From the NCBI GenBank assembly GCA_036266715.1, contig DATAXS010000006.1, forward strand, positions 1,757 through 65,756: 64,000 nucleotides of DNA. The letters are read 5' to 3'. Source of the DNA: Minisyncoccota bacterium (lineage in GTDB: Bacteria; Patescibacteriota; Minisyncoccia; UBA6257; 2-01-FULL-56-20). Made by a program: the position numbers and the translations under genes. The notes under the pieces were generated by a model. It was not told the DNA's origin, ran no database searches, and saw nothing but the letters and a program-made list of their open reading frames with translations. Positions 1 to 64,000 of the stretch are shown here, piece after piece (the stretch's first letter is position 1; the number at the start of each line of letters is the position of its first letter).

Positions 1-107
1 TCGCTAATGAGGAGAATACTCTTGACTTTAGTTTCTGTCAATGTTATACAGGTGCAGTATTGCGGACAGTTCATTTAAAATTGAGAAAACCGTGAAAGGA
101 AAACGAC

Positions 108-902
108 ATGGTGCAAGAAGTATATCTCTTCAATCGGGGAGATCGCGGGATATTCATGGAATTGTATTTTCCGAAAAGGGCGATTTATCAAGGAACCATT
201 TTTACGACACTTGGGGAGGGTTACAACGAAACTAGAGTAAGAGAAACATTATTGACGAACATTCACTCCCTATTCGTCACCCTCGCTGATTATCCCTATG
301 ACCTTTTTGACCCGTACCGCTACGGAACGGTGAAGCGGCCAAGGTGGTCGGAGTCAGATATCACGAAGGCGCGGAAACGCATTAAAATGTATGTTTCGCC
401 GTTCAAGGGGTATTCCATGTATGAGGTTGATGGAGTGTTCTTTGGTAGGAGTGGCAAGGAATATGAAGAGCGCACGCAAGTCATCCGACTTATGTTCCGT
501 TTCAAGAGCGGGTATGCATCCGTCGCAAGGAAAAGGCACTGCAGTGATGTGCTTCGCTCAATTCTGTTTTTTGTCATGCACGAGCGAGGACATATCGCCG
601 GAGAAGCGCCATGGGATGCGTCTACTAAAGAGCGTTTTATGACGACTCACGAACCGTGGTCCAGTCCGGCCAAGCGCAAGTTTGCGAAGAGGTATTTTCC
701 TCGTATTGCTGCGGAAGTGCGGAAATGGATCGACGACTGCGGACTCTTCACGTTCGGCTATCTTGTCCGGGAACTTTCCGATAAGGTGCTTGAAGTGAAG
801 CGGCCAGAAGAGGAAATTTGGGTCGCTACTTTCTTTGACCTCCTCTTGAACGTGGTCAAGCATTCCAAGCCCAAGAAGCTTCAACGGGTGAAAATTAAAT
901 GA
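108..902 (+). CDS. hypothetical protein (264 aa) in low-GC flank
   Basis: Long ORF in a region of visibly lower GC (~45%) than the rest of the window. No recognisable motifs. Followed by a hairpin plus T-tract terminator. Confidence 0.4.
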   Translation: MVQEVYLFNRGDRGIFMELYFPKRAIYQGTIFTTLGEGYNETRVRETLLTNIHSLFVTLADYPYDLFDPYRYGTVKRPRWSESDITKARKRIKMYVSPFKGYSMYEVDGVFFGRSGKEYEERTQVIRLMFRFKSGYASVARKRHCSDVLRSILFFVMHERGHIAGEAPWDASTKERFMTTHEPWSSPAKRKFAKRYFPRIAAEVRKWIDDCGLFTFGYLVRELSDKVLEVKRPEEEIWVATFFDLLLNVVKHSKPKKLQRVKIK

Positions 903-934
903 GGCGAACGTTTGTTCGCCTCATATTTTTGTAA
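899..934 (+). terminator. rho-independent terminator after ORF 108..902
   Basis: gaggcgaac-gttt-gttcgcctc forms a 9-bp stem, followed by atatttttgt. Confidence 0.5.
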
Positions 935-954
935 CCGTTGCGGTCCGGTCGTTT

Positions 955-1434
955 CTAATCGATTGCACCATCCGCCTGGGTCCACGGGCCGAATTCTCCC
1001 TGCGCGCGGAATTCCGCCAGCTCTTCGGGAGTGACGTTTTTCTCCATCGGCCAATAGAGCAGGGCATAGTGGGGAAGTTCCCGGACGATGACGAATGCCA
1101 TGAAGCCCTTCCGCAATCCCGTCTCCAGGTCGTCGATGATCTTCGCAAAGTAGCCGTAACGTCCGAAGATCTCCACCGCCTTTTGGGCGGCTTCCATCGG
1201 GTTTTCAACTTCAGTGACGTCAATGGCGACGGGAAAGCCCAATCGTTCCTGTATTGCGGGTGAAGCAGTGTTGATGATGGCGCGGCTCATCGCCGGCTCG
1301 TAATACGCTCGCTTTACGCCGGGCGTGTGACCCTTGCCGACAGGAGCGACACCCGAAGTTTCTTCGAGTACCCTCATCAGTATTTTCCAGGTTTTTTCGT
1401 CGCGACAGCAGGTGATGCGATTGATGCCAGCCAT
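955..1434 (-). CDS. hypothetical protein (159 aa)
   Basis: Clean ORF convergent with the upstream gene. No confident family assignment. Confidence 0.4.
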   Translation of the reverse strand: MAGINRITCCRDEKTWKILMRVLEETSGVAPVGKGHTPGVKRAYYEPAMSRAIINTASPAIQERLGFPVAIDVTEVENPMEAAQKAVEIFGRYGYFAKIIDDLETGLRKGFMAFVIVRELPHYALLYWPMEKNVTPEELAEFRAQGEFGPWTQADGAID

Positions 1435-1532
1435 ATTTACCCCTCCTTAATCCACATTTGATGTAAATGCTTGGTATGTACCCTTGCACTGCTCATATTT
1501 TAACATTTCACTATAAAAAGTCAAGCTTCCGC

Positions 1533-2396
1533 ATGGGGAGATTGGAAAACTTGATTTATAATGAAAGAATGACCCATCCGCAGTTCCGGAAGACCATTTG
1601 GGCCCACTACCGCAAGAACGGACGTCATGATCTCGCGTGGCGCAAGACACGTGATCCCTACCGCATTTTGGTATCGGAGATCATGCTCCAGCAGACGCAG
1701 GTTGCGCGCGTCGCCGGGTTTTATCCGGAGTTCATTAAAGTATTCCCAAACTTCCGCGCGCTTGCCCGCGCGGGGACTGCGGACGTGCTCCGCGCGTGGC
1801 AGGGGATGGGTTACAACCGCCGCGCCCTCGCGCTCCAAAACTTGTCAAGAATTGTTTTAGAAACATTTAATGGAAAGTTGCCAAAAAGTCGGGAAGAGCT
1901 GGAATCGTTGCCCGGTATCGGCAAGGCGACTGCGGGTTCCCTTCGTGCGTTCGCTTGGAACGAGTATGAGGTGTTTATAGAGACGAACATTCGCCGCGTA
2001 TTCATCCATTTTTTCTTTCATGAAGAAAAAACGGTAACGGACGAAGCGATAGTGCGTTATATTACAGGAACGCTTCCCCAAAAAAATTTTCGCGAATGGT
2101 ATTGGGCGCTTATGGACTATGGCGCAATGCTTGGCGCCCAGGTCCAAAAAGCGAAAGTAAGCATAAATCCCAACAGAAAAAGCGCTCACTACAGGAAACA
2201 GGCCGTTTTTAAAGGCTCAGATAGAGAGTTGCGCGGCAAGATCCTCCGATTGTTGCTCAAAAAGAAGAAGGTTTCCCTGCCTTTGATGGCAAAAGCCATG
2301 AAAGAACCCGCCCTGCGGGTGCGAAGGGTGGCGAACGTGCTTGTGCGCGAAGGTTTTGCGGGGCATCTCGGTGCAAATGCCCTAACAATCATTTAA
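1533..2396 (+). CDS. HhH-GPD base-excision DNA glycosylase, MutY/EndoIII-like, without the FeS-cluster Cys motif
   Basis: Contains DPYRILVSEIMLQQTQV, LESLPGIGKATAGSL (HhH-GPD) and WYWALMDYGA. No Cx6Cx2Cx5C motif is present. The start was chosen at an internal Met and is uncertain. Confidence 0.65.
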   Translation: MGRLENLIYNERMTHPQFRKTIWAHYRKNGRHDLAWRKTRDPYRILVSEIMLQQTQVARVAGFYPEFIKVFPNFRALARAGTADVLRAWQGMGYNRRALALQNLSRIVLETFNGKLPKSREELESLPGIGKATAGSLRAFAWNEYEVFIETNIRRVFIHFFFHEEKTVTDEAIVRYITGTLPQKNFREWYWALMDYGAMLGAQVQKAKVSINPNRKSAHYRKQAVFKGSDRELRGKILRLLLKKKKVSLPLMAKAMKEPALRVRRVANVLVREGFAGHLGANALTII

Positions 2397-3613
2397 TGAA
2401 AAAAATATTTATAACCGCGGCGGTCTTTGTGGGGACGGCCATACCTCTTTTATTCTCACCTTCTCCGGCGAGTGCCGCTACCGCGGCCGCAAGCACGGCT
2501 GCCACGGCCTCGACCGGCAAGTTCTATTACGGCGCATGGGTGCCCTATTGGCAGCAACAGCCGGGCGAAGAGGATATTGCGGTGCACCTTGATTCGCTCA
2601 ACGAGTTGAGCCCATTTTCATATGAGGTTGCCGCGGACGGGACAATCATAGATGACCTCGGTATTGGAAGCGGCTCGTGGAGCGGATGGTTGGAAGCCGT
2701 GCACGACTTTGGTGAAAAGATAACGCCCACCATCGCGTGGTTCAACGGTAACCAGATCTACAATCTTCTTTCAAATACCAAGAAGCGGCAGGCCGAGGAG
2801 AACACGGTCACCCAGCTTGTAAAAACCCAGGGCTTTGATGGCATTGATATTGATTTTGAAGAAATGACAGCGGCGACCAAGCCGTACTTCTCGCTCTTTA
2901 TAGAGGGGCTTGCGATCCGCCTGCACCCGCTCGGCAAGACGGTGACCTGTACGCTTGAGCCGCTCACGCCGGCGGCGGACCTTGCGGGCAGTGTGGGATC
3001 AAACGCGGAATACACGGAAGACTATGCGACGCTCAACCAATATTGCGACGAGATACGCATCATGACGTATGACCAGGGGACGATAGATCTTCCGCTTGAT
3101 GCCGAGAAGGGCAACGGCACGCTCTATGCGCCGGTCGCGGATCCGGCGTGGGAGCAGGCCGTGATCCAGCAGACGCTCCAGTACATAAGCCCCAAAAAGA
3201 TCATGCTCGCAATTCCGACGTACGGATATGAATACGAGGTTTCATGGGTGAACGGCGTCACGACCTACCAGCGGGTGCGGGCGTTCGATTATATGGATGC
3301 GATGGACCGCGCGGACAGCCTGGGTATTGAGCCGACGCGGGACAACGCGGACGAGCTGAGCTTCACATATGCGTCAACGACCTATATTCCGGAACCACCC
3401 AGTCTGACCTACACCACCTTTTCTACGGAACCTGCGGCGCTTATGAATCCGAATCCGAACGCGACGACCACGTTCTTTGTGACCTTTCCGGACTCGCAAA
3501 CGATGGACGATGAGATCGCACTTGCCAAGAAGTACGACCTCCGCGGTGTAATGATATTCAAGGCGGATGGGGACATTGACCCTGCAATTTGGGGGACGAT
3601 GGCGCTCCATTAG
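2396..3613 (+). CDS. secreted glycoside hydrolase family 18 (chitinase-like)
   Basis: N-terminal signal peptide. GH18 catalytic motif FDGIDIDFEE (DxDxE). YYGAWVPYW N-terminal strand. Confidence 0.7.
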   Translation: MKKIFITAAVFVGTAIPLLFSPSPASAATAAASTAATASTGKFYYGAWVPYWQQQPGEEDIAVHLDSLNELSPFSYEVAADGTIIDDLGIGSGSWSGWLEAVHDFGEKITPTIAWFNGNQIYNLLSNTKKRQAEENTVTQLVKTQGFDGIDIDFEEMTAATKPYFSLFIEGLAIRLHPLGKTVTCTLEPLTPAADLAGSVGSNAEYTEDYATLNQYCDEIRIMTYDQGTIDLPLDAEKGNGTLYAPVADPAWEQAVIQQTLQYISPKKIMLAIPTYGYEYEVSWVNGVTTYQRVRAFDYMDAMDRADSLGIEPTRDNADELSFTYASTTYIPEPPSLTYTTFSTEPAALMNPNPNATTTFFVTFPDSQTMDDEIALAKKYDLRGVMIFKADGDIDPAIWGTMALH

Positions 3614-3772
3614 AAAAAGTATAGGCAAAACGGGCTCTTTGAGATGAAGAAAACGCGTTGAAATCCACAGCGCGGTCGTATTTGCGCCAAAAATGCATGC
3701 TACAATGAAAATAAAGAGTTATCTTTGACTCCCTGTTTTTATAATTGATGCCCACTATTCAAAACTAACGCG

Positions 3773-4975
3773 ATGCCACGGATTCGTAAGGAAACCAAGC
3801 AAAAGAAGTCCAAGGGACGAACAAAAAAAAGTCTTGCTTCCGTACGCACGCGCGCCAAAAGAGCAGTTGGTTCCCGCCGTGATGCCATCGTTAAAGCGCT
3901 CCGTGCCGCCGCCCGCACAGAGAAGGCCAAGCGGCCGCACCAGCTTGACCGGCACGAAGGCAATCCGATCATGGAGCCGCGCGAGACAAATTTTTGGGAA
4001 ATGAAGGCGACCTTCAATCCGGGCGCCATCTATGCCGACAGGCGCGTACATCTTTTATACCGCGCCATCGGCGGCGATGATATTTCCGTGCTCGGGTACG
4101 CGGCAAGCGATGACGGTTTCACTATTACCGAACGGTTGGACGATCCGGCATTCATTCCCGATGCCACAAAGAAGCCCGACCCAAACGCACCGGTGCAAAC
4201 ATTGCCCGCGTATTGTTCCGGTGGGGGATGGAACGGCGGCTGCGAAGATCCGCGCCTTACGTTGCTCGATGACCAGGTGTATCTGATGTACACCGCGTTT
4301 GATGGGTGGGGTTCCATACGCATCGCGCTCACCTCAATAGACGTGAAGGACTTTTTGAACAAACGCTGGTTTTGGAAAAAGCCGGCGCTTATTTCTCCGC
4401 CCGGCGAGATCCATAAGAACTGGATGATGTTCCCGGAGAAAATAAACGGGAAATATGCGATCCTAAACAGCATTTCGCCGCAAATATCCGTAGCATATTT
4501 TGATTACCTTGATGAGCTGGAGCGGGGCGAAAAGGTGATCCCGAGCCGCTACGACCGCATTTCACGCACCGGGAGTTGGGACAGCTGGATTCGCGGCGCG
4601 GGACCGCCGCCCATCAGGACAAAACTCGGTTGGCTGCTCTTCTATCACGCCATGGATATCCGCGATCCCGATCGCTACAAACTTGGCGCCATGATTCTGG
4701 ATGCGAACGACCCCACAAAAATACTTTACCGCTCGCGCGTGCCGGTGCTTGAGCCAGATATGTATTATGAAAATAACGGTTTCAAATCGGGCGTGGTTTA
4801 TTCCTGCGGCGCGATCGTAAAAGATGGCGAGCTCTATGTGTATTATGGCGGTGCGGATGCGGTGGTTTGCGTGGCAATGGCCAATTTGGATATGTTTTTG
4901 GAAGAACTTGCGAAATACGGCACCCCGCAGCTCACCGTGGAAAGGAAGCCCCCTACGCGCGCCACGCGGCGGTAG
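3773..4975 (+). CDS. GH130-family glycosidase/phosphorylase (DUF377-like) with Lys-rich N-terminal extension
   Basis: NPGAIY...LLYRA, GGCEDPRLT and C-terminal YVYYGGADAVVCVA are typical of the GH130 beta-propeller. The true start may be the internal Met near 3971. Confidence 0.65.
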   Translation: MPRIRKETKQKKSKGRTKKSLASVRTRAKRAVGSRRDAIVKALRAAARTEKAKRPHQLDRHEGNPIMEPRETNFWEMKATFNPGAIYADRRVHLLYRAIGGDDISVLGYAASDDGFTITERLDDPAFIPDATKKPDPNAPVQTLPAYCSGGGWNGGCEDPRLTLLDDQVYLMYTAFDGWGSIRIALTSIDVKDFLNKRWFWKKPALISPPGEIHKNWMMFPEKINGKYAILNSISPQISVAYFDYLDELERGEKVIPSRYDRISRTGSWDSWIRGAGPPPIRTKLGWLLFYHAMDIRDPDRYKLGAMILDANDPTKILYRSRVPVLEPDMYYENNGFKSGVVYSCGAIVKDGELYVYYGGADAVVCVAMANLDMFLEELAKYGTPQLTVERKPPTRATRR

Positions 4976-5000
4976 GGGCGTGTTTTCTTGTTAATATATT

Positions 5001-6929
5001 ATGCCTGTTGTTAAACGCTCCGACGAAAATCCCATACTTTTGCCCGACCCGCGGTCCCCGTGGGAGGCCATTGCGGCGCACAATCCGTGCGTCACGGAAT
5101 CAAAAGGCATGTTCCACATGCTCTACCGGGCCGTTTCCGTAAAACAGAAAGTTGAAAATGCGGAATTGGAAATTTCTTCCGTGGGATATGCCGTGAGCCG
5201 CGACGGCGTGAATTTTAAAGGACGACGGCAACTCTTTGGCCCCGAGCACGATTGGGAACGGTACGGCTGCGAAGACCCGCGCGTCACCGAATTTGAAGGG
5301 CGATTCTTTATTTTTTATACCGCCGTACGCGAATTTTCCGCAGACGGCATTAAAGTTGCGGTCGCCATTACGCGCGATTTCAAAACGATAGATGAAAAGC
5401 ACCTCGTGACTCCCTTCAACGCAAAGGCGATGACGCTTTTCCCGGAGCGCGTGAACGGGAAGATAGTCGTGGCGCTTACCGCAAACACCGACCGGCCGCC
5501 GGCAAAAATATGTCTTGCCTTTTTGGACCGCGTTGAGGATCTTTGGTCGGAGGATTACTGGAACAAGTGGTATGCTGATTGGCGCTCGCACGCGCTCGCA
5601 ATCGTGCAGAACGACGAGAAGGACCAGGTGGAGGTCGGTTCGAAGCCGCTCAAAACAAAGGAGGGGTGGCTCATATTTTACTCTTATATATACAATTATT
5701 TTTCACCGCCCGCGATATTCGGCGTGCAGGCGGCACTGCTTGATCTCCGCGATCCGCAACGGATAGTGGGCGAAGTAAGGCGTCCGTTCCTTGTGCCCGA
5801 AGAAGAATACGAATATTACGGCCGCGTGCCGCACATTGTGTTTCCCTCGGGCGCCTTGATACGAAAAAAACTTGTCTATTTGTATTATGGCGCGACGGAC
5901 ACGGTTTCGTGTGTTGCCATGATGTCGTTGGAAGAACTTTTGGAGCAGCTCGTTTTTACGCGGGAGCGCTTGCTCGTCCGGTTTGAGGGGAACCCGATCA
6001 TTTCGCCCGTTCCGGAACACGCGTGGGAATCGCAGGCAACCTTCAATCCGGCGGCGATCTACGAAGGCGGCAAGGTGCATATTCTCTACCGCGCGATGGG
6101 TGCGGACAATACGTCTGTCGTTGGGTATGCAAGTTCGCACGATGGCGTGCATATTGATGAGCGCTTGCCAGAGCCCGTGTATGTGCCGCGGGAGGACTTT
6201 GAAATGAAGAAAGTTCCCGGCGGCAATTCCGGGTGTGAGGACCCACGCGTCACGCGCATCGGGGAAACGATCTATATGCTGTATACGGCCTTCTCGGGAA
6301 GTGCCGCGCCGCGCGTGGCGCTTACCTCCATTCCCGCACCCGACTTCGCGGCGCGGCGCTGGAACTGGTCCAAACCGGTGCTCATCTCGCCGCCCGGCAT
6401 GGACGACAAAGACGCGGCGCTTTTCCCACGCAAGGTCAAGGGCAAATACGTCTTCTTGCACCGGCTTGGCTCGGACATTTGGATAGATTTTCTGGATGAC
6501 CTGAACTTTGACGGGAAAACAAAGTTTCTCGGAGGCAAGATCCTCATGCGGCCGCGGGACACGGCGTGGGATTCGCGCCGCATCGGCGGCACCTCACCGC
6601 CCATCGAGACGGAATACGGCTGGCTCATGTTTTACCACGGTATTTCCAAGCGCACCGGCCACTACAACGTGCGTGTAGCGCTCCTGGACCGCGACGATCC
6701 GAGTCTCATCCTTTATCGCACGCATGATCCGCTCCTTGAACCGGAAACGCCCTACGAAAAAAACGGCATTGTCTCCAATGTCGTCTTTCCGTGCGGCGCA
6801 GTGCTCATTAAAGATACCTTATACGTCTATTATGGCGGTGCGGACAAGTTCGTGGCGGTCGCGACGCTTGACATGGAGGTCATTGCCCGCGGTCTTGCGC
6901 GAGAGGCAGGATTTTACGGAGAAAAATAG
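5001..6929 (+). CDS. tandem-duplicated GH130-family protein (two GH130 domains in one ORF)
   Basis: Two internal copies of the pattern NP(A/C)..(Y/E)..hhYRA ... GCEDPRVT ... YYGGAD. Confidence 0.65.
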   Translation: MPVVKRSDENPILLPDPRSPWEAIAAHNPCVTESKGMFHMLYRAVSVKQKVENAELEISSVGYAVSRDGVNFKGRRQLFGPEHDWERYGCEDPRVTEFEGRFFIFYTAVREFSADGIKVAVAITRDFKTIDEKHLVTPFNAKAMTLFPERVNGKIVVALTANTDRPPAKICLAFLDRVEDLWSEDYWNKWYADWRSHALAIVQNDEKDQVEVGSKPLKTKEGWLIFYSYIYNYFSPPAIFGVQAALLDLRDPQRIVGEVRRPFLVPEEEYEYYGRVPHIVFPSGALIRKKLVYLYYGATDTVSCVAMMSLEELLEQLVFTRERLLVRFEGNPIISPVPEHAWESQATFNPAAIYEGGKVHILYRAMGADNTSVVGYASSHDGVHIDERLPEPVYVPREDFEMKKVPGGNSGCEDPRVTRIGETIYMLYTAFSGSAAPRVALTSIPAPDFAARRWNWSKPVLISPPGMDDKDAALFPRKVKGKYVFLHRLGSDIWIDFLDDLNFDGKTKFLGGKILMRPRDTAWDSRRIGGTSPPIETEYGWLMFYHGISKRTGHYNVRVALLDRDDPSLILYRTHDPLLEPETPYEKNGIVSNVVFPCGAVLIKDTLYVYYGGADKFVAVATLDMEVIARGLAREAGFYGEK

Positions 6930-7008
6930 CACAAAGCAGGCAAGGCAGTACTTTGAGGCAGAGTACGGAGCCACACTGCCTCAAAGTACTGCCTTGCCTG
7001 CTTTGTGC
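6929..7008. terminator. perfect 33-bp inverted repeat (bidirectional terminator-like) between convergent genes
   Basis: 6929-6961 gcacaaagcaggcaaggcagtactttgaggcag is the exact reverse complement of 6976-7008, with a 14-nt loop. It starts in the TAG of the GH130 gene and ends just before the stop of the 3D-domain gene. Confidence 0.5.
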
Positions 7009-7010
7009 TA

Positions 7011-7514
7011 CTATCTCTCTGAAATCTGCGAGTCGGCGAGCACGACCACAGCCACATTTTTGTGTGCGCCAAAATCAAGTGCGGCAGTCACCGAGGGCAT
7101 CCAGATGTCTACGGTGTTGTGCACCTTGGTGCTCGTGCGGTCTTCCACGGTAAATATTCTGTCGCCAAAAAGCGAAGGCAATTCGATTTTGGTGCCGAAG
7201 GGGAGGCCGTTCACGGCCACAATACCGTTGTGCACATAGGTGCCGTTTGCGGTGATAAAGGGGGTGCTGTCGGTCTCATCCGGAACGCTCGCGTAGGCCG
7301 TGATCCTCATAGTGAGGGTCTCGAGCGGTGAGGGGATGGCGAGTGTACTTGTGGTTATGGCCATATCGGGGGTGGGGGTGGGCGCAAAGGTGGCCGTGGC
7401 AATACCCGCCATGTCCGCATCGGGCGCCACGATAAAGCCTGCCTGGGTGATTATGGGGGCAACATAGACCACGAAAGAGACAACTGCCGCTATGACGACA
7501 AGGGCTTTTTTCAT
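7011..7514 (-). CDS. secreted 3D-domain protein (MltA/YuiC-like, cell-wall associated)
   Basis: Signal peptide MKKALVVIAAVV. C-terminal RITAYASVPDETDSTPFITANG...GTKIELP...VEDRTSTKVHNTVDIWM matches the 3D domain. Confidence 0.6.
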   Translation of the reverse strand: MKKALVVIAAVVSFVVYVAPIITQAGFIVAPDADMAGIATATFAPTPTPDMAITTSTLAIPSPLETLTMRITAYASVPDETDSTPFITANGTYVHNGIVAVNGLPFGTKIELPSLFGDRIFTVEDRTSTKVHNTVDIWMPSVTAALDFGAHKNVAVVVLADSQISER

Positions 7515-7571
7515 ATGGTTCTTAGGGTTTCTTGGGGGTTATTTCGAAATAGGGCCGAATACCAGATTTCC

Positions 7572-7595
7572 CAACAAAAACGCCCCTTTCGGGGC
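7572..7595 (-). terminator. rho-independent terminator (minus strand)
   Basis: gcccc-tttc-ggggc hairpin with an A-run on the plus strand, which is a U-tract on the minus strand. Confidence 0.4.
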
Positions 7596-7722
7596 ATATC
7601 ATGACTACGATTTTGTTGTAGGGATAGTTTAGCGCAGGCGGGTCCAAAAGTCAATAATTGCCAAAATGCCCATTTTCTCGTCTAAAATGCCCCCAAATCC
7701 GCTTAAGGCCGTTGATTTTTGG

Positions 7723-7760
7723 ATAAAAAAGGCCGCCTCTGCAAAATGCGCAAGGCGGCC
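7723..7760 (-). terminator. rho-independent terminator immediately after the PLP-enzyme gene (minus strand)
   Basis: ggccgcc...ggcggcc 7-bp stem. Followed on the minus strand by TTTTTTAT. Confidence 0.5.
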
Positions 7761-7796
7761 CAGCCGGGCTGAGTACCCGGGAAGGGGTGATAGAAA

Positions 7797-8819
7797 TCAA
7801 GCCGCGAGACCGAGAAGATGGTTCATTTCTTTTGCATATGGCAATGGGCCGTCTATAAAAACCGAGACGACGGTCGTCCTGCCGTTCGGACCCACAATTT
7901 CGCTCGAGCGACCCGATTTATACATTTGTGCAATGTGGTTGTTTGTCCCTTGGATGACGAGTCCTGAGGTCCACCCTGCCGGAACGAGGTCGAGATAGAG
8001 TCTGCGGCTCATGATTGCCGCTTCTCTCTTACTGACTCCGGTTATGATGCGCTCAGAAGGGATTTCTTTCGTGTAATTGAATCCCGTTTCTCCAAGTCCC
8101 AAAATCGTTCTGCTTCCCGGGACTTTTTCTTCTTCTTTGTCTGAGGCGATACCCAGAACCTGCACATCTGGCAGGACTTCTCTGAAGTATATGCTCGCGG
8201 CGACGGCCGTGGACGTGGTACCGAGCGCCACAGAAAAGAGGAATCGAAAAGGAATACCGAGGCGATTCACTTCCCGTTCGATATGCGGCAGGGTAAATTC
8301 CCATTGCGCTTCGAGGCCGCCACGGTGAAGATATTGATTCACCTCAAAGTGCCCTTCTTGGTCCGCCATGAGATGCGCATACTCAATGGGAGACTTGCCG
8401 GTCGGAGCGTAAAGAATCTTTGCTCCGGCGAGCGTGAGCTGTTCTTGTTTGCCCTGCGGGGTTGAGGCGTCGATCACGGCGATAAAACCACCACTCTTTG
8501 TTCTCGGATCGACATCGGCCTCGAAGATTCCCTGCAGGAGACCAAAGCCCACACCCGCGTTGCCTGAAGTAGCTCCGATCCACTTTCTACCCTTGAGGTT
8601 TTCGGCCTCAAGGAAGCAGATTCCTGCGGCCGGGATCGTTTTGCCGTTAAAGGACGAAAGTCCTGAAAGCGCCAAAGCGAAGTGGTCAACATTTTTTGCA
8701 ATGGCCGGATCCATTCCTGCCTTCGCCGATTCCGGTAGGCGGATGATTGGAGGGAGGCCATGCTTGAGCATGTCGTAAAGCCTTCTTTGCCTTTCCGGAA
8801 GCTTATTGCGTATGATCAT
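7797..8819 (-). CDS. PLP-dependent enzyme, tryptophan-synthase-beta / cysteine-synthase-like fold type II
   Basis: Gly-rich loop IGATSGNAGVGFG (SGNxG). Overall PALP-like layout. Confidence 0.55.
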   Translation of the reverse strand: MIIRNKLPERQRRLYDMLKHGLPPIIRLPESAKAGMDPAIAKNVDHFALALSGLSSFNGKTIPAAGICFLEAENLKGRKWIGATSGNAGVGFGLLQGIFEADVDPRTKSGGFIAVIDASTPQGKQEQLTLAGAKILYAPTGKSPIEYAHLMADQEGHFEVNQYLHRGGLEAQWEFTLPHIEREVNRLGIPFRFLFSVALGTTSTAVAASIYFREVLPDVQVLGIASDKEEEKVPGSRTILGLGETGFNYTKEIPSERIITGVSKREAAIMSRRLYLDLVPAGWTSGLVIQGTNNHIAQMYKSGRSSEIVGPNGRTTVVSVFIDGPLPYAKEMNHLLGLAA

Positions 8820-8955
8820 TTCGTTTCCTATCCGATATCCAAGTTTGAACTCCTTGCTGTGGGCATTCTATTAATAATACACCGATTCGTCAAGGGAAAA
8901 GAGTATGATTTGTAACCCTATAAAAAACTCTAACAATCATTTATCATTAATCCCA

Positions 8956-9723
8956 ATGGCAGACCAAAAAAGCGAAGTTCCACAGCCCGGCATCCAGCCC
9001 GGAAGGCCAATCGTGGTGGAGGGCGTTGAATACATGCGCTACCCCATTCGCGTGCCGCGATTGATAGAGTTCGGGGAAAGCGCGGAGAAGGTGGTGAACG
9101 AATTCGTGAAGCCGCACTTTCGGCCGGGTGATTGGATGGCGATATCGGAAAAGATAGTTTCCATTTCGCTGAATCTCGTCCAACATATTTCCACTATTAA
9201 GGTGACGTGGTTCGCGCGCTTTATTACGAAGGGTATCAGAAAGCATAAGACGATGACGGCGTGGTCGCGGCCGGAAAAGGTCCAGCTCGCGATAGACATT
9301 GCCGGTTGGTGGCGCATCGCGCCCGCCGCCGCGCTCGGCGCCGTGGGCAAGCTCGTTGGCCTGCGCGGCGTGTTTTGGGTGATTGCCGGACACCGCGTGT
9401 CGGAGATAGACGGCATGATCCCGGAAGACATGTATCCCTATACCGAATGGGCCGTGCTCCCGCCGCCGCATCCGCAAAAGGACTGCGAGGACATTGAGAA
9501 AAAAACCGGCATTCCCGCGGTCACGGCCGATGCAAATTTCATTAACGTGAAGATTTTGGGCGTGAGCAAGGGCGCAGGGCTCAGCAAAAAGCTCGCGCGG
9601 CTCGTACTCCTGGACAATCCGCTGGGGCAGGGGAATAAGATGACGCCGTTCGTGCTCGTGCGGAAGATCGGCCCTGCGCCCGCGGGCACGCCCGACACTG
9701 TGGTAAACAGAACTAAATTTTAA
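8956..9723 (+). CDS. CofE-like (F420-0:gamma-glutamyl ligase family) protein
   Basis: FRPGDWMAISEKIVSISLN resembles the CofE G-D-x-hhh-SeKvvs motif. Assignment is tentative. Confidence 0.4.
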   Translation: MADQKSEVPQPGIQPGRPIVVEGVEYMRYPIRVPRLIEFGESAEKVVNEFVKPHFRPGDWMAISEKIVSISLNLVQHISTIKVTWFARFITKGIRKHKTMTAWSRPEKVQLAIDIAGWWRIAPAAALGAVGKLVGLRGVFWVIAGHRVSEIDGMIPEDMYPYTEWAVLPPPHPQKDCEDIEKKTGIPAVTADANFINVKILGVSKGAGLSKKLARLVLLDNPLGQGNKMTPFVLVRKIGPAPAGTPDTVVNRTKF

Positions 9724-9725
9724 TA

Positions 9726-10547
9726 ATGTCGCTCCGGAGCAAAATAAAAAATCGGCTGCCGTGGTGGGCCCACTATCTTTACCGGAAAATATATTATTTG
9801 CCGCAGGACCTCCCGGCCGCGCTCGGCTTTATTTTCCACCAAACAAAGTCGCCGACCGCGATGGGCGCGCGTGCATCGCTTGTCCGCAAGTTCTATAAAA
9901 TCTCATATTATGTTGACTGTCCGCATACGGAGCATGAGCTGATCAAGATCGCGCGGCGCATTTTGGATCTGGGCACGCCCGGTGTGGGCAGTGCAGCGGG
10001 GACTGGTGGTGGTGTGCCGGGCGTGATCGTGGAAGCAGGTGCCTTCCACGGCGGGAGTACGGCCAAGCTCTCGCTCGTGGCCAAGCTCGCGGGACGTGAG
10101 TTCCACGTCTTCGATTCTTTTGAAGGGATGCCGGAAAACGGGGAAGCCGGCGGCAAGAGCATCTACGGCCGCGAGCACCATTTCCCGAAGGGGAGCCATG
10201 CGGTAGGGCTTGAGGAGGTAAAAGGCAATGTGGAAAAATATGGCGCCCCGGACCACGTGCATTTTCACAAAGGGTTTTTTAGCGCCACCATGCCGGCGTT
10301 CAAAGAGCCCGTGGCAGCTTCGTGCATCAACGTGGACCTTATGGAATCTACGCGTGACTGCCTCAAATGCCTCTATCCGCTTACTGCACGCGGTGGCGTC
10401 ATCTTTTCTCAGGACGCGCACTTCCCCTGGATAATAGCGCTTTTGAGCGACGACGCTTTCTGGCAGAAGGAAATTGGCGTGGAAAAGCCAAAAATGGAGG
10501 ACCTTGGCAGGTCAAAACTGGTAGCTATCTCCATGCCCGCTTCATGA
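9726..10547 (+). CDS. TylF/MycF-family SAM-dependent O-methyltransferase
   Basis: VIVEAGAFHGGST ... FDSFEGMPE ... DLMESTRDC are hallmark macrocin-O-methyltransferase motifs. Confidence 0.65.
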   Translation: MSLRSKIKNRLPWWAHYLYRKIYYLPQDLPAALGFIFHQTKSPTAMGARASLVRKFYKISYYVDCPHTEHELIKIARRILDLGTPGVGSAAGTGGGVPGVIVEAGAFHGGSTAKLSLVAKLAGREFHVFDSFEGMPENGEAGGKSIYGREHHFPKGSHAVGLEEVKGNVEKYGAPDHVHFHKGFFSATMPAFKEPVAASCINVDLMESTRDCLKCLYPLTARGGVIFSQDAHFPWIIALLSDDAFWQKEIGVEKPKMEDLGRSKLVAISMPAS

Positions 10548-10599
10548 AAACTTCACGAAAAAAGAGCTATCTAGATATGGAGTAAGCGCGCAAACGCGA

Positions 10600-12705
10600 T
10601 TGGCGAAAAAGACGCTCGCGTGGCACGTAAGCACCCAAAAGGACATGAAAAAACTCAAACAAATAAGCCTTTTCCTTCTTGTGCTTGCGGCGTATATCAT
10701 TTCCGGCAAACTAGGGCTCCAACTTGCGTCCATTCAGGCAAATGCCACGCCCATTTGGGCGCCCGCCGGTATTGCAACGGCGGCGCTCCTCATTCTGGGC
10801 TACCGTTTTTGGCCGGCAATATTTCTTGGTGCTTTTATTACGAATATTACGACGGGAGGAACGCCCGTGGCTGCAACGCTTGCAATCGCCATCGGCAACA
10901 CGCTGGAAGCGCTCCTTGCCGCCTACCTCGTGAACCGTTTTGCGAACGGCGTGCGTGCGCTCGATAAGACGGACAACGTGTTCCGCTTTGCGTTCCTCGC
11001 GGGCGGCGTGAGTCCCATGGTAAGCGCGACGATCGGGGTTACGAGCCTCTTCCTTGCGGGATCCCTGCATGCGGCGGACTTTACTTCCGTTTGGAGCACG
11101 TGGTGGCTGGGCGACGTGGGAGGCATGCTCATCATTGCGCCGTTCCTGCTCGCGTGGTTCACCGACCATGCGATCGAGTGGAGCACAAGAAAGATCCTTG
11201 AGGTCGTGGCGCTCGCCGCGCTGCTTTTTGCGTTTGCCCTTTTTGCGTTCAAAGGCACCCCGGGATTCATTTTTGTGTTCTACCTTTTTATTCCGGTTTT
11301 CGTATGGGTCGCGTTCCGGTTCAGCCAGCGGGAGACGGCGACCGTGCTCTTCGCCATGACCGAGATCACGCTTTATGAAACACTGCACGGCGAGGGGCCG
11401 TTCATCAATGCCGCGACGACGCTGAATGCGGCCCTGCTTCTTTTCCAGGCGGCGATGGTCACGATCGCTATCACCATGTTTGCGCTTTCCGCAGCGTCCG
11501 CCGAGGAACGGAAGCATGCGGTGGCGACCATACGGGCGAACGAACGGATGGAACAGGAAAAGGCGGTTGACGCGGCCATTATTGCGAGCGTGGGTGACGG
11601 GCTTATTGTGACCGACCAAGAAGGCAATATTGCGCTTGTAAATCCTCAAGCGGAAAAGTTTCTCGGCTGGCGGGCGGAGGAGATTGTCGGGAAAAAATAT
11701 TATGACGTGATCCAGGTGCAAAACGAGGATGGCGTGACCGTGGCGCTCTCCGAACGGCCGCTCGTGAAGACCGTCGCCGAACGGAAAAGGATTGCGAGTG
11801 GGCCGATGTTTGCCACGCGCTACTACGTGCGCAAGGACGGGGGCCGTTTCCCGGTTTCCTTCACCAAAACGCCCGTAATGCTCGGCGGCGAGGTCATCGG
11901 GACCATAGAAATTTTCCGCGACGCCACAAAGGGCGTGGAGATCGACCGCACAAAATCGGAGTTCGTATCGCTCGCGGCGCACCAGCTCCGCACGCCGCTT
12001 TCCATCATTGCCATGCACGCGGAGCTCCTCAAGAAGCAGGGCCAGCTTTTCGGCAACCACGACGAGGAGATGTGTGTGGATTATGCGACGGAGATCCACG
12101 ATGTTGCGATGCGCATGGCGGACCTCATCAACGACCTTCTGAACGTTTCCCGCATCGATACGCAGACGCTTGTCGTGACGCCGGGATCGGTCAATGTGCG
12201 GAGGCTTGTGGACGGTATCCTCCGGGAAATGGCGTTCAAGTTTTCCAGCCGGAATATTACCGTGCGCACGAACTATCCGGATCCCGCCCCGGAACTCGTG
12301 ACGGACCCACACCTTCTTGAGATCATAGTAGAGAATCTTTTGGGGAATGCGGTGAAATATACGCCTGAAGGGGGAAGGGTTTCCATTGTGGTGAGAGAAG
12401 AGGAGCTGGACATTGTGGTTACGATCACGGACACCGGCCACGGCATCCCGCATGCCCAGCACGGAGAAGTGTTCAAGAAATTTTTCCGTGCGGACAATGC
12501 GCGGCGGATGGCGAGCGAAGGCACCGGACTCGGCCTTTACATCGTGAAGTCGGTCGTGGAACGCCTGGGCGGTAGTATTTCCTTTGAGTCGCGCGAAGGC
12601 GAGGGGACGAGCTTTGTGGTGCATATTCCAAAGACGAGCGCGGAGGGACTGGGTATTCCGGAAGAAGACGATATTTCCACGCTCGCCGTGTCCTCTTCTT
12701 TATAA
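10600..12705 (+). CDS. sensor histidine kinase with MASE1 membrane domain, PAS domain, HisKA and HATPase
   Basis: N-terminal polytopic MASE1-like region (GKLGLQLA...IWAPAGIATAALL). PAS segment (VGDGLIVTDQEGNIALVN). H-box AAHQLRTPLS. N, G1 and G2 boxes (NAVKYT, DTGHGIP, GTGLGL). Confidence 0.8.
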   Translation: MAKKTLAWHVSTQKDMKKLKQISLFLLVLAAYIISGKLGLQLASIQANATPIWAPAGIATAALLILGYRFWPAIFLGAFITNITTGGTPVAATLAIAIGNTLEALLAAYLVNRFANGVRALDKTDNVFRFAFLAGGVSPMVSATIGVTSLFLAGSLHAADFTSVWSTWWLGDVGGMLIIAPFLLAWFTDHAIEWSTRKILEVVALAALLFAFALFAFKGTPGFIFVFYLFIPVFVWVAFRFSQRETATVLFAMTEITLYETLHGEGPFINAATTLNAALLLFQAAMVTIAITMFALSAASAEERKHAVATIRANERMEQEKAVDAAIIASVGDGLIVTDQEGNIALVNPQAEKFLGWRAEEIVGKKYYDVIQVQNEDGVTVALSERPLVKTVAERKRIASGPMFATRYYVRKDGGRFPVSFTKTPVMLGGEVIGTIEIFRDATKGVEIDRTKSEFVSLAAHQLRTPLSIIAMHAELLKKQGQLFGNHDEEMCVDYATEIHDVAMRMADLINDLLNVSRIDTQTLVVTPGSVNVRRLVDGILREMAFKFSSRNITVRTNYPDPAPELVTDPHLLEIIVENLLGNAVKYTPEGGRVSIVVREEELDIVVTITDTGHGIPHAQHGEVFKKFFRADNARRMASEGTGLGLYIVKSVVERLGGSISFESREGEGTSFVVHIPKTSAEGLGIPEEDDISTLAVSSSL

Positions 12706-12725
12706 TGTAAATCACCTTCACGTCC

Positions 12726-13127
12726 ATGCGTAAACCAAGGATTTTGATTGTGGAAGATGAACCGGCGATACTCCGCCTTCTTGCCAAAGTGTTTAGCGAG
12801 GAAGGGTTTGAGGTGTCCGCTGCGGAAGACGGGGAAAAAGGGCTCGCCGCGGGCCTCTTTGGCCAGCCCGACATTGTGCTCTTTGATATTGTGATGCCTA
12901 ACATGGATGGCATTACCATGCTCACCCGCATGCGGCGGGACGGCGGCAAATGGGGAAAGGGCGTGAAGGCGATCGTCTACAGCAACTTAAGCTATAACGA
13001 AACGCGCGACGAAGCGCGCGAAGCGGGCGTGGCGGATTTTCTCGTGAAGGTGAACGTGCGCGTGGATGAGGTCATCCGGCGGGTGCGCGAGGAGCTTGCC
13101 GCGTCCATGAGCGGAGAACTCAACTGA
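12726..13127 (+). CDS. stand-alone response-regulator receiver domain (CheY-like)
   Basis: ILIVEDE ... DIVLFDIVMPNMDG ... KAIVYSN. No output domain. Confidence 0.8.
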   Translation: MRKPRILIVEDEPAILRLLAKVFSEEGFEVSAAEDGEKGLAAGLFGQPDIVLFDIVMPNMDGITMLTRMRRDGGKWGKGVKAIVYSNLSYNETRDEAREAGVADFLVKVNVRVDEVIRRVREELAASMSGELN

Positions 13128-13146
13128 GCCGCGCGCCCAGCCGCGC

Positions 13147-13635
13147 CTATTTGTCCTTGTGTTTGTTGTTCAAAAGATGGAAGTGTAGAAACTTGTCTAT
13201 GCCGAAATATTCGCCCGCGTTCGCAAAAATGAGGATGAGCAAGCAGAGCATAAGGACGATCTCCCCGTTCGCGAATTCAAATGCCGAAAGGGGCGAGTAG
13301 CTGAACGTGGGAAGAAAGCTTGCAAGCGTGAGCACGATCCCTGCAAGCGCCATGAGGCGCATGACGAGCCCCAAGATAAGGCAAATGCCGATCACGAGGA
13401 ATGCCCACGCAAAGAACGTTTGGAGCGAGCCCGGCGCGCCGGCATTCGCGGCCACATTGGCCGTGAGCCACGAGTAGAGGTCGCCGAAGGACCGCGCCTG
13501 AAGCTCGTTCCCGAGCCCGTGATCAAACAGTGCCCCCCAACCGAGGTAGAAAAAGTTAATGCCGAGCGCGAGCCTCAGTAAAAAAATAATAAACCGCAGG
13601 GTGTGGGGGATCTTTGTGCCGGTGCCGTTCGTCAT
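13147..13635 (-). CDS. DoxX-family membrane protein
   Basis: Small protein with four predicted TM segments. RLALGINFFYLGWGALFD is typical of DoxX. Confidence 0.45.
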   Translation of the reverse strand: MTNGTGTKIPHTLRFIIFLLRLALGINFFYLGWGALFDHGLGNELQARSFGDLYSWLTANVAANAGAPGSLQTFFAWAFLVIGICLILGLVMRLMALAGIVLTLASFLPTFSYSPLSAFEFANGEIVLMLCLLILIFANAGEYFGIDKFLHFHLLNNKHKDK

Positions 13636-13700
13636 GCCGTGTGGATGTATAATAGTATTATAGTATATTCGGGTTACGCCCGACGGACATCAATCACCCA

Positions 13701-14225
13701 ATGGAAAACCACAAGAAGCATTCCCTCGGCCGCCGCGCATTTTTCCTTTTTCTCTCAAAACGTATCAAGTCGGTCATATTCCTGTTCATCGTGACGGCGG
13801 CGGTCTGGTGGAGCGAGAGGTGGGTTCCCGCCGGATATCTTCCCTGGGTCGCGTATGCCACCGAGCTTCTGTTTTTGATAAGCTGCGCATGGTTTGTTTT
13901 CATGCTTGTGCAGACCTATTTGGAATACCGTTATTACACCTATATGTTTACGGAAGAGGCGTTCATCATGACCTCCGGCTACATGATGCGGACCGAGGTA
14001 GCGGCGTTGTATCACCAGATCCAGAACGTGAACATTTACCGCAGTCCGGCGGACCGGCTTGCGGGCGTGAGCAAGGTGGTGATCTTTATGACCGGGAACG
14101 AAAAAGATTCGCCGCATAACAAGATCGTGCTTCCCGCGGTTGGCAGCAAAAAAGCAAAGCTGGTGCAAAAGGAATTGCTTTCCCGTGCCCGGCGCCACTT
14201 TGGGACGGTGAACGAAGCTGCGTGA
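13701..14225 (+). CDS. membrane protein with bacterial PH domain (bPH_2/YdbS-like)
   Basis: Two N-terminal TM helices followed by FTEEAFIMTSGYMMRTEVAALYHQIQNVNIYRSPADRLAGV (DUF304-like). Confidence 0.5.
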   Translation: MENHKKHSLGRRAFFLFLSKRIKSVIFLFIVTAAVWWSERWVPAGYLPWVAYATELLFLISCAWFVFMLVQTYLEYRYYTYMFTEEAFIMTSGYMMRTEVAALYHQIQNVNIYRSPADRLAGVSKVVIFMTGNEKDSPHNKIVLPAVGSKKAKLVQKELLSRARRHFGTVNEAA

Positions 14226-14249
14226 CCGCATGGGCGCTGCCGTAGGTCT

Positions 14250-15407
14250 CTACGAAATATCGGATTCCTTCGTGCGAGCAAGGAACGGGGAAATGGGTTT
14301 TACGAACCCCGCCATGGCAAGATCCAGTAGTTTAAGATATTGGTTTACGGCGGCGAGCGAAGGGGAATCGGGCGCGCTCATCTCCGTGAGCGAGCGCGTG
14401 ACGCCGTCTTTCCCCGTATAAAATACGCGGTCGTGCCAGAATTCGCGCCCTTTGAGCGCGGGATAGCGGTCCACGATCTCGCTTATCTGGCCGGCATAGC
14501 GCACGAAGAGCGATTTGCGGCTTTGTGGCATGAGGAGAATATCACTCTTCTTTTCGTCGCGGATCTCATGGACAAACTCCTGGAAGGTCCGGGCATTCGT
14601 GAGGTTGATCATGCCGCTCGGTTCTAAGCCGTGCCGGTCGCCGCCCGAAATGAGCGGGAGGCCGATGCGCTCCGCAATGACCATCACGCGCCGGTTCGTT
14701 TCCCACGATTGGAGCGCGTTCACCTCAAGCGCGTGCATCCATTTGCCGTAATGCGCAAGGAACTCATCCACCACCGGCACGGGAATCTCGCGGCCGATCC
14801 TTCCCTGGTCCGTCAAGGGGTGGTTGAGGACGATGAGCACTTCGGGGATCTTGTGGAGTCGCGCGAGGATGTCCGCCAGCACCTTGCCATCCGGTTTTGC
14901 GGTGAATGCACGCATTTCCGCAAGAAGCGAGGCACTTTTTGCGCGCGGCAGGTTGTGTACGCCTACATGGAAAATAAATTTTTTGTAAGGGACGCTCCAC
15001 TCAAGTGAGATAGGAACGTTCTTTTTGTGAATGTCTATAAGTTCCTCGTTCGCCGCGGTCTCGTCGTGGTCGGAAAGGGAAACAAGAGGGCTTAAATTTT
15101 CTTTTTCCACCTGTTTTGCCTCAAGGAGATACGCGTCCTCCGGCGATATGGGCGACGTCCAGTAAGCATAGCGGTAGTCAATGCCCTCGCCCCACTTTTT
15201 CTCGTGGCTTGCTTCGGCACGGGCGAGGAGCCGGGCAAAGGGGGATACCTTTTCGGCGAAATCGGGGAGAAATCCAAGGTTTTCCTTTGAGTGCCACGTG
15301 TGGCCGTGCAGCGACACGCCCGTCAGGAATTTTTCACGCCGTGAACTCCTCCTCCACTTGTAATGGAAATTCGTAGCCATGCGCTTCGGGGAAATGATGT
15401 GATTCAA
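14250..15407 (-). CDS. PHP-domain metal-dependent phosphoesterase-like protein
   Basis: LHGHTWHS and ISGGDRHG are PHP-type His/Asp metal-binding motifs. Confidence 0.45.
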   Translation of the reverse strand: MNHIISPKRMATNFHYKWRRSSRREKFLTGVSLHGHTWHSKENLGFLPDFAEKVSPFARLLARAEASHEKKWGEGIDYRYAYWTSPISPEDAYLLEAKQVEKENLSPLVSLSDHDETAANEELIDIHKKNVPISLEWSVPYKKFIFHVGVHNLPRAKSASLLAEMRAFTAKPDGKVLADILARLHKIPEVLIVLNHPLTDQGRIGREIPVPVVDEFLAHYGKWMHALEVNALQSWETNRRVMVIAERIGLPLISGGDRHGLEPSGMINLTNARTFQEFVHEIRDEKKSDILLMPQSRKSLFVRYAGQISEIVDRYPALKGREFWHDRVFYTGKDGVTRSLTEMSAPDSPSLAAVNQYLKLLDLAMAGFVKPISPFLARTKESDIS

Positions 15408-15647
15408 TTATATACGAACATTGCGAAAAAGAAAAACCCGACATACGAGAAGGTATGAACCGGCGTCCAAAAGCCCCGCGGGCATACATAACGGGTCATT
15501 TTCTTTATACGCGGAAATGGAGAAGCGCGAGGGAAAAAAGTTTCATGAACAACATGAAGGATTTTTCTTGACACGCGCGGTGGGTGCTCTAAAATATTCC
15601 TAACAGCAAGAAACTTTTTCCGGGTTTCCCCTGTTGCCTAAAAATAA

Positions 15648-17702
15648 ATGAAAAAAATAATTGTGTTCGTGTGCTTTGTGTTCGCAGGTTTTTTTGTTCA
15701 CCAAAATGTCATGAACACGGCGCACGCCGATTCGCCCTTCACTATGGCGGTGCAGGGGTCGGCGACTGCGGCCGTTGGCCAGGGGGACGGCCTTTCCGCA
15801 TCCGTCACGGACAGCGGCAATTCCGTTTCGAATGTGATCGTAGACGTGGAAGTGCACGACGCATCCGGCGCCAGGGTGTTCCAGCAGTTCTTCTCCGGCC
15901 AGAATTTCGGTTCGGGCCAAACGCAGAATTACAGCGCGGGATGGACGCCGACCGCGAACGGCACGTATACCGTGGATGCGGGCGTTTTTAATGCCGATTG
16001 GTCGCAGCTTCTTTCCTGGGAACAGGCCGGGCTTACGGTAACGGTGGGCGGCGCGGCGGCGCCGAGCTTCACCGCGACGGCAAGTGCGAGCCCCGCCGCG
16101 CCGACCACAGGCCAGCCCGTCAACGTGTCGTTCAACGTGCAGGACGGCAACGCGCCGGCGAACGGCATGATCGTGGATTTTGAGGTCTATGGTCCCTCCG
16201 GCGCAAAGGCATACCAGCAGTTCTTTTCCGGCCAAAACTTTTCCGCGGGTCAAACGAATTCCTACACGGCGTCGTGGACGCCGAGCGCCACGGGGAACTA
16301 TACCGTGGACGTAGGGGTCTTCACGGCAAATTGGGCAGAGACCGTTTCCTGGACAAATGTTTTGGGAACGACGGTCGCGCAATCAAATCCGCAGTTTAAT
16401 GTGGCGGCAAACGTGAACCCCACCGCTCCCACGCCCGGGCAGGCAGTGTCGCTCGGCGCGAACGTCACGGATGCCGGCGGCCCGGTGTCAAACGTCATCA
16501 CCGACCTTGAGGTGCATGATGCTTCCGGCAACAAAGTGTTCCAGCAATTCTTTACCGGCCAGAACTTTTCTGCGGGCGGGACCCAGTCCTACAACGTGAA
16601 TTGGACGCCATCCTCGGCAAGCACCTACACGTTTGACGTCGGCATATTCAATGCCGATTGGTCCCAACTTCTTTCCTGGAATGCGGCGGAAAATATCAAT
16701 GTGGCAACGGCCGCGACGGAAGATCCACCCGCGCCAACCCCAACCCCGACCCCGACCCCGGCACCAACACCGACTCCCACTCCCACGCCGGTGGCCACTC
16801 CTGTCGCGAATTCGGTGTTGAGTGCGACGGTAGCGCTTTTGAACAGCCCCTTTTACGTTGACCCGGATTCGCAAGCAGCGGTTTCCGCAAGTTCGCTTAC
16901 CTCAAGCGATCCAACGGACGCGGCATTGATCAATATTATTGCCACTGAGCCGACGGGTGTCTGGTTCGGCGGCTGGAACACGGACGTGTACCAGGATGTG
17001 AACGCGCTTGTGAGCGCCGCGCAGAATACGGGGAAGACCCCGGTGCTCGTGGCGTACAACATTCCCAATCGTGACTGCGGCGGGTATTCCGCCGGCGGCG
17101 CGCAAACTCCGGCCGCATACCAATCGTGGATACGATCTTTTGCGAGCGGCATTGGCAACCGGAGCGCGATCGTGATCCTTGAGCCGGACGGGCTCGCCAA
17201 CATGGATTGCCTTTCGGCAGCGGACCAGGTGACGCGGGAAGGACTTTTGAACTACGCGGTGGGCATCTTGAAATCGCTTGGCAATACCAAAGTCTATCTT
17301 GATGCGGGCAATCCGAACTGGATATCCGCGGGGGACATGGCTCCGCGGCTTGAGGCCGCCGGCATCGCGCAGGCGGATGGATTTTCGCTCAACGTCTCCA
17401 ACTTCTATACGACGTCGGCAAACGTGGCATTCGGCGAATCGCTCTCGGCGCTCGTAGGCGGCAAGCACTTTGTGGTGGACACAAGCCGCAACGGCAACGG
17501 TTCCTTGAACGGCGAGTGGTGCAACCCAGCGGGCATGGCGCTCGGCAACACGCCGACGTTCAAGACGGGAAATCCGTTAGTAGATGCATATCTTTGGATC
17601 AAGCCGCCCGGCGAATCGGATGGGACGTGCAACGGCGGACCTTCGGCGGGGACATGGTGGTCGCAGTATGCGGTAGGTTTGGCGCAAGCAGCGGGTTACT
17701 GA
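15648..17702 (+). CDS. secreted glycoside hydrolase family 6 (cellulase) with three N-terminal ~105-aa repeat domains and a PT-rich linker
   Basis: Signal peptide. Three repeats of V(S/T)D.G..VSNVI.D.EVHDASG..VFQQFF(S/T)GQNF..GQT..Y...WTP...G.YTVD.GVF.A(D/N)W (aa ~30-365). PT linker PPAPTPTPTPTPAPTPTPTPTP (nt ~16723-16790). C-terminal GH6 motifs YNIPNRDCGG, ILEPDGLANM and WIKPPGESDG. Confidence 0.8.
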   Translation: MKKIIVFVCFVFAGFFVHQNVMNTAHADSPFTMAVQGSATAAVGQGDGLSASVTDSGNSVSNVIVDVEVHDASGARVFQQFFSGQNFGSGQTQNYSAGWTPTANGTYTVDAGVFNADWSQLLSWEQAGLTVTVGGAAAPSFTATASASPAAPTTGQPVNVSFNVQDGNAPANGMIVDFEVYGPSGAKAYQQFFSGQNFSAGQTNSYTASWTPSATGNYTVDVGVFTANWAETVSWTNVLGTTVAQSNPQFNVAANVNPTAPTPGQAVSLGANVTDAGGPVSNVITDLEVHDASGNKVFQQFFTGQNFSAGGTQSYNVNWTPSSASTYTFDVGIFNADWSQLLSWNAAENINVATAATEDPPAPTPTPTPTPAPTPTPTPTPVATPVANSVLSATVALLNSPFYVDPDSQAAVSASSLTSSDPTDAALINIIATEPTGVWFGGWNTDVYQDVNALVSAAQNTGKTPVLVAYNIPNRDCGGYSAGGAQTPAAYQSWIRSFASGIGNRSAIVILEPDGLANMDCLSAADQVTREGLLNYAVGILKSLGNTKVYLDAGNPNWISAGDMAPRLEAAGIAQADGFSLNVSNFYTTSANVAFGESLSALVGGKHFVVDTSRNGNGSLNGEWCNPAGMALGNTPTFKTGNPLVDAYLWIKPPGESDGTCNGGPSAGTWWSQYAVGLAQAAGY

Positions 17703-19312
17703 TAATTTACTACGGATAAAGTGGCAGACGACGTGGACGACGCCTGTTCCGTGCTCGGTGTGCCCGCCGCGCCCGCACCGCCCGAAACGGCATACGAATT
17801 TACGATTGTCTGCATATCCGCGAGCGTGGTGTTGTTGTAGTTCAGCTGGTAGACGTAGAGCGTGAGGTCCGGGGAAAAGTTCTGTTCGTAGAGGCGCTGG
17901 TAATGTGTTTCAAAATACATTTGAAGATCGCTTTCATACCCCTGGTTGTAGCTCAAGATGAGATAGAGCTTTTGGTAGTTCCCGAATGTCCCCACGTTCG
18001 CCGCGAGCGTGCTTGTGGTGAACGCGGGGATGGGACCGGACACGAGCTGGTCCCAGACGGGGAGCGTGGTCAGCGTGGCGCTCCCGGTGTAGTAGTACTC
18101 AAAGGGATAGACGGTGAATGGCGCGGAAACGGCCACGATGTCCCGGCTTGATGCGTTCGCCGAAACATAGGAGGCCACTTGGGAATAATCTTCTTTGACC
18201 GACGCCTGCGGGTTCACCGTTTGTATCTGGAGCATGACGACCATAAACCCTGCGAGCGCGAACTTCCCGACCGTGGCTGCGGATTGCGGATAGAACGAGA
18301 AGAACCAGGCGACCGCGAGACAGAACGATGGGAAGAAACCGATGAAATAGCGCGAAAGATAGAACGGCTCAATGACGTGGCTTAATGCCGCTGCGAGGAC
18401 GATGGGTACGATTGCTGCCGCAGTAAAGTAAACGCCTTCCGGCGACACCTTCTGGTTTTTTTGGAGCGCAAAAAAAAGCAGTAGCGTAAGGAGTGGCCAT
18501 GCGGAAAGAATAGCAGTGTTCAAGGGGTCTGCCTGGAAACCAAAGAGGAAGTTGGAGAATGTATTAAAGACATCAACCGTGGAAGGCGCCGTGAGCTTTG
18601 GCGTGGTGTTTGCGCCGAAGCCGCCCAGCGTGTGGACGTAGTAGAGCCACGGGACAAAGAGTGCCGCAAGAATGAGCGTGATCATCACAAAATTCCTCAA
18701 AGAGTGTTTGGGGAATATTTTGTGGTAGGCGATATAGAAAAGCCCGTCCACGCCGAGCATAAGAAGGAAGAAGTAATGGGTGTAGATCCCCAAAAGACAG
18801 GAAAAGAAATAACCGAACCAATATGCCTTCCGATGCTCCGGCTTTCCCTTAAAGAGAAGGATAAAAAATATTTGGCTTGCCACGGTGACGAGCGTGAGCA
18901 GGCTGTACATCCGGATAATGCTCCCGTACCAGTTGGTAAACGGGGAAATGGTAAAAAGGATGGTGGCAAAAATGGAGAGCGATTCATTGAACGCTATTTT
19001 TCCCAAGTAATACACGAGAGGAATGGTCACAAGGTAAAAAATGAGCGAGAGCAGGCGCGCGACCGTGACCGAGCTACCGAAGAGCATCAGCCAGTAGTGG
19101 AGCATGATGTGGTAGAGCGGCACGTGCACGTCCTGGCCCACCACGTAGAATATTCCCGTAAAGGTGTGCTCCGCCTGCCAGAGGGTTTGCGATTCATCCA
19201 GCCCGATGCTCTGCGGCATCATATAAAACATTGAGAAGAGGAAGGCAAAAACGACGAGCCCGATGAGAATGTAGGGTATGTAGACGCGTTTCATTGCGCG
19301 GCGCAAAGACAA
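17696..19312 (-). CDS. GT-C fold glycosyltransferase (PMT_2 / ArnT / GT39-like), polytopic membrane protein
   Basis: More than 10 TM helices. N-terminal loop with conserved acidic residues (GLDESQTLW). Layout typical of PF13231. Confidence 0.65.
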   Translation of the reverse strand: MSLRRAMKRVYIPYILIGLVVFAFLFSMFYMMPQSIGLDESQTLWQAEHTFTGIFYVVGQDVHVPLYHIMLHYWLMLFGSSVTVARLLSLIFYLVTIPLVYYLGKIAFNESLSIFATILFTISPFTNWYGSIIRMYSLLTLVTVASQIFFILLFKGKPEHRKAYWFGYFFSCLLGIYTHYFFLLMLGVDGLFYIAYHKIFPKHSLRNFVMITLILAALFVPWLYYVHTLGGFGANTTPKLTAPSTVDVFNTFSNFLFGFQADPLNTAILSAWPLLTLLLFFALQKNQKVSPEGVYFTAAAIVPIVLAAALSHVIEPFYLSRYFIGFFPSFCLAVAWFFSFYPQSAATVGKFALAGFMVVMLQIQTVNPQASVKEDYSQVASYVSANASSRDIVAVSAPFTVYPFEYYYTGSATLTTLPVWDQLVSGPIPAFTTSTLAANVGTFGNYQKLYLILSYNQGYESDLQMYFETHYQRLYEQNFSPDLTLYVYQLNYNNTTLADMQTIVNSYAVSGGAGAAGTPSTEQASSTSSATLSVVNYQ

Positions 19313-19315
19313 TTT

Positions 19316-20863
19316 TTATATTTCGACTTCTTGGTTTTGGGTGGCTTGGAGCAATGCGGAGACCGTCATCGGTTCCTGTGTTTGCGGCGCGGCGGCGCGC
19401 ACGTATTTGGCAAAGACGACCGCATTGATGAGGCCCCACGAAAAGTTCGCGACCCAGGCGGGCGTCACGACGCCATGCGCGTGCACGACGGAATATGCCG
19501 CGCCCGCGACGACGAGCGGGATGTACGCCATTTGAGCAACCGTCAAATAAAGGAAGTTGCCGCGCTGGGCCCGTTTGGGCGTAATGGAGAATCCGGATTT
19601 CCTGCGGAAGAAAGAGGCGACCGACGAGGCAATGTGGATTTGGAATCCCGCGACCGAGAACGCGAGCGCGCGGTAAGTGAAGGAAGAATTGGAGGAGCGC
19701 TGGATGGTGTAGAGCATGAGCAGTATGTAGGGAATGAAGACGGTCGCGAGCGCCATCGTGGAGGTTTGGATGGGGAACTGTCCGGTAAAGAAGAACATAA
19801 GAGGAATAATGGCATCAATGAGCACCACCCACCCTGAAAGGAAGTAGCTCACCGAGGAGAGATATTGCATGCGCTGTTTGAACGTGATCCCGCGCGTAAA
19901 GAGCAGGTTGTGCTGGAAGATGAGGTCCAGGCTGCCGCGCGCCCAGCGTGCCTGCTGTTTTGTGTAGGCAAGGAAATCTTCCGGTGCCAAGCCGCGGGCA
20001 AGCACCTTCGGCACGTAGAGCGACTTCCAGCCGTTCTTATGGAGGAAAAATCCGGTAATGAAATCCTCGGCGATGCTGCCCTCGTACATGCCGCCGACCT
20101 CCATGAGCGCCGTGCGACGCACTACCATGTTCGTGCCGCACATGGTGACCGCATTCAGGCGGTTTTTCCCTTTGCAGATGGGGCCAAAGAAGAGCGACTG
20201 CTGTTCCCACGCGCCACCCGCCACGAAGTTGGTTTCGCTGTTCTTGTAAAATTGCGGCGTTTGCACAAAGGCGAGTTGGGAATCCGCAAAATAGGGGACG
20301 GTCTCGCGGAGAAACTCCGGCTTGGGAATATGGTCCGAATCAAAGAATGCCACGAACGGGCTCTCGGTGACGGACAGGCCGTTATTGATGTTGCCGGCTT
20401 TCGCCCCGCGCGGCTTCCGGCGCGTAATGCAATTCACGCCGAGCTGGTCCGCAAGGCGCACCACGTCGGCCCAGTTCTCTTTTTTTGCCACATAGCCATC
20501 GTTCAAAATAAACACGTAAAAGTTGGGGTAATCCATGGCGAGCGCGCCGCGCACGGTTGCTTCTATCACGTCAATCGGCTCGCCCGCCACGGTGATAAAG
20601 ACATCCACGGGCGGCGTGAATTGCGGGTCTTTCGGCACATCGTGCTCCGTGTCCCAGATGGTCCAGATAAAGGTGATGGCTTGCCAGAGGTGGAAGACCT
20701 CGCCGAAAATAAGAAGCCAGAAAAGGACCAACTCTCCTTTTTGGAAGAAGAACGCGATCATAAAGAAATAAAAGAGCGCAAGCAGGATGTTCACCGCAAG
20801 GAGAAGTTTGGGAACCTGAGTATTTTTAAGAAATTGTTCGTCGTGCATTGGATGTTGTTGCAA
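19316..20863 (-). CDS. processive family-2 glycosyltransferase, cellulose-synthase-like (BcsA/CesA-like, no PilZ domain)
   Basis: D,D,D,QxxRW signature: FILNDG...FFDSDH...TKQQARWARG. TM helices flank the GT-A core. Confidence 0.75.
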   Translation of the reverse strand: MQQHPMHDEQFLKNTQVPKLLLAVNILLALFYFFMIAFFFQKGELVLFWLLIFGEVFHLWQAITFIWTIWDTEHDVPKDPQFTPPVDVFITVAGEPIDVIEATVRGALAMDYPNFYVFILNDGYVAKKENWADVVRLADQLGVNCITRRKPRGAKAGNINNGLSVTESPFVAFFDSDHIPKPEFLRETVPYFADSQLAFVQTPQFYKNSETNFVAGGAWEQQSLFFGPICKGKNRLNAVTMCGTNMVVRRTALMEVGGMYEGSIAEDFITGFFLHKNGWKSLYVPKVLARGLAPEDFLAYTKQQARWARGSLDLIFQHNLLFTRGITFKQRMQYLSSVSYFLSGWVVLIDAIIPLMFFFTGQFPIQTSTMALATVFIPYILLMLYTIQRSSNSSFTYRALAFSVAGFQIHIASSVASFFRRKSGFSITPKRAQRGNFLYLTVAQMAYIPLVVAGAAYSVVHAHGVVTPAWVANFSWGLINAVVFAKYVRAAAPQTQEPMTVSALLQATQNQEVEI

Positions 20864-20865
20864 AG

Positions 20866-22263
20866 TTATTGTGAGAAGTTGAGGGCAAAAAGGTTGGGGA
20901 GGTCGTTATTGTAGAGCGCCATCCCGAACCATGCGATATTGGAGTCGTAGTAGCTGAGTGGCAGGCGCCACGTCTGCGTGTCGGGGTCATAAAGCGATTG
21001 GAGCTTTTCCGTATAGACCGTGTTGCTGTCTGCGGGATCTGCGACCATGAAGTATCCTATTGTGCCGCCATATACGGCAGGATCCTGGTAGAGCGGCGGG
21101 ACGGGAGTCCCGTCGTGCGCATAGACCGCGTCAAGAATCTGTTGTTTGTCCCATTGATCGGTAAGAAAGTGGAGTTTTTGGAGCACGGCTTCCGCGCGCG
21201 GGTCCTTGTTCCATTCCCAGTCAAGCGCGATGCGGAAGGGAACGCGGAGCGCATCGTAGCCGAAGTTCGTGTCTTCGCCGGAACTGGCTGCGGGAGCGGA
21301 GAGGCTGCCGGTAGTCGTGTCCATGACGACCCAGTCCGGCGGCAGGTCCGCGCTCGTCGCGCTTGTTGAAGCGTCGAGCGGAAGCGCAATACTGTTATCC
21401 AATACTTGGTATGAAGTGTTGATGAGACCGTTCCAGTCATCCGAAGGATCCACTTGGGCGAAGATGCGGTAGGCGTACGGGGCGAAGTACGAAGGGTCAA
21501 TGGGCTGCATTTCCTGCGTCTTTTCGGCGCTCGTCAGATTGTTGGGCGCGAGGTATGGTTCATTGTTTGCAATAAACACCTCGTTCGCCCAGATGCTCTT
21601 GACGATGGGGATCGCGGCCTCAAGGTACGCGGGGTTTTGCCAGCGCGCATAGGCGAAGATGAGCGAGAGGGCAATGTCCGTGTCGGCATCGCTCGCGCTG
21701 TTCTCCCCATTTTGTGCAACGATGACCCCGCCCGTTGTGTTACCGCCGCCGTTTCCCGCGGTAGTGGAAGGCCCCCAGAGCCACGAAAAGAGATTGTCGC
21801 TCCGTTGGAGGTTCGTTTGGGTCCACTTCCAGCTGGCATCGAAAGTCGGTTCGTCATCCATCCAGACCGCGCGGAGCATCGTGTATCCTTCGCCCTCGGA
21901 AGTACTGTCGTTGCTTCGCTCGGTGTCGAACGTGCGCCCGCTTGAGGGGTCGATATAAGATCCTTTGTAGTTTTCCCAGAGCGACGCGAGCATGGTCTTG
22001 TTCGAAAACACGGGTTCGGAAAGCGTTTGGGAATTCTTTTGGTAGTACCAGGTGCCGAGGAGCGTAACGCCGCCAAGCGCAAGGAAGATGACGCCAAATA
22101 TTTTTGCCAAAAAATGATTCCGCGCGGTACCAAGGATGAGAAGTAGTATTCCGGCCACGAGTACGGCGGCTGCGATCACGATGAGTGTGACGAACGTGCC
22201 GTGCGTGAGCGCGTTTGAAGGGTAGTAGTCGTAGTTAAAACTTGTGGAAACGGTGGTAGGCAT
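20866..22263 (-). CDS. glycoside hydrolase family 8 (BcsZ-like endoglucanase), membrane-anchored/secreted
   Basis: GH8 motifs TSEGEGYTML and ASDADTDIALSLIFA. Start trimmed to the internal Met to avoid a 110-nt overlap with the upstream gene. Confidence 0.7.
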   Translation of the reverse strand: MPTTVSTSFNYDYYPSNALTHGTFVTLIVIAAAVLVAGILLLILGTARNHFLAKIFGVIFLALGGVTLLGTWYYQKNSQTLSEPVFSNKTMLASLWENYKGSYIDPSSGRTFDTERSNDSTSEGEGYTMLRAVWMDDEPTFDASWKWTQTNLQRSDNLFSWLWGPSTTAGNGGGNTTGGVIVAQNGENSASDADTDIALSLIFAYARWQNPAYLEAAIPIVKSIWANEVFIANNEPYLAPNNLTSAEKTQEMQPIDPSYFAPYAYRIFAQVDPSDDWNGLINTSYQVLDNSIALPLDASTSATSADLPPDWVVMDTTTGSLSAPAASSGEDTNFGYDALRVPFRIALDWEWNKDPRAEAVLQKLHFLTDQWDKQQILDAVYAHDGTPVPPLYQDPAVYGGTIGYFMVADPADSNTVYTEKLQSLYDPDTQTWRLPLSYYDSNIAWFGMALYNNDLPNLFALNFSQ

Positions 22264-22303
22264 GTGTGTGGATTTGATACGCCGTGCGGCGGTGCGCGTT
22301 ACG

Positions 22304-24187
22304 TTAATAAAGTTTGTAAATAAATATGGTGGTGCCCACGCGATAGTCGGGTGGCGGTACGCCACCCATGCCCGGCGCGGGCGCGCGGAACGCGGTGAGC
22401 CAGGAATATTCATCGCTCGGGTCGCGCGCGTAGCCTGGCGCGGCCGGCTGGATGGCGTCCTGGAGATTGTTTATGGAAACTGCAAAATACTCTATGCCCT
22501 GCGACGCGGGATTGCCCATGGAAGAATTCCACGCCACGTATTTATTGCCCAAGTAATATGCCGGATTGGAACCGCCAAAGAAGTCCAACGCGAGCTGGTT
22601 CACTTGGGGGTTCTGGTTCATCCACGCTTGCAGGGCGAGCATGTCCTGGCCCCAATCGTAGTTGGAGTCTGTTACGTAGCGGTAGCCGTTTTCCGTCCCG
22701 TCACCGAGCTCGTTGAAGTACGAGAGGAAGTGCGGGTAAGCAAATGCTGTTTCGCCGAGCGACCATACGAGCATTGCTCCCACAAACGCGCCCTTCCACG
22801 AGAATTTGCTTCCATTGCCCGCCGCCGCGCCCGCTCGCGGCGCAAACCAGCGGCGGAGCGAGCTCGTCGCGAGAACATACATGAGCGGAATGGTGGGTAG
22901 GAGGTGCCGCACGCCGATGTTCAGCGTGCTTTCTATGCTGATGCCCCAATAGACCACCACAAAAACAAACATGGCGAATTGCGGGAATTCTTCCCGTATG
23001 TAGCTCCAGAACCGACTTTTCCGCTTCAGAATGACGGCGATGATCCTTGCAAGCGCAAGGATGGCCGCGAGCACGAGGAGGATGAGGACCGGCAATGTTT
23101 CCTTGAGCGCGTAGACGACGGGGAAGTAGAGGTGCGTGCCGTAGGAGTAGACCTTGCCGAGAAAGTAGCTTGTGTTGCCGCCCGTGAGGCGCTCAAAGTC
23201 CATGATCTCGCCAAGGAGATATTCCGCCATCGGACGCGTGAGGGGATTTCCCGCGGCCTTGATGTCAAGTTTCGCCAAGCACGTGACGGGATGGGTCGGC
23301 TCGCATGTGCCGGACGCAATCCCGCCGACGATGGATACTGTATCCGAAAGTTGGCGTGCGGGCGGATACCCGGCCGTAAAGATCGCATAGAGCGGATAGA
23401 CGATGACCGCATACCCGATGACGCCAATAAGCAGGAAGTAGCCGATATATTTTAAAAGCCGGCGGAAAAAGGAGCGCGCACGCTGTGCGGCGAACGGATC
23501 TTTTTTCCAGTCGCGTACCACGGTACCAAGAAAATCGAAAAGCAAAAGGATGGCAATCACCGGGATGAGGATGAGGTCGGAAAATTTCATGACCTGCGCG
23601 ATGCCGAGCCCGATCCCGGCGATAAACAAATTCTTTGCGCCGGGTTTTTGCATAAAGCGCACGAAACAGAATAATCCAAAGACCGCGCCGAATGCCGCAG
23701 CGATGTCCGTCGTCACGTAATGCCCGTTTGCGAGGATGACGGGCGAGAGGCCGACCATGGTCGCCGGCAGGAATGCCCATGTGTACCCAAAAAGCTTTGC
23801 GGCCCAAAAATAGGTGAGCAGGATGAGTCCGAGCGTGAGGAGCATGGGGAACAGCCGTGCCCAGCCGATGATGGCAGAGGCGCTGTTTCCCAAGCCGAAC
23901 AAAAATGCGCCGCCTACGCCCCATTCGCCGTTCACGGAGGTCGTCCAAAAGGAATTGGTATCCGGGAACTGCAGGTGCAGGAAGAGGAGCGGGACGGCGG
24001 CGAGCGCCTTAAGCAGAGGGGGATGTTCGGGATTCAGGCGGTAATCAAAACGGGTGATGTAGGCGTATCCGGCGGGAATATGCGCAAGTTCGTCCACCAC
24101 GGCGGACTCGCCCTGTGCACTTCCCCACATAAGCGCAAAACTCAGTGCACAAAGCACGAGAAGCGCGATTCGCGTTTTCTTCGTCAT
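22304..24187 (-). CDS. second GT-C fold glycosyltransferase (PMT_2/GT39-like) membrane protein
   Basis: VVDELAHIPAGYAY loop motif followed by many TM helices. Confidence 0.6.
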   Translation of the reverse strand: MTKKTRIALLVLCALSFALMWGSAQGESAVVDELAHIPAGYAYITRFDYRLNPEHPPLLKALAAVPLLFLHLQFPDTNSFWTTSVNGEWGVGGAFLFGLGNSASAIIGWARLFPMLLTLGLILLTYFWAAKLFGYTWAFLPATMVGLSPVILANGHYVTTDIAAAFGAVFGLFCFVRFMQKPGAKNLFIAGIGLGIAQVMKFSDLILIPVIAILLLFDFLGTVVRDWKKDPFAAQRARSFFRRLLKYIGYFLLIGVIGYAVIVYPLYAIFTAGYPPARQLSDTVSIVGGIASGTCEPTHPVTCLAKLDIKAAGNPLTRPMAEYLLGEIMDFERLTGGNTSYFLGKVYSYGTHLYFPVVYALKETLPVLILLVLAAILALARIIAVILKRKSRFWSYIREEFPQFAMFVFVVVYWGISIESTLNIGVRHLLPTIPLMYVLATSSLRRWFAPRAGAAAGNGSKFSWKGAFVGAMLVWSLGETAFAYPHFLSYFNELGDGTENGYRYVTDSNYDWGQDMLALQAWMNQNPQVNQLALDFFGGSNPAYYLGNKYVAWNSSMGNPASQGIEYFAVSINNLQDAIQPAAPGYARDPSDEYSWLTAFRAPAPGMGGVPPPDYRVGTTIFIYKLY

Positions 24188-24322
24188 AATGATGGCTCCA
24201 TATTCTTTTTTTAATTTTCAAGAAATAAAGATGATATCGCCATGAAGGCGCGCGCGGGCAGGTGCGCGCCGGGCGCACAAAAAACGCGCGCACCGATGAT
24301 CGCGGATCGCGCGCGGATTTTG

Positions 24323-24828
24323 CTAGCGGCTTTTCTTCGCAACGATCTTCGTCGTGGCGTCGCTCTCCATTTTGTCCAAAACGTTTTGTGCGGCGAGAAT
24401 GCGGAGCTCTTCCGCCATGTGGATGCGTTCGCGGAGCTCGGTTGTGGAGAAGCCATGGTCGCGACCGTTGAAGTGCACGCGGTACGGCAGGTCCCAGCCG
24501 GTAAATTTCTTTCCTTTCCAATCCGCGCCGATGATGCGCACGTCGTAACGGACGATTTTCAAAAGGTCATAAAGATCGGCTTCCGTGGAGTAGTACACGA
24601 TCTCGTCCACGTACTTGATGCTTTGGAGAATAATGCGCCGTTCCTCAAAGGACATGACGGGTTTGTTCTTTACCTTCTCCCGATAGCCGGGATCAAGCGT
24701 GGGATCGGTCTGCAGGGCGACAATGAGATAGTCGCAGACCTCCTTGCAGTCCTTGAACATGAGCATGTGCCCGGCGTGGCAAAGGTCGAACGCGCCGCAG
24801 GTGAAACCGACGTTGTATTTTTTCATAA
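24323..24828 (-). CDS. cytidylyltransferase (glycerol-3-phosphate cytidylyltransferase TagD-like / RfaE domain II-like)
   Basis: GFTCGAFDLCHAGHMLMF matches the (H/T)xGH nucleotidyltransferase motif. Start taken at MKKYNVGF. Confidence 0.65.
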
Positions 24829-25025
24829 TTGCAATTTTCGCATTGGGGAGATTAAAAATTTGTGAAGACCCTGCATATTTCCGGTTCATCGCCCGTTCAC
24901 TGGCCCTCCGTTTTAATAAGTATAAAAGCCGCGCACGCAGTGAGCAACCATGGCGGTTGGCGCCGCGTGCGACGCGCAATAAATAAAAAGGTCAATTGGT
25001 AAAAATAAGCAAATAAATAAAAACA

Positions 25026-26495
25026 ATGTTTATAAAAACAAAAAAGTGGAAAAAAGTGGTCTTGTCGCTCGTGCTCGGCGTGGCAGTGGTGGCGCTCGGT
25101 GCCTTTGCCGTCACGCGGGCGCAGATGGTCTCCTCGCTCTCCATCGCTTCGTCTTCGGCGAGCGACCAGAGTTCCCTGCTTTCGGTCACCTCGGTGGATG
25201 AGACCACGGATACCAGCTTGCTCACGGGGAATGCCACGAGTTCCGTTTCGGTGGGGCTCATAAGCCAGGACGGCGCGAACACGAACGGTGTTTCCGTCGC
25301 GGTCCAGCTTCTGCAGAACGGCAACGTGATCCAGCAGGCCGTCTACAGCAACCAGAACATTCTCCATGAGAGCCCGCAGACATATTGGCTTTCGTTCTCC
25401 GGCGTTCCGAACGGAACGTACACCGTTGCGGTCGTGGTCAATAACCCCGACGGCAGCGTGAACGCGTCCTTTAGCAATCTCGGCTCGGTCGTAGTGTCAG
25501 GGAGTACCGTTACCTCAACCTCCACGACTACTTCCACCGCCGCGAACGCGATCCAGATAATACCCACGAGCTTGCCCGACGCGACCGCTTCCAGTTCGTA
25601 TTCTGAGACGCTTACCGCCTCGACTACGATGAGCGGTCCCTTCACGTGGAGCCTTGCTTCCGGGACGTTGCCGGACGGCCTTTCGCTTGATACGTCGGCC
25701 ACGAGCAGCATGGCTACGCTCTCCGGCACGCCGACCACGGTAGGGTCATCCACGTTCGCGGTGAATGTGGCGAACGCCACGAGTTCCGCGTCGCAGACGT
25801 ACACGCTGAGCGTTGATGCGCCCGCGAGCGGCACGCCCACGCCAACCTATGCGGTTCAGATAGTTCCCGCGTCGCTTCCCGATGCGACGGTAAGCAGTTC
25901 GTATTCGCAAACGCTCACCGCCTCCACGTCGGCAAGCACGTCATTCGCGTGGAACGTCGCTTCCGGGACGTTGCCGTCCGGGCTTAGCCTCAATACGGGC
26001 ATAAGCAGCACGACGGCCACCATCACGGGCACGCCGACTGCAGCAGGATCGTCCACGTTTACCATCGGCGCGACCGACGGGACGAACTCGTCTACGGAGT
26101 CATATACCTTGAGCGTGGATCCGTCGTCAACGACAACCACCACCACGAGCACGGCGACATCTTCCGGCGACCTCGCCATAAATAGCGTCTATGAGCCCGC
26201 GACGAGCGTGAATGCAAGCGATACGCAAACCACCATCACCCCATATCTCGTTTCCACGAACGGTGCGAATGTGGGCAATGTGACGGTGCAAGTAGCGCTT
26301 CAGCAAAACGGTACGGTGATTGATTCGCAGTCCTATGGCAACCAGGATATTCTCCACGAATACCCGCAGGCCTATCCGCTCACCACGTCGTCCACGCTTC
26401 CCGCCGGGACCTACACGATCGCCGTCACGGTCTATAACGCCGATAATTCGGTGAATGCTTCCTTCCCAAACCTTGGGACTCTTACGGTGACATAG
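25026..26495 (+). CDS. secreted surface protein with two putative-Ig (He_PIG-like) domains
   Basis: Signal peptide. Twice GPFTWSLASGTLPDGLSLDT...TLSGTPTT. Ser/Thr-rich linkers. Confidence 0.55.
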   Translation: MFIKTKKWKKVVLSLVLGVAVVALGAFAVTRAQMVSSLSIASSSASDQSSLLSVTSVDETTDTSLLTGNATSSVSVGLISQDGANTNGVSVAVQLLQNGNVIQQAVYSNQNILHESPQTYWLSFSGVPNGTYTVAVVVNNPDGSVNASFSNLGSVVVSGSTVTSTSTTTSTAANAIQIIPTSLPDATASSSYSETLTASTTMSGPFTWSLASGTLPDGLSLDTSATSSMATLSGTPTTVGSSTFAVNVANATSSASQTYTLSVDAPASGTPTPTYAVQIVPASLPDATVSSSYSQTLTASTSASTSFAWNVASGTLPSGLSLNTGISSTTATITGTPTAAGSSTFTIGATDGTNSSTESYTLSVDPSSTTTTTTSTATSSGDLAINSVYEPATSVNASDTQTTITPYLVSTNGANVGNVTVQVALQQNGTVIDSQSYGNQDILHEYPQAYPLTTSSTLPAGTYTIAVTVYNADNSVNASFPNLGTLTVT

Positions 26496-26578
26496 CCGCG
26501 CGGCGGCATTCAAAGCGAGTCAAGTAAAAATGACACAAAACAAAACCCGGGATTTCCCGGGTTTTGTGGCATTAAGGG

Positions 26579-27871
26579 CTAGCCTGTGATCACAACCTTC
26601 GCAATGCCAAAAATGCTCTTCAGTGAGTATTGGGAGGAAAAGGGGATATCGTCGCCGTTCGCCACGTACGGGTCGCGCATGATGTAATTGCCTTTGCTGC
26701 CGCTTATGAGCACCACATAGTGCGTGCCGCCGTACGCATTCAGTCCCACGATCACCGGGTTTCCGGTCGCGAGCGTTGCGTCAATGGTCGTCGTCTTGCG
26801 CGTGACCGTTGCGCCGTCCACGTTGATCGTGGTGAGGAGGTAAGCGGGATAATATGCCGCGAAGTTGGCGGGATTGGAATTGATGGTCACGGGCGTCACG
26901 TCTTTATAACCGTAATGCGTGAGGACCATGGCAAGCGAGGTAACAAGGCACCCGTCGCTTGCGAGCGTGTATTTGGTGCCGTCAAGCGGGAGGTTGCCCC
27001 AGAGCGCGTCGCGCTGGTTGTAGTAGCAGCCCCACGCGTCACAATCCGTTTGACCGGCAAGCAGTTTGGAGCCGCCGGCGTTTTGCGTGAATGCCGAAAA
27101 GCTGTTGAGCTCGGCCTGGGCTGCGGCGAGCAACTGCTCGTACGTGGATTCTTTCTGGTCCGTTTCCGTAAGCAACTGGTTTTTGGATTGCACGGTCTGG
27201 GTGAGCGATTGTTGCTGGGAAGAAAGTGATTGCTGTTGGGTGGCAAGCGTCTGCTGTTTTTGCTGCGAGGTGGTCTTTGAGTCCGCAAGCGTGGATTCTT
27301 GCGTTTGGAGCGATTCGAGTTCGTTTTGGACGGCGCCTTCCACCTGCAGGGTGGCGTTCGTGTCGCTCCATGCGTCCGCGAGCGTGTTGGATGAAAGCAC
27401 CTGCATGAGGAGCGATTGGCCGTCATCCTTCTGGAGATTCACAAGATATTCTCCGAGCGCCTCCTGGTCGGTCTGGATCGTGGCTTCCGTATCGGAAATT
27501 TCTCCCCCGATCTGCTGGATCTGCAGCTGGGTGATGTTTATCTGATTTTGCGTCACGGAGATCTGCGCCTGCACTTTGCTCTTTTGGAGGTCAAGGGAAC
27601 TGATGGCCGCCTGGAGCGTTTTCTTGTCCGCGCCCACCTGCGTGAGCTCCGCCTGGTAGGTGGCGATCTGCTGGTTGAGCGATGTTATCTGCGCATTGTT
27701 GGCGTCTATCTGTTGCTGGAGCACGGCATCCGTGCTCGTCGCGGCGGTCGCGCTAGTCGAGGTGGTCGTTTGGGCGAGCGTCGCTGGAATGCCCACGCCT
27801 ACAATGAGCGTGAGTGCGCCGAGAAATAAGCCAACGCAGAGCGTTCCGAGTACTGCGAGATGCCTCATCAT
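26579..27871 (-). CDS. secreted coiled-coil protein with C-terminal C39-like (papain-fold) peptidase domain
   Basis: Signal peptide. Q/L-rich heptad region. C-terminal DGCLVTSLAMVLTHYG...GGTHYVVL matches Peptidase_C39_2. Confidence 0.55.
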   Translation of the reverse strand: MMRHLAVLGTLCVGLFLGALTLIVGVGIPATLAQTTTSTSATAATSTDAVLQQQIDANNAQITSLNQQIATYQAELTQVGADKKTLQAAISSLDLQKSKVQAQISVTQNQINITQLQIQQIGGEISDTEATIQTDQEALGEYLVNLQKDDGQSLLMQVLSSNTLADAWSDTNATLQVEGAVQNELESLQTQESTLADSKTTSQQKQQTLATQQQSLSSQQQSLTQTVQSKNQLLTETDQKESTYEQLLAAAQAELNSFSAFTQNAGGSKLLAGQTDCDAWGCYYNQRDALWGNLPLDGTKYTLASDGCLVTSLAMVLTHYGYKDVTPVTINSNPANFAAYYPAYLLTTINVDGATVTRKTTTIDATLATGNPVIVGLNAYGGTHYVVLISGSKGNYIMRDPYVANGDDIPFSSQYSLKSIFGIAKVVITG

Positions 27872-27917
27872 TTGATTATATAAAAATCCAAGAAAACAAG
27901 CACATTTTCATGAAGAT

Positions 27918-28472
27918 ATGCGCTATTTGTGCAATAATAATGGGATGTTCGCGCTTTTTTGGTCGTTGCTCTGTCTCATAGCACTTTTTTGCATTCTCTA
28001 CGTGCTTTTGCGCCCGATGGTGCACGGCGCAATCTATTTTCCCACCGATCCGCGTCGCGTGGAACTGATAATGGAGATATTGCGGCCGCATGCGGGGCAA
28101 AAGGTGGCAGATATCGGTTCGGGCGATGGACGGATCCTCATTGCACTTGCGGAACGGGGTGCCACGGCACACGGTTACGAAATAAATCCCATCCTCGTGT
28201 GGCGGTCCCGTCGTGCCATCCGCGCCCGCGGCCTCGCAGGCCGCGCCTTTGTCCACTGGAAGGATTTTTGGCGCGTGGACCTTGCCGGTTTCGACGCGGT
28301 CGTTGTGTACGGATTCCCGCACCTCATGCAGGGGTTGCAGGAAAAATTACAGAAGGAGCTCAGGCCGGGTGCGGCGGTAGTTTCCTGCGTGTATTCGTTT
28401 CCGAGTTGGGCGCCCGCCATGAAGCGAGACAAAATATATTTTTACGAGCGTGGACAGAAGATCGAAATATAA
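27918..28472 (+). CDS. class I SAM-dependent methyltransferase (small)
   Basis: VADIGSGDGRILIALAERG glycine-rich SAM-binding motif I. Confidence 0.55.
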   Translation: MRYLCNNNGMFALFWSLLCLIALFCILYVLLRPMVHGAIYFPTDPRRVELIMEILRPHAGQKVADIGSGDGRILIALAERGATAHGYEINPILVWRSRRAIRARGLAGRAFVHWKDFWRVDLAGFDAVVVYGFPHLMQGLQEKLQKELRPGAAVVSCVYSFPSWAPAMKRDKIYFYERGQKIEI

Positions 28473-28538
28473 ATAAAAAAATATGAAAAAGGCCCGGCTA
28501 TCATTTGATGCAGCGGGGCCTTTTGTGGAGGTCATTGT

Positions 28539-28808
28539 TTACGTCCTTACCCGGAAGGTCAGTGCCGTTCGGGGTTGTGCCCGAGAAAGCATGACGAACG
28601 GTGTCAGGAACGCGGCGATGATCGCGCAGACATACAGCATGAACATGAATTCTGCGAACATGACCACGGCCGCAGAAAATGCCCATCGGTGAGAAACGGC
28701 ATACAGCGAGGCGGCGAATGGTGACCAGGTGAGCACCAAAGCCAACACGAAAACTACGTCGAGAACCATGTCCCAAAAGGTGAATCTCGGGATTCGGGGA
28801 GCGTCCAT
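28539..28808 (-). CDS. small membrane protein (89 aa)
   Basis: Three hydrophobic segments. No known motifs. Confidence 0.3.
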   Translation of the reverse strand: MDAPRIPRFTFWDMVLDVVFVLALVLTWSPFAASLYAVSHRWAFSAAVVMFAEFMFMLYVCAIIAAFLTPFVMLSRAQPRTALTFRVRT

Positions 28809-28879
28809 GTCTTACCTCCGTTGCGTTCAGGGTTGACTACGCAGTGCTAGATTCAGTCTAATATATTTTTAATACCTTG

Positions 28880-30469
28880 TCAACTTCCGTTGAGTGCCGC
28901 GCGGGTCCTTGGGCCTACGGAGCCCCAGCCCGTGGTTCCCGGGTTCCCCGAACAAATGATCGCTTGGGCGCACTGGAATTGCTCTACCGCTTTTTGGGTC
29001 AGTGCGCCAAAATAGCCCGTGTCGTATCCTTGCCCAAGGTATCCGTCCTCAATAAGGAATATTTGCAAGTTTTTTACGGCGTTATTACTGAGGCCAAAGT
29101 AGAGTGCGGTGCTGAAATAGAATAATGGCGGCGTGGCGATCGTAGTGTTGTTTGTGGTGCCGGAATTCGGACTCGGGGTAGCTGGGGACGTCGGTGTGGG
29201 AGTGAGATAGAGGTTATTTATAGAAACGGGTGGTGGAGTGGCTGCCGGGGTTGGGGTTGTGACGGGATTTTGTGCGAGCGTGGTGGCCGAGACGGTATTG
29301 GGCGCCGAGATGTTGCCCGATGCGTCATATGCCTGGACGGTGTAGGAATATGTGGTGTCGGTGGCGAGGCCGGTATCTTGATATGAGGTCGAGGTTGCGG
29401 AGCCAAGTGCGGCGATCTCGCCCCCGTTCCGGTCAAGATAATATCCCACGACTCCCACGTTGTCCGTGGACGCCTGCCAGGTGAGATCTATTTCCGAAGC
29501 GGAAACCGGGGTGGCGTAAAAATAATGGGGGATGGAGGGCGGCGTCGTGTCCGCCGCGAGTGTAGCTGCTTGTACAAGGTAACTTTGTGCGGAGACGTTC
29601 CCTGCCGCATCAAACGCGGCGACGGTATATGCGTACGTGGTTGCCGGGGAAAGGCCGGTGCTCGCGTAGGCGGTCGGCGTGGAAGAAACGGTGGCGATCT
29701 CCGCGCTGTTCAGATATATATAGTAGCCCACGACTCCCACATTGTCCGTGGACGCCTGCCAGGTGAGATCTATTTCCGTGGGGGACTTTACCGCGAGATG
29801 CAGCAGGGAAGGCATCGAAGGAGGCGTGAGGTCGGACAGGGTGCTCGCGTGCATCGTTTGCGAGGTAGCAGTGTTCCCGGCCGCATCAAACGCCACAAGC
29901 GCATAGGTAAAAGAATTGCCCGGCAAAAGTCCCACGTCGTCATACGTGGTTCCCGAAATCGGAGTTGGGAGAGGGACTTTGTTGCCGTTTCTGTAGAGAT
30001 AATATCCCACTACGCCAATATTGTCCGTGGAAGCAGTCCATGTGAGCATCACGGAAGAGGTCGCCGGCACGAGCGAGATCCAGACGGGCGCGGTGGGCGG
30101 GGTGACATCTTTTATGATGGTGACGGGTGCGGACGCCGTCGATTGCGGTGACATTGCGCCTGCCGCGGTAAACGCGGCAACGGTATAGGTGTAGGTGCCG
30201 GGCGGAGCGGTATCAATGATATTCGCGTTCGGCGTTTCCGTGACGAATCCGCCATTACGATAAACGTAATATCCCACGACGGCGCTGTCCGTAGATGCCG
30301 CCCACGAAACACTGACTTGCTGGAGCGGCACGGTGGGACTCGCCGAAACGCTCGTTGGTGCGGCCGGCACGGCGCTCACGGACTGTGCCTGCGCAAGGCC
30401 GGCAGCGGTAAAGAGGACAAAAAGCCCCGCGAGGGAAAGGACCAAAAGCGTTTTTCTTCGGCCGCTCAT
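28880..30469 (-). CDS. secreted protein with four fibronectin-III-like repeats and C-terminal peptidoglycan-binding domain
   Basis: Signal peptide (start set at MSGRRKTLLV). Repeats ...W.ASTD..GVVGYY.YRNG.... C-terminal LQIFLIEDGYLGQGYDTGYFGALTQKAVEQFQ matches PG_binding_1. Confidence 0.6.
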   Translation of the reverse strand: MSGRRKTLLVLSLAGLFVLFTAAGLAQAQSVSAVPAAPTSVSASPTVPLQQVSVSWAASTDSAVVGYYVYRNGGFVTETPNANIIDTAPPGTYTYTVAAFTAAGAMSPQSTASAPVTIIKDVTPPTAPVWISLVPATSSVMLTWTASTDNIGVVGYYLYRNGNKVPLPTPISGTTYDDVGLLPGNSFTYALVAFDAAGNTATSQTMHASTLSDLTPPSMPSLLHLAVKSPTEIDLTWQASTDNVGVVGYYIYLNSAEIATVSSTPTAYASTGLSPATTYAYTVAAFDAAGNVSAQSYLVQAATLAADTTPPSIPHYFYATPVSASEIDLTWQASTDNVGVVGYYLDRNGGEIAALGSATSTSYQDTGLATDTTYSYTVQAYDASGNISAPNTVSATTLAQNPVTTPTPAATPPPVSINNLYLTPTPTSPATPSPNSGTTNNTTIATPPLFYFSTALYFGLSNNAVKNLQIFLIEDGYLGQGYDTGYFGALTQKAVEQFQCAQAIICSGNPGTTGWGSVGPRTRAALNGS

Positions 30470-30519
30470 TGCTTTTATTATAGCAAACACGGTTTCTGCT
30501 ATGATTAGAATAAACGACA

Positions 30520-31248
30520 ATGGATATTTTGAAGGTTGAGAACCTGACAAAGCGTTTCGGAGATGCGGTCGCGGTAAAAGGCGTTTCGCTCGCCATAGAA
30601 CGCGGCAAAGTGTATGCGCTCATTGGGCCGAACGGGTCGGGGAAGACGACGCTCGTAAAGACCGTTGCGGGACTCCTCCATCCTTCGCAGGGAAAAGTTC
30701 TCGTGAACGGTGCGGATGCGGTGCGGGATCCGGTCACGGCCAAAGCGGCAATCGGTTACATTCCGGACGAACCGTCCGTATGGGCCGGCATGACGGGAGA
30801 AGAATTTTTACATTTCATCGGTGCGCTCTTCGGCGTGGCGGAAGCCGCGCGGCGGGAACGGATCGCGGCACTCCTCGCAAAATTCCATTTGGCTGGCATA
30901 GAAAAAGGTTATTTTGAAGATTATTCGCGCGGGAACAAGCAAAAATTCACTATTATCGCGGCGTTGCTCCACGAACCGAAGTTGCTCTTGGTGGATGAGC
31001 CGATTGTGGGTCTGGATCCCGAGAGTGCGGAAATTGCGAAGCACGAATTCCGCGCATTCGCGGACCGCGGCGGAGCGGTGCTCATCGTCACCCACACGCT
31101 CACCGTTGCGCAGGAGATCGCGGATATGATCGGCGTGTTAAAGAACGGGACGCTTGTTGCCTCGGCGCCGTTTGCCGATCTCGTGCGTATGGCCAAGCTT
31201 GATACAAAGGCCGACCTCGTCGCCGTCTATCGCGCGCTTGCGGAGTAA
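30520..31248 (+). CDS. ABC transporter ATP-binding protein
   Basis: Walker A GPNGSGKTT, signature-like region, Walker B LLLVDEP, H-loop. Confidence 0.85.
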   Translation: MDILKVENLTKRFGDAVAVKGVSLAIERGKVYALIGPNGSGKTTLVKTVAGLLHPSQGKVLVNGADAVRDPVTAKAAIGYIPDEPSVWAGMTGEEFLHFIGALFGVAEAARRERIAALLAKFHLAGIEKGYFEDYSRGNKQKFTIIAALLHEPKLLLVDEPIVGLDPESAEIAKHEFRAFADRGGAVLIVTHTLTVAQEIADMIGVLKNGTLVASAPFADLVRMAKLDTKADLVAVYRALAE

Positions 31249-31255
31249 CGCACAC

Positions 31256-32956
31256 ATGCCTTCGTTCAGAAAATATCTCAAAACGCAAAAAGTTGCGAAG
31301 CTCATCACGATCGCGATCTTTCTCGGCGTGCTTTTTGCGGTGGGGTTTGGTATCTATAGTTTTTTCCGCTGGGAGTTCGGGCTCATTGCGCAGGATGCAT
31401 ACCTGCGCGTGGCGCTCCCGCTCTATTTTTATGAAGGGCTTTTCCTCATCGTTTTTGGGCTGGTCTTTGTGAGCAGTTTTATCACCGGCATGTTTGCGCT
31501 CTTCCGCGGGCGTGACGACATGCTCATCATGGCATCGCCGCGTTACGCGATGGTGTTCAGACGCGCATATTGGCGGACATTTTTACAATCGCTTTGGCCC
31601 ATCGTGGTCATTGTGCTCCCGGCGTTCCTCGGCTCGGCGGCCGTGTTCCCGGTCTCGCTGTGGGGCGGCGTACTTTTCTTTTTGGCCGTTACGTTCCTTA
31701 CGGGTATGTCCGTCGCACTCGCACTCGCATTTTTCATTGCCGTTTCCTGCGCGCTCTATCTCGTGCACCGGTTCTTTTTGAAGTATTTTGGCGTGAATGG
31801 ACTTTTTAGTTTCGGGTTCGCCGCGTTCATCGGCGTGGTGCTCATTGCGATCGCGCTCGTATGGGGTGCTCTGCACGCATGGTCGGGAGATATTGTATCT
31901 TTGTTCGCCCCGTTTGCCGGCGGTGCGGGCGTGGGCACCATTCTTTCCCGCTTCAGCATCTTCCCGTCGCACCTTGCCACGCTCACGCTTTTTGACGCGC
32001 AGGCAGGTTCCTTCGGCGCGGCCGCGCTTGCCTTGCTCGGCCTCGGCCTTATGTATGTTGTTTGCCTCGCCATGTTGTGGGTCGCGCTGCCGTCATTTCT
32101 GCCGCTTTGGCAGCTTTTCCAGGAAGGCACGTTTGAGGCAAAGAAAGTTACCGTGAGGCACGTTTCTGCAGGTGCGGGCGCGGGCACTGGCCTCGTTCCT
32201 TCCGGGTCGTTCCCGCGCGTGTGGAAGACGCCGCTCGGCGCGCTGTTTGAAAAAGAGGGGATCATGATTTTCCGCGACGGGCGCAGCGCGCTCTGGTTCT
32301 TTTTTCTGCTCGCGCTTTGGATGGTGCAGGTCGTGATGGGATTTTTTATCCGCGCAAATCTTTTGAAGTACAGCGTGAACCTCGCCATGATCGCGGCACA
32401 GGTGGAAGCGTTGGAACTCGCGACCGCGATCTATTTCGTGAGTGCGTTCATCGTGCGATTCGTTTTCCCCGCATTCAGCAGCGAGCGGCGCACGGCGTGG
32501 ATATTGGGCACCGCGCCCATCAGCATAAAGAAAGTATTTTGGGCCAAGCTTTTGTTCTATGTATCCGTGTTCCTGGTGCTTGGCGCCGCGTTTTGCGTCG
32601 TGAATCTTTCCATCATCCAGATGGCGGTCGCGCAGGCGCTCGCCTTTGCGGTCTTCGCGCTCCTTATTGTGGCGTTCCTCGTGGCGTTCGGTCTCGGCCT
32701 CGGTGCCATATTCCCGAATTTTGAAAGCGATGATCCGGAAACATTAAGCACCTCATTACCCGGCCTTGGCTTCACCTTCGGCTCGCTTCTTTATGGCGGC
32801 TGGGGCGCATATCTTTTTTACCGTTTTCTTGCCGGAGGTTCGTTCGCGCCCGTGCTCGGTTTTTATGCGCTCACCGTTGCCCTCACCGTTTTCATTGCCT
32901 TCCTTGCCCTGCGTTCGTTGGGCAAAATAGAATTTGTGAAAGAATACCGCGGGTAA
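31256..32956 (+). CDS. polytopic membrane protein, probable ABC transporter permease partner
   Basis: Start 7 nt after the ABC ATPase stop. More than 12 TM helices. Confidence 0.55.
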   Translation: MPSFRKYLKTQKVAKLITIAIFLGVLFAVGFGIYSFFRWEFGLIAQDAYLRVALPLYFYEGLFLIVFGLVFVSSFITGMFALFRGRDDMLIMASPRYAMVFRRAYWRTFLQSLWPIVVIVLPAFLGSAAVFPVSLWGGVLFFLAVTFLTGMSVALALAFFIAVSCALYLVHRFFLKYFGVNGLFSFGFAAFIGVVLIAIALVWGALHAWSGDIVSLFAPFAGGAGVGTILSRFSIFPSHLATLTLFDAQAGSFGAAALALLGLGLMYVVCLAMLWVALPSFLPLWQLFQEGTFEAKKVTVRHVSAGAGAGTGLVPSGSFPRVWKTPLGALFEKEGIMIFRDGRSALWFFFLLALWMVQVVMGFFIRANLLKYSVNLAMIAAQVEALELATAIYFVSAFIVRFVFPAFSSERRTAWILGTAPISIKKVFWAKLLFYVSVFLVLGAAFCVVNLSIIQMAVAQALAFAVFALLIVAFLVAFGLGLGAIFPNFESDDPETLSTSLPGLGFTFGSLLYGGWGAYLFYRFLAGGSFAPVLGFYALTVALTVFIAFLALRSLGKIEFVKEYRG

Positions 32957-32995
32957 CGAGATCATTGTGTTCGGTGTTGTAGTATAATAAAGACC

Positions 32996-33397
32996 ATGAG
33001 CAACAGACCGATACATTTTGAAGTTCAGGCGGACGATGCGGAGCGGGCAAAGAAATTTTATGAGAACGTCCTCGGCTGGAAAATAGAAAAAACCTCCATG
33101 CCCGGAGTGGGCATGGAATATTGGATCATGAAGACGGGCGAAGGTCCGGGGATCGACGGCGGGATGTACCGGCGCAAGGATAATTCCGGGCGCGCGATGA
33201 ACAGTTTTGATTGCACCATTTTAGTGGACGATATGGACAAGGTGATCGCGGCCATTAAGGCGAGCGGCGGGAAGATCCAGGCGTGGGAAGGAAAAGAAAA
33301 ATGGGAAATGCAGGGCCTGGGCTGGTTCTCCCGCGCGGTAGACACCGAAGGCAACGTGTTCGGCTTGCTCCAGGCCACCGAGTGGCAGCCGAAATAG
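32996..33397 (+). CDS. VOC/glyoxalase-family protein
   Basis: IHFEVQADDAERAKKFYENVLGWK is a typical glyoxalase/bleomycin-resistance N-terminus. Confidence 0.65.
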   Translation: MSNRPIHFEVQADDAERAKKFYENVLGWKIEKTSMPGVGMEYWIMKTGEGPGIDGGMYRRKDNSGRAMNSFDCTILVDDMDKVIAAIKASGGKIQAWEGKEKWEMQGLGWFSRAVDTEGNVFGLLQATEWQPK

Positions 33398-33402
33398 CTT
33401 CC

Positions 33403-34185
33403 ATGGTCACTAAGGTTCCCGAGGTGACGATCTACTTCTGGATCGTGAAGATCCTCACGACCGCAATGGGGGAGAGCACGTCGGATTATCTTGTGGCACA
33501 TCTGGATCCCGCGGTCGCGGTGGGGCTTGGATTTTTGGGATTTATGGTGGCCATGGTGATCCAGTTCTCGGTGCGGAAATATATTGCCTGGGTATATTGG
33601 TTCACGGCGCTCATGGTCGCGGTCTTTGGCACGATGGCCGCAGACGTGCTCCATGTCGGGTTCGGTGTCCCATACGCCGTATCGGCAACTTTTTTCTTGG
33701 TTGCCCTCGTCATTATTTTTATTGCGTGGTATGCGAGCGAGAAAACGTTATCTATCCACAGCATCTATACCACGAAGCGTGAGGTGTTCTACTGGCTCAC
33801 GGTGCTTGCGACCTTTGCGCTTGGCACGGCGACGGGGGATCTCACAGCCACCACGTGGGGCTTTGGGTATTTGTCGTCGGGGATCCTCTTTGCCATTCTC
33901 ATCCTATTCGTCGCCATCTTGCATTACGTTACGAAGGCCATCTTGGGCGCGGAACACCGGCATCAGTCGCGCAATGCGGTTCTCGCGTTCTGGGCCGCCT
34001 ATATCCTTACGCGCCCGCTCGGCGCTTCTTTTGCCGATTGGATGGGGAAAGCATCTAGTGCGGGAGGCCTCGGATGGGGCGACGGGCCGGTGAGCCTCGT
34101 TCTCTTCATCTTCATTCTTTGTTTCGTCGCATATCTTGCCGCAACACAAAGAGATGTACAAACAAAGGTGACCGCCCGGTCGTAG
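33403..34185 (+). CDS. membrane protein (COG4705-like)
   Basis: 6-7 TM helices. Recurring YILTRPLGASFADW-type segment. Confidence 0.45.
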   Translation: MVTKVPEVTIYFWIVKILTTAMGESTSDYLVAHLDPAVAVGLGFLGFMVAMVIQFSVRKYIAWVYWFTALMVAVFGTMAADVLHVGFGVPYAVSATFFLVALVIIFIAWYASEKTLSIHSIYTTKREVFYWLTVLATFALGTATGDLTATTWGFGYLSSGILFAILILFVAILHYVTKAILGAEHRHQSRNAVLAFWAAYILTRPLGASFADWMGKASSAGGLGWGDGPVSLVLFIFILCFVAYLAATQRDVQTKVTARS

Positions 34186-34212
34186 TACTAGCACTAGCGT
34201 TACACAAGATTC

Positions 34213-34848
34213 ATGTCATCCTACAAGGCAATTTTTACCAAAGAGCGAGTGCGGTCACTGCTCGTGGCGCTCATCTTGCTCGCGCTTGCGGTGGTATTCC
34301 AGTATTTTGCTTCGGCATACTCAAACCGCGTGTTGAGCAATTCCGTTCCCGACCTGCTTTTAAATATCTTGCCGATAGTCAACCTTAATTTCCTTATCGT
34401 GGAGGGAGCTCTTTTTGCCATTGCCGGAACCGTCATTTTGCTCTTTTTCAAACCGCGCTATCTTATCTTCGCCCTAAAAGCCGCAGCCATCTTTATTGCC
34501 ACCCGGGCGGTATTCGTATCATTGACGCATCTCGGCATCTACCCGGGACAGATCGGTCCTGACCCTACGGGATTCTTTGATCATCTCTATACCGGGCTCG
34601 GCCTGGAGGCAGGATTCTTTTTTTCGGGCCACACCGGGCTCACGTTCCTCATGGCGCTCATTTTCTGGAAAGAGAAGTTCTGGCGATACGCGTATCTTAT
34701 CCTGGCTACCGCCTTCGGCATCGCCGTCCTTCTCGCCCACGTGCATTATTCCATTGACGTTCTTGCCGCGCCGTACATCACCTACAGCATCTTCAAGATG
34801 TCACAGTACTTTTTTAAAGAAGATTACGAGCTGATAAACGCGAAATAG
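34213..34848 (+). CDS. PAP2-superfamily membrane phosphatase-like protein
   Basis: SGHTGLTF (PSGH-like) and HVHYSIDVLAAP (SRx5Hx3D-like) motifs in a 5-TM protein. Confidence 0.5.
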   Translation: MSSYKAIFTKERVRSLLVALILLALAVVFQYFASAYSNRVLSNSVPDLLLNILPIVNLNFLIVEGALFAIAGTVILLFFKPRYLIFALKAAAIFIATRAVFVSLTHLGIYPGQIGPDPTGFFDHLYTGLGLEAGFFFSGHTGLTFLMALIFWKEKFWRYAYLILATAFGIAVLLAHVHYSIDVLAAPYITYSIFKMSQYFFKEDYELINAK

Positions 34849-34947
34849 GATTTTGGGGCAAGAATTTTCGCGCCGGGCCTTCAGCGCATTTTCATGTTCA
34901 AGGGATAATAATGAGCGGATTGGGAAAAGAAACAACTATATATCGTC

Positions 34948-36708
34948 ATGTCGAATGCGCCTCAAGGAGGGTCTGCACCGTCCGCTTTTCGGAAAAAATC
35001 AATAATCATTGGGATTTTCTTCGTGACCATGTCGGGAGTGCTTATGGCGCTCGCCGTGCCATCGCCCGCGTTTGCATCCGTCGCGAACTGGCAAAAAGGA
35101 GCGAATATTTTACCCGCGAACAACACGGATTTTTCGAGCGCGTCCTTTGAGCAGTCATTGCGCGACCTTGCATCGACGGGCGCCAATTATGTGACACTCG
35201 ACATCCCGCTTTACCAAAGCAACATTAATTCGACCGATGTGGGAACGGGCTGGGACACGCCGACGGACCAATCCCTTATCGCCGGCATCCAGTATGCGCA
35301 TTCCATCGGCCTGCACGTGATGCTGAAGCTTATGGTCAGCTCAAATGACGGGCAATGGAGCGCCTACATCAATCCTTCCGATCGCACCACGTGGTTTGCA
35401 AACTACGATGCGCTCGTGCTTCATTATGCGCAGCTCGGCCAGGCGAATGGCGTGGAGGAGCTTTGCATTGGCACCGAGCTCATTAGCATGTCGAGCGCGT
35501 CGGTAAATCCGAGCAACACGGGGAATTGGGAATCACTTATCGGCCAGGTCCGCAAAGTGTTTTCCGGCGCGCTTACTTATGATTCAAATTGGGGCGGTCC
35601 TGGTTTTACGCAGGAAGAAACGCAGATCCAATTTTGGTCGGCGCTCGACTTTATCGGGATCTCCGGCTATTTCAACCTGAGCGGCGACGGGTCCGTTTCC
35701 GCGCTCATGTCGAGCTGGGACTCGTGGAACCAAAGTTTGATCGCGCCCCTGTCCGCGCAGTGGGGGAAGCCGATCCTTTTTACGGAACTGGGGTACCAGA
35801 GCATTTTTGACAGCTACACGGACCCGTGGAACTGGGGCGAAACGGGCAGCCCGAACGTTGCCCAGCAGGCAAACGACTACCAGGCATTCTTCCAATACTG
35901 GAACCAGTATTCTAATTTCGCGGGAGTGGACATTTGGAATTGGTCCAGCGATCCGAACGCGGGAGGCTCAAATGACAGCGGCTACACGCCGCAGAACAAG
36001 CCGGCACAATCCGTAATGGCCCAGTGGTTCGGCCAGTCGGCGCCCGCCGCGCCGCCCGGATTTTCGGCAACCGCATCCGTAACGCCGGGGACGCCTGTTG
36101 AGGGGCAGAATGCCGGGCTTTCCGTCAATGTTGCGAATTCCGGAGGCGCCGTTTCCGGGGCGAACGTGGACGTGGAAATCTATGATTCCGGCGGAACACA
36201 GGTATTCCAGCAGGTATTTTCGGGGCAGAACTTTGCAGGCGGCGGTTCAGGCACCTATCCCGTCGGATGGACCGCGAACGCGGCGGGGGCTTACACGGTA
36301 AAGGTCGGCGTATTCAGCGGCGATTGGTCGCAAGAGTACTACTGGGGGAACCAGGTGCTTGCGTTTTCGGTGACCGCGCCGAGCGGTGGAGGCGGTGGCA
36401 GCGGGAGTGGGAGCACAAGCACGATCCAGGTTTGGTGGCCGACCGATGGCGTGACGGTTACGGGAGTCCAGCCGTTCAAAGCGATGCTTGAGAACATGTC
36501 CGTGGACAATTACTCAATGTACTGGCAGGTTGATGGCGGTCAATTGAATGCAATGCCCTCGAATGAAACCGACTATCCGCACAAGGAAGCGTCCGTCGAT
36601 GTGTCGCCGTGGAACTGGCGGGGGAACGGCCCATACGTCGTCACTTTCGTCGCAAAGGATGCAAACGGGCAAACGATCGGAGAGACCTCGGTCAGCATAT
36701 TTAACTGA
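34948..36708 (+). CDS. secreted TIM-barrel glycoside hydrolase (GH5/GH113/GH26-like) carrying one copy of the VFQQ(V/F)FSGQNF repeat domain
   Basis: Signal peptide. (beta/alpha)8-like N-terminal region (CIGTELISM, WNW aromatic cluster). aa ~370-475 are homologous to the triple repeat in the GH6 protein. Confidence 0.55.
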   Translation: MSNAPQGGSAPSAFRKKSIIIGIFFVTMSGVLMALAVPSPAFASVANWQKGANILPANNTDFSSASFEQSLRDLASTGANYVTLDIPLYQSNINSTDVGTGWDTPTDQSLIAGIQYAHSIGLHVMLKLMVSSNDGQWSAYINPSDRTTWFANYDALVLHYAQLGQANGVEELCIGTELISMSSASVNPSNTGNWESLIGQVRKVFSGALTYDSNWGGPGFTQEETQIQFWSALDFIGISGYFNLSGDGSVSALMSSWDSWNQSLIAPLSAQWGKPILFTELGYQSIFDSYTDPWNWGETGSPNVAQQANDYQAFFQYWNQYSNFAGVDIWNWSSDPNAGGSNDSGYTPQNKPAQSVMAQWFGQSAPAAPPGFSATASVTPGTPVEGQNAGLSVNVANSGGAVSGANVDVEIYDSGGTQVFQQVFSGQNFAGGGSGTYPVGWTANAAGAYTVKVGVFSGDWSQEYYWGNQVLAFSVTAPSGGGGGSGSGSTSTIQVWWPTDGVTVTGVQPFKAMLENMSVDNYSMYWQVDGGQLNAMPSNETDYPHKEASVDVSPWNWRGNGPYVVTFVAKDANGQTIGETSVSIFN

Positions 36709-36791
36709 AGAAAATAAGCGGACGATGATCGATTCACTTCATCTTCATCATGAATGTTGGAAAGTAAAAATATTAAAAAATAAATAAAATA

Positions 36792-39425
36792 ATGATTGAC
36801 CACAAACACGGGGGTGTCGCGGGTGCTGTTTTGCGCGGTGCGGTTGTTGCGGTTTTGGTGTTCGCGGCCGGGGTGTTCGTCGCGCGGGCGGATGCCGGAG
36901 CTGGTGCTGGCGTATCGCTTGGAAATAATACCTACAGCGGGCTGGCGGGCTCCACGGTGCAGGTGTCCGGATACGGCTACATGCCGGGCGAGACGGTGAG
37001 CATTTCCCTGGGGAGCGTTTCTGCCGCGGCTGTTGCGACGACAACCGCCAATCCGGATTCAACCTTCGGGCCGGTCGCGGTCATGATTCCCGCGAATGCC
37101 ACGCAGGGGCCACTCGCGGTCATCGCAACCGGTGCATCGAGCACGATAAGCGCAAGTAACACGTTCTATGTCCAGGCGCTTGCACCTGCTATCACAGCAA
37201 CAAGCACTTCGAATACACCGGGAAGCGTGATTATGATAAGCGGTTCGGGGTTTGCGGCGAACGAGACCGTGCAGATCTCAATGGCGAGTTCGTCCGCCAC
37301 GACGACCGCCGATGCGTCGGGCGCATTCTCCGCGTTTTCGTTCGCTATTCCCTATGTGACCGCGGGCACGCAGCTGATCACTGCCACGGGCCTTTCTTCC
37401 GGCGCGAGCGCGATTGATTATTTCTATGTGGGTGGATTCTATCCGTCCGTCACGCCCTTAAACTATTTTGCGAACTTGGGCAGCGCGGTCACCTTTGACG
37501 GCACGGGTTTTGCGCCGGGCGAGCCGGTCAGCGTCTTTGAGGATGCGAACCAAAGTTCCAGTTTGCAGTTTAATGCGGATCCTTCCGGAAACTTTTTGAA
37601 CGAAGGTCCGGCCACCATCCCGTTCACGTTGACGGCCACATCAACCACGTTCAATTTTATCGGCGCCTCAAGCACTGCAACCACGTCCGTCACCATTGGG
37701 GTGGGCGCGCTCAACCCTTCCGTCGCACCATTCGCTTCCGAGTATTACGTGCTGCCGGGTGAGGTGATCTCGTTCTCCGGCAGCGGCTTTGCGGCGGGGG
37801 AGACGGTCTACGTATTTTCTTCCGCAACGACGACAGCGACCTCCTCCGCGCTTACGAGCTTTGCCGTGGATGCTTCCGGCACGTTCTCAAACGCCGGCGC
37901 GATCACTATTCCCGCGAGCCTTGCGGGCACGTCTCCCACGTTCACGTTCCGCGGAGGCACGAGCGGCGCAGTTGCGCCCGTTGGCCTTACGATCGGGGCC
38001 TATTATCCGGTCATCACGCCTTCCGCGTCTTTCCTCCAACGGGGGAACTCGTTTACCGTGGGCGCGACCGGGTTTGCACCGAATGAATCGATCAGCGTGA
38101 ATGCGTATGGCAATGCCGTCGTGAATGTGACCGCGGATGCGTCCGGCACCGCGAGCGCGGGACCGTTTGACGTGCCGCTTTCCGCCTCAAGCACGATGCT
38201 CGTGACGGCCACTGGTGCCACGAGTGGCGCCTCCTCATCAGCGTCGCTCACGATCGGCGACGTGGTGCCGCAGCAATTTTCTTCAAGTACGCTCGATGTG
38301 GCGTTGAACGTGGATAATACGGCGGGCGGCACGGCATTGCCCGCGGACTTCGCGGTAACAGTTTCCGGCGCGGACCCGAGTCCTGCATCGTTTTCGGGAA
38401 GTGCTTCCGCGATTCCGGTCACGGTGGACGGTGACACGGGCTTTGCCGTGACGGCCGCGGCATCGGACGCAACATCTTCCTTGGAATATTACGTACTTTC
38501 TTCTGCCGGCAATTGCGCGGGCGAGATCGCAAGCGCGCTCACGGACGCCTGCACGTTTACGGAAACATTTGCGATCGCTCCGCCTTCAATCACTATCGCG
38601 CCTTCCAGTTTCTCTGACGGCACGAACGGCACCGCATATTCCGCAACGCTCACTGCGTCAACCACGGTCGCGGGACCGTTCACCTGGACGGTTGCTTCCG
38701 GCACCTTGCCCACGGGTATTTCGCTCGGCACCTCAACCGCATCCACTACTTCCATTTCCGGGACGCCGACCGTGACCGGTTCATCCGACTTCACGATCAT
38801 GGTGACGAGCGGCTCTTCCACCGCCACGCAAGCGTACACGCTGAATATTGATGCCGCGCCGAGCGCGAATAGTGGCGGTGGCGGGGGAGGCGGAGGCGGG
38901 GTTGTTGTGACCAGCGGCGGTGGTGGTGGTGGCGGCGGAGGAGGCGGCGGTGATTTCTCTTACTACCCGATCATTTCTACGCCTGCAGCAACGACGACGG
39001 CAACTGTCGGCACGGGAGGAGTGGTTCTCGGCGCAAGCACTACGGAGGCCGAGTTCCTGGGTGGTGAATTGCTCGCGCTTGAACAAAATCTCGTCACTAT
39101 GCAATTCAAAGTCGCATCCTGTCCCGCTACTTTTACGACCAACCTTAGCGAAGGAATGTCGGGCGTCGCCGTGAAGGAACTTCAGGAAACATTGAACGAC
39201 AGCACGCTCACGCAGGTCGCGGCCACGGGGCCCGGCTCGCCGGGCAACGAATCGACCTATTTCGGCCCGGCAACGCGCAAAGCCGTGACCCTGTTCCAGA
39301 ATGTTTTTGCGGCGCAGATCCTCACGCCGAACGGCCTGACTGCCGGGAATGGTTTTGTGGGTGCTTCCACCCGCGCGCAATTGAACGCACTCTGCAACAG
39401 CGGCCAATCGGTGGCGCTCCAGTAA
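36792..39425 (+). CDS. large secreted surface protein (877 aa): Ig-like repeats, poly-Gly tracts, putative Ig domain, C-terminal PG-binding domain
   Basis: Signal peptide. Repeated (I/V)SGSGFA...E(T/P)V segments. GPFTWTVASGTLPTGISLG. G9-G12 tracts. C-terminal ...GVAVKELQETLN...TYFGPATRKAVTLFQ. Confidence 0.6.
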   Translation: MIDHKHGGVAGAVLRGAVVAVLVFAAGVFVARADAGAGAGVSLGNNTYSGLAGSTVQVSGYGYMPGETVSISLGSVSAAAVATTTANPDSTFGPVAVMIPANATQGPLAVIATGASSTISASNTFYVQALAPAITATSTSNTPGSVIMISGSGFAANETVQISMASSSATTTADASGAFSAFSFAIPYVTAGTQLITATGLSSGASAIDYFYVGGFYPSVTPLNYFANLGSAVTFDGTGFAPGEPVSVFEDANQSSSLQFNADPSGNFLNEGPATIPFTLTATSTTFNFIGASSTATTSVTIGVGALNPSVAPFASEYYVLPGEVISFSGSGFAAGETVYVFSSATTTATSSALTSFAVDASGTFSNAGAITIPASLAGTSPTFTFRGGTSGAVAPVGLTIGAYYPVITPSASFLQRGNSFTVGATGFAPNESISVNAYGNAVVNVTADASGTASAGPFDVPLSASSTMLVTATGATSGASSSASLTIGDVVPQQFSSSTLDVALNVDNTAGGTALPADFAVTVSGADPSPASFSGSASAIPVTVDGDTGFAVTAAASDATSSLEYYVLSSAGNCAGEIASALTDACTFTETFAIAPPSITIAPSSFSDGTNGTAYSATLTASTTVAGPFTWTVASGTLPTGISLGTSTASTTSISGTPTVTGSSDFTIMVTSGSSTATQAYTLNIDAAPSANSGGGGGGGGGVVVTSGGGGGGGGGGGGDFSYYPIISTPAATTTATVGTGGVVLGASTTEAEFLGGELLALEQNLVTMQFKVASCPATFTTNLSEGMSGVAVKELQETLNDSTLTQVAATGPGSPGNESTYFGPATRKAVTLFQNVFAAQILTPNGLTAGNGFVGASTRAQLNALCNSGQSVALQ

Positions 39426-39441
39426 AAATTGAGATAGAAAA

Positions 39442-39482
39442 AGCGGGAACCTCGGAGAGGTTCCCGCTGTGAACTTCTTAAT
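39442..39482 (+). terminator. rho-independent terminator after surface-protein gene
   Basis: gcgggaacctc-gga-gaggttcccgc forms an 11-bp stem, followed by a U-rich tail. Confidence 0.5.
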
Positions 39483-39590
39483 TGGTATGCTTGCCGCGAT
39501 TGCCACGACTTTGCCCTCCTGTCCTGGATTTACACAGTTATGGGTTCAACCCGAAAATATGATAATAAGTTGTATGCTGTTCGTCAAATA

Positions 39591-39630
39591 TTTTGCCCCG
39601 CGGGTGGAGGACGCGAGGACCTGCTTACCG
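39591..39630 (+). repeat. copy 1 of ~30-nt motif family (TTGCYCCGGCGG(G/T)TGGAGGACG(Y)(S)AG(R)AC)
   Basis: ttttgccccgcgggtggaggacgcgaggacctgc. Aligns with the copies at 39897, 40327 and 41993. Confidence 0.45.
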
Positions 39631-39896
39631 GTCGATCAGGTATTTGCTGGCGACGCTTAATGCAAATGAAGGCAATATAATAAAAACGGTCGCGAAGAGG
39701 AGTTTCATAAGCGTAGTATGTAAATCTGAACTGTTTGCATCCCCTCCGTCAGGCAGTGTCAAAATGAATAAAATTCCTATAATGCCAAAAACGATTGAAG
39801 CATAGACAAATATGCGTGTAGCAATTTTTTGCATAGCTGTAGTATATCAATTATAAAGCCAACCGGCAATTATGGGTTTGAGTCTCATTCTCGTTC

Positions 39897-39928
39897 GTTG
39901 CTCCGGCGGGTGGGGGGGGAGTGAGAAG
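39897..39928 (+). repeat. copy 2 of motif family, containing a G8 homopolymer tract next to an ATG
   Basis: gttgctccggcgggtggggggggagtgagaag then ATG. Confidence 0.4.
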
Positions 39929-39988
39929 ATGGCTAAGATAAAGAAGCGGCCCGCAAGGTTTGAACCTTGGACGGGCCGTGGACCGAAT

Positions 39989-40255
39989 TTATGTTTTCTC
40001 CCGGAAAAGGACCTTCGTCAAAGCATCCAGGAGCCGTGCGGAGATCCCGAACCTGCCGTGGATCTTTGCGCCGTTGGCAGATTTCGCCACACGCGCCATC
40101 TTTTCTTCGGAGAGCCCTTCGTGGAGAAGAGCTTTCCGAACGTCCTCATCGGGGAATGGATGTGCGTAATGCGCATGCGGATGACGTTTGCCGTACTGTC
40201 GGAGGATCTCAACGATGTTCAAAAAGTGATGAGAAGTAACTCCATGATGTGACAT
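39989..40255 (-). CDS. hypothetical His-rich small protein (88 aa)
   Basis: ORF overlaps an alternative 126-aa plus-strand ORF (39872..40252). The minus frame has a more protein-like composition. Uncertain. Confidence 0.3.
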   Translation of the reverse strand: MSHHGVTSHHFLNIVEILRQYGKRHPHAHYAHPFPDEDVRKALLHEGLSEEKMARVAKSANGAKIHGRFGISARLLDALTKVLFREKT

Positions 40256-40326
40256 TAATGACCTCCTGGGACATCATGCTGTAAATAAAATAAAACTTCA
40301 TTTCATTTTTGTCCAGTTTTGGAGCA

Positions 40327-40366
40327 TTTGCTCCGGCGGTTGGAGGACGTCAGAACTTATTTAACC
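40327..40366 (+). repeat. copy 3 of motif family, ~40 nt upstream of surface-protein gene
   Basis: tttgctccggcggttggaggacgtcagaacttatttaacc. Confidence 0.45.
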
Positions 40367-40403
40367 GTTTGAGAGGCTCACTTTGGTATCATTCATATAT
40401 ATC

Positions 40404-40679
40404 ATGGCCCGCTTTTCTCGCGCACTATTTTTTGGCATAATAGCGGTTTCCGTCGGCGCGATTTTTGTGCACGCTTCCGCGTATACCTTTAGCCACGATC
40501 TAAAATACGGTGACACGGAAGTCGATGTATCATATCTCCAGGATTTTCTTACGGATCAAGGATATTTCCACCATTCAATCACGGATTATTATGGGCCAAT
40601 CACGCTCGCCGCGGTGAAGACATGGCAAACGGCATTCCTTCCACGGGATATTTTGGGCCGATCAGCAGGGCATTCGTAG
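40404..40679 (+). CDS. N-terminal fragment (signal anchor plus start of PG-binding domain) of frameshifted surface protein
   Basis: MARFSRALFFGIIAVSVGAIFVHA signal/anchor. LQDFLTDQGYF...YYGPITLAAVKTWQ is the first half of a PG_binding_1 domain that continues in the next ORF in another frame. Confidence 0.4.
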   Translation: MARFSRALFFGIIAVSVGAIFVHASAYTFSHDLKYGDTEVDVSYLQDFLTDQGYFHHSITDYYGPITLAAVKTWQTAFLPRDILGRSAGHS

Positions 40680-41986
40680 CGGCAGGGAATGGTATGGTGT
40701 CTCTTCCGACAACCGATGATTCTCCGTCCTCAGCATCGGGACCAATACTAATGTTCAATGGCGTTCCTCTCGCCGATATCGGCCTTGGGCCCAAGTTTGT
40801 GGTGAATGGCGGCGGCAACGGGCCTTGCGGCGGGAGCTGCGGTGATCAATCGAATAACAGCAACAGCACGCCCCCCGCAATTTCTGTTTCGGTGATTCCT
40901 TCCGCTACGACGACGCTCTCGGGGGCCACAACCACTTTTACCGCAACGGTTGCGAATACTTCCGATCAAACCGTCACGTGGTCGGCAACGCTTGGCGTGA
41001 TCGACGCATCGTCGGGCGCCTATATAGCTCCTACTGCCTTTGCGACGACCACGGACACGGTAACCGCGCGCTCGAACGCGGACAATACGAAAACGGATAC
41101 TGCAACGGTGACGATTAATCCGGTCCCCGTGACCATTTCGATTTCGCCCACGTCGACCTCGGTCATGTCTGATGGATCAATCAGTTTTAATGCGACTGTC
41201 ACGAATGGTTCCACGAGCACGGTGAACTGGAGCGCAGCGCTCGGCACCATCAATGCGTCGGGTACATATACTGCGCCTACACTCAGTTCGTCCACATTTT
41301 CCGCGACGGACACGGTAACCGCCGTGAGCGTGGCTGATAATACAAAGGTTGCGACCGCAACTGTTTCGATCACGAACGCGTTGACCGATTGGTGGAAACT
41401 TGATGAGGGGACCGGGACGGTCGCGATCGACAGCATGAATAGTGCCCATAACGGCAACTGGCATGGCACAGAGGCTGGTACGGCCGGGTATTATGGCGCC
41501 GCGCGTCCATCTTCAACGCTCGCATTCTCCGGCATCTTCGATGGTACGAACGACTACATTGACCCAAGTCTGACGGTCGACTATACGACGACATTGTCCT
41601 TTACCTGGAGTATTTGGATGGACTTGAGCTCGAGCATCCAGCCCGACAACGTTATTCTTGGCGACCGGCTCAATCCGCTTTGGGTCAAGCTCACACCAAC
41701 TGCGTTTGAATATTACAATGGCGCACTCATCCACAATACTATTCCCACCGGCCAGTGGGCGTACATCGCCGTCGTAAAATCCGGCACGAGCTTCTACTAT
41801 TATCAAAACGGGACGCTGGAAGGCTCGGCATCATCGACTGATGTTCCGGGGGATCTCAATTTCTTTATCGGCACCGATCCTAATTCAAATGGAGATGGTT
41901 ATACATGGGGGTCTTTGAGCGATGTGAGGATCTATAGCACCGCACTTTCACAGGCACAAGTGCAGGCGATATACAATGGAAACTAA
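40622..41986 (+). CDS. surface protein body: rest of PG-binding domain, Big_2-like Ig repeats, C-terminal LamG/concanavalin-like domain. Apparent -1 frameshift relative to the upstream fragment.
   Basis: (M)ANGIPSTGYFGPISRAFV completes the PG-binding motif. VTWSATLGVIDASSGAYIAPT occurs three times (Big_2-like). C-terminal W.LDEGTGT...NGNWHG...FDGTNDYI...IYNGN matches LamG_3. Confidence 0.55.
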   Translation: MANGIPSTGYFGPISRAFVAAGNGMVSLPTTDDSPSSASGPILMFNGVPLADIGLGPKFVVNGGGNGPCGGSCGDQSNNSNSTPPAISVSVIPSATTTLSGATTTFTATVANTSDQTVTWSATLGVIDASSGAYIAPTAFATTTDTVTARSNADNTKTDTATVTINPVPVTISISPTSTSVMSDGSISFNATVTNGSTSTVNWSAALGTINASGTYTAPTLSSSTFSATDTVTAVSVADNTKVATATVSITNALTDWWKLDEGTGTVAIDSMNSAHNGNWHGTEAGTAGYYGAARPSSTLAFSGIFDGTNDYIDPSLTVDYTTTLSFTWSIWMDLSSSIQPDNVILGDRLNPLWVKLTPTAFEYYNGALIHNTIPTGQWAYIAVVKSGTSFYYYQNGTLEGSASSTDVPGDLNFFIGTDPNSNGDGYTWGSLSDVRIYSTALSQAQVQAIYNGN

Positions 41987-41992
41987 ACAAAA

Positions 41993-42030
41993 CCGCTAGT
42001 GGATGACGTCAGAACCTGTCTTTCTTTACA
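41993..42030 (+). repeat. copy 4 of motif family, immediately after the surface-protein stop
   Basis: ccgctagtggatgacgtcagaacctgtctttc. Contains the palindrome TGACGTCA. Confidence 0.4.
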
Positions 42031-42095
42031 GCTTTCTCGATAAACCTGGGATTCCCCGCCGCCGGTCGCAGGTACTGACCAGTTCGAGTTTTTTC

Positions 42096-42124
42096 TTGAC
42101 AAAGTTATTCTCGGTAGGTAATGT
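42096..42124 (+). promoter_or_regulatory. sigma70-type promoter upstream of sigma-factor gene
   Basis: TTGACA - 17 nt - TAATGT. Confidence 0.45.
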
Positions 42125-42205
42125 GATGTGAGCATTCAGGATTTCGTAGCACCCACGCAGTCCGTTTTACATTTTTATCTCGCCCCGCGGGGCAAGGAGG
42201 TTCAC

Positions 42206-42925
42206 ATGGTAGCATCGGCTCAAGTAATATCGTCCGACATGATGAATGACCTGCCCGATGCGGAGCTCGTCGCGCTTCTCAAGGCAGGGAACAAGGACGC
42301 AATGACCCCTCTTTTCCGCCGCTATCGACGGCTTCTCCTCGCTATCGCGGGAAGAATTCTTTGGAACTATCCCGAAGGAGAGGCAGAAGAACTTGTCCAG
42401 GAAATATTCCTCGAGTTCTGGATCAAGATCGAGCGTTTCGATCCCACACGCAGCACCACAAAGGCTTGGCTTATGAAGCTCGCGTACAGCCGTAGCTTTG
42501 ATCGCGCAAAATTTCTCAAGTGTCATTTCGGCGGGCGTCAAAAAGTGTTTTCGGAGGACACTCTCCCCGATCCTCTGCGTCCGCACGAAAAAACGCAGCA
42601 GGAAGTGGAGGACGACGAACTCGCGCGGACAGACCAGGACAAAGAGGAAGTTATCCTGATTGCGTTCGAGCAGTTGAAAGTGGCGGGAGCAAAGAGAGAC
42701 ACCTTGGATCTGCAGATACGGTGCATGAAAATGGTGTTTTTTGAGAATCTCCCGATCAGGGAAGTCGCGAAGAGGATCAACGAATCCTACGGGCAAACGA
42801 GGAATCACTACTACCGGGGGTTGAAGTTGCTGCGTTCCACGGTGGAAAAGATCCTTGAAGAGAGGGCGGGAGCTCGACTAAAGAAACGTATTGTAGCATC
42901 TATGAACAGTAATGGTGCGCAGTGA
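42206..42925 (+). CDS. sigma-70 family RNA polymerase sigma factor (ECF-like, regions 2 and 4)
   Basis: AAGGAGG RBS 6 nt upstream. Region 2 ELVQEIFLEFWIKIERFDP...AWLMKLAYSRSFD. Region 4 HTH (LPIREVAKRINESYGQTRNHYYRGLKLL). Confidence 0.75.
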   Translation: MVASAQVISSDMMNDLPDAELVALLKAGNKDAMTPLFRRYRRLLLAIAGRILWNYPEGEAEELVQEIFLEFWIKIERFDPTRSTTKAWLMKLAYSRSFDRAKFLKCHFGGRQKVFSEDTLPDPLRPHEKTQQEVEDDELARTDQDKEEVILIAFEQLKVAGAKRDTLDLQIRCMKMVFFENLPIREVAKRINESYGQTRNHYYRGLKLLRSTVEKILEERAGARLKKRIVASMNSNGAQ

Positions 42926-42941
42926 AAAATCACAATAACCC

Positions 42942-42974
42942 GGGCGGCGCGAAAATCTCGTGCCGCCCTTTTTT
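42942..42974 (+). terminator. rho-independent terminator after sigma-factor gene
   Basis: gggcggcgc / gtgccgccc 9-bp stem, followed by TTTTTT. Confidence 0.6.
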
Positions 42975-42995
42975 GGCCAGGGTGTTTATCAAGTG

Positions 42996-43067
42996 CTCCG
43001 GCGCCAGGATTCGAACCTGGAACCTTATCCTTAACAGGGATTTGCTCTACCGTTGAGCTACGCCGGA
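42996..43067 (-). tRNA. tRNA-Asn (anticodon GUU)
   Basis: Reverse complement is UCCGGCG-UA-GCUC-AACGGUA-GAGC-A-AAUCC-CUGUUAA-GGAUA-AGGUU-CCAGG-UUCGAAU-CCUGG-CGCCGGA-G. Full cloverleaf with T-loop UUCGAAU and discriminator G. CCA is not encoded. Confidence 0.8.
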
Positions 43068-43128
43068 ATTACCGAAGAACACGAAGACAGTTTACTACAG
43101 CGCGGGAAGGATTTCAAATTTAAAAAAC

Positions 43129-43809
43129 CTACCCCTGCGTGCCCGGGAGCGCCACGTCCACGCCGCCCGTGGTGCTTGTTGCGGCGGTGAAGAAGACGTT
43201 GGACGAGCCGCCGGTCGTCACAAGGAAGGGCGAGGGGATGGTGGCAGCAATCGGGAAGATGAGCGACTCGCTGTAGGTGGCTCCCGGCGTGCCCATGCAC
43301 GTGCCCGTGTCGGGGAAGCTGAAGTTCGGCCCTGCGGGAGAGCTCGGCGACTCCTGCGTTCCCGATTCATCCACGATGAGGCGCATGTTGTCCGGCACGC
43401 AGTCGGTGCTCGCGCTGCCGATCTGTACCGAGATAGTGAGCGTGAGCTCGCCTTCTGCGTAGGACGCGCCCGTGACCGCAAAGGATTCGCCGCCCTCATT
43501 CCACATGACGGGATAAGGCGCGGTGTAGCTTGTGGCGTAGGTGCCCGGTGCGGTTGCGGTCACGGTGGAGGTGGCGCTTGACGAAGACGCCGTGCCCGTG
43601 GGCAACGTGATGAACGTGGAAGAGGCGCCGCCGAGGGTGGACGTGGGGAGCGAGGCAAACGTGGTGCCGTTATCGCCCTGGACCACGACCGGCGTATAGC
43701 CACCCGTGGGGAAGAAGACCACGAGATACGCCAAGATGCCGAGCGCGAGCGCGGCTGAGGAGAGGATGATGAGCGTTTTTTTGAGCCCTTCGGCCGAAGG
43801 TGCTTTCAT
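43129..43809 (-). CDS. secreted hypothetical protein (Ser/Thr-rich)
   Basis: Signal/anchor MKAPSAEGLKKTLIILSSAALALGILAYLVVF. Low-complexity S/T-rich mature region. Confidence 0.45.
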   Translation of the reverse strand: MKAPSAEGLKKTLIILSSAALALGILAYLVVFFPTGGYTPVVVQGDNGTTFASLPTSTLGGASSTFITLPTGTASSSSATSTVTATAPGTYATSYTAPYPVMWNEGGESFAVTGASYAEGELTLTISVQIGSASTDCVPDNMRLIVDESGTQESPSSPAGPNFSFPDTGTCMGTPGATYSESLIFPIAATIPSPFLVTTGGSSNVFFTAATSTTGGVDVALPGTQG

Positions 43810-43823
43810 AGAGCGGTAAAAAC

Positions 43824-44861
43824 TTATTCCTCCGTGGCGGACTTTGCGCTTTCCTTGCCGTGCGGCTTTTGCGCGCCGCCCTTGCCCATTGCGTGCGAGT
43901 CCACTTCGTAGCTCGTGTTCTGCGCTTCAAAGAAATTGACGAGCTCAAAGACATCGGTTGCGCCGCTCATCCACTTTGCCGGGTTCTTGGCGCCATAGTG
44001 CGCCTTCATGCCGAGTTCTTCCAGGCGGCGGTCGGCCACGTACTGCACATATTGGTTTACGTAATCGGCGTTCAAGCCGAGGATGCCGCGCGGGAAAAGA
44101 TCTTTGTTGTAGGCATTCTCAAGGTCAACGCCTTCAATGATGATATTGCGGATCTCGTCGGCGAAGTCCTTCGTGAGCAGGTCGGGATTTTCTTCCAGAA
44201 TGTTCTGGATGAGGTTCATGCCGAACTTGAGGTGGAGCGATTCGTCGCGGATGACCCAGTTGATCATGGAACCGAAGTTGCGGAGCTGGTTCCGCTGGCG
44301 GAACGAGAGCACCACCATGAAGCCGCTGTAAAACCAGATGCCTTCCATGACGAGATTTGTGGCCACAAGGTTGCGGATGAAATCCTTTTTGCCTTCGGTG
44401 GAGGCAATATCAAGCGTGTCTTCCGTCATGCGCTTCATGTAGCGGTTGATGTAGTTTTCCTTCGCCTTCATGGACGGCGTTTCAAGGTGGAGATTAAACA
44501 CGTTCGTGCGGTCCAAGGGGAAGGTTTCCAAAACATATTCAAACGCCACGCAGTGGTTGGCCTCTTCCCACATCTGCTTTGCAAGATAGAGGTGGCACTC
44601 GGGGGACTTGAGGTAGGGATAAATGCCGAGCGCAATGGAGCGGTTCACGATGAGCTCGCCCGGATTAAAGAACGCCATCAGGAACTTTACGGCGTGGCGT
44701 TCGTCTTCCGTCATCTTTTCCCAGTCGTAGAGATCTTCTTTGAGCGCGATCTCGTGCGGGAACCACGTGTTGCGAACCGCCTGCTGGTAGAGGTCATACG
44801 CCCACTGATATTGAATTGGATGGAGGTTCATGTCCTCCGGGGAGGCTTTTCCTATCAACAT
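43824..44861 (-). CDS. nrdB: ribonucleotide reductase class I small subunit (R2)
   Basis: Ferritin-like diiron motifs: EEANHCVAFEY, ...DESLH..., and the C-terminal tail. Confidence 0.85.
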   Translation of the reverse strand: MLIGKASPEDMNLHPIQYQWAYDLYQQAVRNTWFPHEIALKEDLYDWEKMTEDERHAVKFLMAFFNPGELIVNRSIALGIYPYLKSPECHLYLAKQMWEEANHCVAFEYVLETFPLDRTNVFNLHLETPSMKAKENYINRYMKRMTEDTLDIASTEGKKDFIRNLVATNLVMEGIWFYSGFMVVLSFRQRNQLRNFGSMINWVIRDESLHLKFGMNLIQNILEENPDLLTKDFADEIRNIIIEGVDLENAYNKDLFPRGILGLNADYVNQYVQYVADRRLEELGMKAHYGAKNPAKWMSGATDVFELVNFFEAQNTSYEVDSHAMGKGGAQKPHGKESAKSATEE

Positions 44862-44903
44862 AGTACATCTATTATACGCGACGAAGTGGCAAGGTCAACC
44901 GCC

Positions 44904-47591
44904 TTATTGGCAACTGTCGCAGAGATTGTCCAACATAGGGTCGGACGGCGGGAGGATCTTGAACTCCGCCTGTGGTTGCGGTGTCTGAATCTTTCTTTCT
45001 ACCTGCTCCATTTGCCTCGGGGCGAGTGCGGGAGTGATGCGTAGTTCTTCGGGAAGGCTGGCCTTTGCCATGAATGGCGTAGCCGTCGCGCCGGAAGTGT
45101 CTGCTTTTGCGAATGCGGCCATAGCTTCTGATTTTGCAACGGGAGAGGATACTTCCACGCGCACCTCTTCGTTCATGGATGCCGCCATGGAGACCGGTTC
45201 GGTGACTCCTGATTCCAAGACCGCGGCAAATCCGCGCTTGCCGAGTTTTTCCGCTTTGTTCACGCGCACGGTGCTTTGCTCGGCCGTGTGGCGCGGCTTC
45301 ATGTGCAGGTAGTAGGTGCTCTTCAATCCTTTTTTCCACGCGTTCATGTAGATGTTCATCGTTTCGTCTATGTCGCGCGTTTCAAGGTACATGTTGCGGG
45401 AGAGCGCCTGGTCAACCCATTTCTGCGCGCGGGCGGCGACTTCAATGAATGCGTAGGGAGAAGTGCTGAAAGAAGTTTTGTATACCGCCTTGATGTGGTC
45501 CGGGATCTCATCAAGGTTCGCAATGTCGCCCTGCTCGGCGATTATCTTCTCGCGCACCTTTTCCCAGATACCCATGTTTTTGAGGTCGTTCACGAGATTG
45601 TGGTTGAGGTCAAGATACTTCCCGGAGATCTTGTTGCGGGAAAAGACCTGCGCGAAGCGGGGATCAATGCCGGGCGTTGTGCCCGCCACAAGGCCGATGT
45701 TTGCGTTCGGCGCCACGGCCATGAGCGTCGCGTTCCGCATCCCTTTCTTTGCCTTGGCGCGGAGACCTTCCCAATTCAATCCTTTGTAGTGGCTCGTCTT
45801 GTCGAGATCGAGCGGTTCGCGACGGTCCGCTTCCAAAACTTTTATGGTGTCCATCGGTACCATGCCCTTGGACCAGCCGGAACCGTTAAAGTTGGCGTAG
45901 CTCCCGCGTTCTTGCGCAAGGTTCGCGCTCTCGTCTATCGCCACGTAGCTCACGAATTCAAATATCCTGTCGGCGAAGTCCCATGCGTGCACGCTGTCAT
46001 ACGCCATGCCGAGCTGTTCCAAAACGTCGGCAAAGCCCATGATGCCCATGCCGATCGCGCGGTTCGCCTGGTCTGAGTGCGTCGCTTCGGGGATGGGGAG
46101 AATATTGATATCAATAAGGTTGTCCAACTGCCGGACGGCAAAGCGGACGCTTTCTTCCAGCCGTTCCCAGTTCATTTGCTTGTGATTCAGGTGCGCGGCA
46201 AGGTTCAAAGAGGCGAGGTTGCATACGGCGATATTGTCCTTGTCTTGGGGGAGCATGATCTCTGTGCAGAGGTTGGACATGTGGATGGTGCCCGTATTGT
46301 TATTGAGCGCGCGGAGGTTCGCGGAATCCTTCCAGGTGAGCCAGGGGTGCGACGTGGACTGCAATGCGGCAAGGATCTGGCGGTACTGCTCTTCCGCGGG
46401 AACCTTTTTGAAGACCCGGAGCTCGCCTGCCTCCGCCATCTTTATATATTCCGCATAGCGCTCGCTAAACTTTCTACCATAGAGCTCCACGAGGTCGGGT
46501 GTTTCCTTGGGGTCAAACATGTACCACGTCTCGTGGTTTTCCACGCGGCGCATGAACTCGTCCGTCATAAAGACCGACGTGTCGGCCGTGCGCATGCGGA
46601 GGTAATCGTCGCCCGCATTGTGCTTCCAATCAATGAACTCGGGGAAATCAATATGCCAGTTCTCCATGTAGAAACAGAGCGCGCCTTTTTTCTTTCCGCC
46701 GCGTTGGACGGCGCGGATGGCGGTATCAATTATTTTTGCAAAAGGCGTGGGGCCGCTGGACGGAGTGTTGTTGGAAGAAAGGGGAGAACCCGTGGCGCGG
46801 AGCTTGGTGACCGAGGCGCCGATGCCGCCGGACGCTTTGGAAAGCATGATCACATCCGCAACGGTCTTTGCGATGTGGGTCATGTCGTCTTCGATCTGAA
46901 TAAGAAAGCAGTTGGACAAGCTCGGACGCGTGGTGCCCGCACCGATATTGGTGGAGCCGCCCGGAACATATTCCAATCGCGACATTTTGTCGTAGAAGCG
47001 CTTCGCCCAGAGCGTAGGAGTTTTTTCGTTGTAGGAAAGTCCCATCGCGCAGCGCATGAAGAAATATTGCGGCGTCTCCGCGGCTTCCTCGCCCTTGCCC
47101 TTCAGTGAATAGCGGTGGAGGAGCGTGGAGAGTCCGCTGTAGACGAAAAGTTCGTCGCGTTCAATGTCCATGGCGGTCGCGAGTTCCTTCAAATTGAACT
47201 TTTCAAGCATCCGGGGGTCAAGCAATCCGTTTTCTACGCCGCGCTTTACCCAATTAGGGAACTCATCGCGGTGCTTCTTGCGCAAATTCTCATCGCGGTT
47301 GTTGTATTCGCCCAAAACCTTCTTATATACGGTCTTCAAAAGGAGCCGCGTGGCCACTTTATCGTACGCAATATCCTCTTTTATGTTCTGGACGGCGGCA
47401 TTGATGGTCGCCTGGTCCATTTCCTCGGTCGTAATGCCATCGTAGAGCGTGAGGCGCGTCTCCGTCGCGATCTGCGTCACCATACTGATGGGGTCCTCGA
47501 GTCCCTGGCACGCGCGTTCAATGGAGCGGTTGATGAGGTCCGCGTTAAAAGGTTCTTTGGTGCCGTCGCGCTTGGTGATGGTGAGCTCCAT
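44904..47591 (-). CDS. nrdA: ribonucleoside-diphosphate reductase class I alpha subunit with ATP-cone and ~100-aa C-terminal extension ending in a Cys pair
   Basis: N-terminal ATP-cone (MELTITKRDGTKEPFNADLINRSIERA). Catalytic NLCTEI motif and SNLCxE. C-terminal ...CDSCQ. Confidence 0.9.
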   Translation of the reverse strand: MELTITKRDGTKEPFNADLINRSIERACQGLEDPISMVTQIATETRLTLYDGITTEEMDQATINAAVQNIKEDIAYDKVATRLLLKTVYKKVLGEYNNRDENLRKKHRDEFPNWVKRGVENGLLDPRMLEKFNLKELATAMDIERDELFVYSGLSTLLHRYSLKGKGEEAAETPQYFFMRCAMGLSYNEKTPTLWAKRFYDKMSRLEYVPGGSTNIGAGTTRPSLSNCFLIQIEDDMTHIAKTVADVIMLSKASGGIGASVTKLRATGSPLSSNNTPSSGPTPFAKIIDTAIRAVQRGGKKKGALCFYMENWHIDFPEFIDWKHNAGDDYLRMRTADTSVFMTDEFMRRVENHETWYMFDPKETPDLVELYGRKFSERYAEYIKMAEAGELRVFKKVPAEEQYRQILAALQSTSHPWLTWKDSANLRALNNNTGTIHMSNLCTEIMLPQDKDNIAVCNLASLNLAAHLNHKQMNWERLEESVRFAVRQLDNLIDINILPIPEATHSDQANRAIGMGIMGFADVLEQLGMAYDSVHAWDFADRIFEFVSYVAIDESANLAQERGSYANFNGSGWSKGMVPMDTIKVLEADRREPLDLDKTSHYKGLNWEGLRAKAKKGMRNATLMAVAPNANIGLVAGTTPGIDPRFAQVFSRNKISGKYLDLNHNLVNDLKNMGIWEKVREKIIAEQGDIANLDEIPDHIKAVYKTSFSTSPYAFIEVAARAQKWVDQALSRNMYLETRDIDETMNIYMNAWKKGLKSTYYLHMKPRHTAEQSTVRVNKAEKLGKRGFAAVLESGVTEPVSMAASMNEEVRVEVSSPVAKSEAMAAFAKADTSGATATPFMAKASLPEELRITPALAPRQMEQVERKIQTPQPQAEFKILPPSDPMLDNLCDSCQ

Positions 47592-47881
47592 AGGTTTATT
47601 TTTATTTAATGTTTTCCGGGTACGTTCAGTATATCACTCGGATATATTAAAAAATCGTGAAAACTGTGCATATCTTTTATTTTTTGGGCGCATATTTGGC
47701 ACGTGCGGAAAACCCGCGATTTTGCGCAGAAAAAAGGTGCGAAACGCATTACGAGAGTGATTTTTTGTGACAAAGGCAAGGGCTTCGGGACTTGACTCCG
47801 TATTGCGCGGCGCTTTTTAAGATAGTTTTAATGGCCGATGTGCTATGGTTGCTCTGCGCGAAAAAGAAAATCGGCGCGCAC

Positions 47882-49633
47882 ATGCAGGAAAGCTTTAACA
47901 ATATGGAAAATAATTTTGATGAGGCGCCTTTGGCGCAGGAAAAATTAAAAAATAATAAAAAAACGGTCATCTACGCGCTCGTCGCGGGCATTTTTGCGGC
48001 TGCGACCGGGTATTACGTGGCATTTCCTGCCGGCGCGGACGATATTCTACAGCACAGCGCCGCAATTGCCGTGGCGTCATGGCAAAATGTGTTCGGCGGC
48101 GCACCGCCCGTCGATTCTTCGTGGGGAAACGAGCTTGCGGAGGGAGACGATGCGCCGTCGGGGACGATTGCGGACGACGGCGATGCCTCTTCCGCGGCGC
48201 AAGACGTGCTGAGCGGCACTAATTTCGGCCAGGGCGATAATGCGCCCGCAAAAAGTTCGCGCGTGACGGAAAAGAGCAGTCCCACTGCAAAGGCAACTCC
48301 CAAGGCAAGCGCCAAGACTTCGGCAAATATTTTGGCGAGCGGATCGTCTCCTGTCGGATCATTGTCGGCATCCTCACCCGCGCTATCATCATCGCCAACG
48401 CCAACGTTGCAGGCGGCCGCACCATCCCCACAACCTTCGTCACCGCCCGTGGTTGTACCCACGTGCACCGTTTCCGTTTCGGCAAATAGTTCCCACCAAA
48501 TTATTTTGAACGAGATTGCGTGGATGGGTTCGGTCGCCGCGGCGGAGGAAACCGCGAGTGCGGCGAGCGAGCGCGAATGGATGGAGCTTAAAAATATTTC
48601 CGGAAGTGCTGTGGATCTTTCCGAGTGGCAAATTTTGGATTCTTTGGGAAATATAAAATTTGTTTTTCCTTCCGGCGCGACGATCGGCGCAAACGGTTTT
48701 TATCTGCTCTCGCGCGGCGGGGATGCGGTGGCGGGCATTTCTCCGGACGCGGCCTACGTCGGCGGACTTTCTAACGGCGGCGATGTGCTGGAACTTTTTG
48801 ATGCCGCGTGCGCCGCCTCCGATCTTATTGACGCTTCGGCGGGATGGCCTGCGGGCAATAACACCACCAAGCAAACGCTCGAGCGCGATGCGGACGGCGT
48901 GGGGTGGCATACGAGCATTTCTCCCGGCGGCACGCCAAAGGCGGAAAATTCGGTTGTGATGACCCCTGCATCTTCGCCTGCGGCGAATATCGTGATAGAC
49001 CCGGTGCCGAGCGCCGCGCTTACTCCCACTCCAACGCCAACTCCTACCGATTCGCCCGTGCCCACGCCAGCGCCCGCGCCCGCAGCAGTTTCAATGTCGA
49101 CGCCCACCCCAGCGCCCATATCTACGCCCACGTCGACACCCACACCTGCTCGTACTTCTTCTGGTTCACCAAACCATCTCGTGATCGCTGCCGTCATGAT
49201 CGCTGGTGCTTCCTCAGCCAATGATTTTGTGAAGATATTCAATCCTACTGCCGCCGCGGTGGATGTGAGCGGGTGGAAGATCCATAAAAAGACGAGCACG
49301 GGAGGGGATGATTCATTGAGGGAGTTTGCGTCCGGAAGTTCGGTAGCACCCGGCGGTTATTTCACTTGGGCAAACTCGGCGGACGGATTCGGTGATGCAA
49401 CACACGCAAACGCAACGAGCACGGAAACGCTCGCGGCGGACAACAGCGTGGCGCTCTTTGATGCGAGCGGGACCCTTGTGGACGCGGTCGCGTGGGGAAC
49501 CGGCACAAACCAATATGTAGAAACGGCGGCGTATCCGACGGACCCTTTGGCAAATCAAACGCTCGCGCGAATATTTTTGAACGGCGCGATCGTGGACACC
49601 GATAATAATGCAAACGATTTTACTATCCAATAA
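47882..49633 (+). CDS. membrane-anchored protein with two lamin-tail domains (LTD) separated by a PT/PS-rich linker
   Basis: LTD 1: ILNEIAWMG...EWMELKNISGSAVDLSEWQILD. LTD 2: LVIAAVMIAG...DFVKIFNPTAAAVDVSGWKI. Start ambiguous (47792 or 47882). Confidence 0.65.
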   Translation: MQESFNNMENNFDEAPLAQEKLKNNKKTVIYALVAGIFAAATGYYVAFPAGADDILQHSAAIAVASWQNVFGGAPPVDSSWGNELAEGDDAPSGTIADDGDASSAAQDVLSGTNFGQGDNAPAKSSRVTEKSSPTAKATPKASAKTSANILASGSSPVGSLSASSPALSSSPTPTLQAAAPSPQPSSPPVVVPTCTVSVSANSSHQIILNEIAWMGSVAAAEETASAASEREWMELKNISGSAVDLSEWQILDSLGNIKFVFPSGATIGANGFYLLSRGGDAVAGISPDAAYVGGLSNGGDVLELFDAACAASDLIDASAGWPAGNNTTKQTLERDADGVGWHTSISPGGTPKAENSVVMTPASSPAANIVIDPVPSAALTPTPTPTPTDSPVPTPAPAPAAVSMSTPTPAPISTPTSTPTPARTSSGSPNHLVIAAVMIAGASSANDFVKIFNPTAAAVDVSGWKIHKKTSTGGDDSLREFASGSSVAPGGYFTWANSADGFGDATHANATSTETLAADNSVALFDASGTLVDAVAWGTGTNQYVETAAYPTDPLANQTLARIFLNGAIVDTDNNANDFTIQ

Positions 49634-49659
49634 TATGCCTGTGTGCTACGATATAAAAA

Positions 49660-50253
49660 ATGGCGCCAAAAGAGCACGGGAAGAAAAATATGCCGCTTAT
49701 ATTATTCATCGCAATCATCCTCCTCATTGTTGCGGGCATTTGGATCTACATTGTTATTTTTCACCGGGCAAATCCGCAGCTCACGCAGACGGCCGTCACG
49801 TTGCAGACAGCGGCTCCGTCCGGCGCACCATCTCCCACCGCCTCACCATCGGCGGCGGCGAGCGCTGGCGAAAATCCCACGCTTCCCGAGGAATCTCTCA
49901 GCATTGATAACGCCACATTCACCGTGGAGATCGCTTCAACGATGCTTGAACAGGCACGCGGACTTTCTTACCGTCCGAGCTTGGGCGCAAATGACGGGAT
50001 GTTGTTTGTGTTCGCAAGCGCGACGGTACAGAATTTTTGGATGCAGGGCATGAACTTTCCATTGGACATGATCTGGATCGGCGGCGGTAAAGTAGTGGGC
50101 TTCGCACAAGATGCAGTGCCCCAGCCGGGTGCGGCGCTTTGGAACCTTACTATATATAGTTCGCCCGACGGGACGGATAAGGTTTTGGAAGTAAATGCGG
50201 GGACGGTCGCCAAATACGACATAAAGGTGGGTGATACTGTAACAATAGGGTAA
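49660..50253 (+). CDS. DUF192-family protein (COG1430)
   Basis: N-terminal TM anchor. FTVEIASTMLEQARGLSYRPSLGANDGMLFVF...PLDMIW matches DUF192. Confidence 0.6.
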   Translation: MAPKEHGKKNMPLILFIAIILLIVAGIWIYIVIFHRANPQLTQTAVTLQTAAPSGAPSPTASPSAAASAGENPTLPEESLSIDNATFTVEIASTMLEQARGLSYRPSLGANDGMLFVFASATVQNFWMQGMNFPLDMIWIGGGKVVGFAQDAVPQPGAALWNLTIYSSPDGTDKVLEVNAGTVAKYDIKVGDTVTIG

Positions 50254-50303
50254 AGGGAGTTTTCCACTGGGAACGTGGGTGTGGAACCTATATAATAGAG
50301 GGA

Positions 50304-51347
50304 ATGGCAAAAGTACGAGTAGCGATCAATGGTTTTGGAAGGATTGGTCGCCTTTTCTTTAGGCAGGCATTCGACATGCCGGATGGCGGTTCAGATATTG
50401 AGATCGTGGCGATAAACGACCTCGGCGACGTGGAAAACCTTGCTTATCTCCTTAAATACGACTCGGTCTATGGCCGCTACGGCAAGGCGATCCAGGCAGA
50501 TATCGCAAATGGAAAGCTCATCGTGGGTGGCGCGGAGATCAAGTTCTTGCAGGTAAAGGACCCAACCCAGCTTCCATGGAAGGACCTCAATATAGATATA
50601 GTGGTGGAATCCACGGGTCTTTTTGATTCCTACGCGGCGTCCAAGGTGCATCTTGCGGCGGGGGCAAAGCGGGTCGTGATCACGGCGCCGGCAAAAGACG
50701 ACGACGGCGTGGATGGGCAGACGGTGCTCATGGGTGTGAACGACGACAATATGAAGACGTGCGCGATCACGTCCAACGGCTCGTGCACCACGAATTCGGC
50801 ATCACCCGTTATCCAGGTGCTTTCCGAAAATCCGGGCATCATAAAGGCGGCGCTTTCCACGGTCCACGCCTACACCGCAACCCAGGCACTGGTGGACGGT
50901 CCCATCCGCGGCGGCCATGATTTCCGCAAGGGCCGCGCGGCGGCGCGCAACACCGTTCCCGAAACCACGGGTGCGGCAATTTCCGTTGCGCGCGCGATCC
51001 CGGAGCTCAAAGGGAAATTTGATGGCGTCTCGTTCCGCGTGCCGAACATTACCGGTTCCATTTCCGACATCACGATCCTTGCAAAGCGGACGACGTCCGT
51101 AGAGGAGATAAACCAGATACTGACCGATGCCGCCGCGTCTCCGCGCTGGCAGGGGATTCTTAGAGTTACGCGCGACCAGCTCGTGTCGTCGGATATCGTG
51201 GGAGAACCGTACGGTGCCACGGTGCCGCTCGACCTTACTAAAGTAATTGATGGCGACTTTGTGAAAGTGCTTTCGTGGTACGACAACGAGGCGGGGTACG
51301 TGAGCACGCTCATTAAACATGTCCGAAAAGCCGCGAGCATGCTGTAG
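50304..51347 (+). CDS. gap: glyceraldehyde-3-phosphate dehydrogenase, type I
   Basis: NGFGRIGR Rossmann motif. Active-site SNGSCTTNS. Preceded by TATAATAGAGG 7 nt before the ATG. Confidence 0.9.
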   Translation: MAKVRVAINGFGRIGRLFFRQAFDMPDGGSDIEIVAINDLGDVENLAYLLKYDSVYGRYGKAIQADIANGKLIVGGAEIKFLQVKDPTQLPWKDLNIDIVVESTGLFDSYAASKVHLAAGAKRVVITAPAKDDDGVDGQTVLMGVNDDNMKTCAITSNGSCTTNSASPVIQVLSENPGIIKAALSTVHAYTATQALVDGPIRGGHDFRKGRAAARNTVPETTGAAISVARAIPELKGKFDGVSFRVPNITGSISDITILAKRTTSVEEINQILTDAAASPRWQGILRVTRDQLVSSDIVGEPYGATVPLDLTKVIDGDFVKVLSWYDNEAGYVSTLIKHVRKAASML

Positions 51348-51437
51348 AAATTTTCAATTATCAATTTTGCAATTTTCATTCAAAACACAATTTCCAAATG
51401 AAAATTTTCAAATGAAAAATTGTAAAATTACAAACAA
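51348..51437 (+). repeat. ~90-bp AT-rich promoter element, copy A (upstream of rpiB)
   Basis: aaattttcaattatcaattttgcaattttcattcaaaacacaatttccaaatgaaaattttcaaatgaaaaattgtaaaattacaaacaaATG. About 97% identical to copy B. Confidence 0.6.
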
Positions 51438-51890
51438 ATGACTATTTACATCGGCGCCGATCACGGCGGATTCGCTCTTAAAGAAAAATTGAAGGCTGCG
51501 CTTAAGGATGAGGCGTATGACGTGGTGGACATGGGTGCCGCGGCGCGCGTGGAAGACGACGATTATCCGGATTACGCAACGGCCGTGGCAAAAAAGATCC
51601 AGGATGATCCGTTGAATGCGCGGGGTATCGTGATCTGCCGTTCCGGGTTCGGCGTGGACATTGTGGCGAATAAATATGATGGCGTGCGTGCAGCGCTCGC
51701 GACGTCACCGGAACACGCATACCAGGGCCGCCATGACGACGACGTGAACGTGCTCGCGCTCGCGGCGGACTTTATAGACGAAGCAGTGGCGATCAAGGCG
51801 GCAAAGGTATTCCTGATCACGCCTTTTGCAAAGGAGGACAAATATTCGCGCCGATTGGAGAAGATCGTGAAGATAGAAGCGACGAACTGA
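51438..51890 (+). CDS. rpiB: ribose-5-phosphate isomerase B
   Basis: IYIGADHGGFALKEKL...GIVICRSGFGVDIVANK is characteristic of RpiB/LacAB. Confidence 0.85.
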   Translation: MTIYIGADHGGFALKEKLKAALKDEAYDVVDMGAAARVEDDDYPDYATAVAKKIQDDPLNARGIVICRSGFGVDIVANKYDGVRAALATSPEHAYQGRHDDDVNVLALAADFIDEAVAIKAAKVFLITPFAKEDKYSRRLEKIVKIEATN

Positions 51891-51896
51891 CGCGCC

Positions 51897-52538
51897 ATGG
51901 AGGTTATTCCCGTCATTAATTGTCCGGACGCCGCGTGCGCGCGGGAAAAGATAGAGACCTTGAAAAAATTTTTACCCGCTAACCGCTTTGTGCACCTTGA
52001 CGTGACGGACGGCATTTTTGCCGCGCATACGACGTGGAATGACCCGATGGGATGGAAGGGGCTTGGCGCGCCTTTTCAGCTTGAAGTGCATTTGATGGTG
52101 GAAGACCCGGGCGACGTGCTTGACGCGTGGCTCGCGGCGGGGATGAGGCGGTGCATTGTGCACGCGGAGGCCGTGCGGACGGCGGCCTGCCGCGCGCTCA
52201 TTGCGCAGTGCGCGGAAATGGGCGCGACGGTGATGCTTTCTTCCAACCCCGGCACGCCGGGCGCCGACCTCTTGCCCTATATCAAACTATTTTCCGCGTT
52301 CCAGGTCCTCTCTGTTGCGCCGGGCGCGGCGGGACAGGAATTTTTGGCATTTACGCTGGACAAAATATCGTTCATTCGCGCGAATGCGCCCGATGCTATA
52401 ATTGAAGTGGACGGGGGAATGAACCCCGATGCCGCATCTCTTGTGAAAAAGGCGGGTGCGGACGTCGTTGTTTCTTCCAATTATATTTTTAGCGCGAAGG
52501 ATCCAAAGGCGGCATACGAGGCATTGGAGCATGTCTAG
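51897..52538 (+). CDS. rpe: ribulose-phosphate 3-epimerase-like
   Basis: HLDVTDGIF...EVHLMVEDP...DGGMNPD motifs of the Rpe TIM barrel. Confidence 0.75.
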   Translation: MEVIPVINCPDAACAREKIETLKKFLPANRFVHLDVTDGIFAAHTTWNDPMGWKGLGAPFQLEVHLMVEDPGDVLDAWLAAGMRRCIVHAEAVRTAACRALIAQCAEMGATVMLSSNPGTPGADLLPYIKLFSAFQVLSVAPGAAGQEFLAFTLDKISFIRANAPDAIIEVDGGMNPDAASLVKKAGADVVVSSNYIFSAKDPKAAYEALEHV

Positions 52539-52541
52539 CAT

Positions 52542-52633
52542 CTTAATTTTCAATTATCAATTTTGCAATTTTCATTCAAGACACAATTTCCAAATGAAAA
52601 TTTTCAAATTGAAAATTGTAAAATTACAAACAA
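52542..52633 (+). repeat. ~90-bp AT-rich promoter element, copy B (upstream of the transketolase N-terminal gene)
   Basis: Near-identical to 51348-51437, with two substitutions and one indel. Confidence 0.6.
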
Positions 52634-53494
52634 ATGGAATCGCTTTCTGACAAAAAATTGCGGGAGATGGAGCTCATGGCCACGCGCTTGCGCGAGGACG
52701 TGATCAAAATGGTCTCGCACGCGGGTTCGGGGCACATTGCGGGGCCCTTGGACATGGCGGAAATTTTCACCGCGTTCTATTTTCATATTCTGAACCAGGA
52801 TCCGAAGAAACCGCTGTGGCCTGGCCGTGACCGGCTCGTGTTGTCCAACGGGCACATTGTGCCCATACAGTACGCCGCACTCGCGCATGCGGGCTATTTC
52901 CCGGTGGAAGAATTGAAAACGCTCCGGCAATTGAACACGCGTCTGCAGGGCCACCCGCACCGCGGCGCGCTTCCAGGAATTGAAACCACTTCCGGGCCGC
53001 TCGGATCGGGCATTTCGCAGGCCTTGGGCATTGCGCTCGCGGCCCGCCTTGACCAGAAAAAATGGCGCACGTATTGCCTGACCTCCGATGGCGAGCACGA
53101 AGAGGGCAACACGTGGGAAGCGGTGATGTTCGCCGGCAAAAACCGTTTGAGCAATCTCACGGTCATCGTGGACCGCAACAACATTCAGATAGACGGATTT
53201 ACGGAAAAGATAATGCCGCTTGAACCATTCCGTGCAAAGTACGAATCGTTCAACTGGCACGTGCTGGAGATAGACGGTCATAATTTTGAGGAAATCATCG
53301 CGGCCGTGGCGGAGGCGCGCGCCATCCACGAGCAGCCCACGTGCATAATTGCGCACACGATTCCGGGCAGGGGCGTGGACTTTATGGAAAACGACTATCT
53401 CTGGCACAGCAAGCCATTTAAGCCCGGCGAGGCGGAAAAGGCGCTCGGCGAGCTCCGGACGCTCCGCGGCAAGATAAAATCGGAGCACCAATAA
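52634..53494 (+). CDS. transketolase, N-terminal (TPP-binding) subunit of a split transketolase
   Basis: GSGHIAGPLDMAEIF, SNGHIVPIQYAA and TSDGEHEEGNTWEA are Tkt PP-domain motifs. Confidence 0.85.
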   Translation: MESLSDKKLREMELMATRLREDVIKMVSHAGSGHIAGPLDMAEIFTAFYFHILNQDPKKPLWPGRDRLVLSNGHIVPIQYAALAHAGYFPVEELKTLRQLNTRLQGHPHRGALPGIETTSGPLGSGISQALGIALAARLDQKKWRTYCLTSDGEHEEGNTWEAVMFAGKNRLSNLTVIVDRNNIQIDGFTEKIMPLEPFRAKYESFNWHVLEIDGHNFEEIIAAVAEARAIHEQPTCIIAHTIPGRGVDFMENDYLWHSKPFKPGEAEKALGELRTLRGKIKSEHQ

Positions 53495-53508
53495 GGTACA
53501 ATTAATAT

Positions 53509-54039
53509 ATGAAAACTGTAAATATTATCCTTGCGATCGGCACTCTCATCATCCTCGGCGCGCTCATCAGCCTGGGTATTTCCGCGTTCTATCCCGCGCC
53601 GCAGTATTCCACCATGCCGAACTATCCAATGGCGCCGGCCATTGTGCCTTGCGCCTCGGGCAACGCTCAATGCATACAAAATGACGCGAGCTCTTCGGCC
53701 GCATACCAAGCGCAAATGGACCAATATAACGCCGCGCAGGACGCTTATACCAATGCAATGAATACCTACAATACGAACGTGTTCATCATCGCGAACATCG
53801 TGGGCATTATCGTGTTCGTGATCGGCTTCTTCCTCGTGCTCTACGCGCGGCTCGCGGGGCAAGGCGTGCCAATCGGTATCATGATGGCGGGGCTGTGGAG
53901 CATCATCTACGGCTACGCGCGCGGGTGGGGGAGCGTGAACGATCCCTTGAAGTTTGTGATCGGACTCGTGGTTGCCGTGATCGTGCTTGGCGGGAGCGTG
54001 TGGCTGATGCAGAGAAAGGCGAGGAGTGCACATGGATAG
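53509..54039 (+). CDS. membrane protein (4 TM), hypothetical
   Basis: Lies between the two transketolase genes. Host-like GC. Confidence 0.45.
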   Translation: MKTVNIILAIGTLIILGALISLGISAFYPAPQYSTMPNYPMAPAIVPCASGNAQCIQNDASSSAAYQAQMDQYNAAQDAYTNAMNTYNTNVFIIANIVGIIVFVIGFFLVLYARLAGQGVPIGIMMAGLWSIIYGYARGWGSVNDPLKFVIGLVVAVIVLGGSVWLMQRKARSAHG

Positions 54040-54076
54040 AATTTTATATTTTCCCTCACTGGAATAAAGAAATGGC

Positions 54077-54110
54077 GCGATTGACTGAAATCAATTGCGC
54101 CATCGAAAGT
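54077..54110. terminator. bidirectional hairpin terminator between convergent genes
   Basis: atggcgcgattga-ctgaaa-tcaattgcgccat forms a 13-bp stem with one mismatch. U-rich on both sides. Confidence 0.45.
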
Positions 54111-54118
54111 TGTTTGGT

Positions 54119-54310
54119 TTAAGCTGTTGCGTGCTTCGATTTTTTATGTTGGATTTTAGTTTTGCGCACGCTTACTTTTGGAGGTTGTCGTGTATCGAGA
54201 TCGGGATCGATTCGCCTGAGAAGGTTTAAAATTTCCTCAGGACTGGCATTTTTGAGTCGTTCATCGCTCCGATGGAGAGCCTCTCTAATTTCTTTTCCCC
54301 TGATAGGCAT
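54119..54310 (-). CDS. small basic protein (63 aa) translationally coupled to the upstream ART gene. Candidate antitoxin, immunity or regulator.
   Basis: TAATG stop/start overlap with the ART gene. Helical N-terminal region and Lys-rich C-terminus. Lies in the low-GC block. Confidence 0.4.
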   Translation of the reverse strand: MPIRGKEIREALHRSDERLKNASPEEILNLLRRIDPDLDTRQPPKVSVRKTKIQHKKSKHATA

Positions 54311-54894
54311 TACTGTTTCCCTCCTTCAAAATGGTAAAGCTGAATGCTTTTTATTACTTCCGTGCGATAAGGACGCACGACTATCTGAACATGGGCATGG
54401 CTATAAAGCTGTGAACCGGGAACGATTGGCTTGCCTTCGATGAAGGTAGCTCGGACGGCGCTGACTCGTCTCCCTTCTGCTTCCAGTTGATCCACCACGG
54501 AGTTAATCAGCACACAATCAAAGTCGTGTTTTCCACCTTTGTTTAATGGTAACGACTTCCCAGCTTTTTGGTATCGTTCTTCTAGCACCACATATCGCCG
54601 CGCAATTATTTCTGCCGCCTCGATGTCAATAAGGTCAAGACAATCGTTGAGGTCTATCTCAGCGCAGAGTACTACGGGGTTTTCGGTACGCACAGGAGGC
54701 GAAATGCGAACTTTCGGCCACTCTCGGGCGCGAAAAGGTGCGTCTTGAAAGAAATACACGCCCCTTCCCAGCCAGTCAGTGTCTTTTTCGCTGAATAGAA
54801 ATCTTTCGGCGTTTTTCTCGCCGGGCTCCAGGATTGCTGTTGCCGATTCCTCGCTTGTACCATGATAGCCTAAAACCGTTAGGGTTTGATCCAT
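54310..54894 (-). CDS. stand-alone PARP-like (H-Y-E class) ADP-ribosyltransferase domain protein (194 aa), candidate toxin
   Basis: LGYHGTSEESATAILEPG parallels PARP LWHGSRttNfagILsqGL. GRGVYFFQDA parallels PARP GKGIYFAD. An acidic residue is present downstream (CAEIDL). Local GC is about 42%. Confidence 0.5.
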   Translation of the reverse strand: MDQTLTVLGYHGTSEESATAILEPGEKNAERFLFSEKDTDWLGRGVYFFQDAPFRAREWPKVRISPPVRTENPVVLCAEIDLNDCLDLIDIEAAEIIARRYVVLEERYQKAGKSLPLNKGGKHDFDCVLINSVVDQLEAEGRRVSAVRATFIEGKPIVPGSQLYSHAHVQIVVRPYRTEVIKSIQLYHFEGGKQ

Positions 54895-55018
54895 TGGATG
54901 GCCCTCCCTGATTGTTTAAATTTTCAAGTTCTGTTAAAATTATACAATAATTTTTGGTTAAATCAAGTAGAAGAGAATCAAAGCCCGTTTCTTGAAAGCG
55001 GTATTGTACAATATATAG

Positions 55019-56008
55019 ATGCTAAACCCCGACGCGAAACTGAATCCAAAGCTGTTTGACGAGGACGTTGAACAGCGCCCCACGCGGGACGGCTACGGCA
55101 ACGGGCTCGTGGCGGCGGGGGAGATGAACGACAACGTGGTCGCGCTCTGCGCGGACCTCACGGAATCCACGCGCACGGAGGCGTTCGCCAAGAAATTTCC
55201 GGAACGCTACTTTGAGCTCGGCGTGGCCGAGCAGAATATGGCGACGGTCGCAGCTGGCCTCGGCGTCACGGGCAAAATTCCTTTCATCGCTTCTTATGCC
55301 ACGTTTTCCCCGGGCAGAAACTGGGAGCAGATTCGGACCACGATCGCCTACAACGATTCCAACGTAAAAGTGGCTGGGCACCACGCGGGCATTTCCGTGG
55401 GACCGGACGGCGCCACGCACCAGGCAACGGAGGATATTGCGATCATGCGCGCGATGCCGAATATGAAAGTGTTCGTGCCGTGTGACGCAGTGGAAGGCGC
55501 AAAGGCCACGCTCGCCGCGGCGCACATCTGGGGCCCGGTGTACCTCCGGTTCCAACGGGAAAAAACGCCCATCATTACCACCGACCTCACGCCCTACACG
55601 CCGGGCAAAGCGGAAGTGTTCTGGCAGTCAAAAAAGTCGGAAGTGCTCATTATTGGCTGCGGAGGATTGATGTATAACGCGCTCGTGGCCGCGCGGGAAC
55701 TGGAAAAAGAAAAGATAGGCACGATCGTTTTGAACGTCCACACCATAAAACCTCTCGACGAAAAGAAAATCGTTGAATTGGCAAAGAAAACAGGCGCGGT
55801 AGTGACCGTGGAAGAGCATCAGGTGGAGGGCGGTCTTGGCGGTGCCGTTGCGGAAGCGCTCGCAAAGCACGCGCCCACGCCAGTTGAATTCATCGGTATG
55901 CAGAACACCTTCGGTGAATCCGGGCCGCCAGACGCGCTCATCAAAAAGTACGGCATGACGGCGGAAGACATTGTGGTGGCGGCGAAGAAAGCCATCAGGC
56001 GCAAATAG
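55019..56008 (+). CDS. transketolase, C-terminal (Pyr and C-terminal domain) subunit
   Basis: FELGVAEQNMATVAAGL...FIASYATFS...GPDGATHQATEDIAIMRAMPNM. Confidence 0.85.
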   Translation: MLNPDAKLNPKLFDEDVEQRPTRDGYGNGLVAAGEMNDNVVALCADLTESTRTEAFAKKFPERYFELGVAEQNMATVAAGLGVTGKIPFIASYATFSPGRNWEQIRTTIAYNDSNVKVAGHHAGISVGPDGATHQATEDIAIMRAMPNMKVFVPCDAVEGAKATLAAAHIWGPVYLRFQREKTPIITTDLTPYTPGKAEVFWQSKKSEVLIIGCGGLMYNALVAARELEKEKIGTIVLNVHTIKPLDEKKIVELAKKTGAVVTVEEHQVEGGLGGAVAEALAKHAPTPVEFIGMQNTFGESGPPDALIKKYGMTAEDIVVAAKKAIRRK

Positions 56009-56060
56009 GTCAAGTAAGATTTTAGAATAATTTAACCATCGATTATGTAATATTGCGGTG

Positions 56061-56129
56061 TGGGGGTGGCGTAGCGCTGAACCTCGACTCACCACCGGGA
56101 GTTCACGGGGTGCAAATCCCCGCACCTCC
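56061..56129 (+). ncRNA. unclassified tRNA-like element: 7-bp acceptor stem with G3:U70 plus T-arm, no canonical D or anticodon arms
   Basis: GGGGGUG(56061-67) pairs with CACCUCC(56122-28), giving G3:U70, with A as discriminator. T-arm is CGGGG-UGCAAAU-CCCCG. The 37 nt between them do not fold into D or anticodon arms. Confidence 0.4.
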
Positions 56130-56138
56130 ACGGGATCC

Positions 56139-56166
56139 CTTGACGGGAGAAGTCCATCTGCTATAA
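56139..56166 (+). promoter_or_regulatory. near-consensus sigma70 promoter
   Basis: TTGACG - 16 nt - TATAAT. Confidence 0.55.
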
Positions 56167-56172
56167 TAGAGG

Positions 56173-56242
56173 CATCGGTGGTGAGTCGGGACCAGCACTA
56201 TGATGGAATTCCCAAAAGACCCGGAAACGGGTCTTTTGTTTT
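56173..56242 (+). ncRNA. candidate ~70-nt small RNA (promoter to intrinsic terminator)
   Basis: Starts ~7 nt after the TATAAT. Ends with a gacccg-gaaa-cgggtc hairpin plus UUUUGUUUUU. Its 5' end ggtggtgagtcg is the exact reverse complement of 56084-56095. Confidence 0.4.
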
Positions 56243-56286
56243 TGTTATCATTATACTGATGATCAAAAAGGTAGGAAAAAAATATA

Positions 56287-56420
56287 TGGTCGTTTCGGAG
56301 AAAACGGGACGTTCATTTGGGACGTACACGACGAAGGCAGAGGCGGAAAAGCGGCTGAGGCAAGTGGAATACTTTAAGCACGCAAAGGGGAAGGCGGCTC
56401 CAAAAAGGAAGCGCGGCTAG
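56287..56420 (+). CDS. small basic protein (44 aa), hypothetical
   Basis: aaggtagg RBS-like sequence 8 nt upstream. MVVSEKTGRSFGTYTTKAEAEKRLRQVEYFKHAKGKAAPKRKRG. Confidence 0.35.
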
Positions 56421-56468
56421 GGCTCCATACACAGCTTGATTTTGCCGCGTGCGGTATACTGTGAATAT

Positions 56469-57464
56469 ATGAAGAAATACGACCTTGTTTCGGTGGGTGA
56501 CTGCACCATAGATGCGTTCATCGGCCTTCAGGATGCCTCGGTACACTGCAGTTTGAACGGCGAGGAATGCCAGCTCTGCATGTCCTTTGCCGACAAGATC
56601 CCGTATGACTCGCTCACGGTCGTGCCGGGCGTGGGGAACGCGGCGAATGTGGCCGTTGGCGCTTCGCGCCTGGGGTTCAACGTCGGGTTTTTGAGCGCCG
56701 TGGGCGCAGATCGGAACGGCGAGGACGTGATGGACGTCTACAAGCGGGAAGGCGTGAGCACGGAATACATCAAGGTGAACAAGCACCTGCCCACCAACTA
56801 CCATTTTGTGCTGAACTTCAAAGCCGAGCGGACCATCCTCATTAAGCACCAGCCATTTGATTATTTTGACCCGCGCGTGCTTGATACGCGGATGGATTGG
56901 ATGTATTTTTCATCCATCGGTGCGCACTCACTGCCGTTTCACCACAAAGTCGCAGAATATTTAAAGAAGCACCCGAATGTGCGGATGGGATTCAATCCCG
57001 GTACGTTCCAATTTGAATTTGGCGTGCAGAAACTTGCGCAGATATACAAACACACGCATGCGCTCTTTGTGAACCGCGAGGAGGCCGCGCGCATTTTGAA
57101 GACAAAAAAACTGGATATCCCGCCGCTTTTTGCCGGGCTCCACAAGCTTGGTCCCAAAATAGTTTTGATCACCGACGGCCCAAAGGGTGCGTATGCATCC
57201 GATGGCAACTCGCGCTACTTTATGCCGCCGTATCCGGACCCCAAGCCGCCCATCTCGCGCACGGGCGCGGGCGATGCGTTTTCCACAGGGTTTATGAGCG
57301 CGCTTATGAGCGGCCTTCCCGTGCACGATGCGTTGCGGTGGGCGCCGATAGAGTCCATGCACGTGGTGCAATTCTTTGGCGCACAGACGGGGCTGCTCAC
57401 CAAGCCGAAACTCCTCGGGTTTTTGAAAAAGGCCCCCCGCCACTATATCCCGAAGGCCATATGA
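56469..57464 (+). CDS. PfkB-family carbohydrate kinase (ribokinase-like)
   Basis: N-terminal GxGxxAN-like region (VPGVGNAANVAVGASRLG). C-terminal signature GAGDAFSTGF. Confidence 0.8.
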   Translation: MKKYDLVSVGDCTIDAFIGLQDASVHCSLNGEECQLCMSFADKIPYDSLTVVPGVGNAANVAVGASRLGFNVGFLSAVGADRNGEDVMDVYKREGVSTEYIKVNKHLPTNYHFVLNFKAERTILIKHQPFDYFDPRVLDTRMDWMYFSSIGAHSLPFHHKVAEYLKKHPNVRMGFNPGTFQFEFGVQKLAQIYKHTHALFVNREEAARILKTKKLDIPPLFAGLHKLGPKIVLITDGPKGAYASDGNSRYFMPPYPDPKPPISRTGAGDAFSTGFMSALMSGLPVHDALRWAPIESMHVVQFFGAQTGLLTKPKLLGFLKKAPRHYIPKAI

Positions 57465-58330
57465 AAACCCTCCGCGAAGTCCTTGCCGACGCCGATGCCC
57501 GCCGCGTGGCCGTAGGCCACTTTAATATTTCGGAGCTTGCGGCGCTCAAAGGCATTTTTGCGGCGGCGCAGGAACTCAATCTCCCAATCCTTATCGGCGT
57601 TTCGGAAGGCGAGCGTGAGTTTATTGGCGTGAAGCAGGCTTCGGCACTCATTAAAATCCTGCGCGAGAACTACGACTTCCCGATATTTCTGAATGCCGAC
57701 CACACGCACGTGCTTGATAAGGCAAAAGAAGCGGCGGAAGCGGGTTTTGATGAAGTGCTTTTTGACGGCTCGGCATTTCCCCTTGATGATAATATCCGCC
57801 GGACGCAGGAAGCGGTGAAGGCCATCCGCGCCATCAATCCGAGCATTGTGATAGAAGGGGAGATAGGCTACATTGGCTCGTCGTCCGAGATCGTGGATAA
57901 GCGGCCGGAGGCATCATTGCAACTTTCCACGCCGGAAGAGGCTATCCGCTTCGTGAACGAAACGGGCGTGGATGTGCTTGCGCCCGCCGTAGGGAACATG
58001 CACGGGCTTTTGGCGAACATGGTGACGGGCGCCGAACACAAGCACTTGGACATCGCGCGCATTGCGGAAATAAAGAAGGCGTGCGGCAAGTTTATGACGC
58101 TCCATGGCGGCTCGGGCACCGAGGACACCGACTTCACGGCGGCGGCAAAGAACGGCATGACCATCATCCACGTTTCAAGCGAACTCCGATTGGCGTGGCG
58201 GCGCGGCGTGGAAGCGGGACTTGCCGCAAACCCGAACGAGATCGCGCCGTACAAGCTCCTTCCGCCTGCGGTGGAAGGAATAAAAAAGATAGTGGAGGAC
58301 CGGCTGAAGCTTTTTAACGGCTTACGCTAG
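57461..58330 (+). CDS. fba: class II fructose-bisphosphate aldolase
   Basis: VAVGHFNISELAAL...NADHTHVLD...HGGSGT motifs. ATGA overlap with the PfkB stop. Confidence 0.85.
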   Translation: MKTLREVLADADARRVAVGHFNISELAALKGIFAAAQELNLPILIGVSEGEREFIGVKQASALIKILRENYDFPIFLNADHTHVLDKAKEAAEAGFDEVLFDGSAFPLDDNIRRTQEAVKAIRAINPSIVIEGEIGYIGSSSEIVDKRPEASLQLSTPEEAIRFVNETGVDVLAPAVGNMHGLLANMVTGAEHKHLDIARIAEIKKACGKFMTLHGGSGTEDTDFTAAAKNGMTIIHVSSELRLAWRRGVEAGLAANPNEIAPYKLLPPAVEGIKKIVEDRLKLFNGLR

Positions 58331-58338
58331 GCCGTCAG

Positions 58339-58722
58339 TTAGAAGTCGAAGCGTTTCCCGTATTTGCCGACGATCGGCAATTCTTTTTCCTGGCCGTTCA
58401 AGACGTTCACGATGCCAATGATGACGAGAACGAGCGATACGATCCACCAGAGCCACACAATGAGCCAGCCGAGCACCGGGATCCACCCGATCGCAAACGC
58501 AACGATCCAGCCGATGACGTCAAAGATAATGAGCGCGAGGCCCTGCTTCAGATGGAATTTTACGAATGGTTCTTTCCTTGTTTCCGTAAGGAACGGGATC
58601 ACGATGAGGATCCAGAGATAGGCGAATATCGCCATCATGTTTTTGCTGCTCACTGCGGCATGGTGCGCTTCGTGATGCGCCGCGTGCTCCGCTCCCGCCC
58701 CGTCGTTATGGTTATTAGGCAT
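58339..58722 (-). CDS. DUF4870-like small membrane protein
   Basis: His-rich N-terminus followed by HLKQGLALIIFDV and TM helices. Confidence 0.5.
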   Translation of the reverse strand: MPNNHNDGAGAEHAAHHEAHHAAVSSKNMMAIFAYLWILIVIPFLTETRKEPFVKFHLKQGLALIIFDVIGWIVAFAIGWIPVLGWLIVWLWWIVSLVLVIIGIVNVLNGQEKELPIVGKYGKRFDF

Positions 58723-58799
58723 GCCTTCATTATAGCAAATGAGGTCGGGCATACCTCAGAATGCTTGCGTTTTCGCGGGGAATTGCTACAATAGAGCCC

Positions 58800-59477
58800 A
58801 TGGATTTATCCGTTAAAACCCGCACGAAAATGGGCAAAGCGGTGAAGGCGCTCCGCAAGGAAGGCCTCATTCCCGCCGAGCTCTACGGCCACGGGCTCGC
58901 GAACGCCCACCTTTCCGTTTCGGCGAAGGAATTTTTAAAGATATTCAAGGTGGCCGGCACAAGCACCATCCTTACGCTCGTCACGGAAAAAGAAAAACGC
59001 CCGGCGATCATCCACGGCGTGGTCCGCGATGCGGTGACGGACGAGGTGGCGCACATTGATTTCTACCAGGTGCGCATGGATGAAAAGATAACGGCAAAAG
59101 TGCCACTTGAGTTCAAGGGTGAAGCGCCTGCGGTAAAGACGAAAGGCGCGATCATCAACAAGTCCATGACCGAGATAGAAGTGGAAGCGCTTCCGAACGA
59201 CTTGCCGCACAACCTCACGGTTGATATTTCTTCGCTCGACGACCTCAACAAGAGCATTTATGTGAAAGACATCAAGACCCCGCGCGGGGTGGTGATTTTG
59301 ATAGACGGAGAGACCGCCGTTGTGACAGCGACGCCGCCTGCCGCGGAAGAAGTGGTGGAAGCGCCCGCAGTGGACGTGGCGGACGTGAAGGTGGAAACGG
59401 AAGAGAAGAAGGCTGAGCGCGCGGCGGAAAAGGCGGACAAGGGCGAGAAGACCGGTGATAAACCCGCGGCAAAATAG
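58800..59477 (+). CDS. rplY: 50S ribosomal protein L25 (general stress protein Ctc form)
   Basis: RTKMGKAVKALRKEGLIPAELYG...HIDFYQV is a conserved L25 N-domain. C-terminal Ala/Lys/Glu-rich tail. Confidence 0.8.
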   Translation: MDLSVKTRTKMGKAVKALRKEGLIPAELYGHGLANAHLSVSAKEFLKIFKVAGTSTILTLVTEKEKRPAIIHGVVRDAVTDEVAHIDFYQVRMDEKITAKVPLEFKGEAPAVKTKGAIINKSMTEIEVEALPNDLPHNLTVDISSLDDLNKSIYVKDIKTPRGVVILIDGETAVVTATPPAAEEVVEAPAVDVADVKVETEEKKAERAAEKADKGEKTGDKPAAK

Positions 59478-59503
59478 CGCGGCTTTCAAAAAGAACAGCG
59501 GAA

Positions 59504-59531
59504 CGGGTACCCAACGGTGCCCGTTTTCGTT
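59504..59531 (+). terminator. rho-independent terminator after rplY
   Basis: cgggtacc-caac-ggtgcccg stem, followed by UUUUCGUU. Confidence 0.5.
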
Positions 59532-59543
59532 ATAATAGAGGTA

Positions 59544-61085
59544 ATGGAAAGGCCTTTGAAATCTCGTGTTTTGGGCGACATCGTACCCGCATCACAGGGC
59601 GACGCGCCCGGTGGACGCTGGAGCGCGTTTGACGTTCCGAACGGGAGATTGAATCTTTCCGAACGCGGGCCGCGCCTCACGATACCTTTTCTCAAAATTG
59701 TGAAGCCCCTGATCGTGACCGGCGCAGTGGCGTTTTTCGTTTTTGGATCTGCCGCCGCACCCACGGTCTTCACCCGCGCTGCGGGGCAGAGCACGAGCGG
59801 GTCAACGGACACGAGCGGCACCGGCACTTCGGGCACGGCCACCGCGAGCACCGCTTCCAGTACGGCGGACACTTCCGCTGAACGCAGTGCGCTCCAAGAT
59901 CAGCTCCAGCAACTTGAAACACAGATAGATCAGTACCAAGGGCAGATCACGAGCTACAAGCAGCAGGGCAATACGCTGAGCAGCCAGATAGATCAGCTGA
60001 ACGATAAAGTTGCGTCGCTCAATCTGCAGATCCAGGCCACTAATCTCACTATTGAACAGTTGGACAGTCAGATATCCGACACGCAGTCGCAGATCACGAC
60101 GACCCAGGGCGACATCCAGGGCAAGCAGGCCGCGATCGGCAGCTTGCTCCAGGCCATGTACGAGAACGACCAGACAAGTTTGGTGGAGGCATTCCTTGCA
60201 AACCCGCAGCTCTCCGATTTTTGGAGCGACACGCAGAATATTACGCTCATCCAGGACAACCTGCGCGTGGCGGTGCAGCAGCTCACGGATCTTCAAGGCC
60301 AGCTTACCGGCCAAGAGCAGGATTTTGAAGCGTCCAAATCGGACGCCGCAACCGCGGCGGCATACGCGCAGGCGCAGGCGGCGTCCGTCGCGAGTACCAA
60401 GAGCCAAAAATCCCAGCTCCTCACGGCCACACAAGGAGAAGAATCAAAATATCAAACGCTCCTCACGCAGACCCAGGCCTCAGCCGCGCAAATACGGAAC
60501 CAGATATTCCAACTGCTCGGCGGCGGGCAGCTCACATTCGGCGACGCGTACCAATACGCCAAGCTTGCCTCCGATGCGACGGGCATTGACCCCGCGTTTA
60601 TCCTCGCCATCCTTGATCGCGAGTCGGCGCTTGGCCAGAACGTCGGCCAATGCAGTTACAAGAGCGCCATGAGCCCGTCCAACATCCCAATCTTCCTCCA
60701 GATAACGAGTTCGCTCGGGCTTGATCCGAGTACGATGATGGTTTCCTGCGCGAACGCCGACGGCGTTTATGGCGGCGCCATGGGGCCGGCGCAGTTCGAG
60801 CCGTCCACATGGGAGCTCTATGTGAGCGGGGTATCCTCCATCACGGGCGATAATCCGCCCTCGCCGTGGAACAACGCGGATGCGTTCGTGGCGACCGCGC
60901 TCTATCTTAAGGACGCCATGACCGGCTGCCAAGCGGTTTACAGCGCGACGATAGACCAGGAGCGTTGCACGGCGGCAAAATACTATGCGGGCAGCCGTTG
61001 GAAGAGCTATCTTTGGACGTACGGCGAGGCGGTCGTGGAACAGGCCGAGACGTTTGCCGGCGACATACAGACCATTACTTCGTAA
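59544..61085 (+). CDS. secreted coiled-coil protein with C-terminal lytic-transglycosylase (SLT/lysozyme-like) domain
   Basis: TM anchor. Q/L-rich coiled coil. C-terminal FILAILDRESALGQ (E-S catalytic pair) and GAMGPAQFEPSTW. Confidence 0.6.
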   Translation: MERPLKSRVLGDIVPASQGDAPGGRWSAFDVPNGRLNLSERGPRLTIPFLKIVKPLIVTGAVAFFVFGSAAAPTVFTRAAGQSTSGSTDTSGTGTSGTATASTASSTADTSAERSALQDQLQQLETQIDQYQGQITSYKQQGNTLSSQIDQLNDKVASLNLQIQATNLTIEQLDSQISDTQSQITTTQGDIQGKQAAIGSLLQAMYENDQTSLVEAFLANPQLSDFWSDTQNITLIQDNLRVAVQQLTDLQGQLTGQEQDFEASKSDAATAAAYAQAQAASVASTKSQKSQLLTATQGEESKYQTLLTQTQASAAQIRNQIFQLLGGGQLTFGDAYQYAKLASDATGIDPAFILAILDRESALGQNVGQCSYKSAMSPSNIPIFLQITSSLGLDPSTMMVSCANADGVYGGAMGPAQFEPSTWELYVSGVSSITGDNPPSPWNNADAFVATALYLKDAMTGCQAVYSATIDQERCTAAKYYAGSRWKSYLWTYGEAVVEQAETFAGDIQTITS

Positions 61086-61116
61086 TATAAATTATAAATT
61101 TTAAAATTTCTCCAAA

Positions 61117-62388
61117 ATGAAACCTCCCAAGAAAATAACACTTAAGAACGGCCTGCGCATAATCCTTGCGCCGCAGCCGGGCGGCGTGGCCGCAAGCGTG
61201 CTCATCCTCGTCGCCGCCGGATCGGAATACGAGACAAAGGCCACGAACGGCCTTTCGCATTTTTTGGAACACATGACGTTCAAGGGAACCACCGACCGGC
61301 CGCGCCCCGGCATGATCGCGGAAGAGCTTGCGGCGCTCGGCGCGCAATCCAACGCATTCACCTCGGAGGAATTTACCGGCTATTGGGCGAAGGTGGAGGC
61401 CGGAAAAATACACAACATAGTGGAGATCGTCTCCGACCTCTACCTGCATCCGCTCTTTGCACCGGAGGAAATAGAAAAAGAGCGCGGCGTGATCATAGAA
61501 GAGCTGAATATGTACGAGGATATGCCGATGCGGAAGGTGCAGGACGTTTTTGGTGAATTGCTTTATGGCGACCAGCCCGCAGGATGGGACGTGGGCGGCA
61601 CAAAGGCCAATATAAAAAAGCTGAAGCGCGACCAGTTCGTGGCATATCGCAACGCGCGCTATGTGGCACCCGGCACCGTGGTTGCGATCGGCGGCGCGTT
61701 CAACGAGCGGAAGATCATTGCGCAGATAAAAGAGGCCTTTGGCGGCCTTGCCCGCCGCAGCGCCTATGCAAAGCCCAAAACGCACGAGCGGCAAGCGCGT
61801 CCGGCCGTCAAACTGAAGTTCAAAGAATCCGACCAGGGGCATCTTGTGCTCGGGTTTCGGGCATTCGACCTTTTTGACGAACGGCGCTACGCGCTCCAGG
61901 TGCTTGCAAGTGTGCTGGGCGGCGGGATGAGCTCGCGGCTGTGGAAGCGCGTCCGCGAGGAGATGGGCGCCGCCTATTACGTGGGTGCAGATACCGACCT
62001 TTCCCTGGACCACGGGGCGTTTTCCGTTTCCGCCGGCGTGGAACGCAGCAAGATGGAGCTTGTAATAGCGACCATCCTTGAGGAATGTCGCAAGATCGCG
62101 GAGGAGCCCGTGCCCGCCGCGGAGCTCCGCCGCGTGAAGGACCACATGATAGGCGGCCTCGTGCTCGGCCTTGAGACCTCGGACGAGCTCGCGAGCTTCT
62201 ACGGCACGCAGGAGGTTCTCACGAAGCGGCTTTTGCCACCGGAAGCGATTATCAGTAGAATAAATGGGATACGCGCGGAGGAGGTGCGGGCGGTCGCGAA
62301 GGCGATCTTTAAAAACAAAGGATTGAATCTCGCGGTCATCGGGCCGTACAAAGATGCCGCATCGTTCCGCAAGATACTTACCCTATAA
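61117..62388 (+). CDS. M16-family zinc peptidase (pitrilysin/insulinase-like)
   Basis: Inverted zinc-binding motif HFLEHMTFKGT (HxxEH) and distal Glu region. Confidence 0.8.
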   Translation: MKPPKKITLKNGLRIILAPQPGGVAASVLILVAAGSEYETKATNGLSHFLEHMTFKGTTDRPRPGMIAEELAALGAQSNAFTSEEFTGYWAKVEAGKIHNIVEIVSDLYLHPLFAPEEIEKERGVIIEELNMYEDMPMRKVQDVFGELLYGDQPAGWDVGGTKANIKKLKRDQFVAYRNARYVAPGTVVAIGGAFNERKIIAQIKEAFGGLARRSAYAKPKTHERQARPAVKLKFKESDQGHLVLGFRAFDLFDERRYALQVLASVLGGGMSSRLWKRVREEMGAAYYVGADTDLSLDHGAFSVSAGVERSKMELVIATILEECRKIAEEPVPAAELRRVKDHMIGGLVLGLETSDELASFYGTQEVLTKRLLPPEAIISRINGIRAEEVRAVAKAIFKNKGLNLAVIGPYKDAASFRKILTL

Positions 62389-62465
62389 AATTTTCAATTT
62401 ATAATTTCCAATTTTCATTCAATAGCCAATATTAAATTTTCAATTTTTAAACGCAAACAGTTAAT
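62389..62465 (+). repeat. diverged third copy of AT-rich promoter element (upstream of AI-2E transporter gene)
   Basis: aaattttcaatttataatttccaattttcattcaatagcc... shares the ttttcaatt / ttttcattcaa cores with copies A and B. Confidence 0.4.
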
Positions 62466-63479
62466 ATGGAAAAGCGCGAATACGAAATTTCCTGGGCGAC
62501 CCTTTGGCGGATACTCATCTTCGTCGTGCTTATTGCGGTCTTTTATGAAGGGCGGGAAATATTGCTGGGGCTTTTCCTCGCAATCGTGATCTCATCCGGC
62601 CTGGAGGGTCTTGTGAACCTGCTTGAACGTGCCGGGCTTCCGCGGAGTCTCAGCGTGATACTTATTTTTCTCATCATTCTCTTCGTCATTGTCTTCATTA
62701 TCTATTCGCTGACGCCGGTCGTCATCGTGGAATTGAACACAATATTCTCTGGCGCGGGGAAGGTGAGCGCCTCGGGAAGCTTAGCGGCCCTTTTGAGCTC
62801 CAAGGCGGCTGAGACCCTGAGCAACTTTGCGAGCCAGCTTTCGTCAAGCGTGCTTACGGGCAGCGCGTCGCCCCTTACCGCGTTCTCCAACGCGATCGGG
62901 AGCGTGGGTCTTGCGGTCGCGGTGATTCTCTGCTCGTTCTATCTCACGCTTACCAAAGACGGGGTGGAGCGTTTTATGAAAGTGGTGTTCCCGCCCTCAT
63001 ACGAGGAAACCGCGCTCCGCGTGTACGAACGTTCCAAAAAGCTCATCGGCACGTGGTTCAAGACGCAGATATTGATGAGTTTGATCATGGGCGTCACGGT
63101 GTGGATCGGCCTTGCCATACTCCACGTGCCATACGCGCTTTTGATCGCGTCGCTTGCGGCCATCTTTGAACTTGTCCCATTCGTGGGCCCGTTCCTTTCG
63201 GGCGCGCTTGCCGTCATTGCCGCACTTTCCGTGTCTTCCACGCTCGCCATCTACACATTGATATTCTTCATCATCGCCCAGCAGTTTGAGTCCAACGTGC
63301 TCGTGCCCATCCTTTCCCAGCAGCTCGTGGGACTGCATCCTGTGATCGTCATCGTCGCCCTGCTTATCGGCGCCGAGATCGGCGGATTTTTGGGCATCGT
63401 GATATCGGTGCCGGCAGCAGGCGTGTTTCAGGAGGTCATTCAAGAATGGTCGACCAAGCGGCGGCGGAGCGATTCGTGA
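62466..63479 (+). CDS. AI-2E family transporter (UPF0118/PerM-like)
   Basis: 8-TM layout. FELVPFVGPFLSG is typical of AI-2E. Confidence 0.7.
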   Translation: MEKREYEISWATLWRILIFVVLIAVFYEGREILLGLFLAIVISSGLEGLVNLLERAGLPRSLSVILIFLIILFVIVFIIYSLTPVVIVELNTIFSGAGKVSASGSLAALLSSKAAETLSNFASQLSSSVLTGSASPLTAFSNAIGSVGLAVAVILCSFYLTLTKDGVERFMKVVFPPSYEETALRVYERSKKLIGTWFKTQILMSLIMGVTVWIGLAILHVPYALLIASLAAIFELVPFVGPFLSGALAVIAALSVSSTLAIYTLIFFIIAQQFESNVLVPILSQQLVGLHPVIVIVALLIGAEIGGFLGIVISVPAAGVFQEVIQEWSTKRRRSDS

Positions 63480-63492
63480 TATAGTTCGTGAC

Positions 63493-64000
63493 ATGGAAAG
63501 TTCCCGTGGGCGCTTCTATATCACGTCGCCCATCTACTACATCAACGACAAGCCGCACATCGGCCACGCGTACACGACGTTTGTGGCGGACACGCTTGCC
63601 CGCTGGCGCGCCGCCCGTGGCGAGGAGGTCCTTTTTTTGACGGGCACGGACGAAAATTCCCAGAAGACGGTGGATGCGGCAAAAAAGCGTGGTGAAGAGG
63701 TGCGCGAATATACCGACCGGATGGCGGAGGAATGGGCTCGCGTGTGGAGCAAGCTTGGCATTATGAACACCGATTTTATCCGCACGACGGAAGAACGGCA
63801 TATTGAAGTGGTAAACGATTTTTGGGGACGGCTGGACGCCGCGGGCGACTTCTATAAAGACAGTTATGAGGGATTGTACTGCAAGGGGCACGAGGCGTTC
63901 TTGCGGGAAGACGAGCTTGTGGACGGGCTTTGCCCGGAGCACAAGACAAAACCGGAACTCGTGTCCGAGGAAAATTATTTTTTCCGTCTTTCAAAATACC
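63493..64000 (+). CDS. metG: methionyl-tRNA synthetase (5' part, continues beyond the window)
   Basis: FYITSPIYYINDKPHIGHAYTT (HIGH motif) and the CP zinc knuckle GLYCKGHEAFL...CPEHK. No stop before the window end. Confidence 0.85.
   Translation, partial: MESSRGRFYITSPIYYINDKPHIGHAYTTFVADTLARWRAARGEEVLFLTGTDENSQKTVDAAKKRGEEVREYTDRMAEEWARVWSKLGIMNTDFIRTTEERHIEVVNDFWGRLDAAGDFYKDSYEGLYCKGHEAFLREDELVDGLCPEHKTKPELVSEENYFFRLSKY

Follow-up and report, generated by a model that had tools for sequence, protein, structure and literature searches.

The window analysed here, a stretch of 64,000 nucleotides, comes from a Patescibacterium, an ultra-small member of the candidate phyla radiation (NCBI label Candidatus Paceibacterota). 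Its minus strand carries an operon with the gene order GT-C#2, GH8, GT2, GT-C, and a GH6 gene on the plus strand converges on the operon's end. The genes and features are:

15648..17702, plus strand: secreted GH6 beta-1,4-glucanase (Pfam GH6, PF01341)
17696..19294 (maximal ORF 17696-19312), minus strand: downstream GT-C of PMT_2 type (Pfam PMT_2)
19316..20848 (maximal ORF 19316-20863), minus strand: BcsA-like processive GT2 synthase/translocase (Pfam Cellulose_synt)
20866..22263 (maximal ORF 20866-22413), minus strand: BcsZ-like, membrane-anchored GH8 endoglucanase (Pfam GH8)
22114..22263, minus strand: Tyr-motif tail-anchor element at the GH8 N-terminus, MPTTVSTSFNYDYYPSNALTHGTF followed by a TM helix
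22304..24187, minus strand: upstream GT-C, GT-C#2 (Pfam PMT and PMT_2)
24323..24826 (maximal ORF 24323-24979), minus strand: cytidylyltransferase-like nucleotidyltransferase resembling TagD and RfaE domain II (Pfam CTP_transf_like)

All six ORFs that an initial annotation had placed here are present where it put them, belong by Pfam to the families it predicted and have intact catalytic motifs; the 7-nt overlap of stop codons that it described was also found, with positions 17696-17702 common to the convergent GH6 and downstream GT-C ORFs. Judging from database entries of 510 and 532 aa, homologue alignments and junction sequences, the true starts likely give proteins shorter than the maximal ORFs: 22263 (M51) for GH8, 20848 (M6) for GT2, 19294 (M7) for the downstream GT-C and 24826 (M52) for the cytidylyltransferase. 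With these starts the overlap of GH8 and GT-C#2 vanishes and the gaps within the operon become 40, 17 and 21 nt. The window also holds GH18, two GH130 genes and GH113 near the locus; the GH18 and GH130 genes reported there are thus real, whereas the gene reported as "GH5-like" is GH113.

The GT2 matched the Pfam models Glyco_tranf_2_3, Glyco_trans_2_3 and Cellulose_synt (the last with E 7e-20), and the motifs LNDG, FDSDH, QTPQ, AED and QQARW, together with an FSITPK gating loop, could be read in it. D, DxD, AED, QxxRW and FxITxK were invariant in the family alignment, and a check for loss of QxxRW found the motif in 20/20 homologues, so the GT2 assignment stands. A phmmer search against solved structures aligned residues 16-494 with BcsA (4HG6/5EJ1, E 1e-49), and Foldseek comparison of an AF2 model (pLDDT 82.8) gave TMq 0.83 for BcsA, ~0.73 for plant CesA and <=0.61 for HAS and chitin synthase, with CslF6 also among the matches. 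Among NCBIfam models, TIGR03030 CelA scored 256 bits compared to 72 for PgaC and 40 for NodC, every score lying below its cut-off. The TM layout is 2+4 helices, the first two TM helices of BcsA being missing; Pfam detected no PilZ domain in the GT2, and BcsB was found neither in the window nor in annotated relatives. These comparisons show the predicted product to be a BcsA-type membrane-integrated processive synthase with complete catalytic and gating motifs, and bear out its description as a processive D,D,D,QxxRW enzyme lacking PilZ and a BcsB partner.

The GH8 (Pfam E 1e-36; NCBIfam BcsZ E 1e-30, below cut-off) had as its best solved relatives endoglucanases from cellulose-synthase operons (CMCax 1WZZ, E 1e-19). 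Its catalytic Glu (SEGEGY) and Asps (SDADTD, GYDALRVP) are kept in the alignment to CMCax, so that a search for missing catalytic residues leaves the GH8 assignment in place. Two N-terminal TM helices (residues 75-93 and 105-123 of the maximal ORF) were present, and the sequence features show a predicted membrane-tethered, BcsZ-like enzyme with an outward-facing catalytic domain. The downstream GT-C (Pfam PMT_2, E 3e-8) comprises ~11 TM helices and a C-terminal extracytoplasmic alpha/beta domain, and its best fold match was a protein O-mannosyltransferase. An Asp-Glu motif and many outer-loop residues were invariant among 36 homologues at 42-65% identity; this motif and the fold are those of lipid-phosphate-sugar-dependent transferases.

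We compared the locus with 80 independently retrieved related loci. The conserved unit was a membrane-anchored GH8, followed by a BcsA-like GT2 and one GT-C; this trio lay on one strand in 73/80 loci, and the remaining seven end at a contig edge exactly where the absent gene would be. GH8 was upstream of GT2 in every related locus that was not cut, and the GT2 and GT-C genes of relatives overlap by 1-29 nt. Conversely, three of three arbitrarily chosen GT-C homologues sit after GH8 and GT2, again with overlapping genes. One clade has the alternative order GH8-GT-C-GT2, in which the GT-C still adjoins the GT2, and seven actinobacterial copies (Geodermatophilus, Klenkia, Quadrisphaera), which nest within the Patescibacterial clade, also keep the GT-C beside the GT2. 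The trio occurs in a few culturable actinobacteria as well as in Patescibacteria. Because it is syntenic across the 80 loci wherever the contig allows, the central idea of a BcsA-like synthase combined with GH8 and a GT-C is strengthened, and the downstream GT-C appears to be a conserved obligate partner of the synthase, present where other systems have a helper subunit. The conserved unit is smaller than the one first proposed, and the architecture flagged as unusual, with a GT-C in place of BcsB/BcsC, is real but family-wide in Patescibacteria and some Actinomycetota rather than a one-off. The literature searched contained no published description of a GH8-GT2-GT-C architecture.

Besides the convergent GH6 described below, two further elements accompany the trio in part of the set. 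At least 33/80 loci have the Tyr-motif tail-anchored element at the operon head. Most relatives encode it on its own, as a small S/T/P-rich ORF immediately upstream of GH8; the window, L003 and L012 have it fused to GH8, and L039 and L047 to a GtrB-like GT2. The pattern Y-x4-[LIMF]-x18-G-x2-[LIFMV], which was derived from the same set, occurred in 20/33 segments against 0.25 expected. It is the Tyr motif and TM helix of the small protein that are conserved and not the S/T/P-rich stretch, which has shrunk to ~9 residues in the window's fused element. With its BcsB-membrane-anchor topology, the element may be the missing accessory subunit; however, neither it nor a small S/T-rich ORF was seen in the actinobacterial loci or in the GH8-GT-C-GT2 clade, so it cannot be a universal subunit. 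Furthermore, GtrB/GtrA-type polyprenyl-phosphate-sugar synthase and flippase genes were present in 35/80 loci, with the GtrB-like GT2 gene within 1 kb of the core in 28 of the 35 and fused to GtrA in 12; in L021 and L036 they lie inside the core. The best NCBIfam matches of the GtrB-like proteins were ArnC, PgfS, AglJ and dolichyl-phosphate hexose transferases. No GtrB was found within 10 kb in 45/80 loci, and the window contains neither a GtrB nor a GtrA gene.

The remaining two genes are not part of the conserved unit. GT-C#2 (Pfam PMT E 4e-11, PMT_2 E 3e-8; DE motif at aa 32-33, DELAH) has 1582 homologues, mostly in Patescibacteria, at ~48% identity; in a typical relative, L083, the homologue is located elsewhere in the genome, and adjacency to the module was limited to L001, L081 and contigs of P0002, P0004 and P0008. 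By this distribution GT-C#2 belongs to a widespread, putatively housekeeping, GT39-like Patescibacterial family, which joined the operon in the window's sublineage alone. Thus, both flanking GT-Cs of the initial annotation are real, but only the downstream one is a conserved module partner. The upstream cytidylyltransferase (Pfam CTP_transf_like E 2e-11) matched RfaE domain II and TagD at 72 and 66 bits, both below cut-offs, in keeping with the family proposed for it; steady operon membership did not hold, as a 135-nt gap separates it from the operon and it was near the module in only about seven of the loci examined. Homologues lie within 10 kb in L001, L009, L020, L045 and L087, and in L021 a triple fusion of cytidylyltransferase, GtrB and GtrA sits between GH8 and GT-C, which ties the enzyme functionally to the module in an otherwise loose linkage.

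The convergent gene proved to be, as first described, a secreted GH6 with triple repeats, on Pfam matches and reading of the sequence. A signal peptide (aa 1-27) precedes three ~110-aa Ig-like repeats (aa ~34-363, nt ~15747-16736, cores at residues 79, 190 and 299) that match BsuPI/BatD/CARDB in Pfam, and a long Pro/Thr linker leads to the catalytic domain (aa 397-684, nt 16836-17699; PF01341 over residues 418-663, E 1.6e-66). Its best solved relative was M. tuberculosis CelA1 (1UOZ, E 1e-72), with RDCG, EPDGLAN and PGESDG retained. Of the 80 loci, 31 had a GH6 catalytic domain no more than 10 kb from the core, convergent and downstream in 28 of these.

Family assignments and trio synteny support the proposal of a surface beta-glucan or decorated envelope glycan, which is probably correct. 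More specifically, we put at about even odds (probability roughly 0.5) that the locus is a Patescibacterial version of a synthase-dependent system for a beta-1,4-glucan (cellulose-like) envelope polysaccharide, with the GT-C adding sugars outside the membrane. The GT2 would polymerise UDP-glucose and drive the chain through its own channel, and the GH8 would trim or release it at the outer face. The relatives of the GH8, from cellulose operons, and that of the GH6, CelA1, both indicate a beta-1,4-glucan; the sequence does not itself reveal linkage type or sugar identity, and every NCBIfam match is far below its equivalog cut-off. The GT-C would move a sugar from a polyprenyl-phosphate carrier onto an acceptor outside the membrane, the donor being made and flipped by GtrB/GtrA-type proteins such as those encoded beside the core in relatives; in the window's genome these genes must lie outside the window, and donor supply is assumed. 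The chain emerges from a BcsA-type synthase with its reducing end leading, and the chemistry open to a GT-C is limited to passing a lipid-linked sugar to an acceptor hydroxyl, so that decoration is the sole direct action a GT-C could have on the glucan. The likeliest acceptor would thus be the emerging glucan, giving a side-chain-decorated polymer, and the second likeliest the Ser/Thr-rich juxtamembrane element encoded at the operon head; the tail-anchored Tyr-motif element may in addition supply the accessory subunit. The secreted GH6 may remodel or degrade the same polymer, as proposed for CslZ in Streptomyces. Three-component systems that glycosylate glycans outside the cytoplasm are an established precedent (PMC11127046, PMC8035078).

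A somewhat unlikely alternative is that the GT-C is a protein O-glycosyltransferase working with GtrB/GtrA on the S/T/P-rich tail-anchored protein, and perhaps on Pro/Thr linkers of GH6 and GH8, yielding a glycosylated stalk that protects or organises the synthase complex or tethers the glucan. In streptococci, GtrB and a GT-C add glucose to disordered, Ser/Thr-rich extracytoplasmic parts of membrane proteins (PMC12041528), and PgfS is among the top matches of the GtrB-like proteins here. The O-mannosyltransferase fold match, together with the S/T/P-rich protein that heads the operon in many relatives and is fused to a GtrB-like enzyme in two, favours a protein acceptor, and a long Pro/Thr linker is present in the GH6 of the window. 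However, the GT-C stays beside the GT2 in actinobacterial and alternative-order loci where no S/T-rich ORF was seen, the S/T/P stretch is not the conserved portion of the small protein, and PMT_2 also includes lipid- and glycan-directed GT-Cs.

We consider it improbable that the polymer is not cellulose-like (a beta-1,3 or mixed-linkage glucan, a mannan or a chitin/chitosan-like chain), or that the locus serves chiefly for catabolism, its GH6 and GH8 scavenging beta-glucans from outside the cell. All equivalog models were missed by wide margins, curdlan and mixed-linkage glucans are likewise products of enzymes with BcsA-like folds (compare the CslF6 match), GH8 is polyspecific, the family also holding chitosanases, xylanases and licheninases, and beta-mannan enzymes are plentiful in the window (two GH130, one GH113), GH113 adjoining the module in L085 and L086 as well. 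Against this, the synthase is accompanied by two unrelated glucanase families, whose closest characterised relatives are beta-1,4-endoglucanases (CMCax/BcsZ, CelA1), the GT2 scores clearly favour CelA over PgaC and NodC, and the strict hydrolase-synthase synteny resembles that of BcsZ, CslZ and CcsZ in known cellulose systems (PMC8892547). More doubtful still is that the GT-C, alone or together with the Tyr-motif element, serves primarily as a BcsB substitute, a scaffold stabilising the PilZ-less six-helix synthase and guiding its chain, with transferase activity irrelevant to polymer synthesis: the missing BcsB and first two BcsA helices, the gene overlaps, which suggest co-assembly, and the 45 loci without a nearby GtrB would fit, but the invariant Asp-Glu and outer-loop residues and the donor-supply genes beside or inside the core speak against it.

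The preferred reading, a decorated cellulose-like polymer, can be set against known systems. With Bcs (BcsA-BcsB-BcsZ-BcsC) the module shares a membrane-integrated GT2 with D, DxD, (T/A)ED, QxxRW, the FxVTxK gating loop and a BcsA-like fold (TMq 0.83), and an adjacent GH8 gene with the same catalytic residues; it differs in lacking PilZ, and hence a BcsA-type c-di-GMP switch, in lacking BcsB and BcsC, in having 2+4 rather than 4+4 TM helices, a membrane-anchored GH8 and an obligate GT-C, and in scoring far below the NCBIfam equivalog cut-offs. The term "GT-C" is absent from a 2021 Bcs review. Streptomyces CslA-GlxA-CslZ (+LpmP) likewise has, in a host that lacks an outer membrane, a BcsA-like synthase devoid of PilZ and, beside it in opposite orientation, a GH6 gene, and its polymer is laid down in the cell envelope (PMC9040799; bioRxiv 10.1101/2023.11.20.567928); in contrast, neither a GlxA copper oxidase nor an LPMO was seen in the window, which has GH8 and GT-C instead, and the Geodermatophilus, Klenkia and Quadrisphaera copies are GH8-GT2-GT-C, not cslA-glxA. 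Clostridial ccsABZHI similarly places a membrane-tethered endoglucanase beside the synthase in a Gram-positive-type envelope (PMC8892547), but CcsZ is GH5 rather than GH8, and that system has a BcsB-like CcsB and acetyltransferases and no GT-C. In the three-component systems (GtrA/GtrB/GtrC, CsbB/GtcA/YfhO, GacI-L, ArnC/E/F/T, GtrB/PgtC2) the sugar is known to go to O antigens, teichoic acids, rhamnopolysaccharides, lipid A or proteins, and no case involving a synthase-dependent (BcsA-type) polymer was found in the literature searched; although the GtrB and GtrA genes are not in the present window, 35/80 relatives encode a GtrB-like synthase, a GtrA-family flippase (often fused) and a GT-C together, sharing the principle of modification following export (PMC11127046, PMC8035078, PMC12041528).

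Open reading frames across the region, with their Pfam and NCBIfam matches, bore out the gene content that the initial annotation had described, with a secreted GH6 protein facing a set of five minus-strand genes:

15648-17702, plus strand: secreted GH6 protein of 684 aa (Pfam E 1.6e-66), with the GH6 domain C-terminal
17696-19312, minus strand, probable start 19294: PMT_2 GT-C, the second of the two GT-Cs and the last of the five genes in transcription order (the GT-C)
19316-20863, minus strand, probable start 20848: BcsA-like GT2
20866-22413, minus strand, probable start 22263: GH8 (Pfam E 1e-36)
22304-24187, minus strand: PMT/PMT_2 GT-C (GT-C#2), 135 nt after the cytidylyltransferase-like gene
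24323-24979, minus strand, probable start 24826: cytidylyltransferase-like gene, first of the five

Counted from the probable starts, the last four minus-strand genes are spaced by 40, 17 and 21 nt. The GH6 protein begins with a signal peptide, three Ig-like repeats of ~110 aa (cores at residues 79, 190 and 299) and a Pro/Thr linker; its gene converges on the end of the operon, and the 7-nt overlap with the last GT-C gene claimed at first reading was found at 17696-17702. A GC-rich hairpin with a T-run, picked out by eye between the cytidylyltransferase-like gene and GT-C#2, was rejected as a terminator (folding z = -0.19 against shuffles), and a generic promoter and terminator scan returned sites no more numerous than in shuffled sequence. 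Directly upstream of GH6 lies a 385-aa ORF lacking any Pfam or NCBIfam match (14250-15407, minus strand), and ~2.5 kb from GH6 a MASE1-PAS-HisKA-HATPase histidine kinase is followed by a stand-alone response regulator (10600-13127, plus strand); the window showed no GGDEF, EAL or PilZ genes.

The remainder of the window carries genes of glycolysis and of the pentose-phosphate pathway, a ribonucleotide reductase and numerous secreted Ig, fn3 and PG-binding proteins, a content consistent with a small fermentative Patescibacterium. The idea of a mis-binned contig was dismissed, as the nearest homologues of three different proteins were all labelled Patescibacteria; the closest relatives of the GT2 and of both GT-Cs are Candidatus Paceibacterota or Patescibacteria group MAG proteins, with taxon labels as deposited. 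Predicted surface proteins follow one another at 25026-30550: an He_PIG/PKD Ig-like protein (489 aa), a coiled-coil protein carrying a C39-like peptidase domain (430 aa) and one in which RGI-lyase-like and PG_binding_1 domains accompany two fn3 domains (556 aa). Elsewhere, an 877-aa protein (36792-39425) has a weak PG_binding_1 as its sole match, and a 613-aa protein (47792-49633, plus strand) contains two lamin-tail (LTD) domains.

We compared the GT2 with characterized synthases. The QxxRW signature named in the initial annotation proved to be fully conserved: QQARW (303-307), together with LNDG (D122), FDSDH (D175/D177), QTPQ and AED (E266/D267), is invariant across all 20 aligned homologues (51-83% identity), as are F425, T428 and K430 of the gating loop FSITPK. 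The GT-A motifs align with those of BcsA, and the alignment with Rhodobacter BcsA spans GT2 residues 16-494 (E 1e-49). NCBIfam models gave 256 bits for CelA, 72 for PgaC and 40 for NodC, all far under the equivalog cut-offs; the CelA model TIGR03030 scored 256.5 bits with a cut-off of 699.1, and NF008558 198.9 bits with a cut-off of 992. An AlphaFold2 model of the GT2 (pLDDT 82.8) was closest in fold to BcsA of E. coli and Rhodobacter (TMq 0.79-0.83, with E 5e-30 at 0.83), compared with ~0.73 for plant CesA and at most 0.61 for hyaluronan and chitin synthases. In this model two TM helices lie on the N-terminal side and four on the C-terminal side, versus 4+4 in BcsA. The enzyme had been described as lacking both PilZ and a BcsB partner, and both absences held: Pfam found no PilZ domain in the GT2, which stops ~25 aa past the last TM helix (homologues range from 496 to 599 aa among the 120 matches listed), and no BcsB family match was obtained in the 57 window ORFs scanned, including all ORFs of at least 500 aa. 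BcsB was also absent from the genes called in four annotated relatives (L081 and L085-L087; L-numbers denote relatives' loci).

With one genome scanned for each GTDB species, at least 558 relatives of the GT2 were confirmed; the best 80 of these loci, chosen by GT2 similarity alone, were compared with 10-kb flanks. By tblastn with the window proteins, GH8, GT2 and GT-C were found on the same strand in 73 of the 80, and in the remaining seven the contig ends exactly at the expected place of the missing gene. The order is GH8-GT2-GT-C, except for one clade of 9-10 loci with GH8-GT-C-GT2. In a reverse test, all three GT-C homologues taken from contigs outside the GT2 matches directly follow GH8 and a BcsA-like GT2, with the GT2 and GT-C genes overlapping by 1-29 nt in these three contigs. 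The synteny of GH8, GT2 and GT-C was thereby shown to be obligate. The five-gene order suggested at first thus stood for this trio and not for its upstream members: GT-C#2 adjoins the module solely within the sublineage to which the window belongs (L001, L081 and the contigs of the homologous proteins P0002, P0004 and P0008), and a cytidylyltransferase homologue lies near it in few loci (L001, L009, L020, L045 and L087).

Two glucanase families accompany the synthase. When GH8 is aligned to CMCax (1WZZ), an endoglucanase from a Komagataeibacter cellulose operon, the motifs SEGEGY, SDADTD and GYDALRVP match and the catalytic Glu and both Asp are kept, so the GH8 assignment of the initial annotation stands; against NF008305 the protein scored 106.6 bits, below the cut-off of 299. 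Among solved structures GH6 is nearest to CelA1, an M. tuberculosis cellulase (1UOZ, E 1e-72), and RDCG, EPDGLAN and PGESDG are retained in the alignment, with the catalytic Asp residues conserved. In 31 of the 80 loci a GH6 catalytic domain is found no more than 10 kb from the core trio, and in 28 of these it is downstream and convergent, as in the window. An apparent GH8-GH6 merger produced by single-linkage clustering was discarded, domain-wise BLAST having shown no GH8-GH6 fusion. Because two unrelated glucanase families, whose nearest characterized relatives are beta-1,4-endoglucanases, travel with the synthase, we infer that its product would be beta-1,4-glucan made from UDP-glucose. Other glycosidase genes of the window (2396-6929 and 34948-36708, both plus strand) encode a GH18, two GH130, the second of which has 642 aa and two domains, and a GH113 beta-mannanase that is secreted and bears a CARDB domain. 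GH130 is the beta-1,4-mannooligosaccharide phosphorylase family, and GH113 genes also adjoin the module in L085 and L086; beta-mannan use may be tied to the module or may merely be co-located with it.

We then considered the sugar donor of the GT-C. This protein has a multi-spanning GT-C fold (GT39/GT83-like, PMT_2), and its L38-D39-E40, invariant in 36 homologues and right behind TM1, matches the acidic motif of the first extracytoplasmic loop; GT-C#2 carries DELAH at aa 32-36. A sequence search with the GT-C against solved structures gave no match, which made a comparison of folds necessary. Genes for GtrB-like GT2s (PF00535), polyprenyl-phosphate-sugar synthases, were present in 35 of the 80 loci, in 12 of them fused to a GtrA/DPMS TM domain (PF04138) of the flippase type; they lie within 1 kb of the core in 28 loci and between GH8 and GT-C in L021 and L036, and GtrB/GtrA also occur near the module in L085-L087. 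In NCBIfam the GtrB-like proteins come closest to ArnC, PgfS, AglJ and dolichyl-phosphate hexose transferases, enzymes that all produce polyprenyl-phosphate sugars. In these relatives GtrB/GtrA appear to make up the donor-supplying part of a three-component extracytoplasmic glycosylation system; within the window's 64 kb, tblastn found nothing better than E 0.18 for them. Since GtrB/GtrA adjoin the core in 35/80 relatives, a polyprenyl-phosphate-linked sugar as GT-C donor is supported indirectly, and the company of donor-supply genes argues that the GT-C is catalytically active.

The cytidylyltransferase has a single strong functional link to the module, a 525-aa triple fusion in L021 (6956-8533, plus strand) that lies between GH8 and GT-C and joins a GtrB-like GT2, a GtrA/DPMS TM domain and a cytidylyltransferase domain homologous to the window's. 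Its fusion to GtrB-GtrA implies that this TagD/RfaE-II-like nucleotidyltransferase would feed the lipid-linked donor pathway. Single-linkage ORF clustering had placed a 'cytidylyltransferase' family in 39 loci; this was an artefact of the same triple fusion, the members being mostly GtrB-like GT2s or GtrA. GT-C#2, with ~1,600 homologues, belongs to a general Patescibacterial GT39-like family. In the one relative examined, L083 (3577-9947), a typical homologue lies away from the module, and its divergent neighbour encodes a 1460-aa fn3/Big_7/PG_binding surface protein, which hints that this housekeeping GT-C family may glycosylate large surface proteins.

A small tail-anchored element precedes GH8 in many relatives. 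In at least 33 of the 80 loci GH8 is immediately preceded by a small ORF, in many cases with a 4-nt overlap, that encodes an N-terminal signal/TM segment, a variable Ser/Thr/Pro-rich stretch, a conserved juxtamembrane motif and a C-terminal TM helix. The motif, Y-x4-[LIMF]-x18-G-x2-[LIFMV], runs beside and within the C-terminal helix and occurs in 20 of the 33 segments versus 0.25 expected at background rate, a descriptive figure as the pattern was derived from the same sequences. This Tyr-motif element matched no clustered family in an all-against-all comparison. Most relatives encode it as an ORF of its own (e.g. L002, L015, L022, L048 and L071-L079), and in L039 and L047 it is fused to a GtrB-like enzyme. 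In L003, L012 and the window (nt 22263-22114, minus strand) it is fused in frame to the GH8 N-terminus, giving the window's GH8 its two TM helices. Among the 80 loci, neither the clade with the alternative order nor the actinobacterial loci showed it. Its topology resembles the BcsB anchor, with the N-terminus outside and a single C-terminal TM helix bearing a conserved Gly.

By record label, the 80 loci belong to Paceibacteria/Parcubacteria (Kaiser-, Adler-, Taylor- and Yonathbacteria), Saccharimonadia, Doudnabacteria, Gracilibacteria, WWE3, Levyibacteria, Blackburnbacteria and Actinomycetota. The seven actinomycetotal loci (L059-L065), from Geodermatophilus (3), Klenkia (2), Quadrisphaera and 'Streptomyces sp. 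NP160', carry GH8-GT2-GT-C(-GH6), with GT2s 48-51% identical to the window's; the Geodermatophilus sabuli cluster reads GH8' (minus), small GT2, GT4, GH8, BcsA-like GT2, GT-C, GH6 (minus). In a neighbour-joining tree with Rhodobacter BcsA as the root, the GT2 family formed one clade on a long branch, within which the seven actinobacterial GT2s were monophyletic and nested among Patescibacterial ones, beside a Saccharimonadia-labelled group. Actinobacteria include hosts of cultured Saccharibacteria. Because the tree was built without bootstrap, it can only hint at a horizontal transfer linking Patescibacteria with actinobacteria, and at its direction.

On the mechanism that we propose, the GT2 would polymerize UDP-glucose to beta-1,4-glucan and translocate the chain, by analogy with BcsA, and the GT-C would pass sugar from a polyprenyl-phosphate donor at the outer face. 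BcsA-type synthases extrude the reducing end first and a GT-C donates solely to an acceptor hydroxyl; side-chain decoration would therefore be the only direct action of the GT-C on the glucan. We infer that the glucan is the most likely acceptor, because the GT-C keeps its place next to the GT2 also in loci that lack the S/T-rich ORF, and rank the S/T-rich juxtamembrane element second, a choice with precedent in the streptococcal GtrB/PgtC2 system, which glucosylates Ser/Thr-rich disordered regions (PMC12041528). The membrane-tethered GH8 would trim or release the chain, as proposed for BcsZ and CcsZ (PMC8892547), GH6 would probably remodel the polymer, as suggested for CslZ (PMC9040799), and the Tyr-motif tail anchor might, more speculatively, serve as an accessory subunit of the six-helix synthase.

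As the most far-reaching reading we put forward, with a probability of roughly 0.3, that Patescibacteria and a few Actinomycetota possess a distinct class of cellulose-synthase complex in which an active GT-C, joined in many lineages by a Tyr-motif subunit, replaces BcsB; that a polyprenyl-phosphate sugar serves to glycosylate the beta-glucan on the outer side of the membrane after export, possibly giving an attachment or envelope glycan of episymbiotic ultra-small bacteria; and that the module was swapped horizontally between Saccharimonadia-like Patescibacteria and actinobacteria. Patescibacteria have ~1 Mb genomes, very small biosynthetic capacity and an essentially uncharted surface chemistry. 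Going by record label, seven or more Patescibacterial lineages keep a polysaccharide module of four to six genes, and its retention in such tiny genomes argues for an important envelope or host-attachment function. For polysaccharide biology, the module offers a bacterial cellulose-synthase-like enzyme free of BcsB and PilZ with a new obligate partner, and the trio's presence in culturable Geodermatophilus, Klenkia and Quadrisphaera makes the hypothesis open to genetic and biochemical tests with no need to grow a CPR bacterium first.

Among known systems, the module resembles the Bcs cellulose synthase system but has neither PilZ nor BcsB and scores below the equivalog thresholds; 'GT-C' does not occur as a term in the comprehensive 2021 Bcs review. 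In open-access literature nothing relevant was found on cellulose synthase in CPR/Patescibacteria, in Geodermatophilus or with a GT-C, and an Actinoplanes EPS paper that mentions GT-C systems was set aside as involving no cellulose synthase. As in the Streptomyces CslA-GlxA-CslZ system, GH6 stands beside the synthase in the window (and in 31/80 loci); unlike that system, the module has no GlxA, no radical copper oxidase domain being found in Pfam scans of the window or of Geodermatophilus L060. Three-component glycosylation systems (PMC11127046, PMC8035078) likewise pair GtrB/GtrA with a GT-C, as do 35/80 relatives but not the window's 64 kb; in contrast to those systems, the parts are here joined to a synthase-dependent pathway, a combination found in no paper of the open-access literature. 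If the proposed reading is true, this would be the first known synthase-dependent polysaccharide decorated by a three-component glycosylation system, and would connect synthase-dependent secretion with extracytoplasmic lipid-linked glycosylation.

Follow-up and report, generated by a model that had tools for sequence, protein, structure and literature searches.

The open reading frame at positions 15648 to 17702 (forward strand) of the window, which is the whole 64,000-nucleotide stretch of Minisyncoccota DNA analyzed here, encodes a 684-amino-acid protein comprised of a signal peptide, three tandem repeats, a PT-rich linker, and a GH6 catalytic domain (Table 1). Cleavage of the signal peptide (MKK...TAHA/DSPF in the translation) was placed from the n-, h-, and c-region pattern. 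The motifs RDC, EPD, and PGESDG can be seen by eye in the sequence of the catalytic domain, and the GH6 is 48% identical to a Saccharibacteria GH6. Another CBM would not fit in this protein. The gene abuts a PMT_2/cellulose-synthase-like GT2/GH8/PMT cluster, and the GH6-GH8-PMT_2 synteny was seen again in a second Saccharibacteria MAG.

A fourth copy of the repeat is encoded by the open reading frame at 34948 to 36708, where it comes straight after the TIM barrel of a protein that shares 48% identity along its entire length with a GH113 protein of Saccharibacteria. The original prediction of a single homologous copy in a second hydrolase, at positions ~36060 to 36375, was therefore right apart from small shifts in its limits, but the enzyme is a member of GH113, a mannanase family, rather than the GH5-like protein that had been proposed; GH6, the family of the first enzyme, is one of cellulases. 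GH113 and GH5 belong to the same clan (GH-A, TIM barrel).

Table 1. Positions in the window of the repeats and of the domains that accompany them
Feature	Positions	Strand	Basis and remarks
Signal peptide, GH6 protein	15648..15728	+	aa 1-27, MKKIIVFVCFVFAGFFVHQNVMNTAHA, A-H-A cleavage motif, from translation
Repeat 1, predicted CARDB-like Ig-fold module	15732..16049	+	aa 29-134, profile E 1.3e-51
Repeat 2	16050..16379	+	aa 135-244, profile E 1.3e-51
Repeat 3 (modeled copy)	16380..16706	+	aa 245-353, profile E 7e-55
Pro/Thr-rich linker	16707..16817	+	about aa 354-390, ~37 aa, TAATEDPPAPTPTPTPTPAPTPTPTPTPVATPV..., from translation
GH6 catalytic domain	16899..17699	+	aa 418-663, Pfam PF01341, E 1.6e-66
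Divergent module copy, ORF 25026..26495	25203..25457	+	family profile E 4.3e-6; other profile scan 1.1e-4
Second divergent copy, ORF 25026..26495	26211..26459	+	family profile E 2.5e-3
GH113 catalytic domain	35119..35991	+	aa 58-348, Pfam PF22612, E 1.2e-52
Copy 4 of module	36040..36372	+	aa 365-475 of GH113 protein, profile E 2.4e-51
C-terminal ~96-aa domain, GH113 protein	36418..36705	+	after Gly/Ser linker; motif pattern looks Ig-like

The four copies were 44 to 60% identical in pairwise BLASTP comparisons (E about 1e-29 to 1e-40), and their MAFFT alignment had 26 invariant columns, including QQ.F.GQNF, W-T, Y-T, G.F, and two W. When a profile of the four copies was run against all six reading frames of the window, exactly these four were returned, with E values from 1e-51 to 7e-55. 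The homology that had been suspected from inspection thus withstood proper alignment, and the pairwise BLASTP and profile E values rule out a chance or low-complexity repeat. The three tandem copies before the PT linker and GH6 domain are each ~108 aa rather than ~105 aa. The range first assigned to them (15735 to 16740) had its start right within 3 nt and its end ~34 nt into the linker. Two more divergent copies lie in a non-enzymatic secreted protein (open reading frame 25026 to 26495), in which they flank two He_PIG Ig domains (He_PIG E 1.6e-13). The first of these copies is without the VDxE and GVFxxDW...W signature described below, and an F-G hairpin of the GVFxxDW type is absent from both.

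Structure prediction pointed to an ordinary fold. The AlphaFold2 model of repeat 3 alone was a confident β-sandwich of seven strands (pLDDT 96.4, pTM 0.86), and in the AlphaFold model of the three-repeat array (pLDDT 92.8, pTM 0.59) the junctions between repeats were ordered (82 to 88). The module is therefore predicted to be a CARDB-like, seven-stranded Ig-fold sandwich of the E-set type, ~108 aa long and non-catalytic, and to form a discrete, independently folding unit in carbohydrate-active enzymes. An isopeptide or ester cross-linked adhesin domain (CnaB type or Cpe0147 type) was considered and rejected on residue conservation, because the family copies do not have an invariant Lys/Thr on the first strand paired with Asn/Asp/Gln on the last.

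Several Pfam models recognized individual copies. Copy 4 scored 29.7 bits on CARDB (PF07705; threshold 22.7), as against 20.7 bits for copy 2 and 16.6 for copy 3, which are below the threshold, and no match at E≤1 for copy 1; many relatives of the module exceed the CARDB threshold. Copy 2 scored 30.0 bits on BatD (PF13584; threshold 24.1). On BsuPI (PF12690; threshold 22.9) the whole GH6 protein reached 47 bits summed over three stretches, and the single repeats scored 21.2 (repeat 1, its best Pfam match), 19.5, and 19.0 bits, all below the threshold. With CARDB and BatD matches above threshold and an ordinary E-set/Ig-like sandwich predicted, the original description of the domain as unrecognized does not hold. 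The match to existing Ig-like families is partial, and no model in Pfam or NCBIfam names the subfamily to which the module belongs. The further claim that the module corresponds to no described CBM family fared better. Among CBM families that have a Pfam entry or a solved structure, no Pfam CBM model matched the repeats at E≤1, and no CBM chain in the PDB matched the family profiles at E≤10 except the Wzt carbohydrate-binding domain (E about 0.1). Thus, CBM_X2, the porphyran-binding CBM 8wae, and the other CBMs have no sequence match to the module in Pfam models or PDB chains, although the established Ig-like CBMs and X-modules of cellulases are likewise small, linker-joined β-sandwiches that are sometimes tandem.

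The nearest solved structures were the GH66 N-terminal domain, a CARDB domain, and the Wzt carbohydrate-binding domain, with identity of at most 20%. The seven-strand sandwich of CARDB (structures 2kl6 and 3idu, Pyrococcus furiosus PF1109) is superposable with the module model, and the segment sWTPtxxGxYxv of strands E and F matches residue for residue. However, identity to the structure is 12 to 20%, and of the four window copies only copy 4 reaches the Pfam threshold. The F-G segment also differs. In CARDB it is acidic and Asn-rich (vDeeNtVvElNEnNN, or D..N.V.E.NE.NN), whereas the module has GVFxxDWSxxYxWNnn; the CARDB structure shows DEENTVVELNENNN where the module family has GVFssDWsxxYxWNnn, and the HMMER alignment to 2kl6/3idu sets GvFssnWsqtlhWn of the module opposite ATVDEENTVVELNENNN. 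The VDxExY and Q...QxF motifs of the module family are additional to CARDB. The GH66 dextranase/CITase N-terminal domain (5axg, 3vmn, and 5x7g) gave a weak profile match (E 0.04 to 0.05). It is, like the module, an Ig domain within a glycoside hydrolase, but it is single and integral to one GH family, whereas the module is a mobile tandem cassette, and identity is 10 to 16%. The GH66 N-terminal domain is not known to have a ligand. The family profile also matched the BsuPI structure 3isy (E 1.6e-3). BsuPI acts as a protease inhibitor inside the cell, and BatD is a protein of an aerotolerance operon; these contexts fit neither the GH6 nor the GH113 protein.

The top Foldseek matches were Wzt carbohydrate-binding domains (E 5e-5 to 9e-5, TM 0.69 to 0.74). 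The likeness to the Wzt C-terminal domain (PF14524; 2r5o, 6o14, and 8dky, the last in complex with 3-O-methyl-mannose) is at the level of the fold, with 11 to 16% identity. Wzt_C Pfam matches at E<1e-5 were present in 29 of 62 family members, and some relatives pass the Wzt_C threshold in one stretch (P0031, for example, at 44.2 bits). The best window repeat scored 13.8 bits, against a gathering threshold of 30.4. In the Wzt domain, the flat sheet binds sugar and a Trp behind the β6-β7 loop plays a key part; the domain is a cytoplasmic fusion to an ABC-transporter ATPase and is dimeric through swapped C-terminal strands (PMC9445017). In contrast, the window module is secreted, tandem, and fused to GH6 or GH113. 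Profile alignments with a single member and with six members, made to compare W100 of the module with Trp362 of Wzt, which lids the ligand, gave noise or CARDB matches only.

An exhaustive profile search placed the module in a family of at least 1387 clusters (50% identity) at E≤1e-3, of which 818 remained at E≤1e-10. This census was taken from the exhaustive search; word-index protein searches returned short fragments, seven with the four-copy profile and two with an 82-sequence family profile. Judged by sequence conservation, the module belongs to a distinct subfamily without a name, with its own signature of VDxExY, Q, QxF, GxY, and GVFxxDWxxxYxW. In 256 non-redundant copies, conservation was 0.82 for D42, 0.86 for E44, 0.87 for Q55, 0.93 for G81, 0.92 for Y83, 0.89 for G88, 0.84 for F90, 0.91 for W94, and 0.93 for W100. 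How far the conserved aromatic and polar side chains are exposed was judged from strand parity and substitution patterns. The rare replacements at W94 and W100 are G/R and S/N instead of hydrophobic residues, which hints at exposed side chains. Parity on strand G is ambiguous because there is an indel or bulge between copies. The conserved residues fall at both ends of the sandwich.

A genome scan with the four-copy alignment found the closest loci in Candidatus Saccharibacteria, other CPR bacteria, and Chloroflexota. The family is also common in MAGs of Chloroflexota, Actinobacteria-like bacteria, Verrucomicrobia, and Proteobacteria. No paper describing the module was found in the literature on GH113, CARDB, Saccharibacteria, and CBMs.

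The module is a non-catalytic cassette that moves between secreted enzymes. As the original prediction had proposed, it is common to different GH families, and a PT linker precedes the GH6 domain (Pfam and translation). A survey of its fusion to other carbohydrate-active enzymes extended the list to GH6, GH113, GH5, GH44, and GH26 proteins. Among 62 scanned members the partners were GH113 (17), GH5 (6), GH44 (4), and GH6 (3); among the best 149 matches of the exhaustive search they were GH113 (23), GH44 (9), GH5 (9), sugar dehydrogenase (9), GH6 (3), and GH26 (1). GH26- and GH79-like partners were present among the genome loci. Across the family, domain annotation attaches the module mainly to enzymes active on β-1,4-glycans, most of them degraders of plant fiber, with a glycanase enrichment that is biased because the ranking of the top 150 matches runs towards relatives of the query enzymes. 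Partners that are not glycanases included M23 peptidase, metallophosphoesterase-like, BNR, and β-propeller proteins.

Copies occur in arrays of two to six that abut one another, the gap at the junction being shorter than 5 aa in 144 of 246 cases. Half of the arrays in larger proteins were internal (50 of 99), with 31 at the extreme C terminus and 18 directly after the signal peptide. In GH113 proteins, one or two copies stand right behind the barrel on a connector of ~10 aa. In the Saccharibacteria GH6 orthologue the module lies between a PA14 domain and the linker, and in the 1400-aa proteins P0010 to P0016 five copies are bordered by a large N-terminal region on one side and a ~175-aa C-terminal domain on the other. 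Apart from the signal peptide, the catalytic domain, and an array at one end, at least 15 apparently complete enzymes have no region that reaches 70 aa (P0009, P0019, P0020, P0023, P0024, P0033, and P0113 are among them).

These observations make the module a reasonable, though unproven, candidate for a sugar-binding module, and one that is not a new fold. We regard glycan binding as a plausible function, short of a probable one. The fold it shares with the sugar-binding Wzt domain speaks for it; the slight sequence identity to that domain, and the placing of the module behind PA14 in the Saccharibacteria GH6 orthologue, speak against it. The module would bind β-1,4-linked glycan chains weakly, on a surface formed by the family-specific residues that are absent from ordinary CARDB domains: D42, E44, and Y46 on strand C, Q55 and Q61 on strand C', and F90, W94, and W100 in the F-G hairpin. 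Through avidity, several copies in tandem may raise the affinity. In the GH6 enzyme, the three copies would be a free N-terminal arm once the signal peptide is cleaved, and because this arm is tethered by the flexible PT linker to a catalytic domain of endoglucanase size, it would keep the enzyme attached to its polymer. The polymer might be environmental cellulose or mannan, or a glucan from the adjacent GT2/GH8 locus. A broader proposal is that the module is a new CBM family, a CARDB-derived Ig-fold module that binds β-1,4-glucan or mannan with its Trp-rich F-G hairpin and polar strand face, and that it is the main substrate-targeting device of GH113, GH6, GH5, GH44, and GH26 enzymes in Candidatus Saccharibacteria, other CPR bacteria, and Chloroflexota, which largely lack classical modules of the CBM2/CBM3 type. 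We consider this stronger version doubtful.

It is possible, although we think it rather unlikely, that the copies are instead a passive stalk or spacer, a semi-rigid rod of Ig folds without a ligand, like FN3, PKD, Big, and many CARDB repeats. Directly abutting copies, up to five or six per protein, characterize Ig-like stalks more than CBMs, and the ordered junctions of the three-repeat model are what such a rod would have. The abutting copies, the non-glycanase partners, and the fact that half of the arrays, including those of P0010 to P0016, lie inside the protein fit a structural stalk about as well as they fit glycan binding. The divergent copies in the non-enzymatic surface protein of the window point in the same direction, as do the nearest PDB sequence relatives of the family profile, which are the S-layer cell-surface protein 8c8k (E 1.7e-4), BsuPI, and CARDB. 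Contacts between domains would account equally well for the conserved residues at the two ends of the sandwich. However, in many enzymes, including the mature GH6 protein, the array is a free end and the sole non-catalytic part, so that there is nothing to space; this favors binding over a pure spacer. In addition, the flexible PT linker already sets the array apart from the GH6 domain, and a strongly conserved polar and aromatic signature, absent in ordinary CARDB domains, exceeds what a generic spacer needs.

Retention at the cell surface, in which the module binds the envelope or exopolysaccharide of the producer, or the host surface of epibiotic Saccharibacteria, and so keeps enzymes at the cell rather than on a plant polymer, appears unlikely. 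It would suit the closest loci, which are those of Candidatus Saccharibacteria and other CPR bacteria, the PMT_2/GT2/GH8/PMT cluster beside the GH6 gene with its recurring synteny, the M23 peptidases and other non-glycanases among the partners, and the resemblance of the fold to a Wzt domain that recognizes cell-surface polysaccharide. Yet the family is common in phyla with very different envelopes, and neither an anchoring motif nor a known wall-binding repeat came to light. Surface retention is, moreover, a special case of glycan binding in which only the ligand differs. Even less probable is a helper function in which the catalytic domain needs the module packed against it in order to fold or to be active, as in some GH5_4 and GH9 cellulases with Ig-like modules, or in which D42, E44, and D/N47 of the module bind metals such as Ca2+. 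The short connector behind the GH113 barrel would allow packing, and the conserved acidic residues, with the two bound metal ions of CARDB 3idu, would allow metal binding. However, ~37 aa of PT linker separate the array from the GH6 catalytic domain. The module also accompanies no fewer than seven catalytic folds that are unrelated to one another, its copy number varies, and it may lie at either end of the protein, which speaks against any one specific packing surface.

If the module does bind β-glucan or mannan, it would represent a new CBM family of well over a thousand sequence clusters. Glycanases of CPR bacteria and Chloroflexota, in which classical cellulose-binding modules are seldom found, could then be annotated better, and enzyme engineering would gain a small binding tag that lends itself to tandem use. 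Should the module prove to be no more than a stalk, a frequent component of secreted proteins, at present divided among several weak Pfam matches, still gains a name and a signature. Either outcome would be an incremental gain for the annotation of carbohydrate-active enzymes rather than a new principle.

The GH113 protein also carries the C-terminal domain of ~96 aa listed in Table 1. A Pfam search with this domain returned nothing at E≤1, and a PDB search gave a weak intimin-type Ig match only. The domain is kept in the Saccharibacteria GH113 orthologue (L002).

Searching the six-frame translation of the window with a profile of the four copies of the ~108-aa module recovered exactly those copies (E 1e-51 to 7e-55), three in tandem in the secreted GH6 protein, as originally predicted, and one in a second secreted hydrolase. 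The single copy had rightly been considered homologous: pairwise identity among the four copies is 44 to 60% (BLASTP E 2e-29 to 2e-40), and their alignment has 26 invariant columns. The coordinates first given for the copies were confirmed as well. The second enzyme had been called GH5-like, but its catalytic domain is GH113. Behind copy 4 this protein continues with a Gly/Ser linker and then a ~96-aa domain (motif IQVWWPTDG...YWQVDGG...FVAKDANG), which matched nothing in Pfam at E<=1 and gave only faint intimin-type Ig similarity in the PDB. The domain is kept in the Saccharibacteria orthologue (relative's locus L002, ~4100-4402), and many GH113 relatives have a region of similar size behind their repeats.

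Features in and around the module-bearing genes (window nucleotides unless given as aa)
Feature	Position	Strand	Remark
MASE1-PAS-HisKA-HATPase sensor kinase	10600-12705	+	upstream of locus
GH6 protein	15648..17702	+	684 aa
Signal peptide	N-terminus of GH6 protein	+	ends in AHA, before DS
Repeats 1-3	15732-16706	+
Repeat 1	aa 29-134 of GH6 protein	+
Repeat 2	aa 135-244 of GH6 protein	+
Repeat 3	aa 245-353 of GH6 protein	+
Pro/Thr linker	between repeat 3 and GH6 catalytic domain
GH6 catalytic domain	C-terminal part of 15648..17702		Pfam E 1.6e-66
Four genes adjoining GH6 gene	17696-24187	-
PMT_2-type glycosyltransferase	17696-19312	-
Cellulose-synthase-like GT2	19316-20863	-
GH8	20866-22413	-
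Second PMT-like protein	22304-24187	-
489-aa secreted protein	25026..26495	+	Ser/Thr-rich
GH113 protein	34948..36708	+	586 aa
GH113 TIM-barrel domain	in 34948..36708		Pfam E 1.2e-52
Copy 4	aa 365-475 of GH113 protein; 36040-36372	+	after TIM barrel
C-terminal ~96-aa domain	36418-36705	+	in GH113 protein
877-aa secreted protein	36792-39425	+	Ala/Ser/Thr-rich, poly-Gly tracts
tRNA-Asn	42995-43067	-

The description of the repeat as unrecognised did not hold, because the copies score close to or above the threshold of several Ig-like families. Copy 4 matched CARDB at 29.7 bits (threshold 22.7), a threshold that the other three of the four window copies missed, and copy 2 matched BatD at 30.0 bits (threshold 24.1). 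BsuPI scored 19 to 21 bits per copy and 47 bits when summed; Filamin, Big_7, YtkA, and MG2 gave weaker matches, and NCBIfam FxLYD fell just under its cut-off. Most of these Ig-like families sit in the Pfam E-set clan. What stood of the original prediction is that no CBM family matched the module, among Pfam models and CBMs with a solved structure. Wzt_C, BsuPI, and a cross-linked adhesin domain were each rejected as the identity of the module by membership tests.

The beta-sandwich that was to be looked for is present in the predicted structure. The AlphaFold2 model of repeat 3, made from a 13-sequence alignment (pLDDT 96.4, pTM 0.86), has seven strands (residues 6-13, 23-31, 36-46, 52-63, 68-75, 82-90, and 97-107). 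Wzt carbohydrate-binding domains ranked top in Foldseek (E 5e-5 to 9e-5, TM 0.69-0.74), with CARDB close behind. Transglutaminase, GH2, and macroglobulin Ig domains are also named alongside the model. Only remote matches emerged when a profile built from 82 diverse members of the family was run against all PDB sequences: cell-surface protein 8c8k (E 1.7e-4), BsuPI (E 1.6e-3), CARDB (E 0.01), GH66 and filamin domains (E about 0.05-0.1), and the Wzt CBD (E about 0.1). Alignment with CARDB revealed a common core, '...sWTPtxeGxYxi', whereas the acidic F-G segment of CARDB, 'DEENTVVELNENNN', is replaced in the module by 'GVFssDWsxxYxWNnn'. Because of the family matches, the fold model, and this alignment, we assign the module to a CARDB-like Ig-fold subfamily that lacks a model of its own. 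It is a remote relative of CARDB-type Ig domains and works like them.

With cut-offs of E<=1e-3, E<=1e-10, and E<=1e-30, an exhaustive profile search over 1.84 billion representatives yielded 1387, 818, and 154 module clusters, respectively. The best 149 proteins have 2 to 6 copies each, and neighboring copies mostly abut (gaps <=5 aa). Among 256 copies with mutual identity below 60%, conservation (repeat-3 numbering) was highest at G81 and W100 (both 0.93), Y83 (0.92), W94 (0.91), G88 (0.89), Q55 (0.87), E44 (0.86), F90 (0.84), and D42 (0.82), followed by Q61 and W75 (both 0.76) and Y46 (0.68). The rare replacements are G or R at W94 and S or N at W100. This signature is family-specific, being absent from CARDB proper and from two much more divergent copies that the four-copy profile located in the 489-aa secreted protein. 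There the divergent copies, which have no Trp hairpin, flank two He_PIG 'putative Ig' domains, and the protein has no catalytic domain. The 877-aa secreted protein has a similar He_PIG-like segment and, at its C-terminus, matches PG_binding_1 weakly (E 3.7e-4, under threshold).

Fusions to other CAZymes were surveyed, and the partners are mostly glycanases. The 62 members scanned included 17 GH113, 6 GH5, 4 GH44, and 3 GH6 enzymes, with glucose/sorbosone dehydrogenase, PA14, PKD, BNR, and M23 as further partners. Partners labelled from seeds among the best 149 matches were GH113 (23), GH44, GH5, and dehydrogenase (9 each), GH6 (3), and GH26 (1). The subfamily is large, has no name, is marked by its own signature, adopts a well-known fold, and is, among the proteins scanned, found preferentially on beta-1,4-glycanases. 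In 11 of these 149 matches, module arrays are fused to a ~420-aa region (LPSHFAFGVSAGQGDTWMP...YYELLQS...; aa 40-464 of the related protein P0125, and also in P0102, P0037, P0134, P0150, and others) that matches no Pfam family at E<=0.1. This region occupies the position of the GH domain in other family members and may be an undescribed catalytic family. Related proteins of ~1400 aa (P0010-P0016, P0022, and P0025) have an N-terminal region of ~650 aa that matches no Pfam family, then five tandem copies, and at the C-terminus a domain of ~175 aa (FQPSFRVGDGANNWW.EVYTS...) that may resemble expansin-type cellulose-binding domains.

The closest loci in the genome scan were in Candidatus Saccharibacteria, in other CPR (Adlerbacteria, Parcubacteria, and Paceibacterota), and in Chloroflexota and Methylomirabilota. 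They also included an Opitutaceae MAG with GH26 as the partner, and a MAG labelled Gammaproteobacteria in which adjacent GH6 and GH113 genes both encode the module. Over its full length, the window GH113 protein shares 48% of its residues with a Saccharibacteria protein of the same three-part architecture. The GH6 proteins also share 48% identity, but the Saccharibacteria enzyme has PA14 and one copy where the window enzyme has three. Judged by best matches alone, the source of the window is probably a Saccharibacteria-like CPR bacterium.

The module is non-catalytic, self-folding, variable in copy number, and mobile between enzymes. We tentatively favor multivalent, low-affinity glycan binding, in which tandem copies would each bind weakly through the polar and aromatic signature residues. 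This reading is favored because at least 15 apparently complete enzymes consist of a signal peptide, a catalytic domain, and a terminal array with no other part; neither they nor the window GH6 protein has room for another CBM. Arrays are also often terminal: among 99 proteins with >=250 aa outside the repeats, 31 have the array at the extreme C-terminus and 18 directly behind the signal peptide. The family specificity of the signature and the replacements at W94 and W100, which are unlike those of core positions, argue in the same direction, as do the sugar-binding Wzt neighbors. Wzt domains bind sugar on a sheet face, and a tryptophan just past the beta6-beta7 loop closes the pocket (PMC9445017). 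At the level of the modeled fold, W94 and W100 would lie in the equivalent hairpin.

A passive stalk, an array with no ligand of its own, is a somewhat less likely explanation. In its favor, the arrays abut in up to six copies, the junctions in a three-repeat model are ordered (pLDDT 82-88; overall pLDDT 92.8, pTM 0.59), half of the arrays sit internally where the protein is large, the partners include proteins other than glycanases, and both ends of the sandwich have conserved residues. However, a stalk would have nothing to space in the window GH6 protein, where cleavage leaves the array as a free N-terminus and a flexible PT linker already lies between it and the catalytic domain. It is improbable that the module retains enzymes at the cell surface, and a role as a helper of the catalytic domain or as a metal site is very improbable. 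It is rather unlikely that the module founds a new CBM family on which glycanases of CPR and Chloroflexota mainly rely for targeting. For a CAZyme specialist the module is a sensible candidate to characterize and no surprise.

Together with the GH6 gene, the four opposite-strand genes adjoining it resemble a CPR locus for making and trimming beta-glucan. A second Saccharibacteria MAG (locus L001, 5556-8253) likewise has GH6 beside GH8 and a PMT_2-like gene. Bacterial cellulose-synthesis operons include a GH8 endoglucanase, BcsZ. Because GH8 and GT2 genes adjoin the GH6 gene, the enzyme and its array may, by analogy, have as their substrate a glucan of the cell's own making instead of plant cellulose. 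As listed, the ORFs of GH8 and of the PMT-like protein upstream overlap by 110 nt, and the true GH8 start is probably downstream of the first in-frame ATG. A sensor kinase gene lies upstream of the locus, and the tRNA-Asn gene is the sole RNA gene detected within the 64 kb.

Follow-up and report, generated by a model that had tools for sequence, protein, structure and literature searches.

In an ultra-small bacterium (Paceibacterota), the interval between the two transketolase genes contains a low-GC block with a pair of overlapping genes, a cassette that sits antisense inside the host's pentose-phosphate operon. The locus raises the question of whether this block is foreign to the lineage, and of what its two genes might do. 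We analyzed it within a 64-kb stretch of DNA, referred to here as the window, in which the locus comprises the following features:

52634..53494: tktN (Pfam)
53509..54039, plus strand: membrane-protein (TM) gene, 176 aa (Pfam)
54040..55018, no strand: inserted low-GC block from the TM gene to tktC, comprising the whole transcription unit and AT-rich spacers
54063..54103, minus strand: terminator-like hairpin ATGGCGCAATTGA-TTTCAG-TCAATCGCGCCAT, then TTCTTTATT (inverted repeat I1)
54119..54310, minus strand: small partner gene, putative antitoxin, 63 aa (ORF, conservation, purifying selection)
54310..54894, minus strand: CmdT-like ADP-ribosyltransferase (ART) gene, putative toxin, 194 aa (ORF, motifs, CmdT homology)
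54319..54327, minus strand: Shine-Dalgarno sequence of the small gene, GAAGGAGGG, within the last ART codons (…FEGG…; sequence reading)
54902..54908, minus strand: Shine-Dalgarno sequence of the ART gene, GGGAGGG, 7 nt 5′ of the ATG at 54894 (sequence reading)
54939..54966, minus strand: promoter-like site with −35 TTGATT, 16-nt spacer, and −10 TATAAT (consensus scan, 10/12)
55019..56008: tktC (Pfam)

The two minus-strand ORFs fully match the original prediction, and Pfam agrees with the identities it assigned to tktN, tktC, and the membrane-protein gene. The predicted TAATG overlap is also present and consists of one shared base, with the ART stop codon TAA at 54312-54310 and the small-gene ATG at 54310-54308.

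Organization and origin of the inserted block

The block has the elements of a compact transcription unit. The −10 element of the candidate promoter, together with the sequence around it, can be aligned to the region upstream of a paralogous cassette (L001), the second copy in the same MAG, and the alignment breaks off upstream of the −10 region. A GAAGGAG stretch inside the 3′ end of the ART gene is retained as DNA sequence in 5 of 5 aligned cassettes; the internal Shine-Dalgarno sequence and its conservation are consistent with translational coupling of the ART and small genes. The hairpin downstream of the small gene has 13-nt arms with 92% complementarity and a 6-nt loop, and is followed by a T-rich run. 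A simple terminator scan made no call at 54063..54103, because the T-rich run falls short of 5 T in 8; T-rich runs are also present downstream of the small gene in homologous cassettes. Past this putative terminator, the next gene is the TM gene, in convergent orientation, and there is no third gene on the cassette strand.

The base composition of the block is an outlier. Its GC content is 44.7%, below that of tktN (57.3%), the TM gene (56.1%), and tktC (58.5%); the lower GC that had been predicted is thus present, but the claimed contrast of ~42% against ~60% was exaggerated (44.7% against 57–58%). Specifically, positions 54040-55018 are the lowest-GC 979-nt stretch of the window, where sliding 979-nt GC has a mean of 55.2% and a standard deviation of 2.8%, and where 0.03% of stretches are equally low. 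Within the block, GC is 48.9% in the ART gene, 43.8% in the small gene, and 31–37% in the two intergenic pieces. The GC3 of the ART gene (0.467) is the lowest among 55 long ORFs (mean 0.669, standard deviation 0.069).

Comparison with relatives defines what was inserted. In the closest relatives, only 48 nt (L096) or 35 nt (L106) separate the TM gene from tktC, with no ART or small ORF there, indicating that the cassette is an insertion. The TM gene already separates the transketolase halves in these relatives and is therefore native to the lineage, leaving ~0.94 kb as inserted DNA; the original prediction had counted the TM gene as part of the recent split. Its statement that the two halves are normally adjacent holds for distant relatives (gaps of −5 to +7 nt) but not for the closest ones. 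The cassette occupies this site in 0 of 80 relatives. We also considered the TM protein, which has a weak match to the PADLOC "2TM effector" model (E=0.0016), as a component of the module, and rejected it on the grounds of its native GC, its position directly after tktN, and its conservation in relatives without the cassette.

Taken together, the outlier composition, the empty site in the closest relatives, and the finding that the related cassettes (8 loci) each lie in a different housekeeping context support the proposed foreign origin and horizontal acquisition of block 54040-55018. Flanking sequences contain only short AT-rich repeats, at chance level, as a possible transposition signature; no integrase was found near the cassette; and an Rfam scan of the window returned one tRNA only, ~11 kb from the cassette.

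The 194-aa protein and its homology to CmdT

Motifs and predicted fold place the 194-aa protein among the ARTs of the diphtheria-toxin/PARP class (H-Y-[E/D/Q]). Its motif residues are H11 (YHGTS), Y47 (GRGVYFFQDA), E153, and Q170 (HVQIVVR), and the motifs YHGT and GRGVYFFQDA quoted in the original prediction are present and invariant among homologues. In 107 diverse homologues, Y47, G43, and G45 never vary and H11 reaches at least 90% conservation; for G12, F48, E153, H168, and Q170, conservation is complete or at least 90%. An AF2 model (pLDDT 80) has the catalytic domain of diphtheria toxin as its best Foldseek match in the PDB, with PARP2 and NatT also among the best, in agreement with the ART fold that had been proposed. 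A PDB profile search aligns the YHGT…GxGxYF region to the exotoxin A catalytic domain (H440…Y470). Searches with the single sequence were nearly empty (NCBIfam and PDB phmmer, nothing; Pfam, only PARP at E=0.2), so that family-level searches were needed; among the 107 family members, Pfam matches PARP in 48 and the exotoxin A catalytic domain in 9. A viral fold search (BFVD) gave weak ART-PolyVal-type matches only, with a TM of about 0.4.

The third catalytic residue appears, by its position in the model, to be Q170 instead of Glu. Specifically, Q170 lies on the second strand of a hairpin formed by residues 146-156 and 164-173, with E153 nearby. This assignment is taken from the model position only, because no alignment to a characterized ART covers the region: the C-terminal half of the protein, including the third catalytic position, aligns with none.

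CmdTAC (PD-T4-9) is reportedly an anti-phage toxin–antitoxin–chaperone system of E. coli ECOR22, said to have been described by Vassallo and colleagues in 2022 and 2024 and by Mets and colleagues in 2024. According to reports from 2024, its toxin, CmdT, was the first ADP-ribosyltransferase recognized as an mRNA poison; to our knowledge, CmdT has to date been known only within a three-gene, chaperone-gated system.

Profile matches indicate that the 194-aa protein is homologous to CmdT. The PADLOC model PD-T4-9_A matches the protein itself (E=3e-5) and 100 of the 107 family members. In addition, an hhalign comparison of the family profile with the CmdT encoded in a TAC operon of a Streptococcus satellite phage gave a probability of 98.6% and E=1.2e-15; we took this protein as a genuine CmdT, and the third gene of its operon matches PD-T4-9_C (E=3e-13). 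The alignment to CmdT covers mainly residues 8-135, the N-terminal two thirds of the protein. The toxin thus has a named relative, which the original prediction had been unable to supply, in a system whose chaperone component is missing here.

CmdT ADP-ribosylates the adenine N6 in GA dinucleotides of mRNA, blocking translation, and Q is accepted as the third residue (HY-[E,D,Q]) among CmdT homologues (PMC11618068). Both the mRNA GA target and abortive-infection phage defence have been established in the E. coli systems alone (PMC11618068; 10.1101/2024.02.24.581848). Homology and gene arrangement suggest that the 194-aa protein is catalytically active and toxic; with its C-terminal half unaligned and its third position apparently Q170, catalytic mechanism and substrate may differ from those of CmdT.

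The 63-aa partner protein

The pattern of conservation argues that the 63-aa gene is real. In each of the 8 distinct related loci (8 of 8), the ART gene is directly followed by a homologous small ORF, which overlaps it by 1 or 4 nt in most and nearly does so in the others, and is under purifying selection, as expected for the coupled partner originally proposed. Against the copy in locus L174, pN is 0.114 and pS is 0.741 (pN/pS about 0.15); for the two cassette genes, both intact, pN/pS is 0.13–0.15.

The protein is predicted to comprise two N-terminal helices (aa 5-21 and 24-34, motif ASPEEI..LL.R.DP) and a disordered basic tail, and an AF2 model (pLDDT 76) has the arrangement helix-helix-coil. 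The pI is 10.4 for the whole protein and 10.7 for the tail, which spans only about 28 aa and contains few aromatic residues. Judging by homology and gene arrangement, the 63-aa protein would act as an antitoxin that neutralizes the ART.

No match to the 63-aa protein was found in Pfam, PADLOC (including PD-T4-9_B), NCBIfam, or PHROGs; the missing PD-T4-9_B match carries little weight, because that model also fails on Streptococcus CmdA. A profile search of a 5.8-billion-protein database returned 6 close relatives only. When an HMM of the CPR small proteins was run against all ORFs adjoining 90 family loci, the only match outside its own clade was a Saccharibacteria copy (E=0.002), and hhalign comparison with partner families of other clades gave P of about 1e-4 and probabilities of 50–56%. 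This last comparison is only suggestive, and we therefore do not claim homology.

Function of the cassette and breadth of the family

Our preferred reading, which we hold to be moderately probable, is that the cassette is an acquired two-gene operon encoding a chaperone-less CmdT-like module of the type II toxin–antitoxin or abortive-infection kind. It has the generic type II toxin–antitoxin layout: small coupled genes, conserved as a pair, and mobile between contexts. The varied housekeeping contexts, the paralogous copies in this MAG, and the plasmid and phage homologues are features that mobile toxin–antitoxin cassettes commonly display. The operon would run from promoter through ART gene and translationally coupled small gene to terminator. 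The 194-aa product would be an NAD+-dependent ADP-ribosyltransferase of the H-Y-[E/D/Q] class; the small protein would be made in step with it and would most likely bind and neutralize it through the helical hairpin, while the disordered basic tail would probably render the small protein proteolytically labile. Loss of the partner, upon phage infection, stress, or loss of the cassette, would free the ART; by modifying nucleic acid, most likely RNA, the enzyme would then bring growth to a halt. Such a module could serve in toxin–antitoxin function of type II, abortive infection, or addiction, with no need of a SecB-like chaperone.

This layout resembles CmdTAC in several respects: a homologous stand-alone HY-[E/D/Q] ART toxin of about 190 aa; a toxin gene in first position and a small partner gene in second; a partner with two N-terminal helices and an unstructured C-terminal part, here predicted; and carriage on mobile elements, phages, and plasmids. 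It differs in the toxin C-terminal half, which does not align with CmdT; in its partner, which has 63 aa against the 121 aa of CmdA, lacks a sequence match to PD-T4-9_B, and carries a short basic tail in place of a long chaperone-addiction segment; and in its host, a CPR bacterium. CmdTAC contains the SecB-like CmdC, whereas a SecB-like gene is absent from the window and the ORFs flanking the CPR-clade cassettes include no SecB-like/PD-T4-9_C gene. The cassette is therefore not a CmdTAC system.

Other ART families were compared in the same way. DarTG pairs a DNA ADP-ribosyltransferase toxin, DarT (DUF4433), with a macrodomain or NADAR antitoxin. Like the module proposed above, it is a two-gene toxin–antitoxin and abortive-infection system built on a stand-alone DTX-class ART toxin that targets nucleic acid; we rejected membership since the cassette lacks the combination of DUF4433 with a macrodomain or NADAR antitoxin. 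RES toxins (MbcT/ParT) have an Arg…Glu…Ser signature and an Xre/COG5642 antitoxin. In the RES–Xre systems (MbcTA, ParST, NatRT, Res-Xre) motif I has Arg, whereas the cassette protein has His-Gly-Thr and its partner has no Xre/HTH or COG5642 domain; with Pfam RES matching 0 of 107 members, RES membership was rejected and the resemblance is structural only. The catalytic domains of diphtheria toxin, exotoxin A, and PARP share the fold and the NAD-binding motifs (Y)HG(T/S) and GxGxYF; in contrast to them, the 194-aa protein has no translocation, receptor-binding, or regulatory domain, its third catalytic residue is apparently Gln rather than Glu, and Pfam PARP reaches it only at the E=0.2 given above.

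Several alternatives to a CmdT-like, RNA-directed module need to be weighed. ART toxins are diverse in their targets: ParT ADP-ribosylates Prs, exotoxin A modifies eEF2, DarT modifies DNA, and MbcT and other RES toxins degrade NAD+. It is conceivable, if on balance unlikely, that the ART is active on something other than mRNA (protein, DNA, or NAD+ by degradation); even then the genes would form a toxin–antitoxin pair, only with another kind of poison. We regard it as distinctly improbable that the small protein is mainly a folding or stabilizing co-factor, with neutralization by an unlinked chaperone or hydrolase, or that the pair is a constitutively active regulatory enzyme. There is a precedent for a co-factor: in E. 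coli, CmdT alone is insoluble, CmdA also helps CmdT to fold, and CmdT with CmdA is toxic unless CmdC is present (PMC11618068), so that the neutrality of a version with two genes should not be taken for granted. The partner here also has a predicted helix-hairpin-plus-tail architecture like that of CmdA, in which an N-terminal helix pair precedes a long unstructured chaperone-addiction tail (PMC11618068). Set against this, the ORFs flanking the CPR-clade cassettes contain no PD-T4-9_C or SecB match, and the tail is short, basic, and aromatic-poor; chaperone-addiction segments, by contrast, rely on aromatic residues (10.1101/2024.02.24.581848). Moreover, removal of the chaperone-addiction segment yields a classical toxin–antitoxin pair, as shown for HigBAC (10.1101/2024.02.24.581848), and two-gene cassettes of the family persist on plasmids and in many phyla.

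It is very improbable that the cassette now serves no function and persists only as a remnant, decaying or catalytically dead (a pseudo-ART). The apparent replacement of the canonical Glu of H-Y-E by Q170 and a frameshifted ART gene in the relative P0014 (L005/L006) would fit decay, but both genes here are intact and under strong purifying selection, the residues H11, Y47, and Q170 are retained across the diverse homologues at the levels given above, the candidate promoter, Shine-Dalgarno sequences, and terminator-like hairpin are intact, and Q is an accepted third residue in CmdT homologues (PMC11618068). Barely credible is a housekeeping Tpt1/KptA-type RNA 2′-phosphotransferase, or another core RNA-repair enzyme, placed here by chance: matches to Tpt1/KptA are insignificant, and absence from this site in all 80 close relatives, foreign composition, mobility between contexts, duplication within the genome, and constant pairing with a small partner are unlike a core enzyme, on which grounds Tpt1 membership was rejected.

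Under the preferred reading of a chaperone-less module, the CmdT-type toxin appears to circulate also as a simpler two-gene unit. At 194 and 63 aa, the pair would be a tractable minimal system for asking how a helical-hairpin peptide could silence a CmdT-type enzyme, and it could show whether RNA ADP-ribosylation is a general mechanism of toxin–antitoxin systems and defence. Patescibacterial genomes are tiny, and the retention of two paralogous copies in such a genome, one of them in the pentose-phosphate operon, suggests a real selective role in defence or addiction.

A broader reading, which we offer tentatively and consider doubtful as a whole, is that these proteins belong to a superfamily, very large and unannotated, of CmdT-like toxins that ADP-ribosylate nucleic acids, need no chaperone, and are neutralized by a portable hairpin. 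The hairpin would comprise about 35–40 aa, would be encoded upstream or downstream of the toxin gene, and would occur either alone with a degradable tail, as here, or fused to sensor or reversal domains (nucleoside-deoxyribosyltransferase-like with HTH; DEAD helicase with MZB; Uma2); as part of the same joint reading, the minimal CPR version, with its two genes, would either have given rise to CmdTAC or be derived from it. If this were true, ultra-small episymbiotic bacteria would have in this cassette their first described abortive-infection module based on an ART.

The family itself is large and unnamed in curated libraries: it comprises 2,993 clusters at 50% identity, with no model in Pfam or NCBIfam. 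Its members occur in CPR bacteria, Cyanobacteria, Chloroflexota, Planctomycetota, Verrucomicrobiota, Proteobacteria, Firmicutes, an archaeon, plasmids, and phages, and phrog_14664 matches the ART with E=8e-20. Homologues are present on 39 plasmids, where every one is overlapped by a small ORF and adjoins transfer or recombinase genes. RefSeq labels these plasmid members "hypothetical protein"; across the family, thousands of hypothetical proteins would gain a name for annotation.

Layout, composition and insertion of the cassette

Our analysis reveals that the block at 54040-55018 carries two intact genes of foreign origin, under selection and translationally coupled in one operon: an ADP-ribosyltransferase (ART) gene and, after it, the gene of a small partner. 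The finding is real and computationally well supported. The gene anatomy given in the original prediction, with N- and C-terminal transketolase genes (tktN and tktC), a membrane-protein gene (TM gene), and two minus-strand ORFs, is borne out by the ORF list and, for the transketolase halves, by Pfam.

Features of the cassette and its flanks (basis in brackets)
52634..53494, plus strand: tktN (ORF list; transketolase half by Pfam)
53509..54039, plus strand: TM gene, 176-aa membrane protein (ORF list)
54103..54072, minus strand: hairpin, 13-bp stem, then T-rich run, terminator-like (inverted repeat and sequence reading)
54119..54310, minus strand: small partner ORF, 63 aa (ORF list)
54310, minus strand: junction TAATG, base common to the ART stop and small-gene start (sequence reading)
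54319-54327, minus strand: Shine-Dalgarno sequence GAAGGAGGG of the small gene, within the final ART codons (sequence reading)
54310..54894, minus strand: ART ORF, 194 aa (ORF list)
7 nt before the ATG at 54894, minus strand: Shine-Dalgarno sequence GGGAGGG of the ART gene (sequence reading)
54966..54939, minus strand: candidate sigma-70-like promoter TTGATT-16-TATAAT (consensus scan)
55019..56008, plus strand: tktC (ORF list; transketolase half by Pfam)

The minus strand thus reads as a complete transcription unit, comprising a promoter-like site, two genes, and a terminator-like hairpin, and the predicted stop/start overlap is present. The conserved ART C-terminus …FEGG is encoded by GAAGGAGG (54319-54327), which also serves as the small gene's Shine-Dalgarno sequence, and its conservation may be partly due to the ribosome-binding site. 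The AT-rich spacer of 124 nt that separates the cassette from tktC contains two copies of the near-palindrome ATT(A/G)TACAATA, one (54939-54949) overlapping the cassette −10 element and the other (55003-55013) just upstream of the tktC start, and also a plus-strand promoter-like site (54921-54948) that may now drive tktC.

The block is the lowest-GC 979-nt stretch in the window (44.7%; window mean 55.2%, sd 2.8%), with values of 48.9% for the ART gene, 43.8% for the small gene, and 31-37% for the spacers, versus 57.3% for tktN, 56.1% for the TM gene, and 58.5% for tktC. Third-position GC of the ART gene (0.467) is the lowest among 55 long ORFs (0.669 ± 0.069), and that of the small gene is lower (0.359). 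The original prediction of 42% against 60% had the direction of this strong effect right but overstated the figures. The second-lowest-GC region of the window (39430-40380; roughly 950 nt, about 46%) has no convincing ORF and no Rfam match; on either side of it is a very large surface protein rich in Thr/Ser/Ala (36792-39425 and 40622-41986).

Synteny was compared, as the original prediction had proposed, across 80 relatives found among metagenome contigs with the tktC protein as query (62-91% identity). None of the 80 encodes the ART or the small protein, and the closest relatives contain an empty site, with the TM gene lying 48 nt (L096) or 35 nt (L106) from tktC; therefore, the cassette is a recent antisense arrival between the native TM gene and tktC. 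The transketolase genes, said to be normally adjacent, indeed abut or overlap in more distant relatives (gaps of -5 to +7 nt), but the closest relatives already have the TM gene in between; of the two elements said to split the pair, the low-GC block is an insertion, but the TM gene is native. Other relatives have different genes in the gap, mostly encoding membrane proteins, and the gap is therefore a variable spot. Among these Paceibacteria relatives (L096-L157), L096 and L106 have the TM gene alone in the gap, and L097, L102, L107, L110, and L117 have a membrane-anchored protein (about 220 aa) in addition to the TM gene. A multi-pass membrane protein (about 317 aa) occupies the gap in L116, L118, L128, L134, L135, and L142, and a 3.3-kb insert with several unrelated genes in L145. 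No integrase, flanking tRNA, or meaningful terminal repeats were found around the cassette. Cassettes of the CPR clade (the window cassette and its nearest relatives) all differ from one another in their neighbours (one lies between glnA and infC, others next to a ribosomal-protein operon, pgi, secDF, etc.), as is typical of mobile toxin–antitoxin cassettes. The predicted horizontal acquisition is corroborated by the GC outlier, the empty site, and these differing contexts.

The ADP-ribosyltransferase and its conserved partner

The 194-aa protein has the same sequence as a hypothetical protein from a Candidatus Paceibacterota MAG. By itself it almost escapes curated libraries, with Pfam PARP at E=0.2 and no match in NCBIfam or the PDB, but it matches PADLOC PD-T4-9_A at E=3e-5 and phrog_14664 at E=8e-20. 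Residues invariant among its homologues include YHGTS (H11), WLGxGxYFFQDAP (Y47), E153-G154, H168, and Q170. An exhaustive profile search yielded 2,993 cluster representatives at E ≤ 1e-3 (1,287 at E ≤ 1e-10), nearly every one a stand-alone protein some 190 aa long. The PARP-like motifs recognised originally hold up at family level: the YHGT…GxGxYF segment of the family profile aligns to exotoxin A in the PDB, and, among 107 diverse members, 100 match PD-T4-9_A, 48 match Pfam PARP (best E=1.6e-8), and 9 match the exotoxin A catalytic domain. The protein has an ART fold with NAD-binding motifs; RES or DarT membership is rejected, with matches in none of the 107. For the third catalytic position, Q170 is the probable candidate: it falls in the second strand of the hairpin 146-156/164-173 and agrees with the HY-[E,D,Q] triad described for CmdT homologues (PMC11618068). 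E153 is conserved to the same degree. The C-terminal third of the ART lies outside every alignment to a characterised ART.

The 63-aa ORF is genuine and is conserved as the partner of the ART gene. A homologous small ORF is present directly 3′ of the ART gene in every readable related cassette (L001, L003, L005, L007, L174, L175, L177, and, in a Saccharibacteria genome, L012), and in most of these the ART stop and the small-gene start overlap by 1 or 4 nt. All small partners share M-x-I…(A/T)(S/T)xEE(I/L)xxxLxxxxP and, beyond it, a linker rich in Pro and a tail rich in Lys/Arg. In comparison with the closest cassette, L174, pN is well below pS for both the small gene (0.114 and 0.741) and the ART gene (0.094 and 0.715), indicating purifying selection on both, in agreement with the predicted coupling. 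The AF2 model of the 63-aa protein has helices at 5-21 and 24-34 and an unstructured tail (pI 10.7). The protein is unmatched in Pfam, PADLOC, NCBIfam, and PHROGs; the PADLOC miss says little, since the PD-T4-9_B model also fails on Streptococcus CmdA. Small proteins end in …ATA or …ANA in the window (54119-54130), L174, and L001, and in Lys/Arg runs in the other CPR-clade cassettes; the Ala-Ala C-terminus of E. coli CmdA is a ClpX degron (10.1101/2024.02.24.581848).

The 14 close ART homologues include a paralogue in the same MAG (70% identical; P0005, VHZ04_01415), part of a second cassette on another contig (L001:6001-6770, between glnA and infC) that has a similar promoter region and a small protein 44% identical overall to that of the window (57% over the aligned part). 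The JGI annotation of this small protein (P0168, 61 aa) as 'uncharacterized protein YdaT' is unsupported by Pfam, NCBIfam, or PADLOC. In one relative, at L005/L006:5001-5620 (P0014, GCA_037025245/185), a frameshift lies close to the 3′ end of the ART gene and the downstream small ORF is intact, which may represent a decaying toxin with a retained antitoxin.

Relation to CmdTAC and proposed mechanism

PD-T4-9 is CmdTAC, the first gene of which encodes CmdT, an ART that modifies adenine N6 of mRNA GA dinucleotides and blocks translation (PMC9519451, PMC11618068). As genuine CmdT comparator we used a three-gene operon of Streptococcus satellite phages, the third gene of which matches the SecB-like PD-T4-9_C (E=3e-13) and the first gene of which matches PD-T4-9_A no better than the window ART family does. 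The family profile matches Streptococcus CmdT with 98.6% probability (E=1.2e-15, residues 8-135 of the window protein), and homology of the ART to CmdT is therefore well supported. The 63-aa partner has a predicted architecture like that of CmdA, two helices and an unstructured tail, but its tail is much shorter and basic. CmdTAC is described as a three-gene system with SecB-like CmdC as a defining component, whereas the window module has two genes: downstream lie the terminator-like hairpin and then the convergent native TM gene, and the genes around related cassettes, either unrelated housekeeping genes or unknown small ORFs, include no PD-T4-9_C or SecB match. The missing third gene rules out CmdTAC identity, and the cassette is not filed as a CmdTAC system.

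We consider it somewhat better than an even bet that the cassette is a two-gene CmdT-like toxin–antitoxin module. The ART would be toxic, with RNA ADP-ribosylation as the most likely means, given the analogy with CmdT; granted such a module, we put the chance of an RNA target at about one half. The helical hairpin of the small protein would bind the ART and hold it inactive, and the disordered tail would make the partner labile, such that a halt in partner synthesis, upon phage takeover, stress, or cassette loss, would free the toxin and cause growth arrest, amounting to abortive infection or addiction.

Pairing an ART toxin with a small antitoxin in a mobile cassette follows a general logic that specialists would anticipate; new is a CmdT-family module of two genes that lacks a chaperone, present here in a Patescibacterial genome with two copies. 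'CmdT-like' as a term was not found in the literature searched, and large toxin–antitoxin catalogues may already include such pairs. The cassette ties in with the recent discovery of CmdT and brings to light a large unannotated ART family.

Partner proteins across the family

ART homologues annotated 'hypothetical protein' occur on 39 plasmids; on the four inspected, a small ORF lies 5′ of the ART gene, overlapping it or ending within 6 nt, and on three, transfer or recombinase genes adjoin. Clustering of small ORFs adjoining ART homologues in 80 species genomes of many phyla gave partner clusters: cluster 1 (31 ORFs, of which 20 precede the ART gene and 11 follow it); cluster 2 (23 ORFs, all downstream; M.D..KA..IL..HF..VT.EEF…L…PEL); and the CPR-clade small ORFs. 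Alignment of the CPR partner profile to clusters 1 and 2 at the same (S/T)PEE(F/I) motif (P ≈ 1e-4, 50-56% probability) is suggestive, not proof, of relatedness. The cluster-1 partner (…FL…G(I/F)I…G.L…Y) lies 5′ of the ART in many Proteobacteria, Verrucomicrobia, and plasmids (e.g. L008, L009, L010, L011) and 3′ in Planctomycetes and some other lineages, and gene order in the family is therefore not fixed. The cluster-2 module occurs as an in-frame fusion in Dehalococcoidia and a Thermoplasmata archaeon, and a cyanobacterium also has a fused partner; the fused gene lies downstream of the homologous ART gene, and its helical N-terminal module spans about 40 aa. The fused part, which may be a sensor or modification-reversal domain, is a nucleoside-2-deoxyribosyltransferase-like domain with HTH, a DEAD helicase with MZB domain, or a Uma2 nuclease; the fused-partner loci are L019, L023, L025, L026, and L043 (about 300-350 aa), L021 and L028 (about 830 aa), L022, and L081.
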